Notes under the pieces: model-generated | What the model was told of the DNA's origin: nothing | What the model saw: the letters and a program-made list of their open reading frames with translations, nothing else | Databases searched by the model: none | Source: Octopus vulgaris | Lineage: Eukaryota | DNA length: 64,000 bases | Assembly (NCBI GenBank): GCA_951406725.2 | Contig: OX597824.1 | Span: forward strand, 82,770,001 to 82,834,000 | Direction of reading: 5' to 3' | Part shown: positions 1 to 64,000 of the stretch, in pieces | How positions within the stretch are numbered: the stretch's first letter is position 1 | Layout: every line of letters begins with the position of its first letter | Made by a program: the position numbers and the translations under genes

Positions 1-486
1 GTGATTTTATAATATGTAATCATTATCCTTTTTTATACCAACATCATCACCACCATCATCATCATCATCATTATCATCACTACCACCACTACTATCACAA
101 GTGCCAGCACAATTGTTTTTGCTGACATCACCTTCACCAACATTCAAGATTAATTATCGTTAGCACCATCACAACCATCTCGACACCATCACCACCATCA
201 TCACTATCACCACCACCATCACTATCACCACCTCCACCACCACCACCACCGACACCATCACCACCATCATCACTACCACCACCACCACCACCACCACCAC
301 CACCACCACCACCACCACAAACACCACCACCACAAACACTACTGTCTTCACCATCATCACAAACATTATCACTACTGCCATCACCACGACCATCACTATC
401 ACCACCACTACCACAAATACCACCACCACCACCACCACAAACACTACTGCCATCACCACCATCATAATTATCATCACCATCACCAT
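1..486. repeat. (CAC/CAT)n imperfect trinucleotide microsatellite
   Basis: Directly visible in the sequence. Confidence 0.9.
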
Positions 487-499
487 CAGATTGATGTTT

Positions 500-1350
500 T
501 TACCATTCTTGCAGAGGATGGCTGAGAGTTCTTTAGCATAGCATCTTGCCACTTGTAGCCCAGTCCTTCATCCGCTTAATAACAGCTTCTTGAGATCACT
601 GGCCAAAAGGAGGGACAGCCTGTGGAGTGCAGTCGTCATCTTTCAGCCCATGTCTTCTCTGGTCTTCTTCTTCTAGGTTCCTCCAACTTGTGTTGCTTGG
701 CACTTCTTGAAGCAACTGTCATCCTCCATACACAACACATACATCATCAATATCATCATCATCATTATCATCATCATCATCCTCACCATCTTCATTATCA
801 TCATCATCATCCTCATCATCATCATCATCATCATCCTCACCATCTTCATCATCACCATCATCATCATCATCATCATCATCATCGTTTAACGTCCGCTTTC
901 CATGCTGGCATGGGTCGGATGGTTTGACTGGGAACTGTACAACCCAAAGTCTTCTCTCTTGCATACAACATCTAACTCACTTCTTGCATCCAATTTTCCT
1001 CTCACCTCATTAAACTTTTTATCATCCATGCTCACTAATGCTACACATTGAGTGCTACATGCTTGCTTCATTTCTTCCCATCTTTCACGCCACTGCATTC
1101 TCCGCATTAAGTGCTCGTATTTTACAACCATGCAACAGAGCACTTCACAACACTTAAACCACACGCTCCACTCTTCACTCACACTCGGTAGAAGTAATAT
1201 CACTCTGACCTTTTTTTTCGGCTCACTCATACTCAGGCTCGCTATGCTTTTTGGAACAGCTTCGTTCGCTTCTGTTTTGGTCACCAAGGTAACAGAAGCC
1301 ATCAAACTATGTCTATTGAGCAACTAAGCATTTGGAAAAAGTTCCTTTTA
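500..1350 (-). mobile_element. Degenerate RTE-clade LINE ORF2 3' fragment, interrupted at ~743-940
   Basis: Broken minus-strand translation SALLHG...RNEASM*HSMCSIS...MQERRLW | VLCMEDDSCFKKC...VGGT matches the RTE C-terminal pattern (LHGSETW..ERNEASMLRWMC..QERRLRWYGHV.RMDED.CVKKC). Confidence 0.7.
743..940 (-). mobile_element. RTE-type 3' tail (CCATCCGACCCATGCCAGCATGGAAAGCGGACGTTAAAC) with expanded (GAT)n tail
   Basis: The same tail recurs at 1935, 49350, 50240, 51570 and 57370, each time ending in a GAT-type repeat. Confidence 0.75.
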
Positions 1351-1548
1351 TGGATTGGGCTACTACAGCTAGTTTAATCAATCATATGCATTTGGTGCAA
1401 ACTAAGTCATTCCTAGAGTCAACCTGCCTGTGAACCTGCAGCAAGAGGGGGAGGAGGAGAAGAAAGAGAAAAGAAATTGAGAGAAAGTGGGAGAGAGAGC
1501 AAAAGCAGTGCTGTATGAGATGGTACTATATATATATATATATATATA

Positions 1549-1775
1549 CTTTATTTAAAGCAGCAGAAAATTCAACAAAACCTGTTACTCTGAGTTTCCC
1601 GTTGCCGTTCGTCTGACAGTTTTTGCTAGAAAAAAACTGTCGACCGAACGGCAACGGGAAACTCAGAGCAACAGGTTTTGTTGAATTTTCTGCTGCTTTA
1701 AATAAAGCATATTACTCTACCACTGGTATTTGAGTACTCTTTTTCCACCTTGTTTCACATGTATGTGTTTACTCC

Positions 1776-1777
<2 letters not shown>
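1549..1777. mobile_element. Penelope-like pLTR relic with tail-to-tail inverted arms, inserted in (TA)n
   Basis: Near-perfect ~160-bp foldback at 1549-1707 followed by a unique extension. It carries a minimal hammerhead motif, and a second copy lies at 57093-57255. Confidence 0.6.
1582..1620 (-). ncRNA. Minimal type I hammerhead-ribozyme-like motif (core CAGACGA)
   Basis: Minus strand reads ACTGT-CAGACGA-ACG GCAA CGG-GAAA-CTC A GAG-TA-ACAG: stem I CTGT/ACAG, GNRA-capped stem II, GAAA, short stem III and a GUA triplet. Confidence 0.55.
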
Positions 1778-1820
<43 letters not shown>

Positions 1821-1871
1821 GAGAGAGAGACAGACAGAGACAATAGGGGGAGGTATTGAAAAGGAAACAGG

Positions 1872-1902
<31 letters not shown>

Positions 1903-1903
1903 C

Positions 1904-1935
<32 letters not shown>

Positions 1936-1980
1936 GTTTAACGTCCATGGAAAACGGACATTAAATGATGATGATGATGA

Positions 1981-2021
<41 letters not shown>

Positions 2022-2171
2022 GAGAGAGAGAGAGAGAGAGAGACAAAGAGAGGGAGAGAAAGAGAGATAATAGCGATGTGATGTAGAGAGAAAGCATATT
2101 TTGTACTTTAATCACTTCAAATTGTCATGTTTCTGTGACTAGCTTCCTATCCCAGTAGAGTATTATCTATT

Positions 2172-2234
2172 TCATCTGTTTAACATCCATGTGTCTACTA
2201 ATTCTGTGTACCTAAACACTGACCTTCTGTGACC
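2172..2234 (-). CDS. Candidate terminal coding exon of the BAD-like gene (GHRRSVFRYTELVDTWMLNR*)
   Basis: Acceptor TTCTATACTTTATTTAG|G at 2235/2234 is phase-0 compatible with the donor at 3798. TGA stop at 2174-2172; minus-strand ATTAAA at 2112-2107. The peptide YTELVDTWMLNR loosely resembles the BAD C-terminal WTRVFQSWWDRN. Confidence 0.35.
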   Translation of the reverse strand, partial: GHRRSVFRYTELVDTWMLNR

Positions 2235-2649
2235 CTAAATAAAGTATAGAACAGCCCCCTTTAACAAAAGCCTGTAATATAAGGCTACGGTAGAAACCCC
2301 TTCAAATACTAGTGTGTGTTAACTGTATAGACTTTTGTTTGTTTTTGTTTTTTGGGGTTTTTTTGCTTTTTATTTGGTTTCTTCTGTTTATTTGCTGTTT
2401 ATGCAAATTCTCATTGAAGTGATCTGTGAACCATTCAAAGGAGTCGGGGTGGGGGTTATGTAATGTAGGAGCAAACTTATAAACTAATGGCTAGTAAAAA
2501 GAGTCTGAAACAATGTTTTTAGTTAATTTATTTTGAATTTAATTTATTTTCAGATAAAATTTATATTTTAAAAAAAATAGAAAAGAAAAAATAACAGAAA
2601 GTTTAATTAATATCACGCATTTTCCAAAAGGAAAGTTAAGAAAAATGTT

Positions 2650-3560
2650 TTTGAAACTGTTTAGAGTTCCAATTTTTTCCTTCTTCTTCAGACTAATAGT
2701 TTCTTGAGAAACCATTTAATCTTGTTTTGTTCGTTAGAATGTTTCATTGAATCATGAATAAGAGCATTTTCCAATTGATTCCATGTTTTTCCTAAGGCAA
2801 GAAGGTAAAAGTTGTTGAGCTCTGGAGATCATATTAGATATAAACTCATAGAGATGTTCTGAATTCCAAAATGTTGTTATGGTTGAAGAATTAGAACACC
2901 AGTAGGTGTGGTAAGTATATATGCTTTTGACAGAGGGATCAAAGGTCTAAAACTTGACCTCACCCTTGACATGTTCAATTTGTAGAGTTGATCACCCACT
3001 AAAGCATTCAATAGGTTGGCTTTGTGCAATAGGAATGCTTCAATGGTGCTGGCTGGCATTACCAAAAATAGCAGCAGGAATGATTACTCCATCATGTTAT
3101 TTTTCTTTAAACGCCAATGGAACAGAATCACAACTGAAGTTATGGAATCACATTAATCAAGGACTGATTTTCTCAGCCTTCAGAAGTTTCCAAAGGACAG
3201 GATTATGCCACAGCATACACGGTGCCGCTCTCAGTAAACAGAGACTATCACTGCTACTATTCCGTATGAAATAGGTAGCAAAGTCTTTCTTGTCTGGGAC
3301 CGCCTTTAGAAAGTCAATGAACGCACAACTGTAAGGCATACAGTTGGAAACTGACACAAAGAATCCCATGGCAATTCCACGTGACATACGATAGTGGGTC
3401 TTAGCCAGAATTTCTTCAATTCTTTGTACGCAAGTTTCATTAACATCCTTGAGAAGGATTTCACCAAAGCAAAACTGTAATGGACTTTCAGGATTGGAGC
3501 CAATTTCTAGCATTCAAATATTATATTTGAAAGACTTCTGGCCATTTGGTATTTCCTTAT
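2650..3560 (-). mobile_element. Highly degenerate APE-endonuclease LINE ORF2 5' relic
   Basis: YVTWNCHGIL at 3388-3359 (APE start motif TWNxxG), DSLCLL (D-h-h-h-L-QE-like), HDGVII (GVAI-like) and YS*FNETF near 2750 (PWFNEEC-like linker), with many stops and frameshifts. Confidence 0.45.
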
Positions 3561-3798
3561 TCTTCACCGATATTATCTAGTATATTTAGTTTTAACTTTG
3601 ATTTCACTCCTTTTTTTCTTTAATTCCCTTTAATTTCCATTCCGTTCTACGTTTAGAAAAAAGGTATCACAGGTAGTAAATTAGCTGGCACTAATTGTTA
3701 TTTCCAATTGACAAAATCAGAGTGAAATTAGCTGTAAGTCTGCAGGTGAGACTAAAATTGACCAAGTTTGCAGTGACATGCATATTCCATCTACTTAC

Positions 3799-4013
3799 TT
3801 GGTGGTGTGAATGGTGGCGATTCTGGTAATACTCGTCACTAATTCTCCGAAGTTCCAGTCCAATCGCACGGATGTGTTCATGCCGACGAAGAGGCACTTC
3901 AGGTAATGAGTGCGCTCTGTCCCGTGGTACTGGCACCAAATCTGGCAGTGGATCTTGCCGTGGTGAAACGCTAGAATCTTCTCCTTCGGAGTATAACCGA
4001 CGCGACACACTAC
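3799..4013 (-). CDS. Internal coding exon of a BH3-only pro-apoptotic protein, BAD-like
   Basis: Acceptor TTTCTCATTTTCTTTTCAATTACAG|G at 4014/4013 (phase 1) and donor CAA|GTAAGT at 3799/3798 (phase 0). Translation: (x)SVSRRLYSEGEDSSVSPRQDPLPDLVPVPRDRAHSLPEVPLRRHEHIRAIGLELRRISDEYYQNRHHSHHQ. It has a BH3 LxxxxDE motif (LRRISDEY, cf. BAD ELRRMSDEF) preceded by RDRAHSLP (cf. BAD RGRSRSAP). The sequence is non-repetitive and GC-richer than its flanks. Confidence 0.85.
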
Positions 4014-4103
4014 CTGTAATTGAAAAGAAAATGAGAAATACAGTTAGACATATTCAGCAAAATAATTATTTATCACAAAAAATTTCAAATGAGATATCTA
4101 TGC

Positions 4104-4136
<33 letters not shown>

Positions 4137-4283
4137 ACGGGAAAGTTTACGAAAATAAACAAAAGATGAAGGCAGGTGGAGTACAAACAAACTAATGTAT
4201 TAGTATAGCGCTCAGGAATAGAAATAGAAAAAGTCTTTTACGTTTCGAGCCTACGCTCTTCGACAGAAAGATACACAGAAAAA
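4137..4283 (-). mobile_element. Penelope-like pLTR fragment with hammerhead motif, next to (TA)n
   Basis: Starts at a TA tract and contains an HHR-like motif at 4234-4271. Confidence 0.5.
4234..4271 (-). ncRNA. Minimal hammerhead-ribozyme-like motif (core CUGUCGA)
   Basis: TCTTT-CTGTCGA-A-GAGC GTAG GCTC-GAAA-CG-TA-AAAGA: 5-bp stem I, 4-bp stem II and a palindromic ACGT stem III. Confidence 0.5.
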
Positions 4284-4286
4284 TTA

Positions 4287-4492
4287 AGTACCAGAGAAAC
4301 ACTGGGGTCGATGTAATCGACTATTACCTCCCCCGAATTTCAGGCCTTGTGCCTATAGTAGAAAGGGCTATTATTATAATTATTATCGTCTTTATTTTAA
4401 AGGTGGCGAGCTGGCAGAATCGTTAGCACGCTGGGCAAGATGCTTTGCGGCATTTCATTCACCTTTACGTTCAATGTCGAAATTATGCCGAG
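4287..4492 (+). mobile_element. Two SINE fragments (family with GGCGAGCTGGCAGAATCGTTAGCACGC head and GGCCTTGTGCCTATAGTAGAAAG tail)
   Basis: The same motifs occur in reverse at 8720-8930, 9140-9345 and 51670-52075. Confidence 0.7.
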
Positions 4493-4503
4493 AGGGAGAG
4501 AGA

Positions 4504-4544
<41 letters not shown>

Positions 4545-4604
4545 GTAGCAAGACAGAGACAGAGGGAGAGAGATAGAGACAGACATAGCAAGACATGGAG
4601 AGGG

Positions 4605-4674
<70 letters not shown>

Positions 4675-4849
4675 GTAGACAGATAGATAGATAGAGAGAA
4701 ACAGACAGACATAGCAAGACAGAGGCAGAGGGAGAGAGATAGAGACAGACAGAGAGAGATAGAGACAGACAGATATAGTAAGACAGAGAGAGGGAGATAG
4801 ATAGAGAGAGAGAGAAAAAAACAGACAAACATAGCAAGATAGAGGCAGA

Positions 4850-4883
<34 letters not shown>

Positions 4884-4935
4884 CAGGCAGGTATAGCAAG
4901 ACAAAGAGAGGGAGATAGATAGAGAGAGAAAGAAT
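4493..4935. repeat. (GA)n/(GATA)n compound microsatellite with a recurring ACATAGCAAGAC unit
   Basis: Directly visible in the sequence. Confidence 0.85.
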
Positions 4936-4954
4936 GAGTGACACAGATCAAACG

Positions 4955-5040
4955 GCAGTGTATCACGTGACCCAATATTACGAGCAGACGATGCATCACA
5001 TGACTAACAGACGCGCGTAGAAGGCAAACACCTGTCTTTC
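4955..5040. promoter_or_regulatory. Candidate bHLH-ZIP (MITF/TFE/USF) + NF-Y element
   Basis: TCACGTGAC 4963-4971, CCAAT 4972-4976, TCACATGAC 4996-5004 and CACCTG near 5030, in a CpG-containing unique island between microsatellites. Confidence 0.3.
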
Positions 5041-5652
5041 AATGATGTTGCGATTGTGTTATGTCATAGTTAAGATGTGTCATAATCCTAACATTTATTT
5101 GGTCTTTGTCATACGCACACACATACACATACACATTTGTGTGCATATACAATCTCTTTTGCACACTAAGACGGATAACCAACGAGCTACGTACACACAA
5201 TGCATGCACACACATACACACGATACATGCACGCACATACACACACAGAGAAATGCATATACATACACAGACACACATAAACTTATATATGCTCGTAGAT
5301 ACGAATAATGTTACATGCAGACACAGAAGGCCCAATAAAACACACACACACACACAAAATTGCAGATACCTAAACATATATTTTCGTGTACGTGAAGCTC
5401 CGTACAAAATATTTATGCACACACACACACACAGACATGCATAGACAGAGACACACACACACACACAGACATGCGTACACACAGAGATACACACACAGAC
5501 ATGCGTACACAGAGACACACACACACAGATATGCGTACACAGACACACACATGCAAACATAGAAGAGGTGGGAGGAGGATAAAGTAAGAGATATAAAGAG
5601 AAAAAGAGAGAAATAGGCAGACGAGAAAATGGGTTAGAAAGAGATGTAATAT

Positions 5653-5684
<32 letters not shown>

Positions 5685-6324
5685 TAATGAGGGAGAAAAG
5701 GGAGGGAAAGAAAGAGAGAGAAATTCATTAAAAGAGAAAGAGAGAGATATATAATAAAGGAGGAGAGAAAGAGAAAGAGAGAGACATATATAAGGAGGGA
5801 AAAGAAAGTGAAAGAGACAGACACGTAATAAGAGAAATAGACAGAGATATATATATAATAAGGGGAAGGTGGAAGAAAGAGAAAGAAAGAGACAGACACG
5901 TAATAAGAGAGATAGACAGAGAGACAGACAGATACAGAGAGAGATAGGGAGAGAGATAGAAGAGAGAGAGAAGAAGGCAATGTGGATCAAGGGAGATAAT
6001 ATACAGAGCTTTCTTCACACACGCACTTATAATTTCTCATATGAGGTAAATGAGTGCGATGGCCAAATGAGAGAAATGTAATGATCTCTATTAGGTGATT
6101 TGTATCGGAACTTCAAGAGGTTTTAGGGAAAGGGGGGTTCAACGGTTTGGGCTTATAGGGTTATATATAGGAATGCTAACGAACCGTTCTATTTATTTCG
6201 ATGCGTAAACGAGAAAAACCGTGTTTTCTGTCTATGAAAACTGTCCGTTTGTTTGTACCCAATTTTCTTAAGTTTTGTAGTTTGTAACGCACAGACTACA
6301 AACAAGAAATCACACTCACAAGTA

Positions 6325-6394
<70 letters not shown>

Positions 6395-6409
6395 TGTGTG
6401 TATATATGT

Positions 6410-6613
6410 TTGTGTGTCTGTGTTTGTCCCCCTAGCATTGCTTGACAACCGATGCTGGTGTGTTTATGTCCCCGTTACTTAGCGGTTCGGCAAAAGTGAC
6501 CGATAAAATAAGTACTGACTGGGCTTACAAAAAGAATAAGTCCCGGGGTCGAGTTGCTCGATTAAAGGCGGTGCTCCAGCACGGCCGCAGTCAAGTGACT
6601 GAAACAAGTAAAA

Positions 6614-6615
<2 letters not shown>
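6410..6615 (+). mobile_element. 3' half of the major tRNA-derived SINE
   Basis: GCTTGACAACCGATGCTGGTGTG...GGCGGTGCTCCAGCACGGCCGCAGTC..GACTGAAACAAGTAAAAG matches the copy at 52611-53000. Confidence 0.85.
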
Positions 6616-6686
<71 letters not shown>

Positions 6687-7070
6687 CACACACACACACA
6701 CATATATATATGTATACACACACACACGCATATACACCACACACTTATACATCATTATTATATATTTGGCTTTTCCGTATGTCATCCTGTCTGGCACACA
6801 AGGACATCCTCATCCAAGGACGGCTCAGACAGGAATTGATAAAAACCCCCCAAATTATGTCCAGTTAACATTGCTCCTGGATAACACCGCCCCCTTCTAG
6901 TACCGGCGCCTCCTGATCGAGAGCCACTTAGAGGTAACTTCCGATATCCCCACACGGTAGCCTTCCGCCACATTGGCGCCTGTGATACCAACCATATTGT
7001 TAAGTCTGCAGACGAACTGACCTTTAATCTCTCCGCATTCGATCTTGATCATGATGACCATGCTTGATAA

Positions 7071-7136
<66 letters not shown>

Positions 7137-7137
<1 letters not shown>

Positions 7138-7400
7138 GAGGGGTGCCGAAAAGTTCCAGGTTTTAAGGGTTGCGAAAGGCCGCTGGAGGCCCAACCTTTC
7201 GAGTTTTTCTGTTTTTGTTTCTTTACAGAGCTTAGAAAAACTGATGGATCGCCGCTTTGTGAATCTTAGAAAAACTGAAGGATCGAAGTTTGTGAATCTG
7301 AGAGAAGGAATATATTAAATAAAATGGATCTTTTAATTAAAAAAATCAGGTGACTGAGATTGAAAAGATCCTATAGAATCATAATTAACTGATCCTCCTG
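7137..7400 (+). mobile_element. Mariner-derived MITE, 3'-truncated and rearranged
   Basis: Left TIR CGAGGGGTGCCGAAAAGTTCC; the interior matches 26465-26666. Confidence 0.65.
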
Positions 7401-7435
7401 TATATATATACATACATATATATATATATATATTT

Positions 7436-7585
7436 ATTAGAAGGTTTGGAGATGATGTACAGGTATTTTATATTAGAAGAAATGAGGTACTCAGAAATTC
7501 GGATGGTTTTATATTTATAGATATTTATTTGTATATTACATGTTTTTATACATCATACATCATATATTAGCGCTTTCGTCCATTC
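7436..7585 (-). mobile_element. Penelope-like pLTR fragment ending in the 3' half of a hammerhead (GGAC-GAAA-GCGC-TA)
   Basis: Flanked by TA/TG tracts; the motif lies at 7568-7581. Confidence 0.35.
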
Positions 7586-7587
7586 TA

Positions 7588-7637
<50 letters not shown>

Positions 7638-8431
7638 TCACATTCGCATAAAAAAACACACACACACATATATACGTATGTTGTTCAAGTATTCTTTGTA
7701 GTTTAGATCCAAAGTATTGTAACCGTAACCATTCTTTATTTTTATTCTGGCATTGTATATCATGGACTACATTGCTCATTGTGCTTTTCTTTTTATTTAG
7801 TTGGCAGAATCTAAATAACGCGAGGAAGATTTGACTACTGTTTCTAGAAGACTGGGTGACGACGTAGGGAATACTTGTTAGAGGCTCGTTACATTCATTC
7901 ACCTAATTTCAGTCGCTGAACTGCGGCCATGCCGAAGCAAAAGCAATATAGTGCCGCAGTTTAATGAAGTACAAGAGACTTATACCTCTCCCACCTTATG
8001 TCGCTGTTGTTCAGCCCCCTTCCTCCATCATTCCTATTTTAAAACGAAGGGGGTTGTTATTTGGCTGTTGTTTCTAGCATGTCGACTGACGACACAGATT
8101 TCTTGTTTGTTGACTCACTGTTTTATTGTGGCGCTATTATACTAATAGTTGCTATTATCTGCACAAATCGTTTAATGCATTAAATATTTAATTACTATTG
8201 CAATGCATTAACTGTTAGTTAATTAATTAATAATAGTTAATTTATAGACTTGGCTTGAAAAGAGACACAGTGTCTGTTAGCAATTGGGAGTTATTTTGTT
8301 GTTCTTTTTCGTTATCTAAAAATAAAATAAAAATTAAATTAAAACGGAGCCTTCTTCTTCTTCTCTTCAACGTTTGTCGCAACAGTTATAATCAATCATA
8401 ACTGCCTGCAATCATAACAGCAACAGCAGTA

Positions 8432-8710
8432 GAGGCGCAATAGCCCAGTGGTTGGGGCAGCGAACTCGCGGTCGGAGGATCGCGGCTTCGATTCCCAGAC
8501 CGGGCATTGTATGTGTTTATGTGTTTATTGAGCGAAAACACCTAAAGCTCCACGAAGCTCCGGCATCTACGAGTCTGGATGCGCATTCATCCACCCGTCG
8601 TTGCTCTCGGTGTCGGGGGGTTGACTTGCTTTCTCTGCTGCGGGTCTTACGAATAGCAAAGGACCACGTTTCGGACTTCTCCAACTAATGAGACGAAGAC
8701 CGCTTCGCTC
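8432..8710 (+). mobile_element. tRNA-derived SINE (second family)
   Basis: A/B-box-like head TAGCCCAGTGGTT...GCTTCGATTCC. Flanked by AACAGCAACAGCA on both sides (8416-8428, 8711-8723). The head is shared with 55754-56058. Confidence 0.75.
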
Positions 8711-8724
8711 AACAGCAACAGCAA

Positions 8725-9345
8725 CAATAATAATGGCTTCAAATTTTGGCACAAGGCCAGCAATTTCCTGGGAATGAGTGTGTCGGCTACATCGACCCCA
8801 GTGTTTCTTTGGTAATTATTTCATCGATCCCGAAAGGATGAAAGGCAAAGTCAACCTAGGCAGAACTTGAACTCAGGCGCTAAGCATTTTGTCCGGGTGC
8901 AGATGATTCTGCCAGCTCATCGGCTTTTTTTCAATAATTATAATAATCCTTTCTACTATAGCAGGGGTCCCCAAAATTGTAGGCCATCAACTCCTTCGTG
9001 AAATTCTTGACCCCCTCATCGAACCCCAGGCATGTACAAGAAAATAAATAATACTTAAGTAGGTGTGCCTTTATCGACCCTTTGAATAGTCCCATTGACC
9101 CCAAGGGACCATAACCTCTTTGGAGGCCCCTGTACTATATGGGCACAAGGCCTGAAATTTGGTGGGGGGGGGAGCTAGTCGATTACATCGCCCCCAGTGT
9201 TTAACTGGTATTTATTTCATCGATTCCGAAAAGATGAAAGGCAAAATCGACCTCGACAGAATTTGAACTCAGAACACGAAGACAAGACTAAAATGCCGCT
9301 AAGTATTTTCTCCTGTGTGCTAACAATTCTGCCAGTTCGCCGCCT
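8725..9345 (-). mobile_element. Two tandem SINE copies, the second interrupted by a hAT MITE
   Basis: Repeated GGCACAAGGCC..GACCCCAGTG..CGAAAGGATGAAAGGCAAAGTC..GAACTCAG blocks. Confidence 0.75.
8962..9132. mobile_element. hAT-type MITE
   Basis: TIRs CAGGGGTCCCCAAA / TTTGGAGGCCCCTG; 8-bp TSD TACTATAG (8954-8961) / TACTATAT (9133-9140). Confidence 0.75.
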
Positions 9346-10149
9346 TTTTTTTTAATTATAAGGGGGAGAAAAAAAATAACGATAATCTAATAACGGATGG
9401 GCCTCGCTCCACTAATAGTTCTTTTTGATACAGACACAAGCCTTGAAATCTTGTCGGGTAGGGAGCTGGTTGAGTACCTACCTCGACTCCAGTATTTGAC
9501 TTGGTCTTGACACCTCCAATAATATTAATAACAGTAATTCCTTACAAAAAATACACGGTTCAAAATGGTGTGTGAGCAATGCTGTAGCTTCGTGTGAATC
9601 TTGAGCTTTGTATAAATCAAACAACAGACTTAATCATGGCTCAAGTATTTAAATATTTTCTGACTGCGAAGTGATATCATAGTCGTTGTGATGTGGCTTT
9701 ACGATGATTATATCCGTATCTGTAGCAGCAGAACGTCCTAGATATATGGACAGTGGTTTAATGGCTTAGGTGGTGGTAGAGGTGGGTCTTATTTGAGCTT
9801 TCTAAAGAGACATCAACTGATTAGAGCTGGAAGCATCTCAGCTCTTGTGACACGACGCAAAGTGTGTGTCTGTATGTGTCTATGTGTAGTTCCAATACCG
9901 ATCCAGATATATGAACAGTAATAAGCTTTGTCTAAGGTTAACAAAGTACTTTCTTGCCTTGATAATCAAATTCAGTCGCTGTGACGTCTAAGATATTGTA
10001 CACGAAGCAGTAGCTTGTCCAAGATACGAAGATTGTGGAGTCTTACCTCGAGTTTTCTACATTGCATGTGAGGGACATAAACGATCCCAAGCTGACAAAA
10101 TTAATTGATTTCATCATAGGATACGAATCATCGTGTCTTCTGTCGTCTC

Positions 10150-10700
10150 ACGATTTTTTTCTCTCTTTTTGGCAGCAATGAGTAGCACAACACTACAAAA
10201 CAGCTTATCATCGAAGACTTTGGACACAAGTATTTATAAATCTCTCCTTCTCCCGACAACACTACCACAGCGACATCAGGTATTTACTACGGCCGAGCAA
10301 TCACGAAAGGATTTTAACTTTGTGTAAAGGCCATGCTGTAGCACCAGCTTTTCAGAGTTGAATGCTCTATGTCATTTTTACTCACCATGTTCTTAGGGAC
10401 TAAACATTATTGTGATCTTTAAGCGTTCTGGTGCATTTCCTATGACCAACACTGGTTTCCCAAGATTAAAGCGTTGGATTTTAGCAATTCGATCTGGTCT
10501 GAGCACTAACGTGGCCAATATCTATTCAACGCTTTTTGGCGTATTCTTATCCATTGTATATTAAACAATTTGTTAATCTTTTCCTTATTCTTTCATAAAG
10601 TTAAATGTCCTATAATATTAAACTCCTAAAAACAGTCTTTGAAAGACTTGGCAGCACTAAATTCATTAGATGCCATAAAGAAGACTTAATGAATTTGGTT
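10150..10700 (-). mobile_element. Possible pogo/Tigger transposase relic
   Basis: Fragments EKINKLFNIQWIRIRQK (CENP-B HTH-like) and KPVLVIGNAPE..LVPKNMVS (cf. LLILDNAPGH..FLPPNTTS). The similarity is weak. Confidence 0.3.
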
Positions 10701-11419
10701 TTAAGCAAAACTTAGTAAAGACCAATTTGCATCTTTTTATTAAGAGGATCTCCTGATTATTTGTTGGATCTCCTGATTACGTACAGCTACCAAGACTTCT
10801 CCACCTCAAGGAGTACGCCATGCATGAATAAAATAGTTACGAATAAAAAAATTGAACCCAAAACTGACTAACAATGCACTTGGTTATATAATCAAACTAT
10901 TTTATTGCAATGTTTCGAGGTACCCTAAGCGACCTCTTGGGGGAACACCAGTTGGGAAATATTGTTTCAGGTCTTTTATGCCATCTCAATGTGTAATCCA
11001 GTGGTTTTAGTTAGGCTTATTTTAGTTTTTGCATGGATAAGTAACATCTCTTAAAGACAGGTCGATGAACTGGTGGAGACTGGTCTTTTTCTTTCTGTTT
11101 TTATTGCCGTAGTAACTTTAATTCATATTCTTCCGAATTCATGTTGCAAATATGTTTTTACAATGTATAAATAAGCCGTTAATAAAAACGACGTTTTAGC
11201 TATTGCTGTATGGTCTGAGACGGGTTAGTCTTAAAATACTCCAGCAAAGACAACAATCTATTACAGGCATCATTCCTAAGATCAACTGGCAAACACTTCC
11301 TCTTCTAACGACTCTAGATAGACTGAGGTAATGTAATAATAATAATACGTATTGCTTCAAGATATTATGATGGGAGCTAAATCTAGATAAAACACCTGTC
11401 TATTGTAGAAACCACCACC

Positions 11420-11800
11420 AGATAATCTGCATTTTATTCTGTTACCAGATGTAGTTTTAAAGTTCAGATCAGTTCATCTGTTTCTTATTCCGCCACCAGA
11501 TTATTCTGAGTTCGTATCAGTTCATCTGTCTCTTATTTAGTCACCAGATGTAGTTTTAAATTCAGGTCAGTTCACTTGTTTCCTATTCAGTCACGAAGAT
11601 ATTCTAAGCTCAAATCAATTTGAACTTATTTTGTTTCTTATTCAGTCACAAAATGTCGTTCTCACTTCAGATCAGTTCATCTGTTCCCTATTCAGCCATT
11701 AGATAAAAGTTTTTGAGTTCTAATCAATTAATCTCCATCCTATTTTGTTACCGGACGTTGCTTTGAGTTTAGATCATTTCACCTACTTTCTGTAAAGCCA
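11420..11800. repeat. Degenerate ~50-bp minisatellite, about 7-8 copies
   Basis: Unit approximately CACCAGATGTAGTTTTGAGTTCAGATCAGTTCATCTGTTTCTTATTCAGT. Confidence 0.8.
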
Positions 11801-14636
11801 TGAAATAATCTGAACTGAGATTAGTTCATCTTTCCCATTGAGCCACTCGTTATAGTCCTCAGTTCAACTCCAGCCAAGATCAGTACTGCCTATTGTCTTT
11901 TCTTCCAACGAAGGCAAAACAAAAAGTACCAGTCATGCACTAAGGTTGGCCTGCATCTCAAACCCATAGGATGCGTAGTCATGTGTAAGGTGTAATAAAT
12001 TGATTCAATGTGTAGCAGCAATCAGTAAAAAATGTAGTTGACGTTGGTTGGATTCGAACACTGAACATACAGAGATGCGACAAAATACTGCAAGACTGTT
12101 TGTAAAGCGATCTATTGATTCAGCCAACTCGTCGCCATTTACGTCCAACCATCACATTTCCATTTTGCCGGTCCATTTACCGATTCTGTCATCTTATCGA
12201 ACGTTATCGATTCTTAATATCGAGCTTGAGACGTAGTCGTTTATCCAGATCCTCGTTATTCGACCGGACGAGAAGCAACGTTTGACTTCGGCAGGATTTG
12301 AACTTAGAATGTAAGAAACAAGTCGCGAAATATCACAGGCATTTTATCCGGTTCTTTTACCTATTGTATACATTATCCACAAGAACCTTGTTAACGCGTT
12401 AATAATGAAATAACTATGGCTAATAGAAACAGCAAGCTAGAAAATCCATATTATTTTACGAATATAAATTATTGAAAATTAGAAAAAAACTCGGAAAACT
12501 GTAAATATATTATTTGTAAATATAATTTTATTTTATTTCATTTGGAAATTTTACAATTTTCTTAAATCTCTTTCTTTTTTTCTTTTTCGGCATTTTTCAT
12601 TTATATATATATATATATTTTATCGATATTTTTAATTTGTTTTCTGGGGTTTTTTTCCAAGTATATTTGAAATTGTTTTATTCGTTCATTAGTTTTCACA
12701 AATCACACTCTTTATATATATATCTTTATATATATATATATCTTTATATATATATATATATCTTTATATATATATATATATACATACATACATACATATA
12801 TACATACACTCACACACACATTACTGGAGTCTAATACTTAACATTAGATACATTACCAAGCTTAAAGACAACAAGTGGAATGGTCACGATTGGCTATCTT
12901 TGATCATAGGTCTGCTTTATTTATAAAGGACAACCTTGGGCTAAAAAACATCAGCTACGAAATACACGCGATATAATATATTCTTCCATACATTAAGTCT
13001 GAAAAGAAAAATACGACGAGACAGCCACGACTGGAATATATTTGACTTATATACGTCCGTCTGATTAGGCCTGAAGATGTTTTAAGATTAATGGAATATT
13101 TGTTGAGACAGCAATTAGGTAAATAAAGATATATTGCGCACCTAATTTTTTTTTTTAATTTTCTGTGTCTGTGTGTAAGGCTCACAGTAAAATACAAACG
13201 ATTGTAAAAGCTATGCTCGCATCGATATATACACGCACGCACACAAGTGTGTGTGTGGTTGGCAATGATGGAAGACGTCCGTCGTTTCATCAACTGAATT
13301 ACCTGCTCCTGAATTAGCGTAGGAAATGGCCAAAGCATTCGACACACGTGTAACCTTAACGTAATTTCTGCGGCAGAATCAGCTTACCATATGTGTGTGT
13401 GTGTGTGATGAAGATGTACCGTTTTGAATTACAAATACAATCAACCTGACGGGCTTCTGTCTCTTTTAATTTTATTCACACGGTTAGAACAGAAAATTGA
13501 CAAAATCCCCACCTCACCGCACCCCAGAATGTTACGCAGCGTGAAGTGAAGGTTTTGATCTTTCGGTTATATTGCTCCTATTAATGCAAGGGGCTACGGG
13601 TATACGACTACTTTCTGTATGGAAACCTAAAAGACAACCTTATCTTTGACATAAATAGACAATTCTAATTTAATTCTGGTATTGAGCACTCTTAAGCTTT
13701 TTTTCGTAAAACGATGCCGTTTAGAATCCATCGCCCTGTCTAACCAACGAATAATAAACACATGTAAATACATACGAATATCATTAGACAAGACAATGTA
13801 TTTGCACGTCGGCTCTTCCATATTATTTCACACAATAATTATGTTTAAAGCTACAGTGGGTTTCCTAAATTGACTTCACAAAAGCTTATATTAAAACTCT
13901 CTCTCTTGCCTTAAAACGTGCACGTACTTAATAAACTGCACAAATAGTATGCATATATATATTTATATATATATATATATTATGGTTTCTAACATTGCAC
14001 AAGGTAACCAATTTGGGGGTGGAAGAAATGGTATATAGATTAGATACGCTTCAGTCCTTGGGTGTTCCTTTAGAACGTATTTTATCGATGCCCAGCAGAT
14101 TAAATCTAAAGTCGTTCTCGGCGAGAATCGAACTCAGAACTGCAAAATATTTTGTCTGAGACGTTACCAATTCATCCATCCAGCAGTTTACATTAACAAC
14201 TAACCAAATTTTTTTATTTATTTTAAGCAAAGGCACAAGGAAGGGATTTAGTCAATATTATTGATCGTCGGTATTTAATTGTTACTTAATATTTTTTTGA
14301 ACCCGGGGATGGAAAGCCAAGTTGACCAAAGCTGAATTTGAACGTAAACAACCGGAATAGATAACGTAAAGGCATTTTCACAGACGTTCTAACGATTGTA
14401 CGTTCGAATCCATCGCCCTGTCTAACCAACGAATAATAAAATAACGTTTTGATTGTCAAAATTTTGCTGTCCACAATTTTCTGCATATAGTGGTGTATGT
14501 AGAAATAAAAACAGCTAAAAACTAATCCGTATTTCGAGCTATTACATATTTCTCTAATCCAAACATTTTTTCGCCTTCTTTTACTTAATTCTTTCTTGAA
14601 TATAAACCAAAATTTCAAAGAAACAAAGTATTACTT

Positions 14637-14839
14637 GAAGCATATTCTGTTGTGTCTGGGGAGAGTCATTCTCTTTTTGTGCCTTATAATTTAACACACA
14701 CACCGGTAAAATTTCCACTTATTTCTTAATTTTTATTTTCTAAAATTTTCAATAGTCTTGACTGACTATTGATTGAAAAAGGTTGCAAGACGCAACGAAA
14801 ATTTTAGAAAATAAAAATAAGTGGAAATTTTTACCGGTG
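14637..14839. mobile_element. Foldback (Penelope pLTR-like) insertion with a 12-bp TSD
   Basis: AAAGTATTACTT at 14625-14636 and 14840-14851. Inverted arms CACCGGTAAAATTTCCACTTATTT..TTTTCTAAAATTTTC / GAAAATTTTAGAAAA..AAATAAGTGGAAATTTTTACCGGTG. Confidence 0.65.
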
Positions 14840-15244
14840 AAAGTATTACTTATTCTGGACGTAAAAGAATGGATCGTTAGTAAAGCTAAGTGGAGCACAA
14901 GTGGTGGACACTTTGAGGTGCTAGAAATAGATAGTCATTTAAATCGTCTCTTTTATTGACCTACGAACGATATATGTGAAAATGGATAGGTGCTGGGGTT
15001 TGAACTCAGAGTATCAACTAAATATTGTGAGATTGTTGTTGTTTTTGGTCGAGTACTCTATAAAATTGTAACCTGTCCAACACCATTTATACGTTTTTTT
15101 TTTATGCGTTTCAACCCGAAGGTTGCGGCCATGCTGGGACACACACACAACACATACAAACATATGTGCGTTCATATGCATATAAAATGTACACATACAT
15201 GTGCACGTGTACACACACACACACAAAAGAGAGGCTACCATACA

Positions 15245-15280
<36 letters not shown>

Positions 15281-15322
15281 TTTGATGCAGACAACACCTG
15301 CATAAGATATTTAAGCGCAACT

Positions 15323-15355
<33 letters not shown>

Positions 15356-16026
15356 AGAAGAAGAAGAACACAAGAGGTCACACTTCAGTTGAAGGTCACT
15401 AGTGAAGCCATGGCTTAGCATTATTGAAACTCCCAAGACCAACGCCAACGTCATCCTCCACCCTCACCATCGCAATCACGACCACCACCACCACCATCAC
15501 CATCATCAACAACAATAACGACATCATCATCATCATCACCACCAACAACAACGCCGACAACACCTGTTACTAGAGAGATACTACTGCTACTATCAAAAGC
15601 TACTAGTTACAACGTGGAATAAATAAGCTTGGCTCGAAATACTAGTAAAAAATAGTAGTAGCAGTTGTATGGCAACTACAGTATCCCTCAAACCACACCC
15701 TGTCGTCTTAAATAAAGAACATAGGAATAATATATTCTTCTGAAGCAAAAAAAAAAAAACATGATAAATAAATGAATATATAAATATGCGACGTGATGGT
15801 CATGATTTGACAGTCGATTATCATAAATCTACTCGACCAGGGGCCGACTGTATAACAAACAACAAATATTATAGTAACGATAAGCTCACACCATGCTTTA
15901 TTTCTTTGGTACTACTAGGCTGTTGTAACTAACGATTATTCTGCATTAAATAGGGATTATTATTTATTTTTTTTATATTTCGTTAGTTATTATTATTATT
16001 ATCATTATTGTTATTATTATTATCAA

Positions 16027-16067
<41 letters not shown>

Positions 16068-16969
16068 TGTCTGTCTGTTTATCTTGGTTGGGCCGACCGC
16101 GCGGCTGCCCGACCGACGGTGCAGACGTTTTTTGTTTGTCAAACCCCGCCTATCGCTGTGTTTTCCGATTCAGAGCAGGAAAGCCCACTACTAACAAAGC
16201 CCCCACCACCACCACTACCATCACCCTCACACCACCACCACCACCAACAACAACATCTATTACTATTCCTACTACAGCTACTACTACTACTACAACTGTT
16301 ACTACGATTGCTTACACCAATGGAAACGATTCTTAGCAGCATCAAATATTGACAGCTGTATTAACACCATCACCACCAGCAGCAACATCAACAACAACAG
16401 CAACAATAATAAAATAATAATAATAATAATAATACTATAAAAAGAAAAATACAGGATATTGCGGAAAATATTCGCGCTAACAAGTGCGGAATTGACCGGA
16501 GGGAAGGGCAGGTAACTCTCGTAGCTAACACAAAACCTGCATTGGTTTTTGACTGCAATGCAGTGTGGTGGTGGCGACGGCGGCGGTGATGCTGATGTGG
16601 TGGGGGGGAGGAGAGGGAAGAGATAGAATTTGGAACACAAGGTGCAACCATGCCAACAGCATTAAAATATTCTTTTATTCTTTTTTTTTTTTTTTAATTT
16701 ACTCGTTTCATCCATTGGACTTGCGGCCACGCTGGGGCACCCACCGCCTTACATACAGCAAGGGTTTCTTTTCCTTTTCTTTCCTTTGTTTTTTTTTTGT
16801 TTTTTTTTGCTGTTGTTTTTTTTGTTTTGTTTTCCAATCGATTTTATCGATCCTAATGTTTATTCCAGTCTGGCGCTAATTATATTGATCACTTTTCGTC
16901 GAACCGCTAATTATACGAAAACACTCACACATCCATCCATATGTACGTGCATGTCTGTCTGTCTGTATG

Positions 16970-17049
<80 letters not shown>

Positions 17050-17325
17050 TGGAGCATGATAAGACAACTGAAAGACGGACTTGCGCGCGCGCACACACAC
17101 ACACACCAGGGTCTCTGCAGAGTTTCGGTCTGCCAAAGCTATAATAGGAAACATGATGCCATGTTGTGGATAGAACACAACCACATGGCAGAGAAACGAG
17201 CCATGATGGATGGCATATATATATATATATATATATACTTAAATAAATATTTCTTTGTAGTTTGATGGTAGGTGATCTATTTCTAGCATACGGCCGACTA
17301 CCTAGTGGTCTTGCCCTTTGAATAT

Positions 17326-17384
<59 letters not shown>

Positions 17385-17839
17385 CGAATAAGCATGCACA
17401 GAGACACAAGGACGTGTGAATTCAAATAATTAAACAATTAACAAAATAACTTCTAAGAGAGGTACACGGCCAGAATTTTCAAGGGACGAACAGAGAAAGG
17501 AGTGGTAGCTACTTATTGTTACAAATGCGCCCCAGTTAGGGGAAATGCAAAACTCGACACCTCGGCTGGATTTGAATTCAGCACGCCCGAACATCGAAGC
17601 TAAATGTCGCAATGCATTTTTGGTTCGACGCTTCGTCGATTGTACAGCCATTATTCTCTCACTGCGCGCGTGCGAATATACACGTGTATACACGCACATA
17701 TATATAATATATATATATATATATACACCAGTCATGAATACATAGTACAATACAGAGCAAATGCTGGGTGTTTATGCATACATTAAAGTGCAAGCTATGC
17801 TGTATTAGGCATGGGAAGTGGGTGGGTAATGTATTTATA

Positions 17840-17985
17840 ATGTATGTATACAAGGTGCTATATATACGTGTGTATATGTATACAAGGTGCTATACATTTA
17901 TGTGTGTGTGTGTGTATGTATACAAGGTGCTATATATATATATATATGTGTGTGTATGTATACAAGGTGCTATATATATATGTGT
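17840..17985. repeat. Tandem TGTATACAAGGTGCTATA unit x4 with TG/TA spacers
   Basis: Directly visible in the sequence. Confidence 0.8.
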
Positions 17986-18413
17986 GTATGTATACACAGT
18001 ACATGGTAGTGTACAACAATAGAAAGGTGTGTATACAATCAAATGCAACAATAGATATATATGAGTAAATGTGTACGAGTGCGCGTGCACTTAAAGGTAC
18101 ACAAGTGTTCTAGTAGTACAAGGAATGTGTGTGCATGCGCGTGCATGCATGTGTGTGTGTATGTGTGTGTGTGTGTGTCTACTGAGCACATGTCACGAAG
18201 AAGCAATAACAACAACTATTACTGCTGGTACAAATCCCTCGTGTCAATCAACATCGCCAGACAGCAAGTGTTGATTGGTGAGTGACACGTTGCTGATGTG
18301 TACATAGATATTGCACACATATATGTACACTATTATGTAGTACAGTATTGTAGTGTGTGTTGTGCAGTGGCGTTATGTGTATGAAATTGAAGCGTATAGT
18401 AGTATAGTAGTAT

Positions 18414-18795
18414 AGGCGCCGGAGTGGCTGTGCCTGTGTGGTGAGTAGCTTGCTTACCAACCACATGGTTCCGGGTTCATTCCCAGTGCCTGGCACCTTG
18501 GGCAAGTGTCTTCTACTATAACATCGAGCCGACCAAAGCCTTGTGTACCTGTTTAAGACACACATTCAAAGGGGCTCGGTAAACAGTTACGCCCGAGGGC
18601 CCTTAATGCTCTCAGTCCGCCCCTGTGTATCTGTAATTCAAAGGGTCATCCTTATCACATTGAATATCCTACAGAATCTATGTTAAGGGTTTCGCGTGTC
18701 TGTGGAGTACTCAGCCACTTGCACGCTAATTTCACTAGAAGGTTGTTCCGTTGATTTGATGAACTGGAACTGATCCTCCATCATAAGCGACGGAG
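18414..18795. mobile_element. SINE 5' half (+) abutting another repeat fragment
   Basis: GGAGTGGCTGTG..GGTTCCGGGTTC..GGCACCTTGGGCAAGTGTCTTCTACTATA. Confidence 0.7.
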
Positions 18796-19052
18796 TTCCA
18801 ATAGTCATACAGTGTGCAGTACGTTTTATAGTGTTGTGGTATTTAGCTTGCATTGTAGTGTAGGCTGCAGTATGTTGAGTGGTACAGTGTTGCAGAATGT
18901 GGTGGTATAGTACATAGTATATGTTGTAGTGATAATAGGAGTAGACGTGGCCGTTGCGGCATGAAGTTTGCTTCCTAACCACATGGTCTCGAGTTCAGTA
19001 CAACTTTCGGTAAGTGTCTTCTACTATAGCCCCAGGCCGACAAAGATGACTG

Positions 19053-19112
<60 letters not shown>

Positions 19113-19254
19113 CATACATACATACATAATACATACATACATATGGACGTGAGTATGCATGAACTTGTGTATGTGTGTTTCAGTCACGAGGTCAAAGTGA
19201 AAGTAGACCAAATCCACTCACGAGGTCAAAATGAAAGTAGACTTGTGTATCTTT

Positions 19255-19527
19255 ACTTTTTTACTTGTTTCACTCATTTGAGCGCAGCCATGCTGGAGCA
19301 ACGCCTTAAGGGTTTCTTTTGGTTTTTTTTTTTTGAGTGGAAGAAATCGACCCGAGGACTTATTCTTTATAAGCCTAGAGTACTTATTCTATCGGTCACT
19401 TTTGCCGAACCGCTAGGATACGGAGAGGTAAACACACGAACATCGGTTGTCAAGCGATGGTGGGGGGGGGGGCAAATACAGACACATACACACACAAATA
19501 TATATATATGACAGGCTTCTTTCAGTT
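19255..19527 (-). mobile_element. Major SINE, 3' portion
   Basis: Matches 52611-52860. Confidence 0.8.
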
Positions 19528-19749
19528 CCGTTATTCGAAAAAAAGTTCGTTTTCTATATTATCGTTTTTTTATGTTCTCGTTTCTCATTCAGTCCACGTG
19601 TTTTTGATGTCCTGTACCCATATATGCATGTATATATATATGCATACATATGTAGGCATATACATACATGTATGTATATATGCATGTATGTATATATTAT
19701 TTATATTACTATATCATCAAACGTCACGCATCCCTTTCCAAGTTATATC

Positions 19750-19807
<58 letters not shown>

Positions 19808-19810
19808 TAT

Positions 19811-19918
19811 AAAAGGAAATGAAGAAAATGCTGACAAAATAATTTAAGTAATTTAAGTAATTTAATTAGGTGAAAGTTCTTTTTACCGGTTGCGCATTTG
19901 TTATGCTTATCAAAAGAG
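19811..19918 (-). mobile_element. Penelope-like pLTR fragment with a UUGAUAA-core hammerhead relic
   Basis: Minus 19918-19878: CTCTT-TTGATAA-GCAT AACAA ATGC-GCAA-CCGG-TA-AAAAGA; adjacent to (TA)n. Confidence 0.45.
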
Positions 19919-20040
19919 ACCGATAGAATAAGTACTGGGCATATACAAAGAATAAGTCCCGGGGTCGATTTGCTCGACTAAAGGCGGTGCTCCAGCATGG
20001 CCGCAGTCAAATGACTGAAACAAGTAAAAGAGTAAAAGAG
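19912..20040 (+). mobile_element. Major SINE 3' end, low divergence
   Basis: GAGACCGATAGAATAAGTACTGGG...GACTGAAACAAGTAAAAGAG. Confidence 0.85.
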
Positions 20041-20269
20041 TATATATATATATATATGCAATGCTACGTATGTGCATGTTTATATACATGTATGTGTGTG
20101 TGTGTGGACACGTGTCTGTGTGCGACGCATGCGCATGTTGTTGTATCCACATGTAATGGGAGAGTGGTGTATGTATGCATGTTTATTGTGATATAGCACG
20201 TGTTACGCGTATGTGTTCGTCTACCAATTTCAGTCTTTCGCCGCCTCCCTCCTCCTCGCCCCTGATATC

Positions 20270-20341
20270 TTACACTGACGTAACTCAGACTCTGTCTCCC
20301 TCTTTCTCTCTACTCCTCCTCCCTCCTTTTCTCTATCCTCT

Positions 20342-20379
<38 letters not shown>

Positions 20380-20520
20380 AGATAAAAGCGAAACATCGAC
20401 AACGCTTCCTCTCGTCTCTTTTCCCCACACTTTACCAAAGCTACATTTTCCTAGTTGCTATAGCAATCGATAATCGATCGGAAATCGTTCGCTAACGGTA
20501 ACCTTGGCAACGTTGCAAAG
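20270..20520. promoter_or_regulatory. Candidate enhancer/promoter with paired RFX X-boxes and a CRE-like site
   Basis: GTTGCTATAGCAAT 20454-20467, GTAACCTTGGCAAC 20498-20511 and TGACGTAA 20276-20283; CpG-rich. Confidence 0.4.
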
Positions 20521-20677
20521 GCTTGTTGTACGTTGCCTGTGAACTTATTAAATGAATTAGGAGTTTGCATAACCACGGAAACACAAAAACGTTTATATAC
20601 ATCCGTGCACGTGTGAGTGTATATATACACGTAATTTTGTGTGTGTGTATATATATGTGTCTATACAAATGCACACA

Positions 20678-20717
<40 letters not shown>

Positions 20718-21059
20718 GCTTAAGACGAAGAATTCATATATGCAACCATCTTCTGTAAATACATTTTAAAACCATATCATGCTTGTGTGTCTGTGTGTCC
20801 TTGCTTGTTTGTGTCTGCCGGTGTTTTTTTAGTTGCATCCCTTTGCGCGTTAGAAAAAAAAAACAAGAACGACAACAGAAAAATAAATTTTCACTTAACG
20901 ATCCAACAAAGAGATATCGATAAAACGAGTACTAACTAACAGACTGGGATTAAATAATTATTAGGGGCTTCGATATGACCAAGAACAATAACAAACAATA
21001 AAGACGGTGGTGCCCCAGCATGGCCTCGGTCTAATGACAGAAAAAACTAGCAATAGATT

Positions 21060-21113
21060 TATAATGATGATGATGATGATAATAATAATAATGGTAATAT
21101 TTACTACTACTAC

Positions 21114-21151
<38 letters not shown>

Positions 21152-21203
21152 GTAATAATAATAATAGTAATAATGGTAAAACTATTACTACTACTACTAC
21201 TAC

Positions 21204-21247
<44 letters not shown>

Positions 21248-21894
21248 GTAATAATAATAATAATAATAACGGTAAAACTACTACTACTAATAATAATAGT
21301 AATAATGGTAAAACTACTACTACTACTAATAATAATAATAATGATAATAATTCAGTGTTTTATTGGCCACAGGGGCCAATATAAATAGGCATAAAATGAC
21401 ATAACTTAAAAGACAACACAATACAAATGATAATAATAGTAATAATGATGGTGATGATGATGATGATGATATCTTTTATTAGCCACAAGGGTAATAATAA
21501 TTATTATTATTACTACTACGGTCACGAACATCACCATCACCATCATCATCATCACCATCACCATCATCATCATCACCATCATCATCATCACCATCATCAT
21601 CATCTAAATTATCTATCAGCTTCATGACAATTTCTCATCACGTCACAACCTTTATTGCCATGACCACCGTCTCCACCACCACGAACCTCATCATCATCAT
21701 CATCATAATCATCGTTGCCATCGTTATTGTCATCTTCTTCCTGCTCCTCATCATGATCATCATAATCATCATCATCATCACCACTAGCATTATCACCGGC
21801 CACCCATATAATTATCTTATGAAAAAAAAAGTATACGCTTCCTTTAGACCAACCTATAATTACTGCAGTAATAATAATAATAATATTAATAATA

Positions 21895-21939
<45 letters not shown>

Positions 21940-22178
21940 GCTATCTACGTCATTACTGTATAGTATGTTAAATTTACCATTTTTACTGTTGCTATCACAG
22001 CATTTCATCATCACCATCACCATCATCATCACCATCATCGTCGTCACCACCACCACCACCTCCACCATCATTATCACCACCACCTCCACCATCATCATCA
22101 TCATCATCATCATCACCATCACCACCACCACAACCACCACCTCCACCACCACCACACACACAGCACATTCAAGGTCCA

Positions 22179-22209
<31 letters not shown>

Positions 22210-22330
22210 ATTTACAAATCTCCCTACCACCCACTCCCACCACCCACCTCCCACCACCACCACATTTCAATCAGGTCTTCAAACAGTTACTACTGCTTCA
22301 TCATCATCATCATCATCATCATGTTATACA
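21060..22330. repeat. Trinucleotide microsatellite field (AAT/TAC/CAT/GAT/CAC)
   Basis: Directly visible in the sequence. Confidence 0.9.
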
Positions 22331-22735
22331 CCCAGGCACTTTGTCACTCCTACCATTTCTAGTATAGTGTCTGTGTGTGTGTGTATGTGTATGCAGTATA
22401 TTCATATATGTATAGTAATGTATGTATGTATGTATGTATGTATGTATGTATGTATGTGTGTGTATACATGTACAGCGTGCGATATCATGTATGTATACTA
22501 CAGAATGTATAAAATGTGTATTTGTGGGTGTGTGAGTATCTGTGTATAGTGTGTCGTGTACACGTATGTATAATGTTTGCATACGGTGTACGCGTGTATA
22601 ATGTTTGTACGTGTGGTGTATAAGTGACATTACAGCCTGTAGTATATATTATGTGTTTAGTGTATGTACGTTATATATTGTGGCGTGTGTATAGCACAGA
22701 GTGTGTATAATATCTAATGTGATATTTTTACACAC

Positions 22736-22828
<93 letters not shown>

Positions 22829-22838
22829 GTGTAAAAAA

Positions 22839-22873
<35 letters not shown>

Positions 22874-23902
22874 TTCGAAAAATTTTATCCTATATTAGAT
22901 GTAGATTTTATACAAACATACACATATACATACGTATACACATACGTGTATATATATATATACATAATACACGCACACACATGGGGTGGGGTGTTTTCCG
23001 TCACAATACGACGGCAGCAGCAGGTGTAGGCAATCTAGTGAATTGTGAAGATGGAATCAACTAGCCCCTCCTCCCCATGTCCCTGAAACACCACCATAAC
23101 CTTCATCATCATCATCATCATCATCAACAACAAGACCAGCATCATTACCACTACATCAAACGCTAGCAATATTGGTCGTTTGATCTGCCAGAAATAGCAG
23201 CAAAATCCTCCCTCCCCACCCTCATCACGCACATTGTCTTCGATGAGTAAAAGCTATGTTGACTAATATAGTCTTAGATATCCAAAGATGGGACGGGTAC
23301 GGCTGGAACGTCTTTTGATCACAGGTCTACGACTCTATGAGGATTGATACGGCAACTAAACAACGATATCATGGGCGTTCAGTTTGCTAAAAATAGTAGC
23401 CAAATCCCCTTCAAAGCATATCTTACTATCTTCCAGCACGACACATTAAATAATGTAGTCTATCATATCCTATCGAAAGAGAGTGGTTGGTCATGGCTGG
23501 AGTGCCTATGATCATGGGTCCACTCGGACGGGACTGGTCTAGGGCTAAAAAAACCCAGTTAATACCACCACCACCACCACTATCACCACTACCAAATAAT
23601 ACTATACAGCGTGTCCATGAATTATCGTTACAATTTCCACACTTTCAAACTTCAAATTGTAAAGGTAATTTATGGACGGCCTGTACTACTACAATCAACA
23701 AATCAACATCAAAAGATGGAGGAACAATTAAAGGAGTTTTGGGGGGTTTTCTTTGTTTTTTTTTTTTGACAAGACAACACTATAATGCAACATAGTAACG
23801 TCACCAGGACTCGAACCCACGCCCAGTCAGTTTGACTATTGAGAAACGGCATTTCATGAAGAAGCACAATGAACGAAATAAACCATTGATAATGAAAAAG
23901 AA

Positions 23903-23933
<31 letters not shown>

Positions 23934-24539
23934 TCGGTAGTGATGAAGTCTTTTGATGACAATGTCATCATCATCATCATCATCGTCATAAATTCTTTCT
24001 AATTTTGGCACAGCGTCAGTAATTTTTTAAGGGGAGGGGGACTAGTCGATTCTATTGGCACCCCAGTCAGTGTTCAACAGGTACTTTTTTTTTTATCCCC
24101 AATAGACGAAAGACAATGTCGACTTCGGCGGAATTCGAACTCGGAACGCAATGAACCAGATCATCACCGTCATCACAATCACCGTAAACTGTCGGTAGCA
24201 TCTTCGTTATTATTATTAATTAGTTTTTGCTTAAACTTTGTTTGTTCTCGGGAAAAGCATGACAGACACAACATAACATTTCACTTTCTTCCCGACTCTT
24301 TCTACCACCACCAACAACAACACCACTACCAAACGTAGTGGCGTCATTAAGATCATCATTATCATCATTATCATCATCGTCATCATCACCACCACCACCA
24401 TTAATTCCTAGATCATAGTAATTATCATTTATTTATTATTCAGTTCAGTACGAACTTAGATGGCTAAAGCGTACATAAGAACACGTGCGCTGAAATGACT
24501 TTCCGTGTAATGCAATTATAAAAGAGAGAGGAAGATTGG

Positions 24540-24593
<54 letters not shown>

Positions 24594-24816
24594 CCTTTTC
24601 TGAAAGCAGTGTGCCGGCATAACCGCAGTCCAAAGAAGGAGAGTGCGCAACGCGAGTATATAATAATAAATATATAAATACGTTTGCAATCGTTGTAATC
24701 GATAAATAGGAAAAAGCAGGAACTTCCCCCGTTCCGAGAAAACATTATAACCATAACAATAACACATGAGACAGAGTGAGACAGGGATAGACAGACAGAC
24801 AGACAGACAGACAGAG

Positions 24817-25123
24817 ACGCAGGCATGGTTTTGTGGTAAGAAGTTTGTTACCCCAACCAAAAGGTTCGGGGGTTCGGTCCCACTACGTGCGTGACACGTT
24901 GGGCCAACACGAAGTCTTTGGGAGTGGATGTGGTAGACGGAAAAATGAAAGAAGCCCGTCGTGTAATATATATCTGTGTGTTTGTGTGTGTGTCAGTGTG
25001 TCCTCCACTATCACTCGACAACCCGTGCTGGTTTGTTTACGTCCCCGAAAACTTAGCGGTTCAGCAAAAGTGTCCGATAGAATAAGTACTATCCTTTAAT
25101 ATATATATACAGACAGACATATA

Positions 25124-25172
<49 letters not shown>

Positions 25173-25250
25173 TTGTTTGCGTAAAAACCCTTCAAGGCGA
25201 TGCCCAAGCATGGCCGCAGTCCAATGATTGAAAGAAATAAAGAATAAAGG
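24817..25250 (+). mobile_element. Diverged full-length major SINE split by a (TA)n expansion
   Basis: tRNA-like head at 24820-24885 and tail GCATGGCCGCAGTCC..GATTGAAA. Confidence 0.75.
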
Positions 25251-25290
25251 TGTGTGTGTGTGTGTATATGTATATATATATACCTGTATG

Positions 25291-25323
<33 letters not shown>

Positions 25324-25887
25324 GCGTGCGCGTGTACACACCTACAGAATACGCACTTTTAAAGAGAGTGCTCTGTAATCATAATATTAGCAGTGCGAAA
25401 AAACCAAAATCTATCTATAGATGCTATTTCAGCTTTGCTTCTTTTTTTCTTCTTTTCTTTTCTTTGACTTTTAAATTCCGCATTAAAGCCGCAACAAATC
25501 TGGGAAACACATTTTTGACGGAAAGGGGCTTCCGTACATTTTGACGTAGCAAAATGAGGTGAGTGGTATCAGCGAATAATATATAATTGAAATGTTGCGG
25601 TACCATCAACATAAATTAATTTTTACACAAACATACACACAGATACAAGCGTCTTGCTTAGTAGTAAAAATAGCCATGCTTTTCCATGAACCACGTTTAA
25701 CCGGTCAAAGCTCCAGATATCGTATGATTGTATATATATATACATAAATATATAAACATACATACATACATACATATATATATATATCCTTAAAATCCTT
25801 AAAAATGTTTTAGCCCGAAGGCCACGGCCATGCTGGGGCACCACCGCTGTATATATATATATATATATGATGATGATAAAATCTTTT

Positions 25888-26063
25888 ATGTTCTATTTGA
25901 CTCAATCATCAGGTTGCGGCTATGCTGGAGCACTGCCTTTAAGAATATTTAGTCGAATCATTTGGCTCCAGTATTTTCGTCGAACCGCTGTGTCGCGAGG
26001 ATGTAAACACACTACCACCGGTTGTCAAGCGGTGGTGGGGCACAAACACAGGCGCACAGACAC

Positions 26064-26119
<56 letters not shown>

Positions 26120-26295
26120 GCTCACACAAACACGACGGGCTTCGATCAGTTTCCGTCTGCCAAATTCACTCACAAGGCTTTGATCGGCCTGAGGGTACAC
26201 GAGAAGACATTTGCCCAATGTGCCACGCAGTCGGACTGAACCCGGAGCCATGTGGTTAGGAAGTAAGCTATTTAGCACACAGCCACTCCAGAGCC
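25888..26295 (-). mobile_element. Diverged major SINE
   Basis: Head GGAGTGGCTGTG at the 26290 end; internal TA tract. Confidence 0.75.
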
Positions 26296-26464
26296 TAATA
26301 TTATATATTTTATAAGAAGATTGTTGATAGGGACTTCGAAGTTTCAGACCGTTAGCCTCTATCGTTCGGCTCTCTGGCCGAAACTTCGGTTATGTATTGA
26401 GTAATCTGTTAGTTTAATGTTAGACTGTTGTTGTTTTTTATTGTAACTCCAAACAAACATTATA

Positions 26465-26666
26465 CGAAGGGGTACTGAAAAGTTGGTGGCTTTAAGGATA
26501 CGGCAAAAGGCCTGGATGGCGGCCCAACCTTATGAGTTCTTTTACAGGGCTTAGGAAAACTGAAGGACCGCTGCAATAGGTGCATGAATCTGTTGAATAT
26601 AATCATAATTAACTGATCCTCCAGTATTTTCTTTTACTCAAGCCAGGAACATCTCAGCACCCTTCA
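26465..26666 (+). mobile_element. Mariner-derived MITE
   Basis: TA followed by TIR CGAAGGGGTACTGAAAAGTT...; right end AGCCAGGAACATCTCAGCACCCTTCA. The interior encodes KLKDRCNRCMNL, a remnant of the mariner transposase C-terminus (KL..RW.KC). Confidence 0.7.
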
Positions 26667-28235
26667 TTTGAGCGTATGTGAGACTGTGTGTAAGTTGGTG
26701 TGTATGTTTTTAAAGGGATAGATAGACTGACTGGGGTAAACCCACAATTGCTAGGTGTCAGCTATAGTTGCTTAACTCCAGGTCAGCACCGATCCAACAT
26801 CTTATTCAGATATTGTGTAAATCGACCTACAATGATCCAGAATAACTCTTTAGCATTAAAATACGGTTTGGAGAAAAATTTGCCAGCTATTTCTAGCAGG
26901 TCGACCTACAACGTAAGGGATTCCCTCGTTGGTTGGGTGTAGGTATGTGGTGTGTTTGTTATACAACCGTGTTGAATTCAAGTGTTTGCCACACCCAGGT
27001 AAACAATAGGTTGCGGGAGTGGGGATAAACGAGTAAATGGTAAATACGATGTGAATCCACACCACGTTTCAGACATTAGCAACATAAGCAACGGTAACAA
27101 TGATTCTAGGAACAACACAAAAACATTAGCAATGATTCTAGTAACAAAGTTAATAGGAACAATAACAACGACACGAGCAATAACAACTGCACTAGCAACG
27201 ATAAGAACTGTATTAGCAACATGGTTGACACGGGGGGAGTACAATAACATTAGGAGCAATGACAACGGCGTTAGCAACGCTGGCAAGAACGGCAACTCTA
27301 CAACAATAACAACGTTCGCAACAATGAAGGAAATCGGGGGGCAACAAATGGCGCTAGCAGCAATAATGGCGACGTTAGCAACAATAATAACAAGCAGTGA
27401 TAACGACAGCACGAGGAACAACAATAACAACTAGCAACAACAAAGCCAACGTTAGCAACAATAAGTTTATAAGGACAAAATCAGTAACAAAAACAAACAA
27501 AACAAATATCCAACCACCATCATTAACCACCGGCAGACTATATGGTCCCCGAAATTCTAGAAATAGCTACGAAATCTTCTTCAAATCACACTCCACTGTC
27601 TTAATTAAAATATGAAAGGCATACATTCAACTGATAGTAATTATGCTCGATACCACCCAAGAAAGGTGTGATGGCCATGAATAGAGGCTCTCTGATCGTG
27701 GATCAGAGTTGACTCGGGGTTAAACAACAACCATTATCGCTACCACCTTTAACTACTTCCACTACAAAAGTCCACGCCGTCGTCGCCATCACGACCATCG
27801 CTACCGTCACCGCCATATCTTCAGCGAGGTTAATGTGACATCTAATACCGCTGTAGAAGAAGTATGGCTGCGTGTATATTTATTTCCTTTTATTCCAAAA
27901 ATAGCCATGTGTAAACATCAATATTGGCAATTTAAAGAGTAGCGACGAGAATGTTGTAAATTAATGACAGTCTATATACCCTTGATACACGCGGTGTGTG
28001 TTAAAATGAACGACAGACAAAATGAAGGTGAGCCAGCGAAGTGGGTATTTTACATACGCACACACAGATGTAATAGCTAGAGGACGTGAACTGATTTAGG
28101 GTCTGCAATTTGTCAAAACTTCAGGACATAAACCAGTAATAAATATATATATATACACGCACACACAGACAGGGAAAGCGGTACATATTCTGTAGTATTG
28201 ACTGACACTCGTTATCAAATACACACGCGTTCTTA

Positions 28236-28304
28236 AAGACGCATGCACACATACGTATGTACACACGCGTGCATATATCTGCATATATGCATGTACTCTT
28301 GACG

Positions 28305-28391
<87 letters not shown>

Positions 28392-28555
28392 GAAAACAAC
28401 CCCTACACACACAGTCGTCTGCTGTTATCAACATGCCAGACTACGCACAAAGACGCATACACACATACGTAAGTACACACACGTGCATATATCTGCATAT
28501 ATGCATGTACTCTTGACGCATACACACACATATATATATAAATATATATATATAA

Positions 28556-28595
<40 letters not shown>

Positions 28596-28649
28596 ACAAC
28601 CCCTACACACACAGTCGTCTGCTGTTATCAACATGCCAGACTACGCACA
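28236..28649. repeat. Recent ~200-bp tandem duplication (2 copies)
   Basis: AAGACGCAT..TCTTGACGCA-(TA)n-TGAAAACAACCCCTACAC..GACTACGCACA occurs twice. Confidence 0.9.
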
Positions 28650-29869
28650 CAGAGTACATCGTCTGCTGACAACACAATAAACATGGCAGACATGCACACA
28701 GACAAGCAGCAGATAACATATCCAACTTCAACATCAAGTAGCAACGGTGGAGAAGTGTTCCTTTAAACCAATATCGATTTAGGTATTGATGCGGCATGCT
28801 GCCAAGGGTTTGTCAGTGGAAAAAAATATATATATATGTATATATGTATATATATCTTCCAGCAGCATCAATATCAGCGTAGCTAGAACGGGCGTCATTA
28901 ATATCATCACCAGACTGACATCACTATAGCGTTTAGAGCGATAAAGGAATTTACTGGGTTTTGAGGGGTTGTTATTTAGTGTGTATGTGTCAGTTTGTAT
29001 AAATATATATATACATATACTGAGAGCGTGTGAGTGCGTGCGTAGGTTATATATATATTTTTTTCTTCTCCCCTTTGCCAAGCATCATTTAGCTCGCCAA
29101 CATCAATAACACTACGACTGGCTGAATACAAAATGTGTCGGGAATTTAAGGGCTGTTAATATGTTTTGTTGCTGTTGTTGCATTTTTTAGTAAGGGTGTT
29201 GGTGTCGGGGTTATGAGCCCGTATATCAGTAGTGTATGGCTGTGTGTTGTTTGTGTTTATGTCTGTGTGTAGCTGTGCGAGTCGATTTTTTTTCTTTTCT
29301 TTTCGACGGAAAAGCAACAATGGAAGAGTAATGTTAATAAAAGCAATAATCGTTTTAAATATTACAAGGTTTAAATATTTTGAGTGGTAGGAGTGTATAG
29401 TCGTATAGACAAAACAATTTGACCAGAGTACTTTAATGGTGCTTCATTCTATTGGCGTCAGATGGGAAAAGAGTAAAGCTAACGTTTACGGTATTTGAAC
29501 TCACAACCTAAAACGAAACTGGTTACACTATGGCGAGATATTGTCGATTGGATCCACCCCAGTATTTTACTGGTACGTTATTTTGTTTACTTCAAAAGAA
29601 CAGAGGATCGAGTCGAACTCGGTCGGATTTGAATTTGTAACACGAAGAGACGTTACTAAATAACATATTGTGTCCGATGTTTTCTTGACTCTGCAGACAA
29701 CAAACCTCGTTCCAAACGAAGCAATATCTACGTGGTCACTGGATCTGCTAGAAATATCAGCCTAACTTCCGCAAATTACATATCCTACTCTTAATTATTA
29801 ATTGTACTGCCCACGGAGGAGTGAAAAGGTAAATTCGACCTCTTCACAACACACAAACACACCTCAACT

Positions 29870-30440
29870 AAATTCGTCTTGCCTTATGTCAATGGTAAAA
29901 TTTGAACAAAGTTCAGTCTTGTGTCACGTTTAAACTCAACTTTGAATCAAGTAAAGTCTACCTTGTGTCACGTTGAACTTTGATCTAGGATTAGTGTGCA
30001 GTGTGTCAAGTTCAACTTTCGACTAAGTTCTGTCTGCCTTATGTGTTGTTAAAGTTTGATCCAGGCTCAGGCTGCTTTGTGTCACGTTGAACTGTGATCT
30101 AGGCTCAGGCTGCCTTCTGTCACGTTGAACTGTGATTCAGGCTCAGGATGCTTTGTGTCATCTTGAACTTTGATCCAAGATCATTCTGCCTTGTGTCACA
30201 TTCAACTTTGATCCAAGTTCAGTCTTATTTGTATCACATTCAACTTTGAGCCAAGTTCAGTCTGCTTCGTGTCACGTTGAACTTCGAACCAAGCTCAGTG
30301 TCACGTTCAACTTTGAGCCAAGTTCAGTCTGCCTCGTATCATGTTCAGTTTTGAGTCAAGCATAGTGTGATTTGTGTCATGCTGAACTTTGAACCAAGCT
30401 CAAATAGTCATACTACGTTAAACTTTGAACCAAACTCAGT
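29870..30440. repeat. 38-bp minisatellite, about 14-15 diverged copies
   Basis: Unit approximately TGTCACGTTGAACTTTGATCCAAGTTCAGTCTGCCTTG. Confidence 0.9.
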
Positions 30441-31187
30441 TAATTATACGACATGAGCTACCGAGGAATCCTCTCTATTATTGCCTGACCTGCAAGAAGC
30501 AACAGTCGAATATCCATCCAGTTACACCTACCAACGTTACAAAAGGCAGGACACATAAGATAATGCAACCCCTGATATGCTTCGGGGAAAAAAGAGAGGG
30601 ACATATACGGGACACTGTCAGTGCTTAGGTACGAATCAGAGTGCTAGATGTAATACAAGTGCAGTATTTAGTTCCGATTCTTAGTGCTAGACCAAACACA
30701 CTAATACCATTTAGTTAACTATCTACATTCAGAGGTTCAAGTCTCACTGATTTCACTGAACTAAAGCAACAGTAGCAGCCACTGCTGTCTAACCCCAGAT
30801 CAACCTCGACAGAGCAAATAATATGATTCCAAAGATATACTAGTCGTGACCAACCTATCTTTCATGCAAACAGAATTACGTATGACTACATTATCCAAGA
30901 CTTGTGTTCCTCCTTTTAAAGTCAAAGCACGATCTGAAGGGATATTTGACTTCTATATCTAGCAGTGTCTGACGAACCACACAGATTTTTACTTGATGTT
31001 ATATGCTGCAGTCGATGAAACAGCTGGCAACTCATGGATGCAATGTCTTTATATTTCGGCAACATGAAACCAACAAACTACACCGAACGAAACCAGCTTT
31101 TTCATTTTACCTAGAATTCCACGAGCCAAAAGGATTCTAAAAGAGGTCGTTCGATTTGCTAGAAATAGCAACCACATCTCTTTCGCG

Positions 31188-31256
<69 letters not shown>

Positions 31257-31859
31257 TATAACCTATGCAATATGTTATATAATACACTAAATTATACATA
31301 TATACAATAACTTTAATATACCATATATTATATAATATACTACATATTATACACTAGATATAGTTGTATCATATATTCGATCGTATACTATAAATTATAT
31401 ACAAAATGACATACAATATTATAATAATAAAAATGATAATGAAATTATTGTATACAGTGCTCAGGTACACCATTACATACCAGATATACAAGACCAGAAT
31501 GGAACCTGTGCGCGATCGCTCGACCAGCTGGAAATAACAGCTAACTTACTTTCAGGTTTTAAAAAAAGGACACATTGGATAATGGATATAGATTTAGATT
31601 TATAGTAAGGTCATGGCTGGAATGCCTTTTATCAATCGGGATTTGGGCCCCACCCAGCCTAAATAATTGAAGGAAAACAGCGGGCAGTGGATGTAGTAAT
31701 TGATTGACTAACAGACGCTAATTGACAGGAATGTGAAATGCGATAGGCAAACGAATCCAAAGAACTAGTCTTCGGTGGCACAGAACAATCTGTCATTATA
31801 GCACAACACACACACATTACATTACACACACACACACACACACATTATATTACACACAT

Positions 31860-31902
<43 letters not shown>

Positions 31903-31904
31903 GC

Positions 31905-32125
31905 GTTGGATTTAACGGTAACCCAGGTAAGAAAAGAAAAAAAGATAAGAAAGACAGATACGGGTGAGCCTAGTAACCGAATCATAACGGTGAGAGATAA
32001 AAAGAGGGATTAACCAATCAACGATAACCTGCTTACCTTAAAGAGAATCTGATTGGTTGGTTGGTCTAGCCTTATTTAAACTGATAATGTTTATGTTTAA
32101 CCTACCAATGACTGGTTACTGTAAT
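31905..32125. promoter_or_regulatory. CCAAT-box cluster, promoter-like island
   Basis: CCAAT 32014-32018, ATTGG 32052-32056 and CCAAT 32105-32109, plus X-box-like GTAACCCAGGTAA near 31918. Confidence 0.3.
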
Positions 32126-32615
32126 AATGGTTGTTGTTGTTGTTTTGTAGGTCCAATGTCAGACCTGCTCAAAACGACAAAGTTCCAGCCGTGACCATCG
32201 CTCGTATTTTTTTTTTTTCTTTCAAGTATTAGCTAAGACTAGGTTCGTTTCATCCCAGTTCAGTGCAGCACGACAACATCACATAATTCGCGCGTAAACA
32301 CGACACGACACAACAGACAGCAACACAACAGACATTATTAACAGACTGATAGGGCTTCCTTCTTTTTGCTTATTAACATCAACTACTATTTAAAAAAAAC
32401 ACCAACACCACCACCATCACCATCACCACTACAGACATTATCACTAGTAATGCAGCTGAACTTGCAGTTAATGTATTCAGCGCATTTTGCATGGCCAACA
32501 TCTTCACCAAACCGACATACCAGACCAGCCAACAACATCTCCAGTACCATAAACACGAGATAGGAAACATGCTTGCCCACAGTTGACAAACCAGTAATAG
32601 TAGTAGTAATAGTAA

Positions 32616-32672
<57 letters not shown>

Positions 32673-33075
32673 CAGCAGCAAAACGAGCAATTATGATATT
32701 TTTACCGTTTATACAAATCACCTAACCATCATATTTAACACACACATACACATACACATGAGCGCGCAAACACACACACATGCGTGTACGAACACACACA
32801 CACATACACACATATATATATATATTACTTTGTGTGTTCCAGCCCAAAGGCTGTGTGGCCATGCTGGGGCACCGCCATCTATTATATATATATATATATA
32901 TAAATGCTGTGTGCACGCGCGCGCGTGCAATATGCCCCACCCCCACCACCCAAACAATTAGGAACGCGAGCATACACTTCTAACATTTCTTTATACAGCG
33001 CTGGTCCTTGTGGCAAATATATCCAGATATGTCTTACATAAAACAAACACTACCACCACCACCATCATCATCACG

Positions 33076-33115
<40 letters not shown>

Positions 33116-35294
33116 CGATCAGCATCACAATTGTTTACAAGTAATAATAATAATACAAAGACTATTGCTATATCTATATATATGTGTGTGTGTGTGTGTA
33201 TACAGACATTTAAAAAGGGATCTATCTAGAAGCAGTAACACTCCCCCACCTCACCTCCACCGTCGCCTCTTGTTCGTTGTACTTGCTCCTACTACTACTA
33301 CTACTACTACTACTACCACTACTACTCTTGCTTCGATCAGTCGCCATCGTCACCGCCTCCATCAATACCATAAATACAACATCCCCACCACCACCACTAC
33401 TACTATAACTACTACGAGTATTTACTACGATTGCCCGATGCGCCTCCCACTATATTGCCGCCGCCGCCGCCGCCTCAACCGCCGCCACCGTCACCGTCAC
33501 CATCACTACGAAACAGCCATTGATTCTGCAACAGCTAATACTACTACAAACAACACAACTACCCCTGCTGTTACTACTACTACTACTACAAATACTACAA
33601 TTGTTACTATCACCAGACACTATCATCATCATCATCATCATCACAATAGTCGCATTTAAACGCTACTACTGTTTATCATTTGGCTAATAAATATCGAACC
33701 CCTGTGTGTGTGGTCGTTCCGCGCCGCGCTAAAAATAGCAGTCATTAATCACTTAAAATCACACCCTACTGTCTGATGAGACTTTAGTAAAAAAAAAAAA
33801 AAAAAGGCGCAGTGGAACAAAAGGGAAGGTCCTAGGATCCCCCTTCCACACTTAGACATACATAGATATATATATATATATATATATGGGGAGAGGAGAA
33901 AGGACGGGATGGGCACGGCAGGAATGATTTGGATCAGGACTGACCTGGTGGATGTTAGTAGTGGTGGCGGTGGTGATGGGGGGGGGGGTGAGACAGGGTG
34001 GGTGGGGGGTTAAACAACGACGCCAACACCACACTACATGTGTTAATATCATCATCACCATCATCATCATCATCGTCACTACTACTACTACTACTACTGT
34101 CGATTGCCAGCATTTCCCGCCGCAACCACTACCACTACTACTACGACGACTACTACTACTACTACTACTACTACCTCTACTGCTGCTGCTGCTGCAATAA
34201 TTGCTATCACCGTTACCATCACCATCATTATCACATTAGTCGGATGTCAATATTTCCCGCCACTATCGCCGTCAACACCACCACCACCATCATCATCACA
34301 ATCATCACCACCACCATCATCATCATCACAATAACCCAATGTCAATATTTACAACCGCTATCACCATCACCACCACCACCACTACAACCACAACCACCAC
34401 CACCGATGCTGCTACAATTGCCACTACGACTACCACAATGACGACAACCACCACCACCACCACCATCATCACCATCACCACCACCAGCAATGGTCCAGTG
34501 TCAATAGTTACTGCTGCCCTCTCTACTACTACTACAACACATACTACCACCACCACCGCCTACGACCACTACCTCCAAACAGCTTTACGCTTGCTATCAC
34601 CCACCCTACTACTACAACACATACTACCATGAATTAACGATCCACTCTCAGCAAATATTTACATTTACTACTACTACTTCTACTACTACTACCACCACAC
34701 ATTACAACTAAAGCAATCATCATCAGTAGTAGTAGTAGTAGTAGTAGTAGTAATAGTAGTAGTAGTAACAGTAGTAGCAGCAATAACAACTGTATTGGTT
34801 ATACAATGTCACGGTCATTGCTACACCTACTAGCAATAGTAATGGTGATAGCTACTATCATCATGAAAATTCATCGCCATCATCACCATCATAATCACAT
34901 CTATCATCGCCATCATCATCATCAGCTTCATTGCAATCATTATTATTATCATTATCATCATCATCATCATCATTAACTAGCAACAGATACAACAATAACA
35001 TTAGGGATTGTTTTTTTTTGTTGTTTTTGTTGATTTTTTTTGTTGTTGTTGTCATCTACTGCAAAATGAGGAAGACACTAAACGGACAGCTGACCTACTA
35101 GAAATAGTAGCCAAATCGCTCTCAACTCATCATACATACGCTTGAATAACAGCAATAGCAGCATCAACAGGTGAGGAGGACGCAATTTAGAGGATGTTGT
35201 CCTGGATGCTTTCTTAACAAAACGGGAAGGTCGCGGTTGGTTACAAGGGTTGGATTGACGCCAAATCGATAGATATGTTACTACTATCATCATC

Positions 35295-35745
35295 ATCATC
35301 GCTATCATTAAGTATGACCACAACCACCATCATCATCATCATTGCTATCATTAAGTATAACCACCACCATCATCATCATCATTGCTATTATTAATTATAA
35401 GCACCACCATCATCATCATCATTGCTATCATTAAGTATAACCACCACCACTACCACCATCATCATCATCATCATTGCTATCATTAAGTATAACCACAACC
35501 ACCACCATCATCATCATCATCATTGCTATCATTAAGTATAACCACCACAACCACCACTACCATCATCATCATCATTGCTATCATTAAATATAAACATCAC
35601 CACCACCACCACCACCACCACCATCATTGCTATCATTAAGTATAAACCCCACCACCATCATCATCATCATCATCATCATTGCTATCATTAAGTATAACCA
35701 CTACCACCATCCTCATCATCATCATTGCTATCATTAATTATAAAT
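35295..35745. repeat. Compound minisatellite: ATTGCTATCATTAAGTATAA cores separated by variable (CAC)n(CAT)n
   Basis: About 10 cores are visible. Confidence 0.9.
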
Positions 35746-36581
35746 ACCATCATCATCATCATCATCATCATCGTCTCTGTCGCTGTCATCAGTCAACACG
35801 AGAAGAATTACTATTATCGAATTTAGCGCCCCCCCCCCCTATTCCCATTACCATAAACACCCATCACCAAGAGCGTAATAATAATAATAACAATAATTAA
35901 TAATAATAATGATAATAATAATAATAAGACGCCATGCCTCGAAACATCAGCATAATTAATTAAGGAACCACCACCACCATCATCATAATCAATATTACCA
36001 CCACCACCATACCACCACCACCCTTGCCACAGCCGAACATGTAAAGTACATTATATATATGCCGTGTCCCATTGTGTCCCGTAAGCTAGCTGTTCGATAC
36101 TGATCGATAGAATTTAGTACCAGGCTGGAATATGTACGGGGGGAATCGATACTGATATGATTAAACTAACCGTCGAAGGCGGTGCCCCAGCACAGCCACG
36201 TCTCTGCGTATTGCTATCGATATATCCAGCAGAAATTTTATTAAATGATATCTATCTAATTATACGCACAAGTACACATATATATACACACACGCACATA
36301 TACATATATATATATATATTTATATATGCACACACATGTATACATACATTTATCTATATATGCACACACATATACATGAATGTATATATGCACACACATA
36401 TATACATACATATGTTCACACACACACATATATACATATATATTCACACACACATATATACAACCACACATATACATACACACACATATATATATATATA
36501 TATACATATACACACATATATATGGATGTATATACATATACACACATACATATATACATATTCACACATATGTATATAAAT

Positions 36582-36614
<33 letters not shown>

Positions 36615-37175
36615 CAAACACACATATATACACGCGCATATATACACTACACACACACGTACATATGTAGTATTTTAGTACAACCGCATTACTATTTAGT
36701 AGTAACACGGGTAACACAAATAGTATGACACCAGCACTACCATCATACCAGCATTAGTACCACTATCGCCACCATCACCAACATCATCGCTATAGGCAAC
36801 AGCAATCGACACCACGACCACCGCCACAACCATCCACCACCACGAACACATAAAGTACACATGTACGCATACATTATAGATGAATACAATACTACAAGCG
36901 CTGTCACATCACTAATACTACTACTACTATTATTACTATCACCACCACCACCACCACCACCATCACACCGTCATCATCATCATCATCATCATCATCAATA
37001 CTTAGTGCTACCGCCAACAAACAACTGCTATATATACAAGCAATGGCGCCACCGCCGCAGCCACCACCACCACCATCATACCTTGAACTTGTGTGTACAC
37101 TACTGCACATAAATGTAGGCTCGTCATCGGAGTTTCCTAATGAAAAGATCGTCAGAGATAATACAGGGAGGGTAG

Positions 37176-37206
<31 letters not shown>

Positions 37207-37470
37207 TATATATATATACAGTGGGAGAGTTGCATAATGAAGGTGGGGAAAAGAAAAGATGGGAGGGGCGGAGGTTTTTTTTGACACTGCACTATTCCAT
37301 GCAGATGCAGAAGGCTCCCCTGGGTTATCTTATATCAAACCATATTGTGTACACACATGTAATGTATCCGTACATATGTATAAATGTGTATATAACACTG
37401 CTTACACTACAGTAGTACAAGATAGGGCATGCTCGTATTTTCGTGTAATTTGCGTGTGTGGTGTGATAGG

Positions 37471-37579
<109 letters not shown>

Positions 37580-37729
37580 GTTATTGCTGCTGCTACTACT
37601 ACTACTACTACTACTACTACTATATTACTAAGGTTACATGCAACACTGTCGTAGTTATGGGGTATTAAGATGTCAATAGAGGTTTAGTTCGGTTAACATG
37701 CATGTGTATAGTGTATATATCTATACGGG

Positions 37730-37766
<37 letters not shown>

Positions 37767-38015
37767 AAATAAATGTATGTATATAAATAGATGCTTAAAT
37801 GTAAGGTGTGGTGTTAATTAGTAGCTGGTGCGTCAAAATGTTTTGTATGCATGCGTATATATATATATATATTTCTTTACTACCCACAAGGGGCTAAACA
37901 CAGAGTGGACAAACAAGGACAGACAAACGGATTAAGTGCGTAACTGGTACTTAATTTATCGACCCCGAAAGGATGAAAGGCAAAGTCGACCTCGGCGGAA
38001 TTTGAACCCAGAACG

Positions 38016-38047
<32 letters not shown>

Positions 38048-38459
38048 TACGTGTGTGTGTGTATATATATGTATTTATGTTCGTGAAAACAACTAAGATA
38101 TCTACAGTGGCTCTATAGTAGCTGCGGTATGCATTAACATGTATGTTTCTAGATGCACTTTGCAATCTGCAGTTCATTGTGTTGTGTGTGCACTTGTGAT
38201 TAATATATGCATGCATATGTGTGTGCCAACAGAGAAGAAATCTGTAATAGAGCAGTTTAATGTATGTTTTGTCTTCGAAAGGCAGTTTTAAAATAGCAGT
38301 TAAAATACGCACACACACGTGTGTGTATATGTTGCATGCATGCATGTATGTATATGTATGTATGTATGTACGTATAGTGAAAAATGTCAAATAGTGGTTC
38401 ACTGTATGTATGGCTACATGCATAATGTCTAAATGCACTTTATAAAAATGGGTGTGTAC

Positions 38460-38491
<32 letters not shown>

Positions 38492-39304
38492 TTAAATGTA
38501 TGTTCTTTGTAATAACAGTTCAAACTACACAAGTGCGTGCTACACGTACACACTCACACACACACACACACACATATAGACACAGACACGCACTGCGCGC
38601 GCGCGATATAGTAGTCGCGCATGTTTATGTGTTTTGACTGTGTAAGCCGTCCACTGTTACGCGTGTATGTAGGAGCAGATTGTATCAGTGTCTATCGTAA
38701 ACACACATACACACAATACATACACACACGTATATATATACACACACAATACATACATACGTATATATATATACACACACAATACATACATATGTATATA
38801 TATACACACACACAATACATACATACACACAATACGTACATATATATAAACACACATACACACAATACATAAATACATATAAACACACATACATATATAT
38901 ATATATTTACACACACAATACATACATATGTATATATACACATACAATACATAAATACATATAAACACACACATACATACAGACAGACATACATACATAT
39001 AAACACACACATGTAAATATATAATGTATGTATGTATATGTATATATATGTGTGTGTGGGAGCGTATTGTGGTCGATGAACCAAGGGTCAGCCCTGATAC
39101 AGTAAATCCTATGATCAAAATAGTTCCAGCCGGGACCATCCCATCTTTCAGTATATTTAGGACTACTGCATTCCCCCAATGTGACTTTCCTTCGGTTTTT
39201 TAATATGGCAAAGGTGGAATTAAAGGGAGATTTAAATGTTATGTTAAACAGTAACCCACCATGCGAGTGTGTTTGGCTTACATAGCAGTCCGCCATGTGT
39301 GTGT

Positions 39305-39362
<58 letters not shown>

Positions 39363-39424
39363 TTGGTAATGTATGTGTATTTTGTTAAAACAGTAGTACT
39401 ATGTGTGTATGTTGTCTGTTTGTT

Positions 39425-39455
<31 letters not shown>

Positions 39456-39695
39456 TTTGTGGGGGTGGGGATGTTGGAGCACTCCGCCATGCATAAATTG
39501 CAGCCATGTAGCAGTTTTGCTACATGTGTGTATACGTTTTGTTTTGACTACATGGCAATGTTTTGAAAATCGTGGCGAAAATATGTCTGCGCTACGAGCA
39601 AAGTGTGCATATAAAATCGCAAAAATGATATATGTACGCATTTTTACAACATAACCACTCTGTTGTATATACCGTACTATATATATATATATATA

Positions 39696-39822
39696 CAGGG
39701 TGTCCCAAAAAAATGTATACACATAGTGGTTCGGCAAAAGAGAACGATAGAATAAGTACTAGGCTTACAAAGAATAAAAAATTTACAATTATTTAAGGTG
39801 TGTATACATTTTTTGGGACACC

Positions 39823-39825
<3 letters not shown>
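39696..39825. mobile_element. Tc1/mariner-type MITE containing a SINE fragment
   Basis: TIRs CAGGGTGTCCCAAAAAA(A)TGTATACAC / GTGTATACATTTTTTGGGACACCCTG, in a TA tract. Confidence 0.8.
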
Positions 39826-39873
<48 letters not shown>

Positions 39874-39893
39874 GGTATATACAACATAGTGAT

Positions 39894-39933
<40 letters not shown>

Positions 39934-40584
39934 TAGCCAAAGAAATCATAAGCATGTTTATATACATGCACACGAGCGGTTGGTGTTGTTATATAGTGGC
40001 ATGTAATGTATGTGTTTAAGTATGTATATATATGTATATATTACGTGTGTGTGTATGTTTGAATTGATAATATAACGATGCAATATATATATACATAGTG
40101 TGTGTGTATGTGTATCAACTCCATTGCAGTCGACAACGTGTATGTATGTATGTATGTATGATGTACGGTTGCCATGTGAGTGTGCGTTTTAACTATATAG
40201 CAGTCAGCCATCTGAGGTGACTGGGTGTGCATATATAGATGGCAGAGTGACATGTACGCATGAATGTGTATATATGCATGGGGGCTTTTGAGCTTTGTAG
40301 CAGTCTCTAATGTATTCTGTGTGTGTGTGTGTATTTTTACTATATAGCTCTGTCATAGTAGTAGTAGAAGTAGTAATGGTGGTGGTGGTGGTGGTGGTGG
40401 TGGTAGTGGTGGTGCCCCCAAGCGCACCTGTTTTGAGTGTGTAGCGATCTTACTGTACGTATCAGTGTGTTTATGTATCTGTATTATGAAGAGAGACGGA
40501 TTGACAGATAGATGGATATATGTCTGTGTATGTATGCGTGCGTATGTGTGTGTGTAGCTCGACAGAGAGATAGAGAGAGACAGA

Positions 40585-40935
40585 CAGGGAAATAGAGAGA
40601 GACGTGTACACAGAGACACATAGAGAGAGAGAGAGAGAGGGAAGGAGAGACAGACAGATACAGAGGGAAATAGAGAGCTAGAGAGAGACGTGTACACAGA
40701 GACACGTAGAGAGAGAGAGAGAGAGAGAGGGAAGGAGAGACAGACAGATACAGAGGGAAATAGAGAGCTAGAGAGAGACGTGTACACAGAGACACGAGAG
40801 AGAGAGAGAGAGAGAGGGAAGGAGAGACAGACAGATACAGAGGGAAATAGAGAGCTAGAGAGAGACGTGTACACAGAGACACGTAGAGACAGAGAGAGAG
40901 GGGGGGAAGGAGAGACAGACAGATAGAGAGAGAAA
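40585..40935. repeat. ~85-90-bp GA-rich tandem repeat, about 4 copies
   Basis: Repeats of GGAAATAGAGAGCTAGAGAGAGACGTGTACACAGAGACACG..GGAAGGAGAGACAGACAGATACAGAG. Confidence 0.9.
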
Positions 40936-41614
40936 GACAGATACAGGGAGAAAAAAGTACTCTGACCATATAGCAGTGCGCGCGTTCTTTTTGTTTTTTG
41001 GTGTGTGTGTGTGTATTGACTATGGAACCGACTGCTGTACAATGTACGAGCGAGGGAGGCGGGGCAGGCGTGTATTTTGACTATACAACAGGCATGGGCT
41101 GATGTACATGTGTGAGTGTGTATGTATATTATGACTATACAACAGACGTGCTGCGTGTGGATTATGTGTTTTGTCTATACAACAGACTGCCTGCCTCTGA
41201 CTACATATGTTTTGACTGTACAGCCGACTGCTGTGCATGTCTGTGTATACATATATATATTATATTATATTTACTATACAGCAGACCGTTGTGCATTTGT
41301 GTGTATTTGTATATAGCAGTTTTGCTGTACATGTATTTTCGCTACAAAAACTGCTGTGTGTGTGTATGTTAATATATTCTACAAGAAGTATTACTGCATA
41401 TCATATGTATGTGTATATGTGTATAGCAGATTGCTAGCATGCGAGTGTATATATTTACTATACAGCAGGTTGTCATGTATGTGTGTTTAGTAGTTGTCCT
41501 GACATATATAACAAAATAATATACAAACATATGCATATATACATACATATATGTACATACCTACATCTATATGTATACATACATGCATATATGGGTACAG
41601 GACACCAAGAAACG

Positions 41615-41656
<42 letters not shown>

Positions 41657-41947
41657 GATATCAGTAATGACAAATGCTTGTACTTATAATAAATCGTGTG
41701 AATTTATACATACATGTATGTGTGTGAGTGTACATATGTGTATATGTATGTGCGTATAGAATATGGTGTTGTTCATAGTCTATGCATGAGTTGACTGTAT
41801 GTGTGTTAATTATATAGCAATATTTTGCGTATATATGTGTGCGTGCCAACCATGTCCGAGTGCCTGTGTATTGATTATATAGCTATGTCGAAAATGTGGA
41901 CATATATAAATATATATACACACACGATACTAAGAGTACTATGCTGC

Positions 41948-42030
<83 letters not shown>

Positions 42031-42996
42031 AAGACAATCAATACTTCATTTCATTTTACTATATATACTTTTTATACTATATATTCTATATTCTACATTG
42101 ATATTATAAAGAATATAAATAAAACAGAAAAAATAGGCAGAGTTTGGAATTTCTTTGAATAATATATATCCCTCTATACACAATCATACACACCCCTTTA
42201 TATATATATATATGTTTATATCGCGCGTGTTAATTATATAGTAGTATGTCGTATAGTAAATGTACTAACCATATACAGGCGTGTATATTGATTAAATCGC
42301 TATGTCATGGATCTGTGTGTTGACAATAATATATATACGTAGGTGTATGTTAATTGTATAGTAAGTACGTTGCGTATACATGTGTCTGTTAAGACGTGTT
42401 GAATTTTATAGTAGTATGCCGCGTGTATATACACAGTTACTGTGAACTACTATTTAGATGTACTTATATATTGGTTGTGTAGAATGTCATATGTATGTAT
42501 GTATATATGTAGGATTTCGTGCGCGTGTATATATGTTAAGTAGGATGTTGCGTATGCGTGTATGTTATGTAGTATGTTTATATAAATTCATAAATTTATA
42601 TACGTGTGTGTGTTGATTACAATATAGTTGTATGTACATGTCAATGTTGATAATTAATAAGTAAGAATATCAAGTGTGTGTATATATATGTATGTATGTA
42701 AATTTCATAGCAGTGTGTGTGTGATAAGGGGTGTGTATGTTTTGACTACGTAGGCGTGCCATGTGTGCGTTTAGTAATAATCGTGTTTGCATATATAACA
42801 GTTAGCTATATGTATGTATACATTGGTGTATGTATGTATGTAGGTGTGCATGCATGTATGTATGTATATATGTCATTATGTTTATCTTTTATCTTTTACT
42901 TGTTTCAGTCATTAGACTGTGGCCATGCTGGGGCACCACCTGTATGTATATTTACATATGAATGTATTGTATACATACGTACACTCATTCATTGAA

Positions 42997-43048
<52 letters not shown>

Positions 43049-44155
43049 GCATACAGAAATACGTTCGCATGTCAACAAACATACTGATGTGTCTAATATA
43101 ATCAATACACATACACACTTATACATCGTTAGCATATACACATAAACACGGCATACTGCTACCATTATATATACACACAGTCAATACATGCAGACACGAT
43201 AAACTACTATATCGTCAACACATACTCACATATGCATACACACACATGTAAATATATATATATATATACACTCACACACTGTTACTGTAGTACAAATACT
43301 AGTCTCAAACAAATGTATGCATGCATAAATATACATATGTATAGATGTATGTACGCAAGAATGCAGGTCTGTATATATGCATGTATGTATATAATGTATA
43401 TATGCATGTATGTATATAATGTATATATGTATGTATGCATCTATGAACGTATGTATGCATGAAAATGTAGAAGTAGTCCACAATGTGTATATGCCTTTGC
43501 GTGTATGTATGTATATGATACTATCATATCGTGTATGTATATGAGTGGTTGTGTATATACGTGTGAGTGGGTGCGTATATGTGTACATCACAAACTAACT
43601 ATATACGTATAATTGTTAATGGTAGTTGTCATATTGTGTTGTGTGTGTGTGTATGCGATTGTATACACCGTAGTAGTCTGCCGTGCGTATATTGATCGTA
43701 TTATTTGTATATAGTAAAGTAAAGTGCGTGTGGGACTCGTAGTAGTTCTGCCATGTGTATATTTTTAACACGACAGTGTTCCGTTCTATAAATATTTTTA
43801 TCCCATGGTTTTCATGCGTGTGTGTGTAGGTGTTGTGTGTGTGTGTAGGTGTCACTGTAGCAGTTTGATTGATGTATGCACATATATAATATCCAGTATT
43901 TAATATTGTCATCAACATTCGTATATCAAGAATATATATATAACTTCGTATATTCATACCAAGATTTAATTATTTATGTCTATCTATATATAAACACACA
44001 CACATACGTGTATACATATATATATATATAAATATATAAACACACACATAATGAATATATATCATCCCCACCCCACCTTCTCTTTCTTTGTATATATATA
44101 TATACACACACACACACACAGTAACAAACACACATCACCGTTTATAAGGTACATT

Positions 44156-44207
<52 letters not shown>

Positions 44208-45111
44208 AACACACACCTACTACAATAATAGCAGCTTAAGGTGCATATACATTTTAACAGCTTGATGCGTGTATATAAGTGACTTAACATAGGCTAAGTA
44301 GTATATATGTGTCTGTATATAGGTGTGTGTGTGTGTATATATATAGATATATGTGTATGTATATATATATAAATATGTGTATGTGTGTGTATATGTGTGC
44401 AAACTGTATGTATATCCCATTTATAAAAAAATGTTATATGTATACACTCACTGTGTCTAGATAAAATTTTTCTTGTTTTTGAGTATATATAATCTGCACG
44501 TCATATTGCTGTGAATGCATGTCTATATACAGAGATATATAAACTAGAAAATAGTGTAGAAGATATATATATATATTTATATATGGTATCTGTAAAGAAT
44601 TGTGGTGTGTATATACATTTCCAGGATGGCAGTGTGTGTCCATGTCTACACACCAATATGGAATCTATATAATTAGACTGAATAACCATGTGGTATGTAT
44701 ACATACATGTTGTCTTCATAGTCTGGCTTGCTTATATATTGTCAATAGTGTACATTGTGTATACAGTGTGTGTATGTGTATAATTATCTCCATAGACATG
44801 TCGTGGTGTGTATAGTTAACATTCTAATTTGGTGTGTATAGTTTATACAGCAGTAATGTGTGTGTATATAGTCACTAGTTCAGAAATGGATGTTATTCAT
44901 ACCATCAACAAAGTGGGTGTATGTATGTGCAAGGAAGTATGTGCACATGTGGTTATATACTAATGTGGTGTGTATAATATATCTGTGCATGTGTATATAT
45001 TATTTACACATATTGTATGTATGTGCATATCCATGTATAGAGGTGTGTCAAAAATAACCAGAAATATATGGCTTCAACAGTAGCCTATTATACACACAGA
45101 AACTGTATATG

Positions 45112-45166
<55 letters not shown>

Positions 45167-45194
45167 AGTTTCCTCAACTAGGAAACCTATTAAG

Positions 45195-45605
45195 GAGGTG
45201 CTCCAGCATGGCTGCAGTAAAATGACTGAAACAAGTTAAAGAATATAAAAAAGAATATATATATAGGCACAGGAGTGGCTGTGTGGTAAAAAGCCTGCTT
45301 CCCAACCACATGGTTCTGGGTTCAGTCCCACTGCATGGCACCTTGGGCGAGTGTCTTCAACTATAGCTTCAGGCCAACCAAAGCCTTGTGAGTGGAGTTG
45401 GTCCACGGAAACTGAAAGAAGCCCATTATGTGTGTGTGTGTGTGTATGTATGTGTGTCTTGTGTTTGTCCCCCCACCATTGCTTCACAACCGATGTTGCT
45501 GTGTTTATGTCCCAGTAACTTAGGGGGTTGATTTGTTCAACTAAAGGCAGCAGTGCTCCAGCATGGCTGCAGTCAAATGACTGAATCAAGAAAAAGAATA
45601 AAAGA
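45195..45605 (+). mobile_element. SINE tail followed by a near full-length major SINE with an internal deletion
   Basis: Head GGAGTGGCTGTGTGGTAA at ~45272 and tail at ~45590. Confidence 0.8.
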
Positions 45606-46247
45606 ATATATATGCACACACTCACACATACATGTAGATATATATATATGATATATGTGTGTATGTATATACACACACATATACATACAATCACACAAGA
45701 CATGCTTTATATTGCCCCAGCATGGCAGCTGTCCGATAACTGCAACAAGTAAAAGGAAAAAGATATACACACATATTTTGTATGGATGCATACAAATACA
45801 TATATACACACACAAACATTCACATATACATATATTATAAAACACACACATATTACAGTTTATATAGATGCATACAAAATACATACACACACACATACAT
45901 ACATAGTACTATGAATGTATATGTATATATTATGCATATATATATATATGTGTGTGTTTCTAATCTTTATAGTAGCCAAGTAAGAATAAAACTGTTATAT
46001 CTCTGTCTACTCTCTCTTATTTTGTCTGCAGTTTCATGCACTTGGTAAGTCTTATTTATAGCTTGTTGGTCTTTGGAACCGGTTTAGTGTGCAGGCCTGT
46101 GTGTAACTGCAAACACATGTCGTATGTCTGTGCGGTTTTGTGTTTGAATGCATATAGGCGTACCTAATCAATATGTACGCACACATAAATATATGTATGT
46201 ACGTATGTATGTATGTATGTATGTATGTAGTGTGCTTGAATGTATAT

Positions 46248-46820
<573 letters not shown>

Positions 46821-47227
46821 ATAGATGTATGAGCAGACATCTGACCAATATCTACACAAACATAATACATGCATACATACACACAAACATGTGTATGTGA
46901 ATGCCTCTTATTGTATGCGTGTGCCAAGTGTGTATGCAAGCGCAAGCTACTTATCAATGTGTGTGTGTGTTGTGTTACTGTAGTATTTCTGTCCTGTATC
47001 TATGGTAATTTGGGGGGATTTCTTGCAATGCCACAACAGTTCCTTTCATGTGTTCTGATTGGTGAAAGTAGTTTAGCAGTGGTTGCATAGTATGCCCTAG
47101 TAGTAGACTGCTATACATTTAGCTATCTCTATATATGTGCATATGCACATGTGTGTGTATGCATTTAGAAGAGTGCGGAATGTCCATTTAGGTGGATGTG
47201 TACGTGTATATATTATGAGGAATTATA

Positions 47228-47377
47228 TAGTAGTCCAACGCACATCGATCCACTTTGTTGTGGTATAAGCGCCATCCTGTAGTATAAATAGGTATATAGA
47301 TATATATACATATGTATATATGCATAAATATGTTTGTATCATATCATCATGTCCGTTCTCCATGTATGTGTTCTAGT

Positions 47378-47422
<45 letters not shown>

Positions 47423-47502
47423 TTTATTGTGATATAAGCACCATCCTGTAGTATACATAGGTATATAGATATATATACATATGTATATATGCATAAATGT
47501 TT

Positions 47503-47537
<35 letters not shown>

Positions 47538-48365
47538 CACTTTATTGTGATATAAGCACCATCCTGTAGTATACATAGGTATATAGATATATATACATAT
47601 GTATATATGCATAAATATGTTTTTATGCGTATGTGTGTGTGTATATATATATATTATGCACACATGCAGTGGAAGGTGCCTAGTGGTATTGCTCTGGACA
47701 GAGCCTTTTAAGTGACAACTGCTGTCTGATAACATTAAGCAGAGGAGCAACAAACAAGTGCTTGATAACATTATCTGATATTATAATAAGGCATCTCCAA
47801 CAGTAAATGTGTGTGTATGTGTGTGTGTGTTTATGTGTGTGCACATAGCTGTCCATTCAATATCCTATATATGTATCTATCTATCTATTACATGGTGTAT
47901 GTAGTAGTCCGACAGAGTCGATCTATTCTCTTGTGGTAAGTAGCATCCTGTGGTATATAATGAATGCATGCATATGTATATAAATATATATATATATATA
48001 TACACATATGTGTGTGTATATTATATAAACATATTTACACACCCAGTATATATGTGTAAGTATTATATAAACATATATATATATATATATATAGATATCA
48101 ATGGCGGTGCCCCAGCATGGCCACAGCTCGTGAGCTGAAACTAGATAAAATAAAAATAAAAATAAAATAAAATATATATACACACATCCACACACAGTGG
48201 AAGATACTCAGTGTTATTGCTTTAGGGCAGTGCCTTTTAGATAACAATAACCACCTGATAACATTATACAGAGGCATCACAAACTGGTAGCATTATCTGA
48301 TATTATAATAAGCATATTTAAGCGTGTGTTTGTGTGCATGTGTATTTGTTGTCCATTTAATGCAT
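47228..48365. repeat. Nested local duplications (3x ~90-bp unit plus older ~150-bp duplicates)
   Basis: CACTTT(A/G)TTGTG(A/G)TATAAGC(A/G)CCATCCTGTAGTAT at 47251, 47420 and 47538; CATTATCTGATATTATAATAAG at ~47770 and ~48291. Confidence 0.8.
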
Positions 48366-48888
48366 GTATGTATATGTGAGGGTATGTATGTATGTATGTG
48401 TACATTATGCGATGTATGTAGCAGTCCGACATGTGGCAATGCAGCATGACGAAGAAACGGTGTGGTTTAGCATCAAGTCGGCGCTGATCAAGCAGACACC
48501 TTTGATCAAAGGCAGTATTCCAGCTGTGACCATCCTGTCGTTTTTTCTCCTAAATGTTGAATTGCATTATCCAATGTACTCAGCCTGTTTAAAGATGGCA
48601 GCATCGGACATGAGGGAGATTGGGCTGCTATTTCTAGCATGTCAAGCAACCACATAAAGGCTACAAGGGTACTTTCTAATGGTGAGTGTGCATGTGGATA
48701 CATTATATATATATAAATAAGATACAGTGTACATATAAACACATGAGGAATTCACTCATGGGATTCAACATGTATATATAAATATATACACACACACACA
48801 TACATGCATGCATGTCATAAAAAATTAAATTGTCTATCAACAATTTCAATGTGAAATAAATTCTACTACTACAATCATCATCATCATC

Positions 48889-48944
<56 letters not shown>

Positions 48945-49348
48945 CAGCAGCAGCACCACCACCACCACCACCATTTTACTGATGATTAAGTTTGGGACTT
49001 GTACTGCATATATTTAGTTAGATTTTTTTTATTCTTAATTATTTATGCCTAATTATGAAGATAACATTGCAAGTGTGTGAAGTATTATTGATGGAATCGT
49101 TAAACATATTGAATACAAAATACACGTTATATATGTATAAATATATATATATATGTATATATGTATATACACACACATGCGTCTATGTCTGTATGTAGTC
49201 CATTTAGATGCTAAGCATATACTGTGTGTTTGTATGTGCTGCATGTTGTGCACTATATATAAAGTACACACACAACACATGTATACATGCATGTGTGTAT
49301 TGTCCATTTAGTTGCAATATAAATGTTGTATATATATATATATATATA

Positions 49349-49479
49349 TCATCATCGTTTAACGTCTGCTTTCCATGCTAGCATGGGTTGGACGATTTTG
49401 ACTGAGGGCTGGCGAACCAGATGGCTGCACCAGGCTCCAATCTTGATCTGGCAGTTTCTACAGCTGGATGCCCTTCCTA

Positions 49480-49480
<1 letters not shown>
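49349..49480 (-). mobile_element. RTE-tailed SINE/LINE 3' end
   Basis: TTAGGAAGGGCATCCAGCTGTAGAAAC...CCAACCCATGCTAGCATGGAAAGCAGACGTTAAACGATGATGA. Confidence 0.8.
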
Positions 49481-49518
<38 letters not shown>

Positions 49519-49707
49519 GTAGTTGACAATGTGTGGGCATAGCATATCAATGTATACATAGAAGAGTAGGCATGTATGTATATATATACATACATGTGTG
49601 TGTGTGTGTGTTCATAGTCCATTTAGTACTTCTAGCAACACAGTAGTGTGTAGATGTTTAATGTTTTTGACCAGTCTATGTGTGTTTATGTTTATGGGAG
49701 GGATGGT

Positions 49708-50070
49708 ACAGGGGTGGCTATGTGGTAAGAAGTTTGCTTCCCAACCACATGGTTCCAGGTTCAGTCCTACTGCGTGACACCTTGGGCAAGTATCTTCTGC
49801 TATAACCTCGAGCCACCAAAGCCTTGTGAGTGGTGTTGGTAGATGTCAAATATATATATATATATACATACACATACATATACGTGTCTTTGTGTCTGTA
49901 GGTCTCCCTCATCAGCACCTGATAACTTGTGTTGGTTTGTTTGCATCTGTATAGCTTAGTGGTTCAGCAAAAAAAAAAATGGTAGAATAAGTACTGGGCT
50001 TCATTAGTTCAATTAAAACCCAAGTTGGTGCTCCAGCATGGCCACAGTCAATTGACTGAAACAAATGAAA
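49708..50070 (+). mobile_element. Diverged major SINE
   Basis: Head and tail motifs are both present. Confidence 0.75.
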
Positions 50071-50126
50071 GCTAGAAGATATACATATATTTACACATAT
50101 ATAAGATGTGTCTGTGTGTTACAAAG

Positions 50127-50293
50127 CACTCATTACACTCTCAGAGTGGTTGGTATTAGGAAGGGCATCCAGCTGTAGAAATTATGCCAAATCAGATTGG
50201 AACCTGGTGCAGCTCTCCAGCTAACCAGTTCCTGTCAAACCGTCTAACCCATGCCAGCATGGAAAGCAGTCGTTAAATGATGATTATGATGAT
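50127..50293 (+). mobile_element. RTE-tailed SINE/LINE 3' end
   Basis: Same sequence as 49349-49480 and 57262-57422. Confidence 0.8.
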
Positions 50294-50340
50294 ATGTGAA
50301 TGCATAACAATGAGTGTACAGAAGAGCTTGTGTGTGTGTG

Positions 50341-50410
<70 letters not shown>

Positions 50411-50729
50411 CATCTATGTATGTATGTGTGCCCACACATGCACATACACATATTTTCACAAAATAACTGTTTGTCGACATGATTTGCTACAAGTTCACGA
50501 GGGCATACAACTGAAATCTCTTGGATATCCATATATAATTAACTATTAACAGACACAGGCGAAGGTTTGGTGACAGGAAGAGCATCTGACAACTGAAAAC
50601 TTGGATGGTGTATGACAATGATAATAGATGATGATGTATGTATGTATGTATGAATCTATGTGAAACATCCTTATTTTGGTTTCAGCCAGTCCACCATGGC
50701 CATGCTGGAGCACTGCATGTTCGGGTTAT

Positions 50730-50900
50730 AGTTGATGACCAAGTGTGCAAGGAACTGGATCAGAGGTTCATGTGCTATCACCAGTGCTAAATCATTGGTA
50801 TCCAAGATATTCAACTCTCAATTGGCTAAGTCCACCAAGCTAGGAACCACCAGAGTACAGAGTTGCCAATCAGCAGCCCTGGTTTTATTGTTTAAGTCTC
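50730..50900 (+). mobile_element. Possible LINE post-RT relic
   Basis: VDDQVCKELDQR / SLVSKIFNSQLAKSTKL resembles the EI..RI....L..IW....LS..TK segment of RTE/L2 ORF2. Confidence 0.3.
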
Positions 50901-51119
50901 ATTACAGTGTTTGTGGCACACCTATGAATGAAAACTATTCCAGCCATGACTACCCTGGTCTTTTTTGTTTCCTCAGACTTTTTCGCACAAATGTTAAGAA
51001 CTTCAGGATGCACCTGATGGGCCAGTAGAATTTCACTGGAAAATAGGGGTTGAACAGTTTGACAGGAGATGACGAATGGGAGAGCTGCACCGGGTTCCAG
51101 TTGTCTGTTTTAGAAACCT

Positions 51120-51505
51120 TAAGAACCTTGCTGCCCAACCACAAGGTTCTGGGTTCGGTCCCACTTTGAAACACCTTGGGCAAGTGTCTTCCACTATAGC
51201 ATTGGGACAACCAAAGCCTGTGAGTGGATTTGTATGATGGAAACTGAAAGAAGCCCATCATATATATATATATATGATGGGCTTCTTTGTGTGTGTGTGT
51301 TTGTGTGTCCATCCGTCATTGCTTGACAACCAATGCTGGTGTGTTTATGTCCCTGTAACTTTGCGGTTTGGCAAAAGAGACCAATAGAATATGTATTGGG
51401 CTTACAAAGAATAAGTCCTGGGGACGATTTCTTCGACTAAAACCCTTCAAGGGTGTGTGCACCAGTATGGCCGCAGTCAAATGACTGAAACAAGTAAAAG
51501 AACAG
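51120..51505 (+). mobile_element. Major SINE, near full length
   Basis: Head B-box GGTTCGGTCCC and tail GACTGAAACAAGTAAAAG. Confidence 0.85.
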
Positions 51506-52610
51506 AAGAATAAAACTGACGATTGGAACCTGGTGTTGCCCTCTGGCGGCTTTATCAGCTTTCATCAAGACTGTCCAACCCATGCCAGCATGGAAAACAG
51601 ACATTAAACAATGATGATGATTATAACGATGATGAATGGAGGTGATGATGACAATGAAAACAACAAGAATAGTTTCTAATTTAGGGACACAGTGAGCCAT
51701 TTTGAGGGGAGGGAGAAAGTCAATTATCCCAACCTCAGCACATGACTGGTATTTTATTTAGGTGAAAGGCAAAGTTGCTCTTAGCAGGATTTGAACTCAG
51801 AACTAAAGAGTCAGAAGAAATGTTGCTAAGCATCTTATCCAATTCTTCATAATTGCTTCAAATTTTAGCACAAGGCCAGCAATTTCAAGAGGATGGGATA
51901 GTCAATTACATTAACCTCAGTACGTGACTGGTACTTTACATTAAGGTCTTTGAAACGACAAACAGCAAAGTTGATCTCAACTGGATTTGAACTAAGAACG
52001 TAAAGAAAAGTGGCAGAACAAATACCACAAGGTATTTATTTTGCCCAGCACTTTAAAAATTCTGTCAGCAAGTTGCCCAACAGATTAGGGGACATTACAG
52101 GGATAGGTTACAGAAAGGGTACAGGCCTAGAAATCAGGTGAAAAAGGAAGAAGAAACCAGAGAAAAGGTAATTTACAAATGTGTTCCCAAGTTTTCAGAG
52201 TGGACTACCACCTTGGGGCCAATCAAGATTACCATGACCATCAAGGATAAATATACTCTTGTAAGTTGTCTGTCTCCACTCTACACTTAAATTAGTTTAT
52301 AGTTATGATTGTAATTACTGCTAATTAGCGAGCAACAGACCAAGGTAAATAGAGAACTGCTGTGACCTTGACAAAAAGGTCACCACTAGGAATAATAGAA
52401 AGTCTGGATGCTTGCGTTTGTGTGTGTGTATATCTTATTTATGTATTCATATATGTGTGTGTGAGTGTGTATTGGATACAATTAGTGTGGAAGCATATGT
52501 ATATATGAATATACATTCTTCATGTTTGAGTTTATAAACATCTCTGCATGTGTCTGTGTATAATATATATACATAATACAAAACAAAGTACTATATATAT
52601 ATATATATAC

Positions 52611-53000
52611 TCTTTTACTTGTTTCAGTCATTTGACTGCGGCCATGCTGGAGCACCACCTTTAGTCGAGCAAATCGACCCCAGGACTTATTCTTTGTAAG
52701 CCCAGTACTTATTCTATCAGTCTCTTTTGCCGAACTGCTAAGTGACAGGGACGTAAACACACCAGCATCGGTTGTCAAGCAATGCTAGGGGGACAAACAC
52801 AGACACACAAACACATATACACACATATATATATACATATATACGACAGGCTTCTTTCAGTTTCTGTCTACCAAATCCACTCACAAGGCATTGGTCAGCC
52901 CGAAGCTATAGCAGAAGACACTTGCCCAAGATGCCACGCAGTGGGACTGAACCCGGAACCATGTGGTTGGTTAGCAAGCTACTTACCACACAGCCACTCC
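52611..53000 (-). mobile_element. Full-length, low-divergence major tRNA-derived SINE
   Basis: Head GGAGTGGCTGTGTGGTAAG (A box) and CCGGGTTCAGTCCC (B box), internal TA/TG tract, tail GACTGAAACAAGTAAAAGAG. Confidence 0.9.
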
Positions 53001-53251
53001 TATATGTGTGTGTTTTTTAAGTCTGTCTGAAGAACAAGTCTTGTCCTGGTACTGCATATTCTAACATTCAACATAATAATAATAATTATCGATCACCCCA
53101 CTCCTCCATTCCCCACCCCACCCCACCTCCCAAACAACAACAACAACAACAGCCACAAGCACAAAAACCGGAAACAAAAGAAAGAAAGAAAACTGAAAGT
53201 GACTTGTGAAGTGTCTGACACTGGGAGGAAACTGGACCTGATGGTATTGGC

Positions 53252-53274
53252 TAGTAGTAGTAGTAGCAGCAGTA

Positions 53275-53338
<64 letters not shown>

Positions 53339-53339
53339 A

Positions 53340-53370
<31 letters not shown>

Positions 53371-53669
53371 AGACTTAGTTGTAGAAAGTGTTGTTGGTGG
53401 AGGTGGAGGTGATGGTAGTGGTGGCAGTAGGTAGTGTCGATTGCAGCAGGAGATTGCAGCAGGAGTGATAGAGATGGTGGTGGTGGTTTTAGTAGTAGTA
53501 TTGATAGTAGTAGTAGTGGTGGTGTTTCTAATAACAGGAGTGATTATGATGGTGGTAGTGATGGCTGTGGTAGTCACAGCTAAAGTAGTAGTAATAATGT
53601 AGGTAGTAGTACTTTGTCAATACAAGTACGTTTAGAAACTCATTAAAATATACTACAAGTAGCAGCAGC

Positions 53670-53706
<37 letters not shown>

Positions 53707-53934
53707 AGAGGAATAGTAGTTTTGGTGGTAGTTTGACAGTAGGAGCATTTGCACAAATACCTTAACAATGTACTAATACTACAATTGATAGTAGTGGTGG
53801 TTGGTAGTAGTTGTTGTGGTAGTCACACCAGTAATAATAGTAGTTGTTGTAGTGGTAGTGGTGGTGGTGTTTTGTAATATTAGAATTAGCAGTTTTTTCA
53901 ATACAAGCATATTTACAACTAGTTTATTAACAAT

Positions 53935-53966
<32 letters not shown>

Positions 53967-54100
53967 GGTGGTGGTGGTGGTGGTGGTGGTGGTGGTAGTA
54001 GTAGTAGTGGTGGTGGTGGTGGTGGTGGTAGTAGTAGTAGTAGTGGTAGTGGTGGTGGTAGTGGTGGTGGTGGTAGTAGTAGTAGTAGTGGGGGGGGGGT
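53252..54100. repeat. (TAG)n/(TGG)n microsatellite field
   Basis: Directly visible in the sequence. Confidence 0.9.
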
Positions 54101-54367
54101 CACTATGTTCACATGTACAACCAGTACCATGTTAATATAACAAACAGACAAGCCAAGGTCAGGAAACACTACGTGGTCAGTTGCCATGCTAGAAGTAGCA
54201 GCAACGAAATTTCCCGCCACGACCACCACAACCACCACCACCACCAAAACACGAAATACAAAGAGTAAATTAACGTAGTCGTCCTAAACACACGAAATTC
54301 AGAGTAAAAAAGACCCCGGGGTAGGGGGGGACGGTTGTTCAATCGAGACAGACCTGGGGTTAAAGAA

Positions 54368-54398
<31 letters not shown>

Positions 54399-55753
54399 GA
54401 TAATTATATCAATAATATCAACAGTGGCAGGAATATTCACAGCAGCAGCAGAAGATGCTGTTTCGCCATATGTGAAGATCATCCTGTCTCTTTTAGCGAT
54501 ATATATTTAGATATATGCGTGTGCTTATATTTGTGTTCTCTAGGGTGTGAATTTGTAAGAGATTTAGCAGCTATTTCAAGCAGGTTGAGAGACGATGTAA
54601 GGACTCCATGATTATTATTACTATTATTATTATTATTATTACTATCATAAAGATGGTGGTGATAATGTGTTAGCAACGAGTATTGAAGAACGGAAGGAGG
54701 AAGACAAACTGGCTAACGGTATCAAGCTAGCTATAACACATACACACACACACACTCAAACGGAAAAGTATGTATTAAATTGATGATGATGATGATGATG
54801 ATGATGATGAGTGTTAAGCTAAAATATTTGTTAAAACTCGTTTTTTCCTCTTTTCTTTCGCTTTGTGTTCGTAATACGAAATGCATGCAAATTTGTACAC
54901 AAGCAATATCAACGCATGCTTTCACTAGAGACAACCACACCTAGTTTGTTTTTTGGTGGGGGGGGTCTAACTTGCCAGATATAAAATATAAACAATTATG
55001 TACAAACACACACACACACAATACATAGGAGAGAAGAAAAAAAAGGGAAAAGCACAAATTTATATGACAGTTCTTGTGCGAGCTTCAAGACAGACCCGGG
55101 GGGGGATAAACAATCTTTAATTCTTCAACGACTTAGTTATCCTACATCATGCATTGTTATGAGGCTCTTAATTTTTGACAGCAACTACATTAAATATCAG
55201 AATGCCTGTGTGGATGCGAGGTACCTCAACACCTGGACAGAACATCAACATTCTATTAGTAGTCACATACTTCCCCCAAAAGTTGACTGCACTTTAGTAA
55301 GTCAAAGCAATTCTGAAGAAATGGTCTGAACCAACATGACACGGATATATTTTACACAACAATGTAATACACTACACCTTGTTGATACAAGAATGATATG
55401 TTATCACCTTTATAAATACAACAGCAATCTGCTGACATCCACTTGGCACTGTAACAATAATTTAACATGTAACAGTGATCTAGTTTCTACAGAGATATCT
55501 TTGCATTGTTTTGCTGATACAACAGAGATGTGCCAATATGCTGTTGTACAACAGCGATATCTTAACATTTTGAAGACAGAACAGAGATAATGCCAACATT
55601 TGGTCAAGATGAGAGCATTATGCTAACAGCCTGGTTAATACACAATATGCCAACACCTTGTCAATACAAGAGCAATGTGTCATTATCTTGTTGATACAAG
55701 AGTGATATGCTAAAAGTTGTTGATACAAAAGCGATATGCCAAAATCTTGTAGG

Positions 55754-56058
55754 TTTGTTCCTTCTTGAGCCATGCCTGGCTCATTAGGGCCGGTTTCCCC
55801 CGGTTTCCTTGGTGCATAGGTTCCCCACCTGGACAGGAAGCCGGTCCATCGCAGGTGAGCTGCAAGATGCAGGAAGAAAGAGTGAGAGAAAGTTGTGATG
55901 GAAAGAGTCAACAGAAGTTTCGCCATTAACTTCTGTTGGAGCCATGTGGAGCTTAGGTGTTTCGCTCATAAACACACATATCGCCCAGTATAAGATTCAA
56001 ACCCGCGATCCCTCGACCACGAGTCTGCTGCTCTAACCACTAGGCCATGTGCCTCCAC
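55754..56058 (-). mobile_element. Full-length tRNA-derived SINE with a 13-14-bp TSD
   Basis: Head GTGGAGGCACATGGCCTAGTGGTTAGAGCAGCAGACTCG..GGTTTGAATC; TSD AAAATCTTGTAGG (55741-55753) / AAAATCCTGTAGG (56059-56071). Confidence 0.9.
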
Positions 56059-56290
56059 AAAATCCTGTAGGTACAACAGTGATATACCAAGATCTTGTCA
56101 ATATGTGAGTGATATATTAAAAGCTTCATAATACAAGGGTTAAGATGACAAAACATTGTTTGATAAGAGAGCAATAGGCTATCATCTTGATACAACAGTA
56201 TTAAAGCAACAGTTGGTTGATGCAAGGGTATATGCTAACAGCTTGTCAATATGAGAGCAAAAGACTATCTACTTGGTATAACAATATTAG

Positions 56291-56514
56291 CCCTTTTGTA
56301 TTCAGATTACCCTATCAAATGTATTGTTTATTCATTCACATTGTATTGAATTAATCATGCGTTGTCGTGAAGCATTGAGATTTCAATGGTGTGGTTGTTT
56401 ATTTTTAGAATGACATTGTAGGGTAGGTGTGAAAGGCGAGATCTGGTTAGTCTGAACATAAAACATAAAAGAATATTTTGCCCAGATACGGCCGGTGGTT
56501 TAAATGCTAGAGAG
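56291..56514. mobile_element. piggyBac-like MITE, diverged copy
   Basis: Colinear with 59639-59857. Confidence 0.7.
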
Positions 56515-57092
56515 TTATGTCAACATCTTACTGATATGATGAGAGCAGTATGCTACTCTGTCAATACAACAGCAATATCCTATCGCCCTGTCAATACAAA
56601 AGCAATATACACCATGTTGATACAACACTGATAAGCTCTAGGTCAATTCAAACACGACAGTTCAAATCAATACAAGAGCAGTATAAAAATATACCAATAT
56701 TTAAGTGATATTCAATACCTTAACAACAAACTAATAGCATAATGTAAACACAACATCCATGCTACTGTACCTTTTCTGTGTATATACATGTTACCTTATT
56801 CATACAATAGACGTACATGTTATTTACACAACAGCCACACATGCTGTCTTACACAGCAGACATGCATGTTTTGTTTATAAAAAAGCTACATGTTGACTTA
56901 TTGCACAATAGAGATACATGCCATCTTATTAACACATGCTGTCTTATTTACACAAGGGAAAGTGAGATAAGCTTTCTTAGTTACATAATCGATGAGGGCC
57001 AATTGCTATGTCTACATAATACTCATATGCATTACTCTATTTACACAATAGTGAAACAAGTTATGTACATGGTATTGATATATATATATATA

Positions 57093-57255
57093 CTTTATTT
57101 AAAAGCAGCAGAAATTTAACAAGAAATTTCATGTGAAACTCCGAGTAACAGCTTTTGTTAAATTTCTGCTGCTTTTAAATAAAGCATATTACTCTACCTC
57201 TGGTATTTGAGTACTCTTTTTTCCATCTTGTTTCACATTTATGTGTTTACTCTGG
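57093..57255. mobile_element. Penelope-like pLTR foldback, second copy
   Basis: Same arms and extension as 1549-1777; retains GAAA-CTC C GAG-TA-ACAG at 57135-57151. Confidence 0.6.
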
Positions 57256-57261
57256 TATATC

Positions 57262-57420
57262 CCACTACACTCACGGAGTGGTTGGCGTTAAGAAGGGCAT
57301 CCAGCCATAGAAACACTGCCAGATCAGACTGGGCCTGGCGCAGCCTTCTGGCTTCCCAGACCCCAGTTGAACCATCCAACCCATGCTAGCATGGAAAACA
57401 GACGTTAAACAATGATGACG

Positions 57421-57422
<2 letters not shown>
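57262..57422 (+). mobile_element. RTE-tailed SINE/LINE 3' end
   Basis: Same tail sequence as 49349-49480 and 50127-50293. Confidence 0.8.
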
Positions 57423-57457
<35 letters not shown>

Positions 57458-57460
<3 letters not shown>

Positions 57461-57635
57461 GGCGCATGGCTCAGTGGTTAGAGCGTCGAGCTTACGATCA
57501 TGAGGTTGTGAGTTCGAATCTCGGACCAGGCTGCGTCCAACACTTTATTTCATGTTGCTCCAGTTTACTCAGCTGTAGAAATGGGTTGCGACGTCACAGG
57601 TGCCAAGCTGTATCAGCCCCTTTGCCTTTCCCTTG
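57458..57635 (+). mobile_element. tRNA-derived SINE 5' part (third family)
   Basis: TGGCTCAGTGGTTAGAGCG (A box) and GAGTTCGAATC (B box), followed by a non-tRNA body. Confidence 0.75.
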
Positions 57636-58349
57636 ACTCATTGGCTCAAAATGGTATATGCCATTCCATGAGATGGAGTAGCACCATTTTGTTGTCTCTC
57701 GACTGGATCTAACAAAGCAAAAACAAGAAACCATATTTGTTTTTGATTCTTTAAAGTTTCTTAAAAATGATGAAAAGCAAGAATTTTTTTTTTTTTTTTT
57801 TGTAAAATACAAAAAAAAAAAAAAAGCTGATTTCATTTCATCTTAGCAGTTCTTGCATTTCACTGATGTTCCAAATACTCTTGGGAAGATATGAAAACAT
57901 CTTATTTTTTCCTCCTCTTCTCAAAACAAAATCTTGTACTAAGGTCAACAGACGCCAACATTTCGAAAAGTTAATTTCTTAACAACGCAAAGGATTACTT
58001 TGCACAAACTTGTAAACAAAGGCAAGGAAAATCTTTTTGCGTTATCAAAAATTGAAGCATTTGGGCGTATTACACATTGCTGGTGTAACATTTCCACAGG
58101 ATTTGGTGCCTATTTCCTAAAGAATGCATTAAGTGCCAAGTGAATAAGATTTACCGAAACTGAGATCCTCTCTTTCTATCATTTAACATCCATTTCCCAA
58201 GCTGGCATCAGTTGAGCTGCACCACATGCAAATGTCTGCTCTGGCACGGTTTTTAGAGTTGGATGCCCTTCCCAATGCTGACCACATCACAGGAGAATAT
58301 GCTGGGTGCTTTTTATTTGGCACCAGCACCTGTGAAGTCACCAAGTAAC

Positions 58350-58458
58350 TTGCTTACCAACCATGTGGCACCTTGGGCAAGTGTCTTCTACTGTAGCCTC
58401 GGGCCAACCAAAGCCTCGTGAGTGGATTTGGTAGACGGAATCGTGAAAGAAGCCCATC

Positions 58459-58532
<74 letters not shown>

Positions 58533-58742
58533 TGTATGTGTGTGTGTGTGTGTGTGTGCTTGTCCCTATAATATCACTTGACAACCAATGCTGGTGTGTT
58601 TACATCCGTGTAACTTAGCCATTCGGCAAAAAGAGACTGATAGAATAAGTACCAGGCTTACAAAGAATAAGTCCTGGGGTCGATTTGCTCAACTAAAGGC
58701 AGTGCTCCAGCATGGCCACAGTGAAATGACTGAAACAAGTTA
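58350..58742 (+). mobile_element. Major SINE with a partly deleted head
   Basis: Body and tail match 52611-53000. Confidence 0.85.
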
Positions 58743-58781
58743 AAGGGTATATATGTATGTATGTGTATATGTATGTATGTA

Positions 58782-58825
<44 letters not shown>

Positions 58826-59638
58826 ACATGAACTACAATGAAAAAAAATGAGAAAGATATGGTATATAATTCTTTTTTGTGCAGGGGTTCCTTCAGGCAT
58901 GTAATTTATTTCAAGGGTTCAGCAAGGGTAAAAAGGGCGAGAAGTATGCTGATTTGTATGCCAGAAAATAAATAGTTTCCTTATGTTAAAGTTTCAGCTA
59001 TTTACTTGAAACGCAGTGATTAAACATTAAACAAATTAAACACAGCTTGCAAATGCTCACAGCTAGCTATCAATTGTAAAGTTTGTTATATCAAATCAAC
59101 CAGCTACCACCACCACTGATATCACCTACAAATGTAAACATTTGCAGATCCATCAAACCTATGTTAAAATGGAAAATAATAATTAATCAACATACATATA
59201 TGATGGCTTAATAATAAGTGACATTTTGGAAGATTCTAATCATGTGTGTCTGTGTCTATGTATGCAAATTGTGGAGGTACATGGCTTAGTGGTTAGGATG
59301 TTGGACACATGATCGTAAGATTGACAAGGTAAATATTTCGGCGGTTGGATGCCCTTCCTGATGCCAAACCTCTCGTTTTCAAACAGGTTAATATTTCTCC
59401 ATGACCAGACATGTTTTCATGGAAGATTGGAAACTAACATATTCAAGTACATAAATATAAATATTCTTGCTTGCATTCGTAAATAAGAGGTCCAAACATA
59501 TCCGCTGCCAGATGATTCCTAGAATGGGTGACATTTCATACTGCCCAGTCCATTCAGCTGGCAAAAATGAGTAATCCTGCTATGGACTGGTGTCTCATCC
59601 AGGTGGGCAATATATACACCATGGAAACCAGCCCTTAA

Positions 59639-59857
59639 CCCATTAGTGTTCAGATTATTCTATCAAACATAATGCTCATTGATTCACATTGATTTGAATT
59701 AATCATGCATTGTCTCATATCTTCAAGATGTTGATGGTGTAATTACTTAATGTAGAATAACATTGTAGGGTAGGTGTGAGAGCCTGGATCTGGTCAGTTT
59801 GAACATAAAACAGATTAACTATTTTGGCCGGATATGGCCGGTTTAAATACTAAAGGG
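59639..59857. mobile_element. piggyBac-like MITE
   Basis: TTAA|CCCATTAGTGTT ... AATACTAAAGGG|TTAA: TTAA TSD and CCC/GGG termini. Confidence 0.8.
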
Positions 59858-60531
59858 TTAAGAGTCAAAATGACTCATGAAGGCAACTTTATCCTTTTTT
59901 GGGGTTTTTTTTTTTTTGCTTATGTACACAAATATGTCTGGCAGCGGGTATGTATGGACCTTATATTTACGAATGCAAGCAAGAATATTTATGCACTTGA
60001 ATATGTTGGTTTCCAATCTTCCACGAAAACATGTCCGGTCGTGGGGAAGTATTAACTTGCTTGGAAACAAGCGAGGTTTGGCATCAGGAAAGGCATCCAG
60101 CTGCAGAAAATATCTACCTCATCAGATTTCATCTGACTCATGCAAGCATGGAAAAATGGATGTGAAATCAATGATGATGATGATGGTGATATAATACATA
60201 TATGTCTCTCCTTCATTTGACATTGTAAGCCATTTCACAATCATCTGTAAAAATCACTTCTGACTATGAAACTGTGTTCAAAGGACTATGTATGGAAAGA
60301 GGTAAGGGTTGGTGACAGGAAGGGCATCCACCAGAAAAAGCAAAAAAATCCTCAAAGAATTTCATCTGACCCCTTCAACTATGAAAAAGGTAAAACATTA
60401 AAACAATGATGATGATGATACTTGTGGTATGTACAGAAGCATGTGTGTGAGTGTGTGTGTGTGTGTATGTAAACAAATAAATATGCACATACATGAATTA
60501 AGAAGGTGTTTAAGGATGTGTCATGTACATC

Positions 60532-60574
<43 letters not shown>

Positions 60575-60638
60575 GCATAAACTGATGGTTTAAGATCCAG
60601 CAGCTGGGTGGATCAATATGAAACACAGGACTCTATAC

Positions 60639-60669
<31 letters not shown>

Positions 60670-60814
60670 TATATATATACACATACAACAAGAATAAGAT
60701 GAATGACCCAAGGTCCTATATACAATAATAATGCATAGAAAAAAAGCACATACACTTATTGATAAGTAAAACAATATAAAATAATCAACACCTGAAAAAA
60801 TATATATATGTCTA

Positions 60815-60846
<32 letters not shown>

Positions 60847-60942
60847 CATACACTTGGAAACAGGCAAGAGCTGATGAGAGGAAGGGTATCAAGCTGTACT
60901 AAAGTCTATCCTAACAATGGAATATACATACACATACGTTTA

Positions 60943-61248
<306 letters not shown>

Positions 61249-61296
61249 GAGAAAGATAGTGAGAGAGAGACGTGTATACACACATACATACATACA

Positions 61297-61335
<39 letters not shown>

Positions 61336-61546
61336 ATAAAGTTATGAAAATACACAGGGAAAAAGGTTAAGCAAATATCTTTTTTTTTTTTAAATCAGAT
61401 ATATATATATAGAAAGAAAAAAAAAAGCAATTAGTTCAATCAAGTACCATTTTTAAACAGAACAGCCTATCTTGAAAATCACAATGATTTAAGTAAAAAA
61501 AAAAACCGCCCCTCAAAACCTCACAAAGAGCCCTTCACAAACACGC

Positions 61547-61584
<38 letters not shown>

Positions 61585-62554
61585 GCGTGTATATATATAT
61601 ATATATATATATATACACTGAATTATATATCACAGCAATTGTATATAAAGTGCCATTTTTCATATCTGTTTACGTTCGTCCTTCATCCATCTTCTCTGGC
61701 AGAAAGAATCACGAGATTAACGCAATGTCATGTGAATGAATGGAAAAGAGGTTGGGGCTGGCGAGGAGGAATCGTTTATCGGAAGATGCCAAACATCATC
61801 AATTTGATCGACTATAGCATTTTAAAATCATCAAAATAATATCGATTAGTAATAAAATATCGATCGATAATGGGAAATTATTGTTATTTTTTTTTCAGAA
61901 TTTCCACATTTAAAATACCCTAATAAATTTGATTTTGATTTTGATTTTTTCCAGTTTCAGCCTAATGAGCTGTGGCCATGCTGGGGCACCGCCATTTGGT
62001 TTGCTACACGATTTTACCTCACGGATGCTTTTTAGCAAACGCCATCTGATGCATGAGAGAGTTCGATGCAGCTGAAATACTTATATTTTTAATATTTTTA
62101 TATTTTTAATTCGGTTTCTAAAATAATTTCCAATTTCAAATTCTAAAAAGCTTGTTTAAGTTTTTTATTAGCTAGATTGGACAAATTTGTTTGGAAATTT
62201 GGAAGCTAATGTAATAATCAGATCCGACACATAGAAATTAATTCATTTTTAATTACTGCTAATTTAATAATTTAGACAGCTAAAAGAATCATGTGATTCA
62301 AGCAGTGGAGTTAGGAAATATTAAACTGTTTTCAGGAAAGGGTTTAAATCGATGAATTTAAAATATATATTGAAAGTAAAATTTTTATAAAACTACAATA
62401 CGTGGCCTTGTGGCATATATATATATATATATATATAGGGTTAGGGTTATCTATATAAACACAAGGCCGTATTTTAATACCACATTAAAGAACTGGAGTG
62501 TCTCAATTAGCTTGGCTCGTGTATTTATGAATTTAAATGGATGAAAAACCAATC

Positions 62555-62609
<55 letters not shown>

Positions 62610-62845
62610 ACCCGTTCAGATACTGAGGGTTTAATTTAAATTCAAGCTATCTACAAGTCCTTCACTTAGTGATGTTTCGTTCCAGGTCGAAAAATTAAAT
62701 CTATATGTTATGTATATGATACAATATCTAGCTCATCAAAAGGCGTCAAGGTCGACGTAGCCACTCATCCTTCCGGAGCCAATACAATTAAAATACCAGT
62801 CAATCCTGACCAAAAAAAAAAACTGGGCCTCTTACGATTTTGCTC

Positions 62846-62879
<34 letters not shown>

Positions 62880-63544
62880 CATGGTTGTGTGCCCGCGTCA
62901 TTCATTCATTCATAAAGACTCGCTAGTTTGAAAGTCGATAAATTATAGTACAGCTCCTGCTCAGGTCACGAGATAGTTTTTAAACAAAGAATCTTTACAA
63001 ATAAAGAGGGGAAAACGAAGAATGCTGTGAAATTTACGAACGTTTTTGAAAGATCTAGGCAGGGAAATTATAGTCGGTGGTTATAATATTGTTCCCAACA
63101 AAAGAAAATTTTTTCATTTGTTTTAAAATTTAGCACAAGGCCATATTTTAATGCCAAAATCGCATTCAAATATGGGAAGAAAGAATAAGCTTGGATCGCG
63201 CCTTTGCAGAAATAATGGTGGGAAGAAAAAAAAAATCAATTTTTAATGAATGAAGTGAAGGAAAATCCCTGAGGAAAAGGGGCCTACGCACATTTTATAG
63301 TCGAAGGGGGAACAGCAAAATTAAAACATTCATGCCTTGCTCTGAAGGTTTTTAATTAGAAATTTAACAAAAAGCTGATAATGAATGGATCATTGAATTT
63401 GGTTAGAAATTTCAGCCAAGATTGAATCGAAACGTTTTAGGATTAAATCGCTTCCAGGGAAATGGTTAAAGGGAAATTAGGGGGATAAGGCCGAGGGGGA
63501 GAGGTAAGACAGGGGACTAGTAATTTGAGTTCGAGAGTAGGGTT

Positions 63545-63935
63545 GTTCTTGTGTAACCCATGATCAGACCCGATCAAGAAAACCTAGGGTAAAAAAGAAT
63601 CCAGCCGTGACCAATCAGTCTTGTTCTGGTACGTTATCCATTATACAAGGATAAAAGGCCAAGCTGACCCGGACAAATTTGAACTCGGAGACGTGGTGTA
63701 TTTTGTCCAACCATCTGAGGGAGATTTGGGTTGCTGTTTCATGAAGGCCACTGAACATTTAGAGGTGTCGTCAGCTCGGATCAAGTGGCATTCCAGCCAT
63801 GACCAACTCGTCGTTTTTTTATTTGCCAAACGCAGTACATCTAAGACAACCTTATTCAATGTTCTGTCCTTTAACTCAGTAGAGTGCAAGCGATTTCAGG
63901 GAGGCTCGGTTATTATTTCTAGCAAATCGAGCGAT
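63545..63935 (+). repeat. Copies of an ancient dispersed repeat (TCCAGCCGTGACCA...GGAGATTTGGCTGCTATTTCTAGCA-like)
   Basis: Similar diverged motifs in both orientations near 23170, 23390, 26880, 27550, 29740, 31150, 31520, 35095, 39120, 48520-48640 and 54560. Confidence 0.55.
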
Positions 63936-64000
63936 GAAAAAAGGGAAAAGCGATTTAGGAACGGTTAAGGAGAGGAAGAAATCCAAGCCATTTCCTAAAA

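Follow-up and report, generated by a model that had tools for sequence, protein, structure and literature searches.

A predicted octopus BH3-only gene with a BAD-like BH3 exon and BIM-type motifs in the exon before it

Does a 215-nt exon of Octopus vulgaris belong to a BH3-only cell-death gene, and if so, is that gene BAD? The window, that is, the whole 64,000-nucleotide stretch analysed, was described preliminarily as containing a cleanly spliced exon that encodes RDRAHSLP and, after 13 residues, GLELRRISDEY. Reading the minus strand, which that description left unstated, the exon is preceded by a pyrimidine tract and AG acceptor on the 5' side and followed by a GTAAGT donor on the 3' side. 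The stated peptide arises only in the frame opening at base 3, which gives the exon its phases of 1 and 0, and its translation contains, in order, RRLYS, RDRAHSLP, 13 residues and GLELRRISDEY. Splice signals, frame and peptide were therefore all found as described, the splicing being read from the DNA. The exon was the single match in the genome both by DNA search and by search with a bivalve exon protein, so that it is likely single copy, as judged by searches that score few candidates. An identity search with the translated exon gave 3 matches among 49 candidates, with 99% identity to O. bimaculoides XP_014777070.2 and 82% to a hypothetical protein of Argonauta. By this protein similarity the source is Octopus, which bears out the initial guess of a cephalopod.

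Around this exon we predict a gene of three coding exons and about 609 residues (Table 1). Coding exon 1 lies 74 kb upstream of the BH3 exon and contains DSSY (residue 71), an acidic run with DDVF (327), SxPIxI (352) and TQT (456). The junction proposed at 3798/3799 has its GT donor, but other 3' ends are possible, as RefSeq isoform X1 of O. bimaculoides reads through it and X2 continues to 2791. The intron before the alternative last exon measures 1,007 bp, and AATAAA hexamers are found near that exon at 2548, 2532, 2392 and 2374. The conserved last exon encodes an SFPG motif followed by a likely amphipathic segment and is 79% identical to the Argonauta C-terminus. Because SFPG is seen across molluscs, this exon is likely the main 3' end, giving the protein of about 609 residues. 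It is absent from the three O. bimaculoides cluster members examined, including both RefSeq isoforms (P0002/P0005). A cephalopod-like relative of 461 residues encodes an equivalent of each of the three exons on contigs no longer than 2,248 bases, from which we infer a spliced transcript. BH3-only genes follow a rule by which the BH3 lies on one exon, the second to last (PMC7022251), and that is its position in the conserved and X2-type isoforms, as in BAD.

Table 1. Positions of the predicted gene and its motifs in the window, unless given on contig C11
Feature	Position	Strand	Details
Coding exon 1	G000:C11:82849400-82847930, outside window	-	1,471 nt; phase-1 GT donor
Part of intron 1 (73,916 bp)	4014..64000	-	Within window
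BH3 exon (coding exon 2)	3799..4013	-	215 nt; phase 1 / phase 0; 71 whole codons
Site 1, RRLYS (Ser8 of exon)	3988..4002	-	Likely counterpart of human BAD S75 / mouse S112
LPD(L/V/I)xP motif	3931..3948	-	76/87 relatives
Site 2, RDRAHSLP (Ser35)	3901..3924	-	Predicted Akt/RSK and 14-3-3 site; resembles human S99 / mouse S136
BH3 motif, Ile50-Tyr61	3829..3864	-	Hydrophobic I50, L54, I57, Y61; Asp59
Ser58 in RRxS within BH3	3838-3840	-	Predicted PKA site; resembles human S118 / mouse S155
Read-through past donor	3691..3798	-	35 aa + stop; as O. bimaculoides isoform X1
Alternative last exon	2744..2791	-	15 aa + stop; phase-0 AG acceptor; as O. bimaculoides isoform X2
Part of 26,922-bp intron to conserved last exon	1..3798	-
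Conserved last exon	G000:C11:82746876-82746733, outside window	-	47 aa + stop; phase-0 AG acceptor

Splice boundaries were also read from proteins rather than DNA, using 49 short relatives, 16 of which have a close full-length partner. Six short/full pairs, including Mytilus, Aplysia and two echinoderm-type pairs, diverge with a Val directly after the exon, as a phase-0 GT predicts, and their match opens at Gly, Asp or Glu, as phase 1 after an AG predicts. Among the remaining pairs one is ambiguous by a residue and the others are uninformative. Elsewhere in the window, the 60 kb above 4014 consists of intronic sequence with many simple repeats, and neither Rfam families nor tRNAs were found across positions 1-64000. 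Two further minus-strand reading frames were noted. One of 118 codons (3160-3513), in the intron or read-through 3' region, has weak APOBEC-like Pfam matches (E=0.013, below cut-off) and is probably due to chance; the other, of 145 codons (889-1323), has no Pfam match and is possibly repeat-derived.

The RefSeq model of this gene in O. bimaculoides carries the name 'transcription factor mef2A-like'. That identity is ruled out, since the protein has no such Pfam domain. Family members are nearly all annotated as 'uncharacterized' or 'hypothetical', and the expectation that BH3-only genes go misannotated or unnamed in invertebrates holds true here. Besides correcting this name, our analysis indicates that the O. 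bimaculoides models examined lack a last exon.

A profile built from five exon sequences recovered 92 proteins at E<=0.001 among 1.84 billion. Twenty of the 92 were looked up by identity, and a second search added named members. The named members represent seven phyla (Mollusca, Brachiopoda, Nemertea, Annelida, Hemichordata, Echinodermata and Cephalochordata) and include bivalves, gastropods, Lingula, Lineus, Owenia, two hemichordates, sea stars, crinoids, a sea cucumber and amphioxus. The putative switch gene is accordingly not specific to the octopus lineage, to which it had been assigned at the outset. Motifs were counted in the 87 proteins with a BH3 pattern after removal of five rows: P0065, P0073 and P0094, which are likely false matches, P0070, which has a variant BH3, and P0077, which has none. 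RxRxx[ST]xP at site 2 is present in 78/87 relatives and a Ser before the BH3 Asp in 79/87, counts that, like the others for motifs of the exon, are partly circular, as the search profile was built on those motifs; nor are the relatives independent. An Akt/14-3-3-type site followed by a BH3 with Ser for Gly, in the order known from BAD, thus extends well beyond Octopus.

Motifs upstream of the exon lie outside the search profile, and the counts for TQT and the degron-like motif are hence independent of it. They were taken from 40 full-length relatives with at least 150 residues before the BH3 and compared with 500 shuffles. [TS]QT, 55-130 residues upstream of the BH3, occurs in 34/40 (shuffles: mean 1.7, maximum 7), a degron-like motif of the DSG[YC] type likewise in 34/40 (mean 1.4, maximum 5), and SxPIxI in 19/40 (mean 1.7, maximum 6). 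A second count used 35 hand-picked proteins, whose related sequences are not independent events: TQT, site 2 and the BH3 Ser were each found in 34, site 1 in 28, and the degron-like motif (DSG[YC]x[TS] or SSGYxS-type, counting octopod DSSY) in 30. TQT, degron-like motif, site 2 and BH3 Ser occur jointly in 27 of the 35. The BH3 Leu/Asp core and its hydrophobic positions are among the most conserved alignment columns. Also conserved, with no known partner, are LPD(L/V/I)xP, SxPIxI, the acidic run with DVF, SFPG and a Trp-containing C-terminal segment.

Some species have two or three family copies: Mercenaria (P0128/P0130), Ruditapes (P0024/P0132/P0079; one copy lacks TQT) and Mactra (P0035/P0028). 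P0080 and P0093, with the similar P0068, P0085 and P0090, are relatives of 100-180 residues without LPD, two of which pass the Pfam BAD cut-off. For the hemichordate protein P0063 the best Atlas feature match is a cluster of 119 members, most of them from arthropods (247 aa, score 0.88), which hints that arthropods too may have the family.

The three Ser sites of the exon differ in how closely they resemble those of BAD. Human S75 and S99 peptides (PMC3411107 supplement) match sites 1 and 2 in form. RRLYS, which had been suggested to correspond to Ser112, is its likely counterpart; however, in Octopus the site is degenerate, without the +2 Pro of human S75 and without the -5 Arg of the RxRxxS/T form present in 62/87 relatives. 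Judged by its residues, it is the weakest of the three Ser sites in Octopus. From the Ser of site 2 to the BH3 Leu there are 19 residues in Octopus and 15-16 in deuterostome invertebrates, as compared with 15 from S99 to L114 in human BAD (PMC3411107, PMC6756016), and echinoderm FRDRSNSAP is close to human FRGRSRSAP. The BH3 itself contains LxxxxD, with Leu and, five residues on, Asp, together with the spaced hydrophobic positions. AlphaFold2, run on the exon alone, gives one helix at residues 41-69, with pLDDT 88-97 over residues 41-70, and no secondary structure over residues 1-40.

Gly, in place of Ser, precedes the BH3 Asp in 6/87 relatives, and the putative Ser switch is to this extent dispensable in some of them. 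These BIM-like LRRIGD forms are P0031 (Mizuhopecten), P0088, P0042, P0052, P0054 and P0078; some retain the upstream site, and the set provides naturally occurring controls for the switch. Against the family pattern, Octopus has DSSY where relatives have DSGY, lacks the -5 Arg at site 1, and carries Ala at -2 of site 2, Ile at -3 and Tyr at +2 of TQT, and Leu following the BH3 Gly. At this last position (window 3856-3858) O. bimaculoides has Gln and the cephalopod-like P0021 also has Leu; the octopus Leu is either a variant or an assembly error. With DSSY, site 1 and the TQT flanks softened in octopods, our most secure predictions are site 2 and the BH3 Ser.

Profile searches place the gene between BAD and BIM. 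The preliminary description had proposed the Pfam BAD model as a check, and its outcome is divided: some relatives score above the cut-off, but the exon alone matches no Pfam family. Neither the exon nor the octopod proteins score above the cut-off of PF10514, the O. bimaculoides protein matches PF08945 alone (E=0.03), and genome searches with both models did not return the BH3 exon. The lone PF10514 genome match (C1, E=4.5) was discarded, since its frame is repetitive and contains stops. Among 30 members scanned at E<=0.1, 23 matched BAD, 20 BIM-BH3, 2 BMF and 2 PUMA, and none the BIM N-terminal model (Bim_N); scanned singly, 7 of 16 proteins were above the BIM-BH3 cut-off and 4 above that of BAD. 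P0063 passes the PF10514 cut-off, with profile positions 61-145 covered. The Bcl-2 fold (PF00452) had no match in 5/5 and 30/30 proteins, and the protein, with its low-complexity sequence, is likely largely disordered and without that fold. A single-sequence PDB search with the exon gave nothing relevant. In the PDB, the exon profile places BAD peptides in ranks one to three and BIM next, whereas under the full-length profile BIM peptides take the first three ranks and BAD the fourth. Atlas clusters matched were BMF, BIM, PUMA, NOXA and PXT1 (scores 0.76-0.88, leads only), and the Atlas structure search was meaningless (TM<=0.31). A BH3 motif, the absence of PF00452 and profile matches to BAD and BIM peptides agree with the initial call of a BH3-only gene. 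The term BAD-like suits the exon, for which the profile ranks BAD first, but not the whole gene, given TQT, the degron-like motif and a full-length profile that ranks BIM first.

Compared with vertebrate BAD (PF10514), the gene shares two basophilic Ser sites before a BH3 with Ser for Gly, and its deuterostome relatives share the site 2 spacing. It differs in its length of about 609 residues against a BAD model of 166 positions, in the Octopus spacing of 19, in the degenerate site 1, in an exon without a PF10514 score, and in having a TQT anchor and degron-like motif. To our knowledge, BAD has neither of the latter. With BIM (BCL2L11; PF08945) and BMF (PF15185) it shares a TQT anchor encoded by the exon that precedes the BH3 exon, the LC8 motif of BIM likewise being on a separate upstream exon (PMC2871139), a degron-like motif upstream of TQT, and the LRRIxD core, and relatives score above the PF08945 cut-off. 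In contrast to BIM and BMF, it has Ser, not Gly, before the BH3 Asp, a BAD-type RxRxxSxP adjoining the BH3, no strict (K/R)xTQT in Octopus and no Bim_N match. The exon is BAD-like and the preceding exon carries BIM/BMF-type motifs, and by its sequence the gene is likely a hybrid of BAD and BIM. We would not file it as BIM, because Ser rather than Gly precedes the BH3 Asp, nor as BAD, because the PF10514 cut-off is missed and orthology is conjectural.

Three other explanations were considered. That the motifs arose by chance in intronic DNA, or that the exon is a dead relic, would fit the lack of a Pfam match for the exon alone. However, a composite of RxRxxS/TxP, 10-22 residues and the BH3 core occurs once in the six frames of the window and in 0/150 simulated windows of the same dinucleotide make-up, in which the BH3 core alone appeared once overall; 92 homologues exist; and the flanking exons are intact, ordered, in phase and on the same strand. 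We consider chance or decay negligible as an explanation, and that this is a real BH3-only gene as close to certain. A family gene might instead act mainly outside cell death, in metabolism or as a scaffold through 14-3-3 and LC8, its BH3 being weak or meant for another partner. Human BAD does have Bcl-xL-independent metabolic effects (PMC6756016), long inserts of low complexity interrupt the octopod protein, in which several motifs are degenerate, and the unexplained conservation of LPD, SxPIxI and SFPG suggests other partners. Against this, the BH3 core and hydrophobic positions belong to the most conserved columns and a Bcl-xL-like gene is present in the genome, which leaves a role mainly outside death very improbable.

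The more serious alternative is a one-to-one BAD orthologue, in which TQT and the degron-like motif arose by convergence or have no relation to BIM and BMF, themselves of different descent. Sites 1 and 2 and the BH3 Ser do align with human S75, S99 and S118, roughly at the same spacing, the hemichordate protein passes PF10514, the exon profile puts BAD first, and TQT and DSGxxS/T are short enough to arise twice. Yet the two additional motifs persist across the range from molluscs to echinoderms, and amphioxus retains TQT as well. In echinoderms, SSGYxS stands just before STQTP, which is the order, with the S-S-x-x-x-S spacing, of the S93/94/98 degron and LC8 site of BIM (PMC4695108). RPEI before the BH3 in echinoderms and hemichordates matches BIM peptides, the BIM-BH3 cut-off is passed by more proteins than that of BAD, and no second BH3-only gene was found in the genome by searches that are weak. 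On balance, we regard simple BAD orthology as unlikely and favor the hybrid.

How such a hybrid might act can be drawn by analogy with BAD and BIM. The genome has five Bcl-2 family matches (L004-L008; C9, C2, C15), of which L004 on C9 is Bcl-xL-like (E=2e-37 to Bcl-xL chains). When unphosphorylated, the BH3 helix would occupy the groove of this Bcl-xL-like protein and free Bak/Bax-type effectors; binding to a Bcl-2-fold groove is highly probable, although a BH3 motif is difficult to recognize by sequence alone (PMC7022251). Phosphorylation of Ser35 by Akt/RSK-type kinases would allow 14-3-3 to sequester the protein, and PKA/RSK would phosphorylate Ser58 within the BH3 and block groove binding. 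The roles of the corresponding S75, S99 and S118 in BAD have been described (PMC6756016). We think it probable that Ser35 is a 14-3-3 site and, with slightly less assurance, that Ser58 is a phospho-switch. Dynein light chain LC8 could bind TQT and thereby dimerize or tether the protein, and the degron-like motif could set its turnover, both acting as further brakes. For LC8 (motif literature: PMC2871139, PMC6607443), two bivalve TQT motifs have 7/8 residues of the phage-display optimum, and many TQT peptides fail to bind (PMC6607443); for the octopus TQT, we lean only narrowly toward binding.

A degron of this kind has the consensus form DSGxxS/T. The BIM degron comprises S93/94/98 of BimEL and is of beta-TrCP type (PMC4695108). 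The octopod DSSY form may have weakened it, and a working degron in Octopus is doubtful. As to setting, cytochrome c release has been demonstrated in oyster (PMC5550854), and a BCL-2-related protein of O. bimaculoides bound human BID peptide in a bacterial assay (bioRxiv 2020.08.29.273581). Taken together, we find it fairly probable, and a shade more so than the reading of Ser35, that the exon is the BH3 exon of a predicted 609-residue BH3-only protein, likely a pro-death sensor silenced by survival kinases.

The existence of this family has probably already been glimpsed. As for BH3-only proteins, a 2017 oyster study reported none in any mollusc (PMC5550854), and a squid survey names BNIP3 as its sole BH3-only protein (PMC9389742). 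Suraweera et al. 2022 list 'Potential BH3-only proteins' (PMC8998228, Fig. 5) that include O. bimaculoides and, in the legend, Lottia, Mizuhopecten, C. virginica, Lingula, Acanthaster, Stichopus and B. floridae. All of the species listed have members in our set, and their 118-residue S. japonicus protein has the same length as P0069. Matched by species and length, their octopus candidate is probably this gene. That survey lists its candidates without regulatory analysis: its main text has no occurrence of 14-3-3, phosphoryl- or dynein, and sections 2.4 and 3 do not assign orthology to them. Our search of the openly accessible literature found no title on a BAD-type switch in an invertebrate BH3-only protein nor on a BIM/BAD/BMF/PUMA quartet, and the combination of BAD and BIM features was not found described in the literature covered.

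One invertebrate gene bearing features that vertebrates split between BAD and BIM/BMF suggests a pro-orthologue. The family may represent the single pre-duplication gene of the type ancestral to vertebrate BIM, BAD, BMF and PUMA, a reading we hold by a slim preference; it is with the same slight inclination that we would have the kinase/14-3-3 switch, BH3 Ser switch, LC8 anchor and degron split among the four genes by two vertebrate genome duplications. We take BIM, BAD, BMF and PUMA to be located in the four regions of paralogon 3. Its quads A-D include MERTK (chr2, 111.9 Mb), PLCB3/GPR137 (chr11, 64.3 Mb), PAK6/PLCB2/TYRO3 (chr15, 40.2 Mb) and PAK4/AXL (chr19) (Lamb, PMC8040251), and none of the four death genes is among the rows listed of the supplement table of that paper. 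In the octopus genome a search with the PLC-beta C-terminal model gave no match, and a BUB1-like match lies on C9, not C11, giving no support to the ancestor reading. These synteny probes are uninformative, because cephalopod genomes are rearranged. The last homologue search was limited to 274-2000 residues, which excludes vertebrate BAD, BIM and BMF.

If the ancestor reading is true, BIM, BAD, BMF and PUMA are kin, despite the description of the BH3-only class as polyphyletic (PMC11463336) and the tagging of BAD as a singleton (PMC3411107). For cephalopods, the predicted gene would supply a concrete upstream trigger of mitochondrial apoptosis, controlled at four points that can be tested. Should the gene prove to be a hybrid, kinase/14-3-3 gating of cell death by growth factors would be older than the divergence of protostomes and deuterostomes, and human BAD and BIM would owe their separate controls to the division of one ancestral protein.
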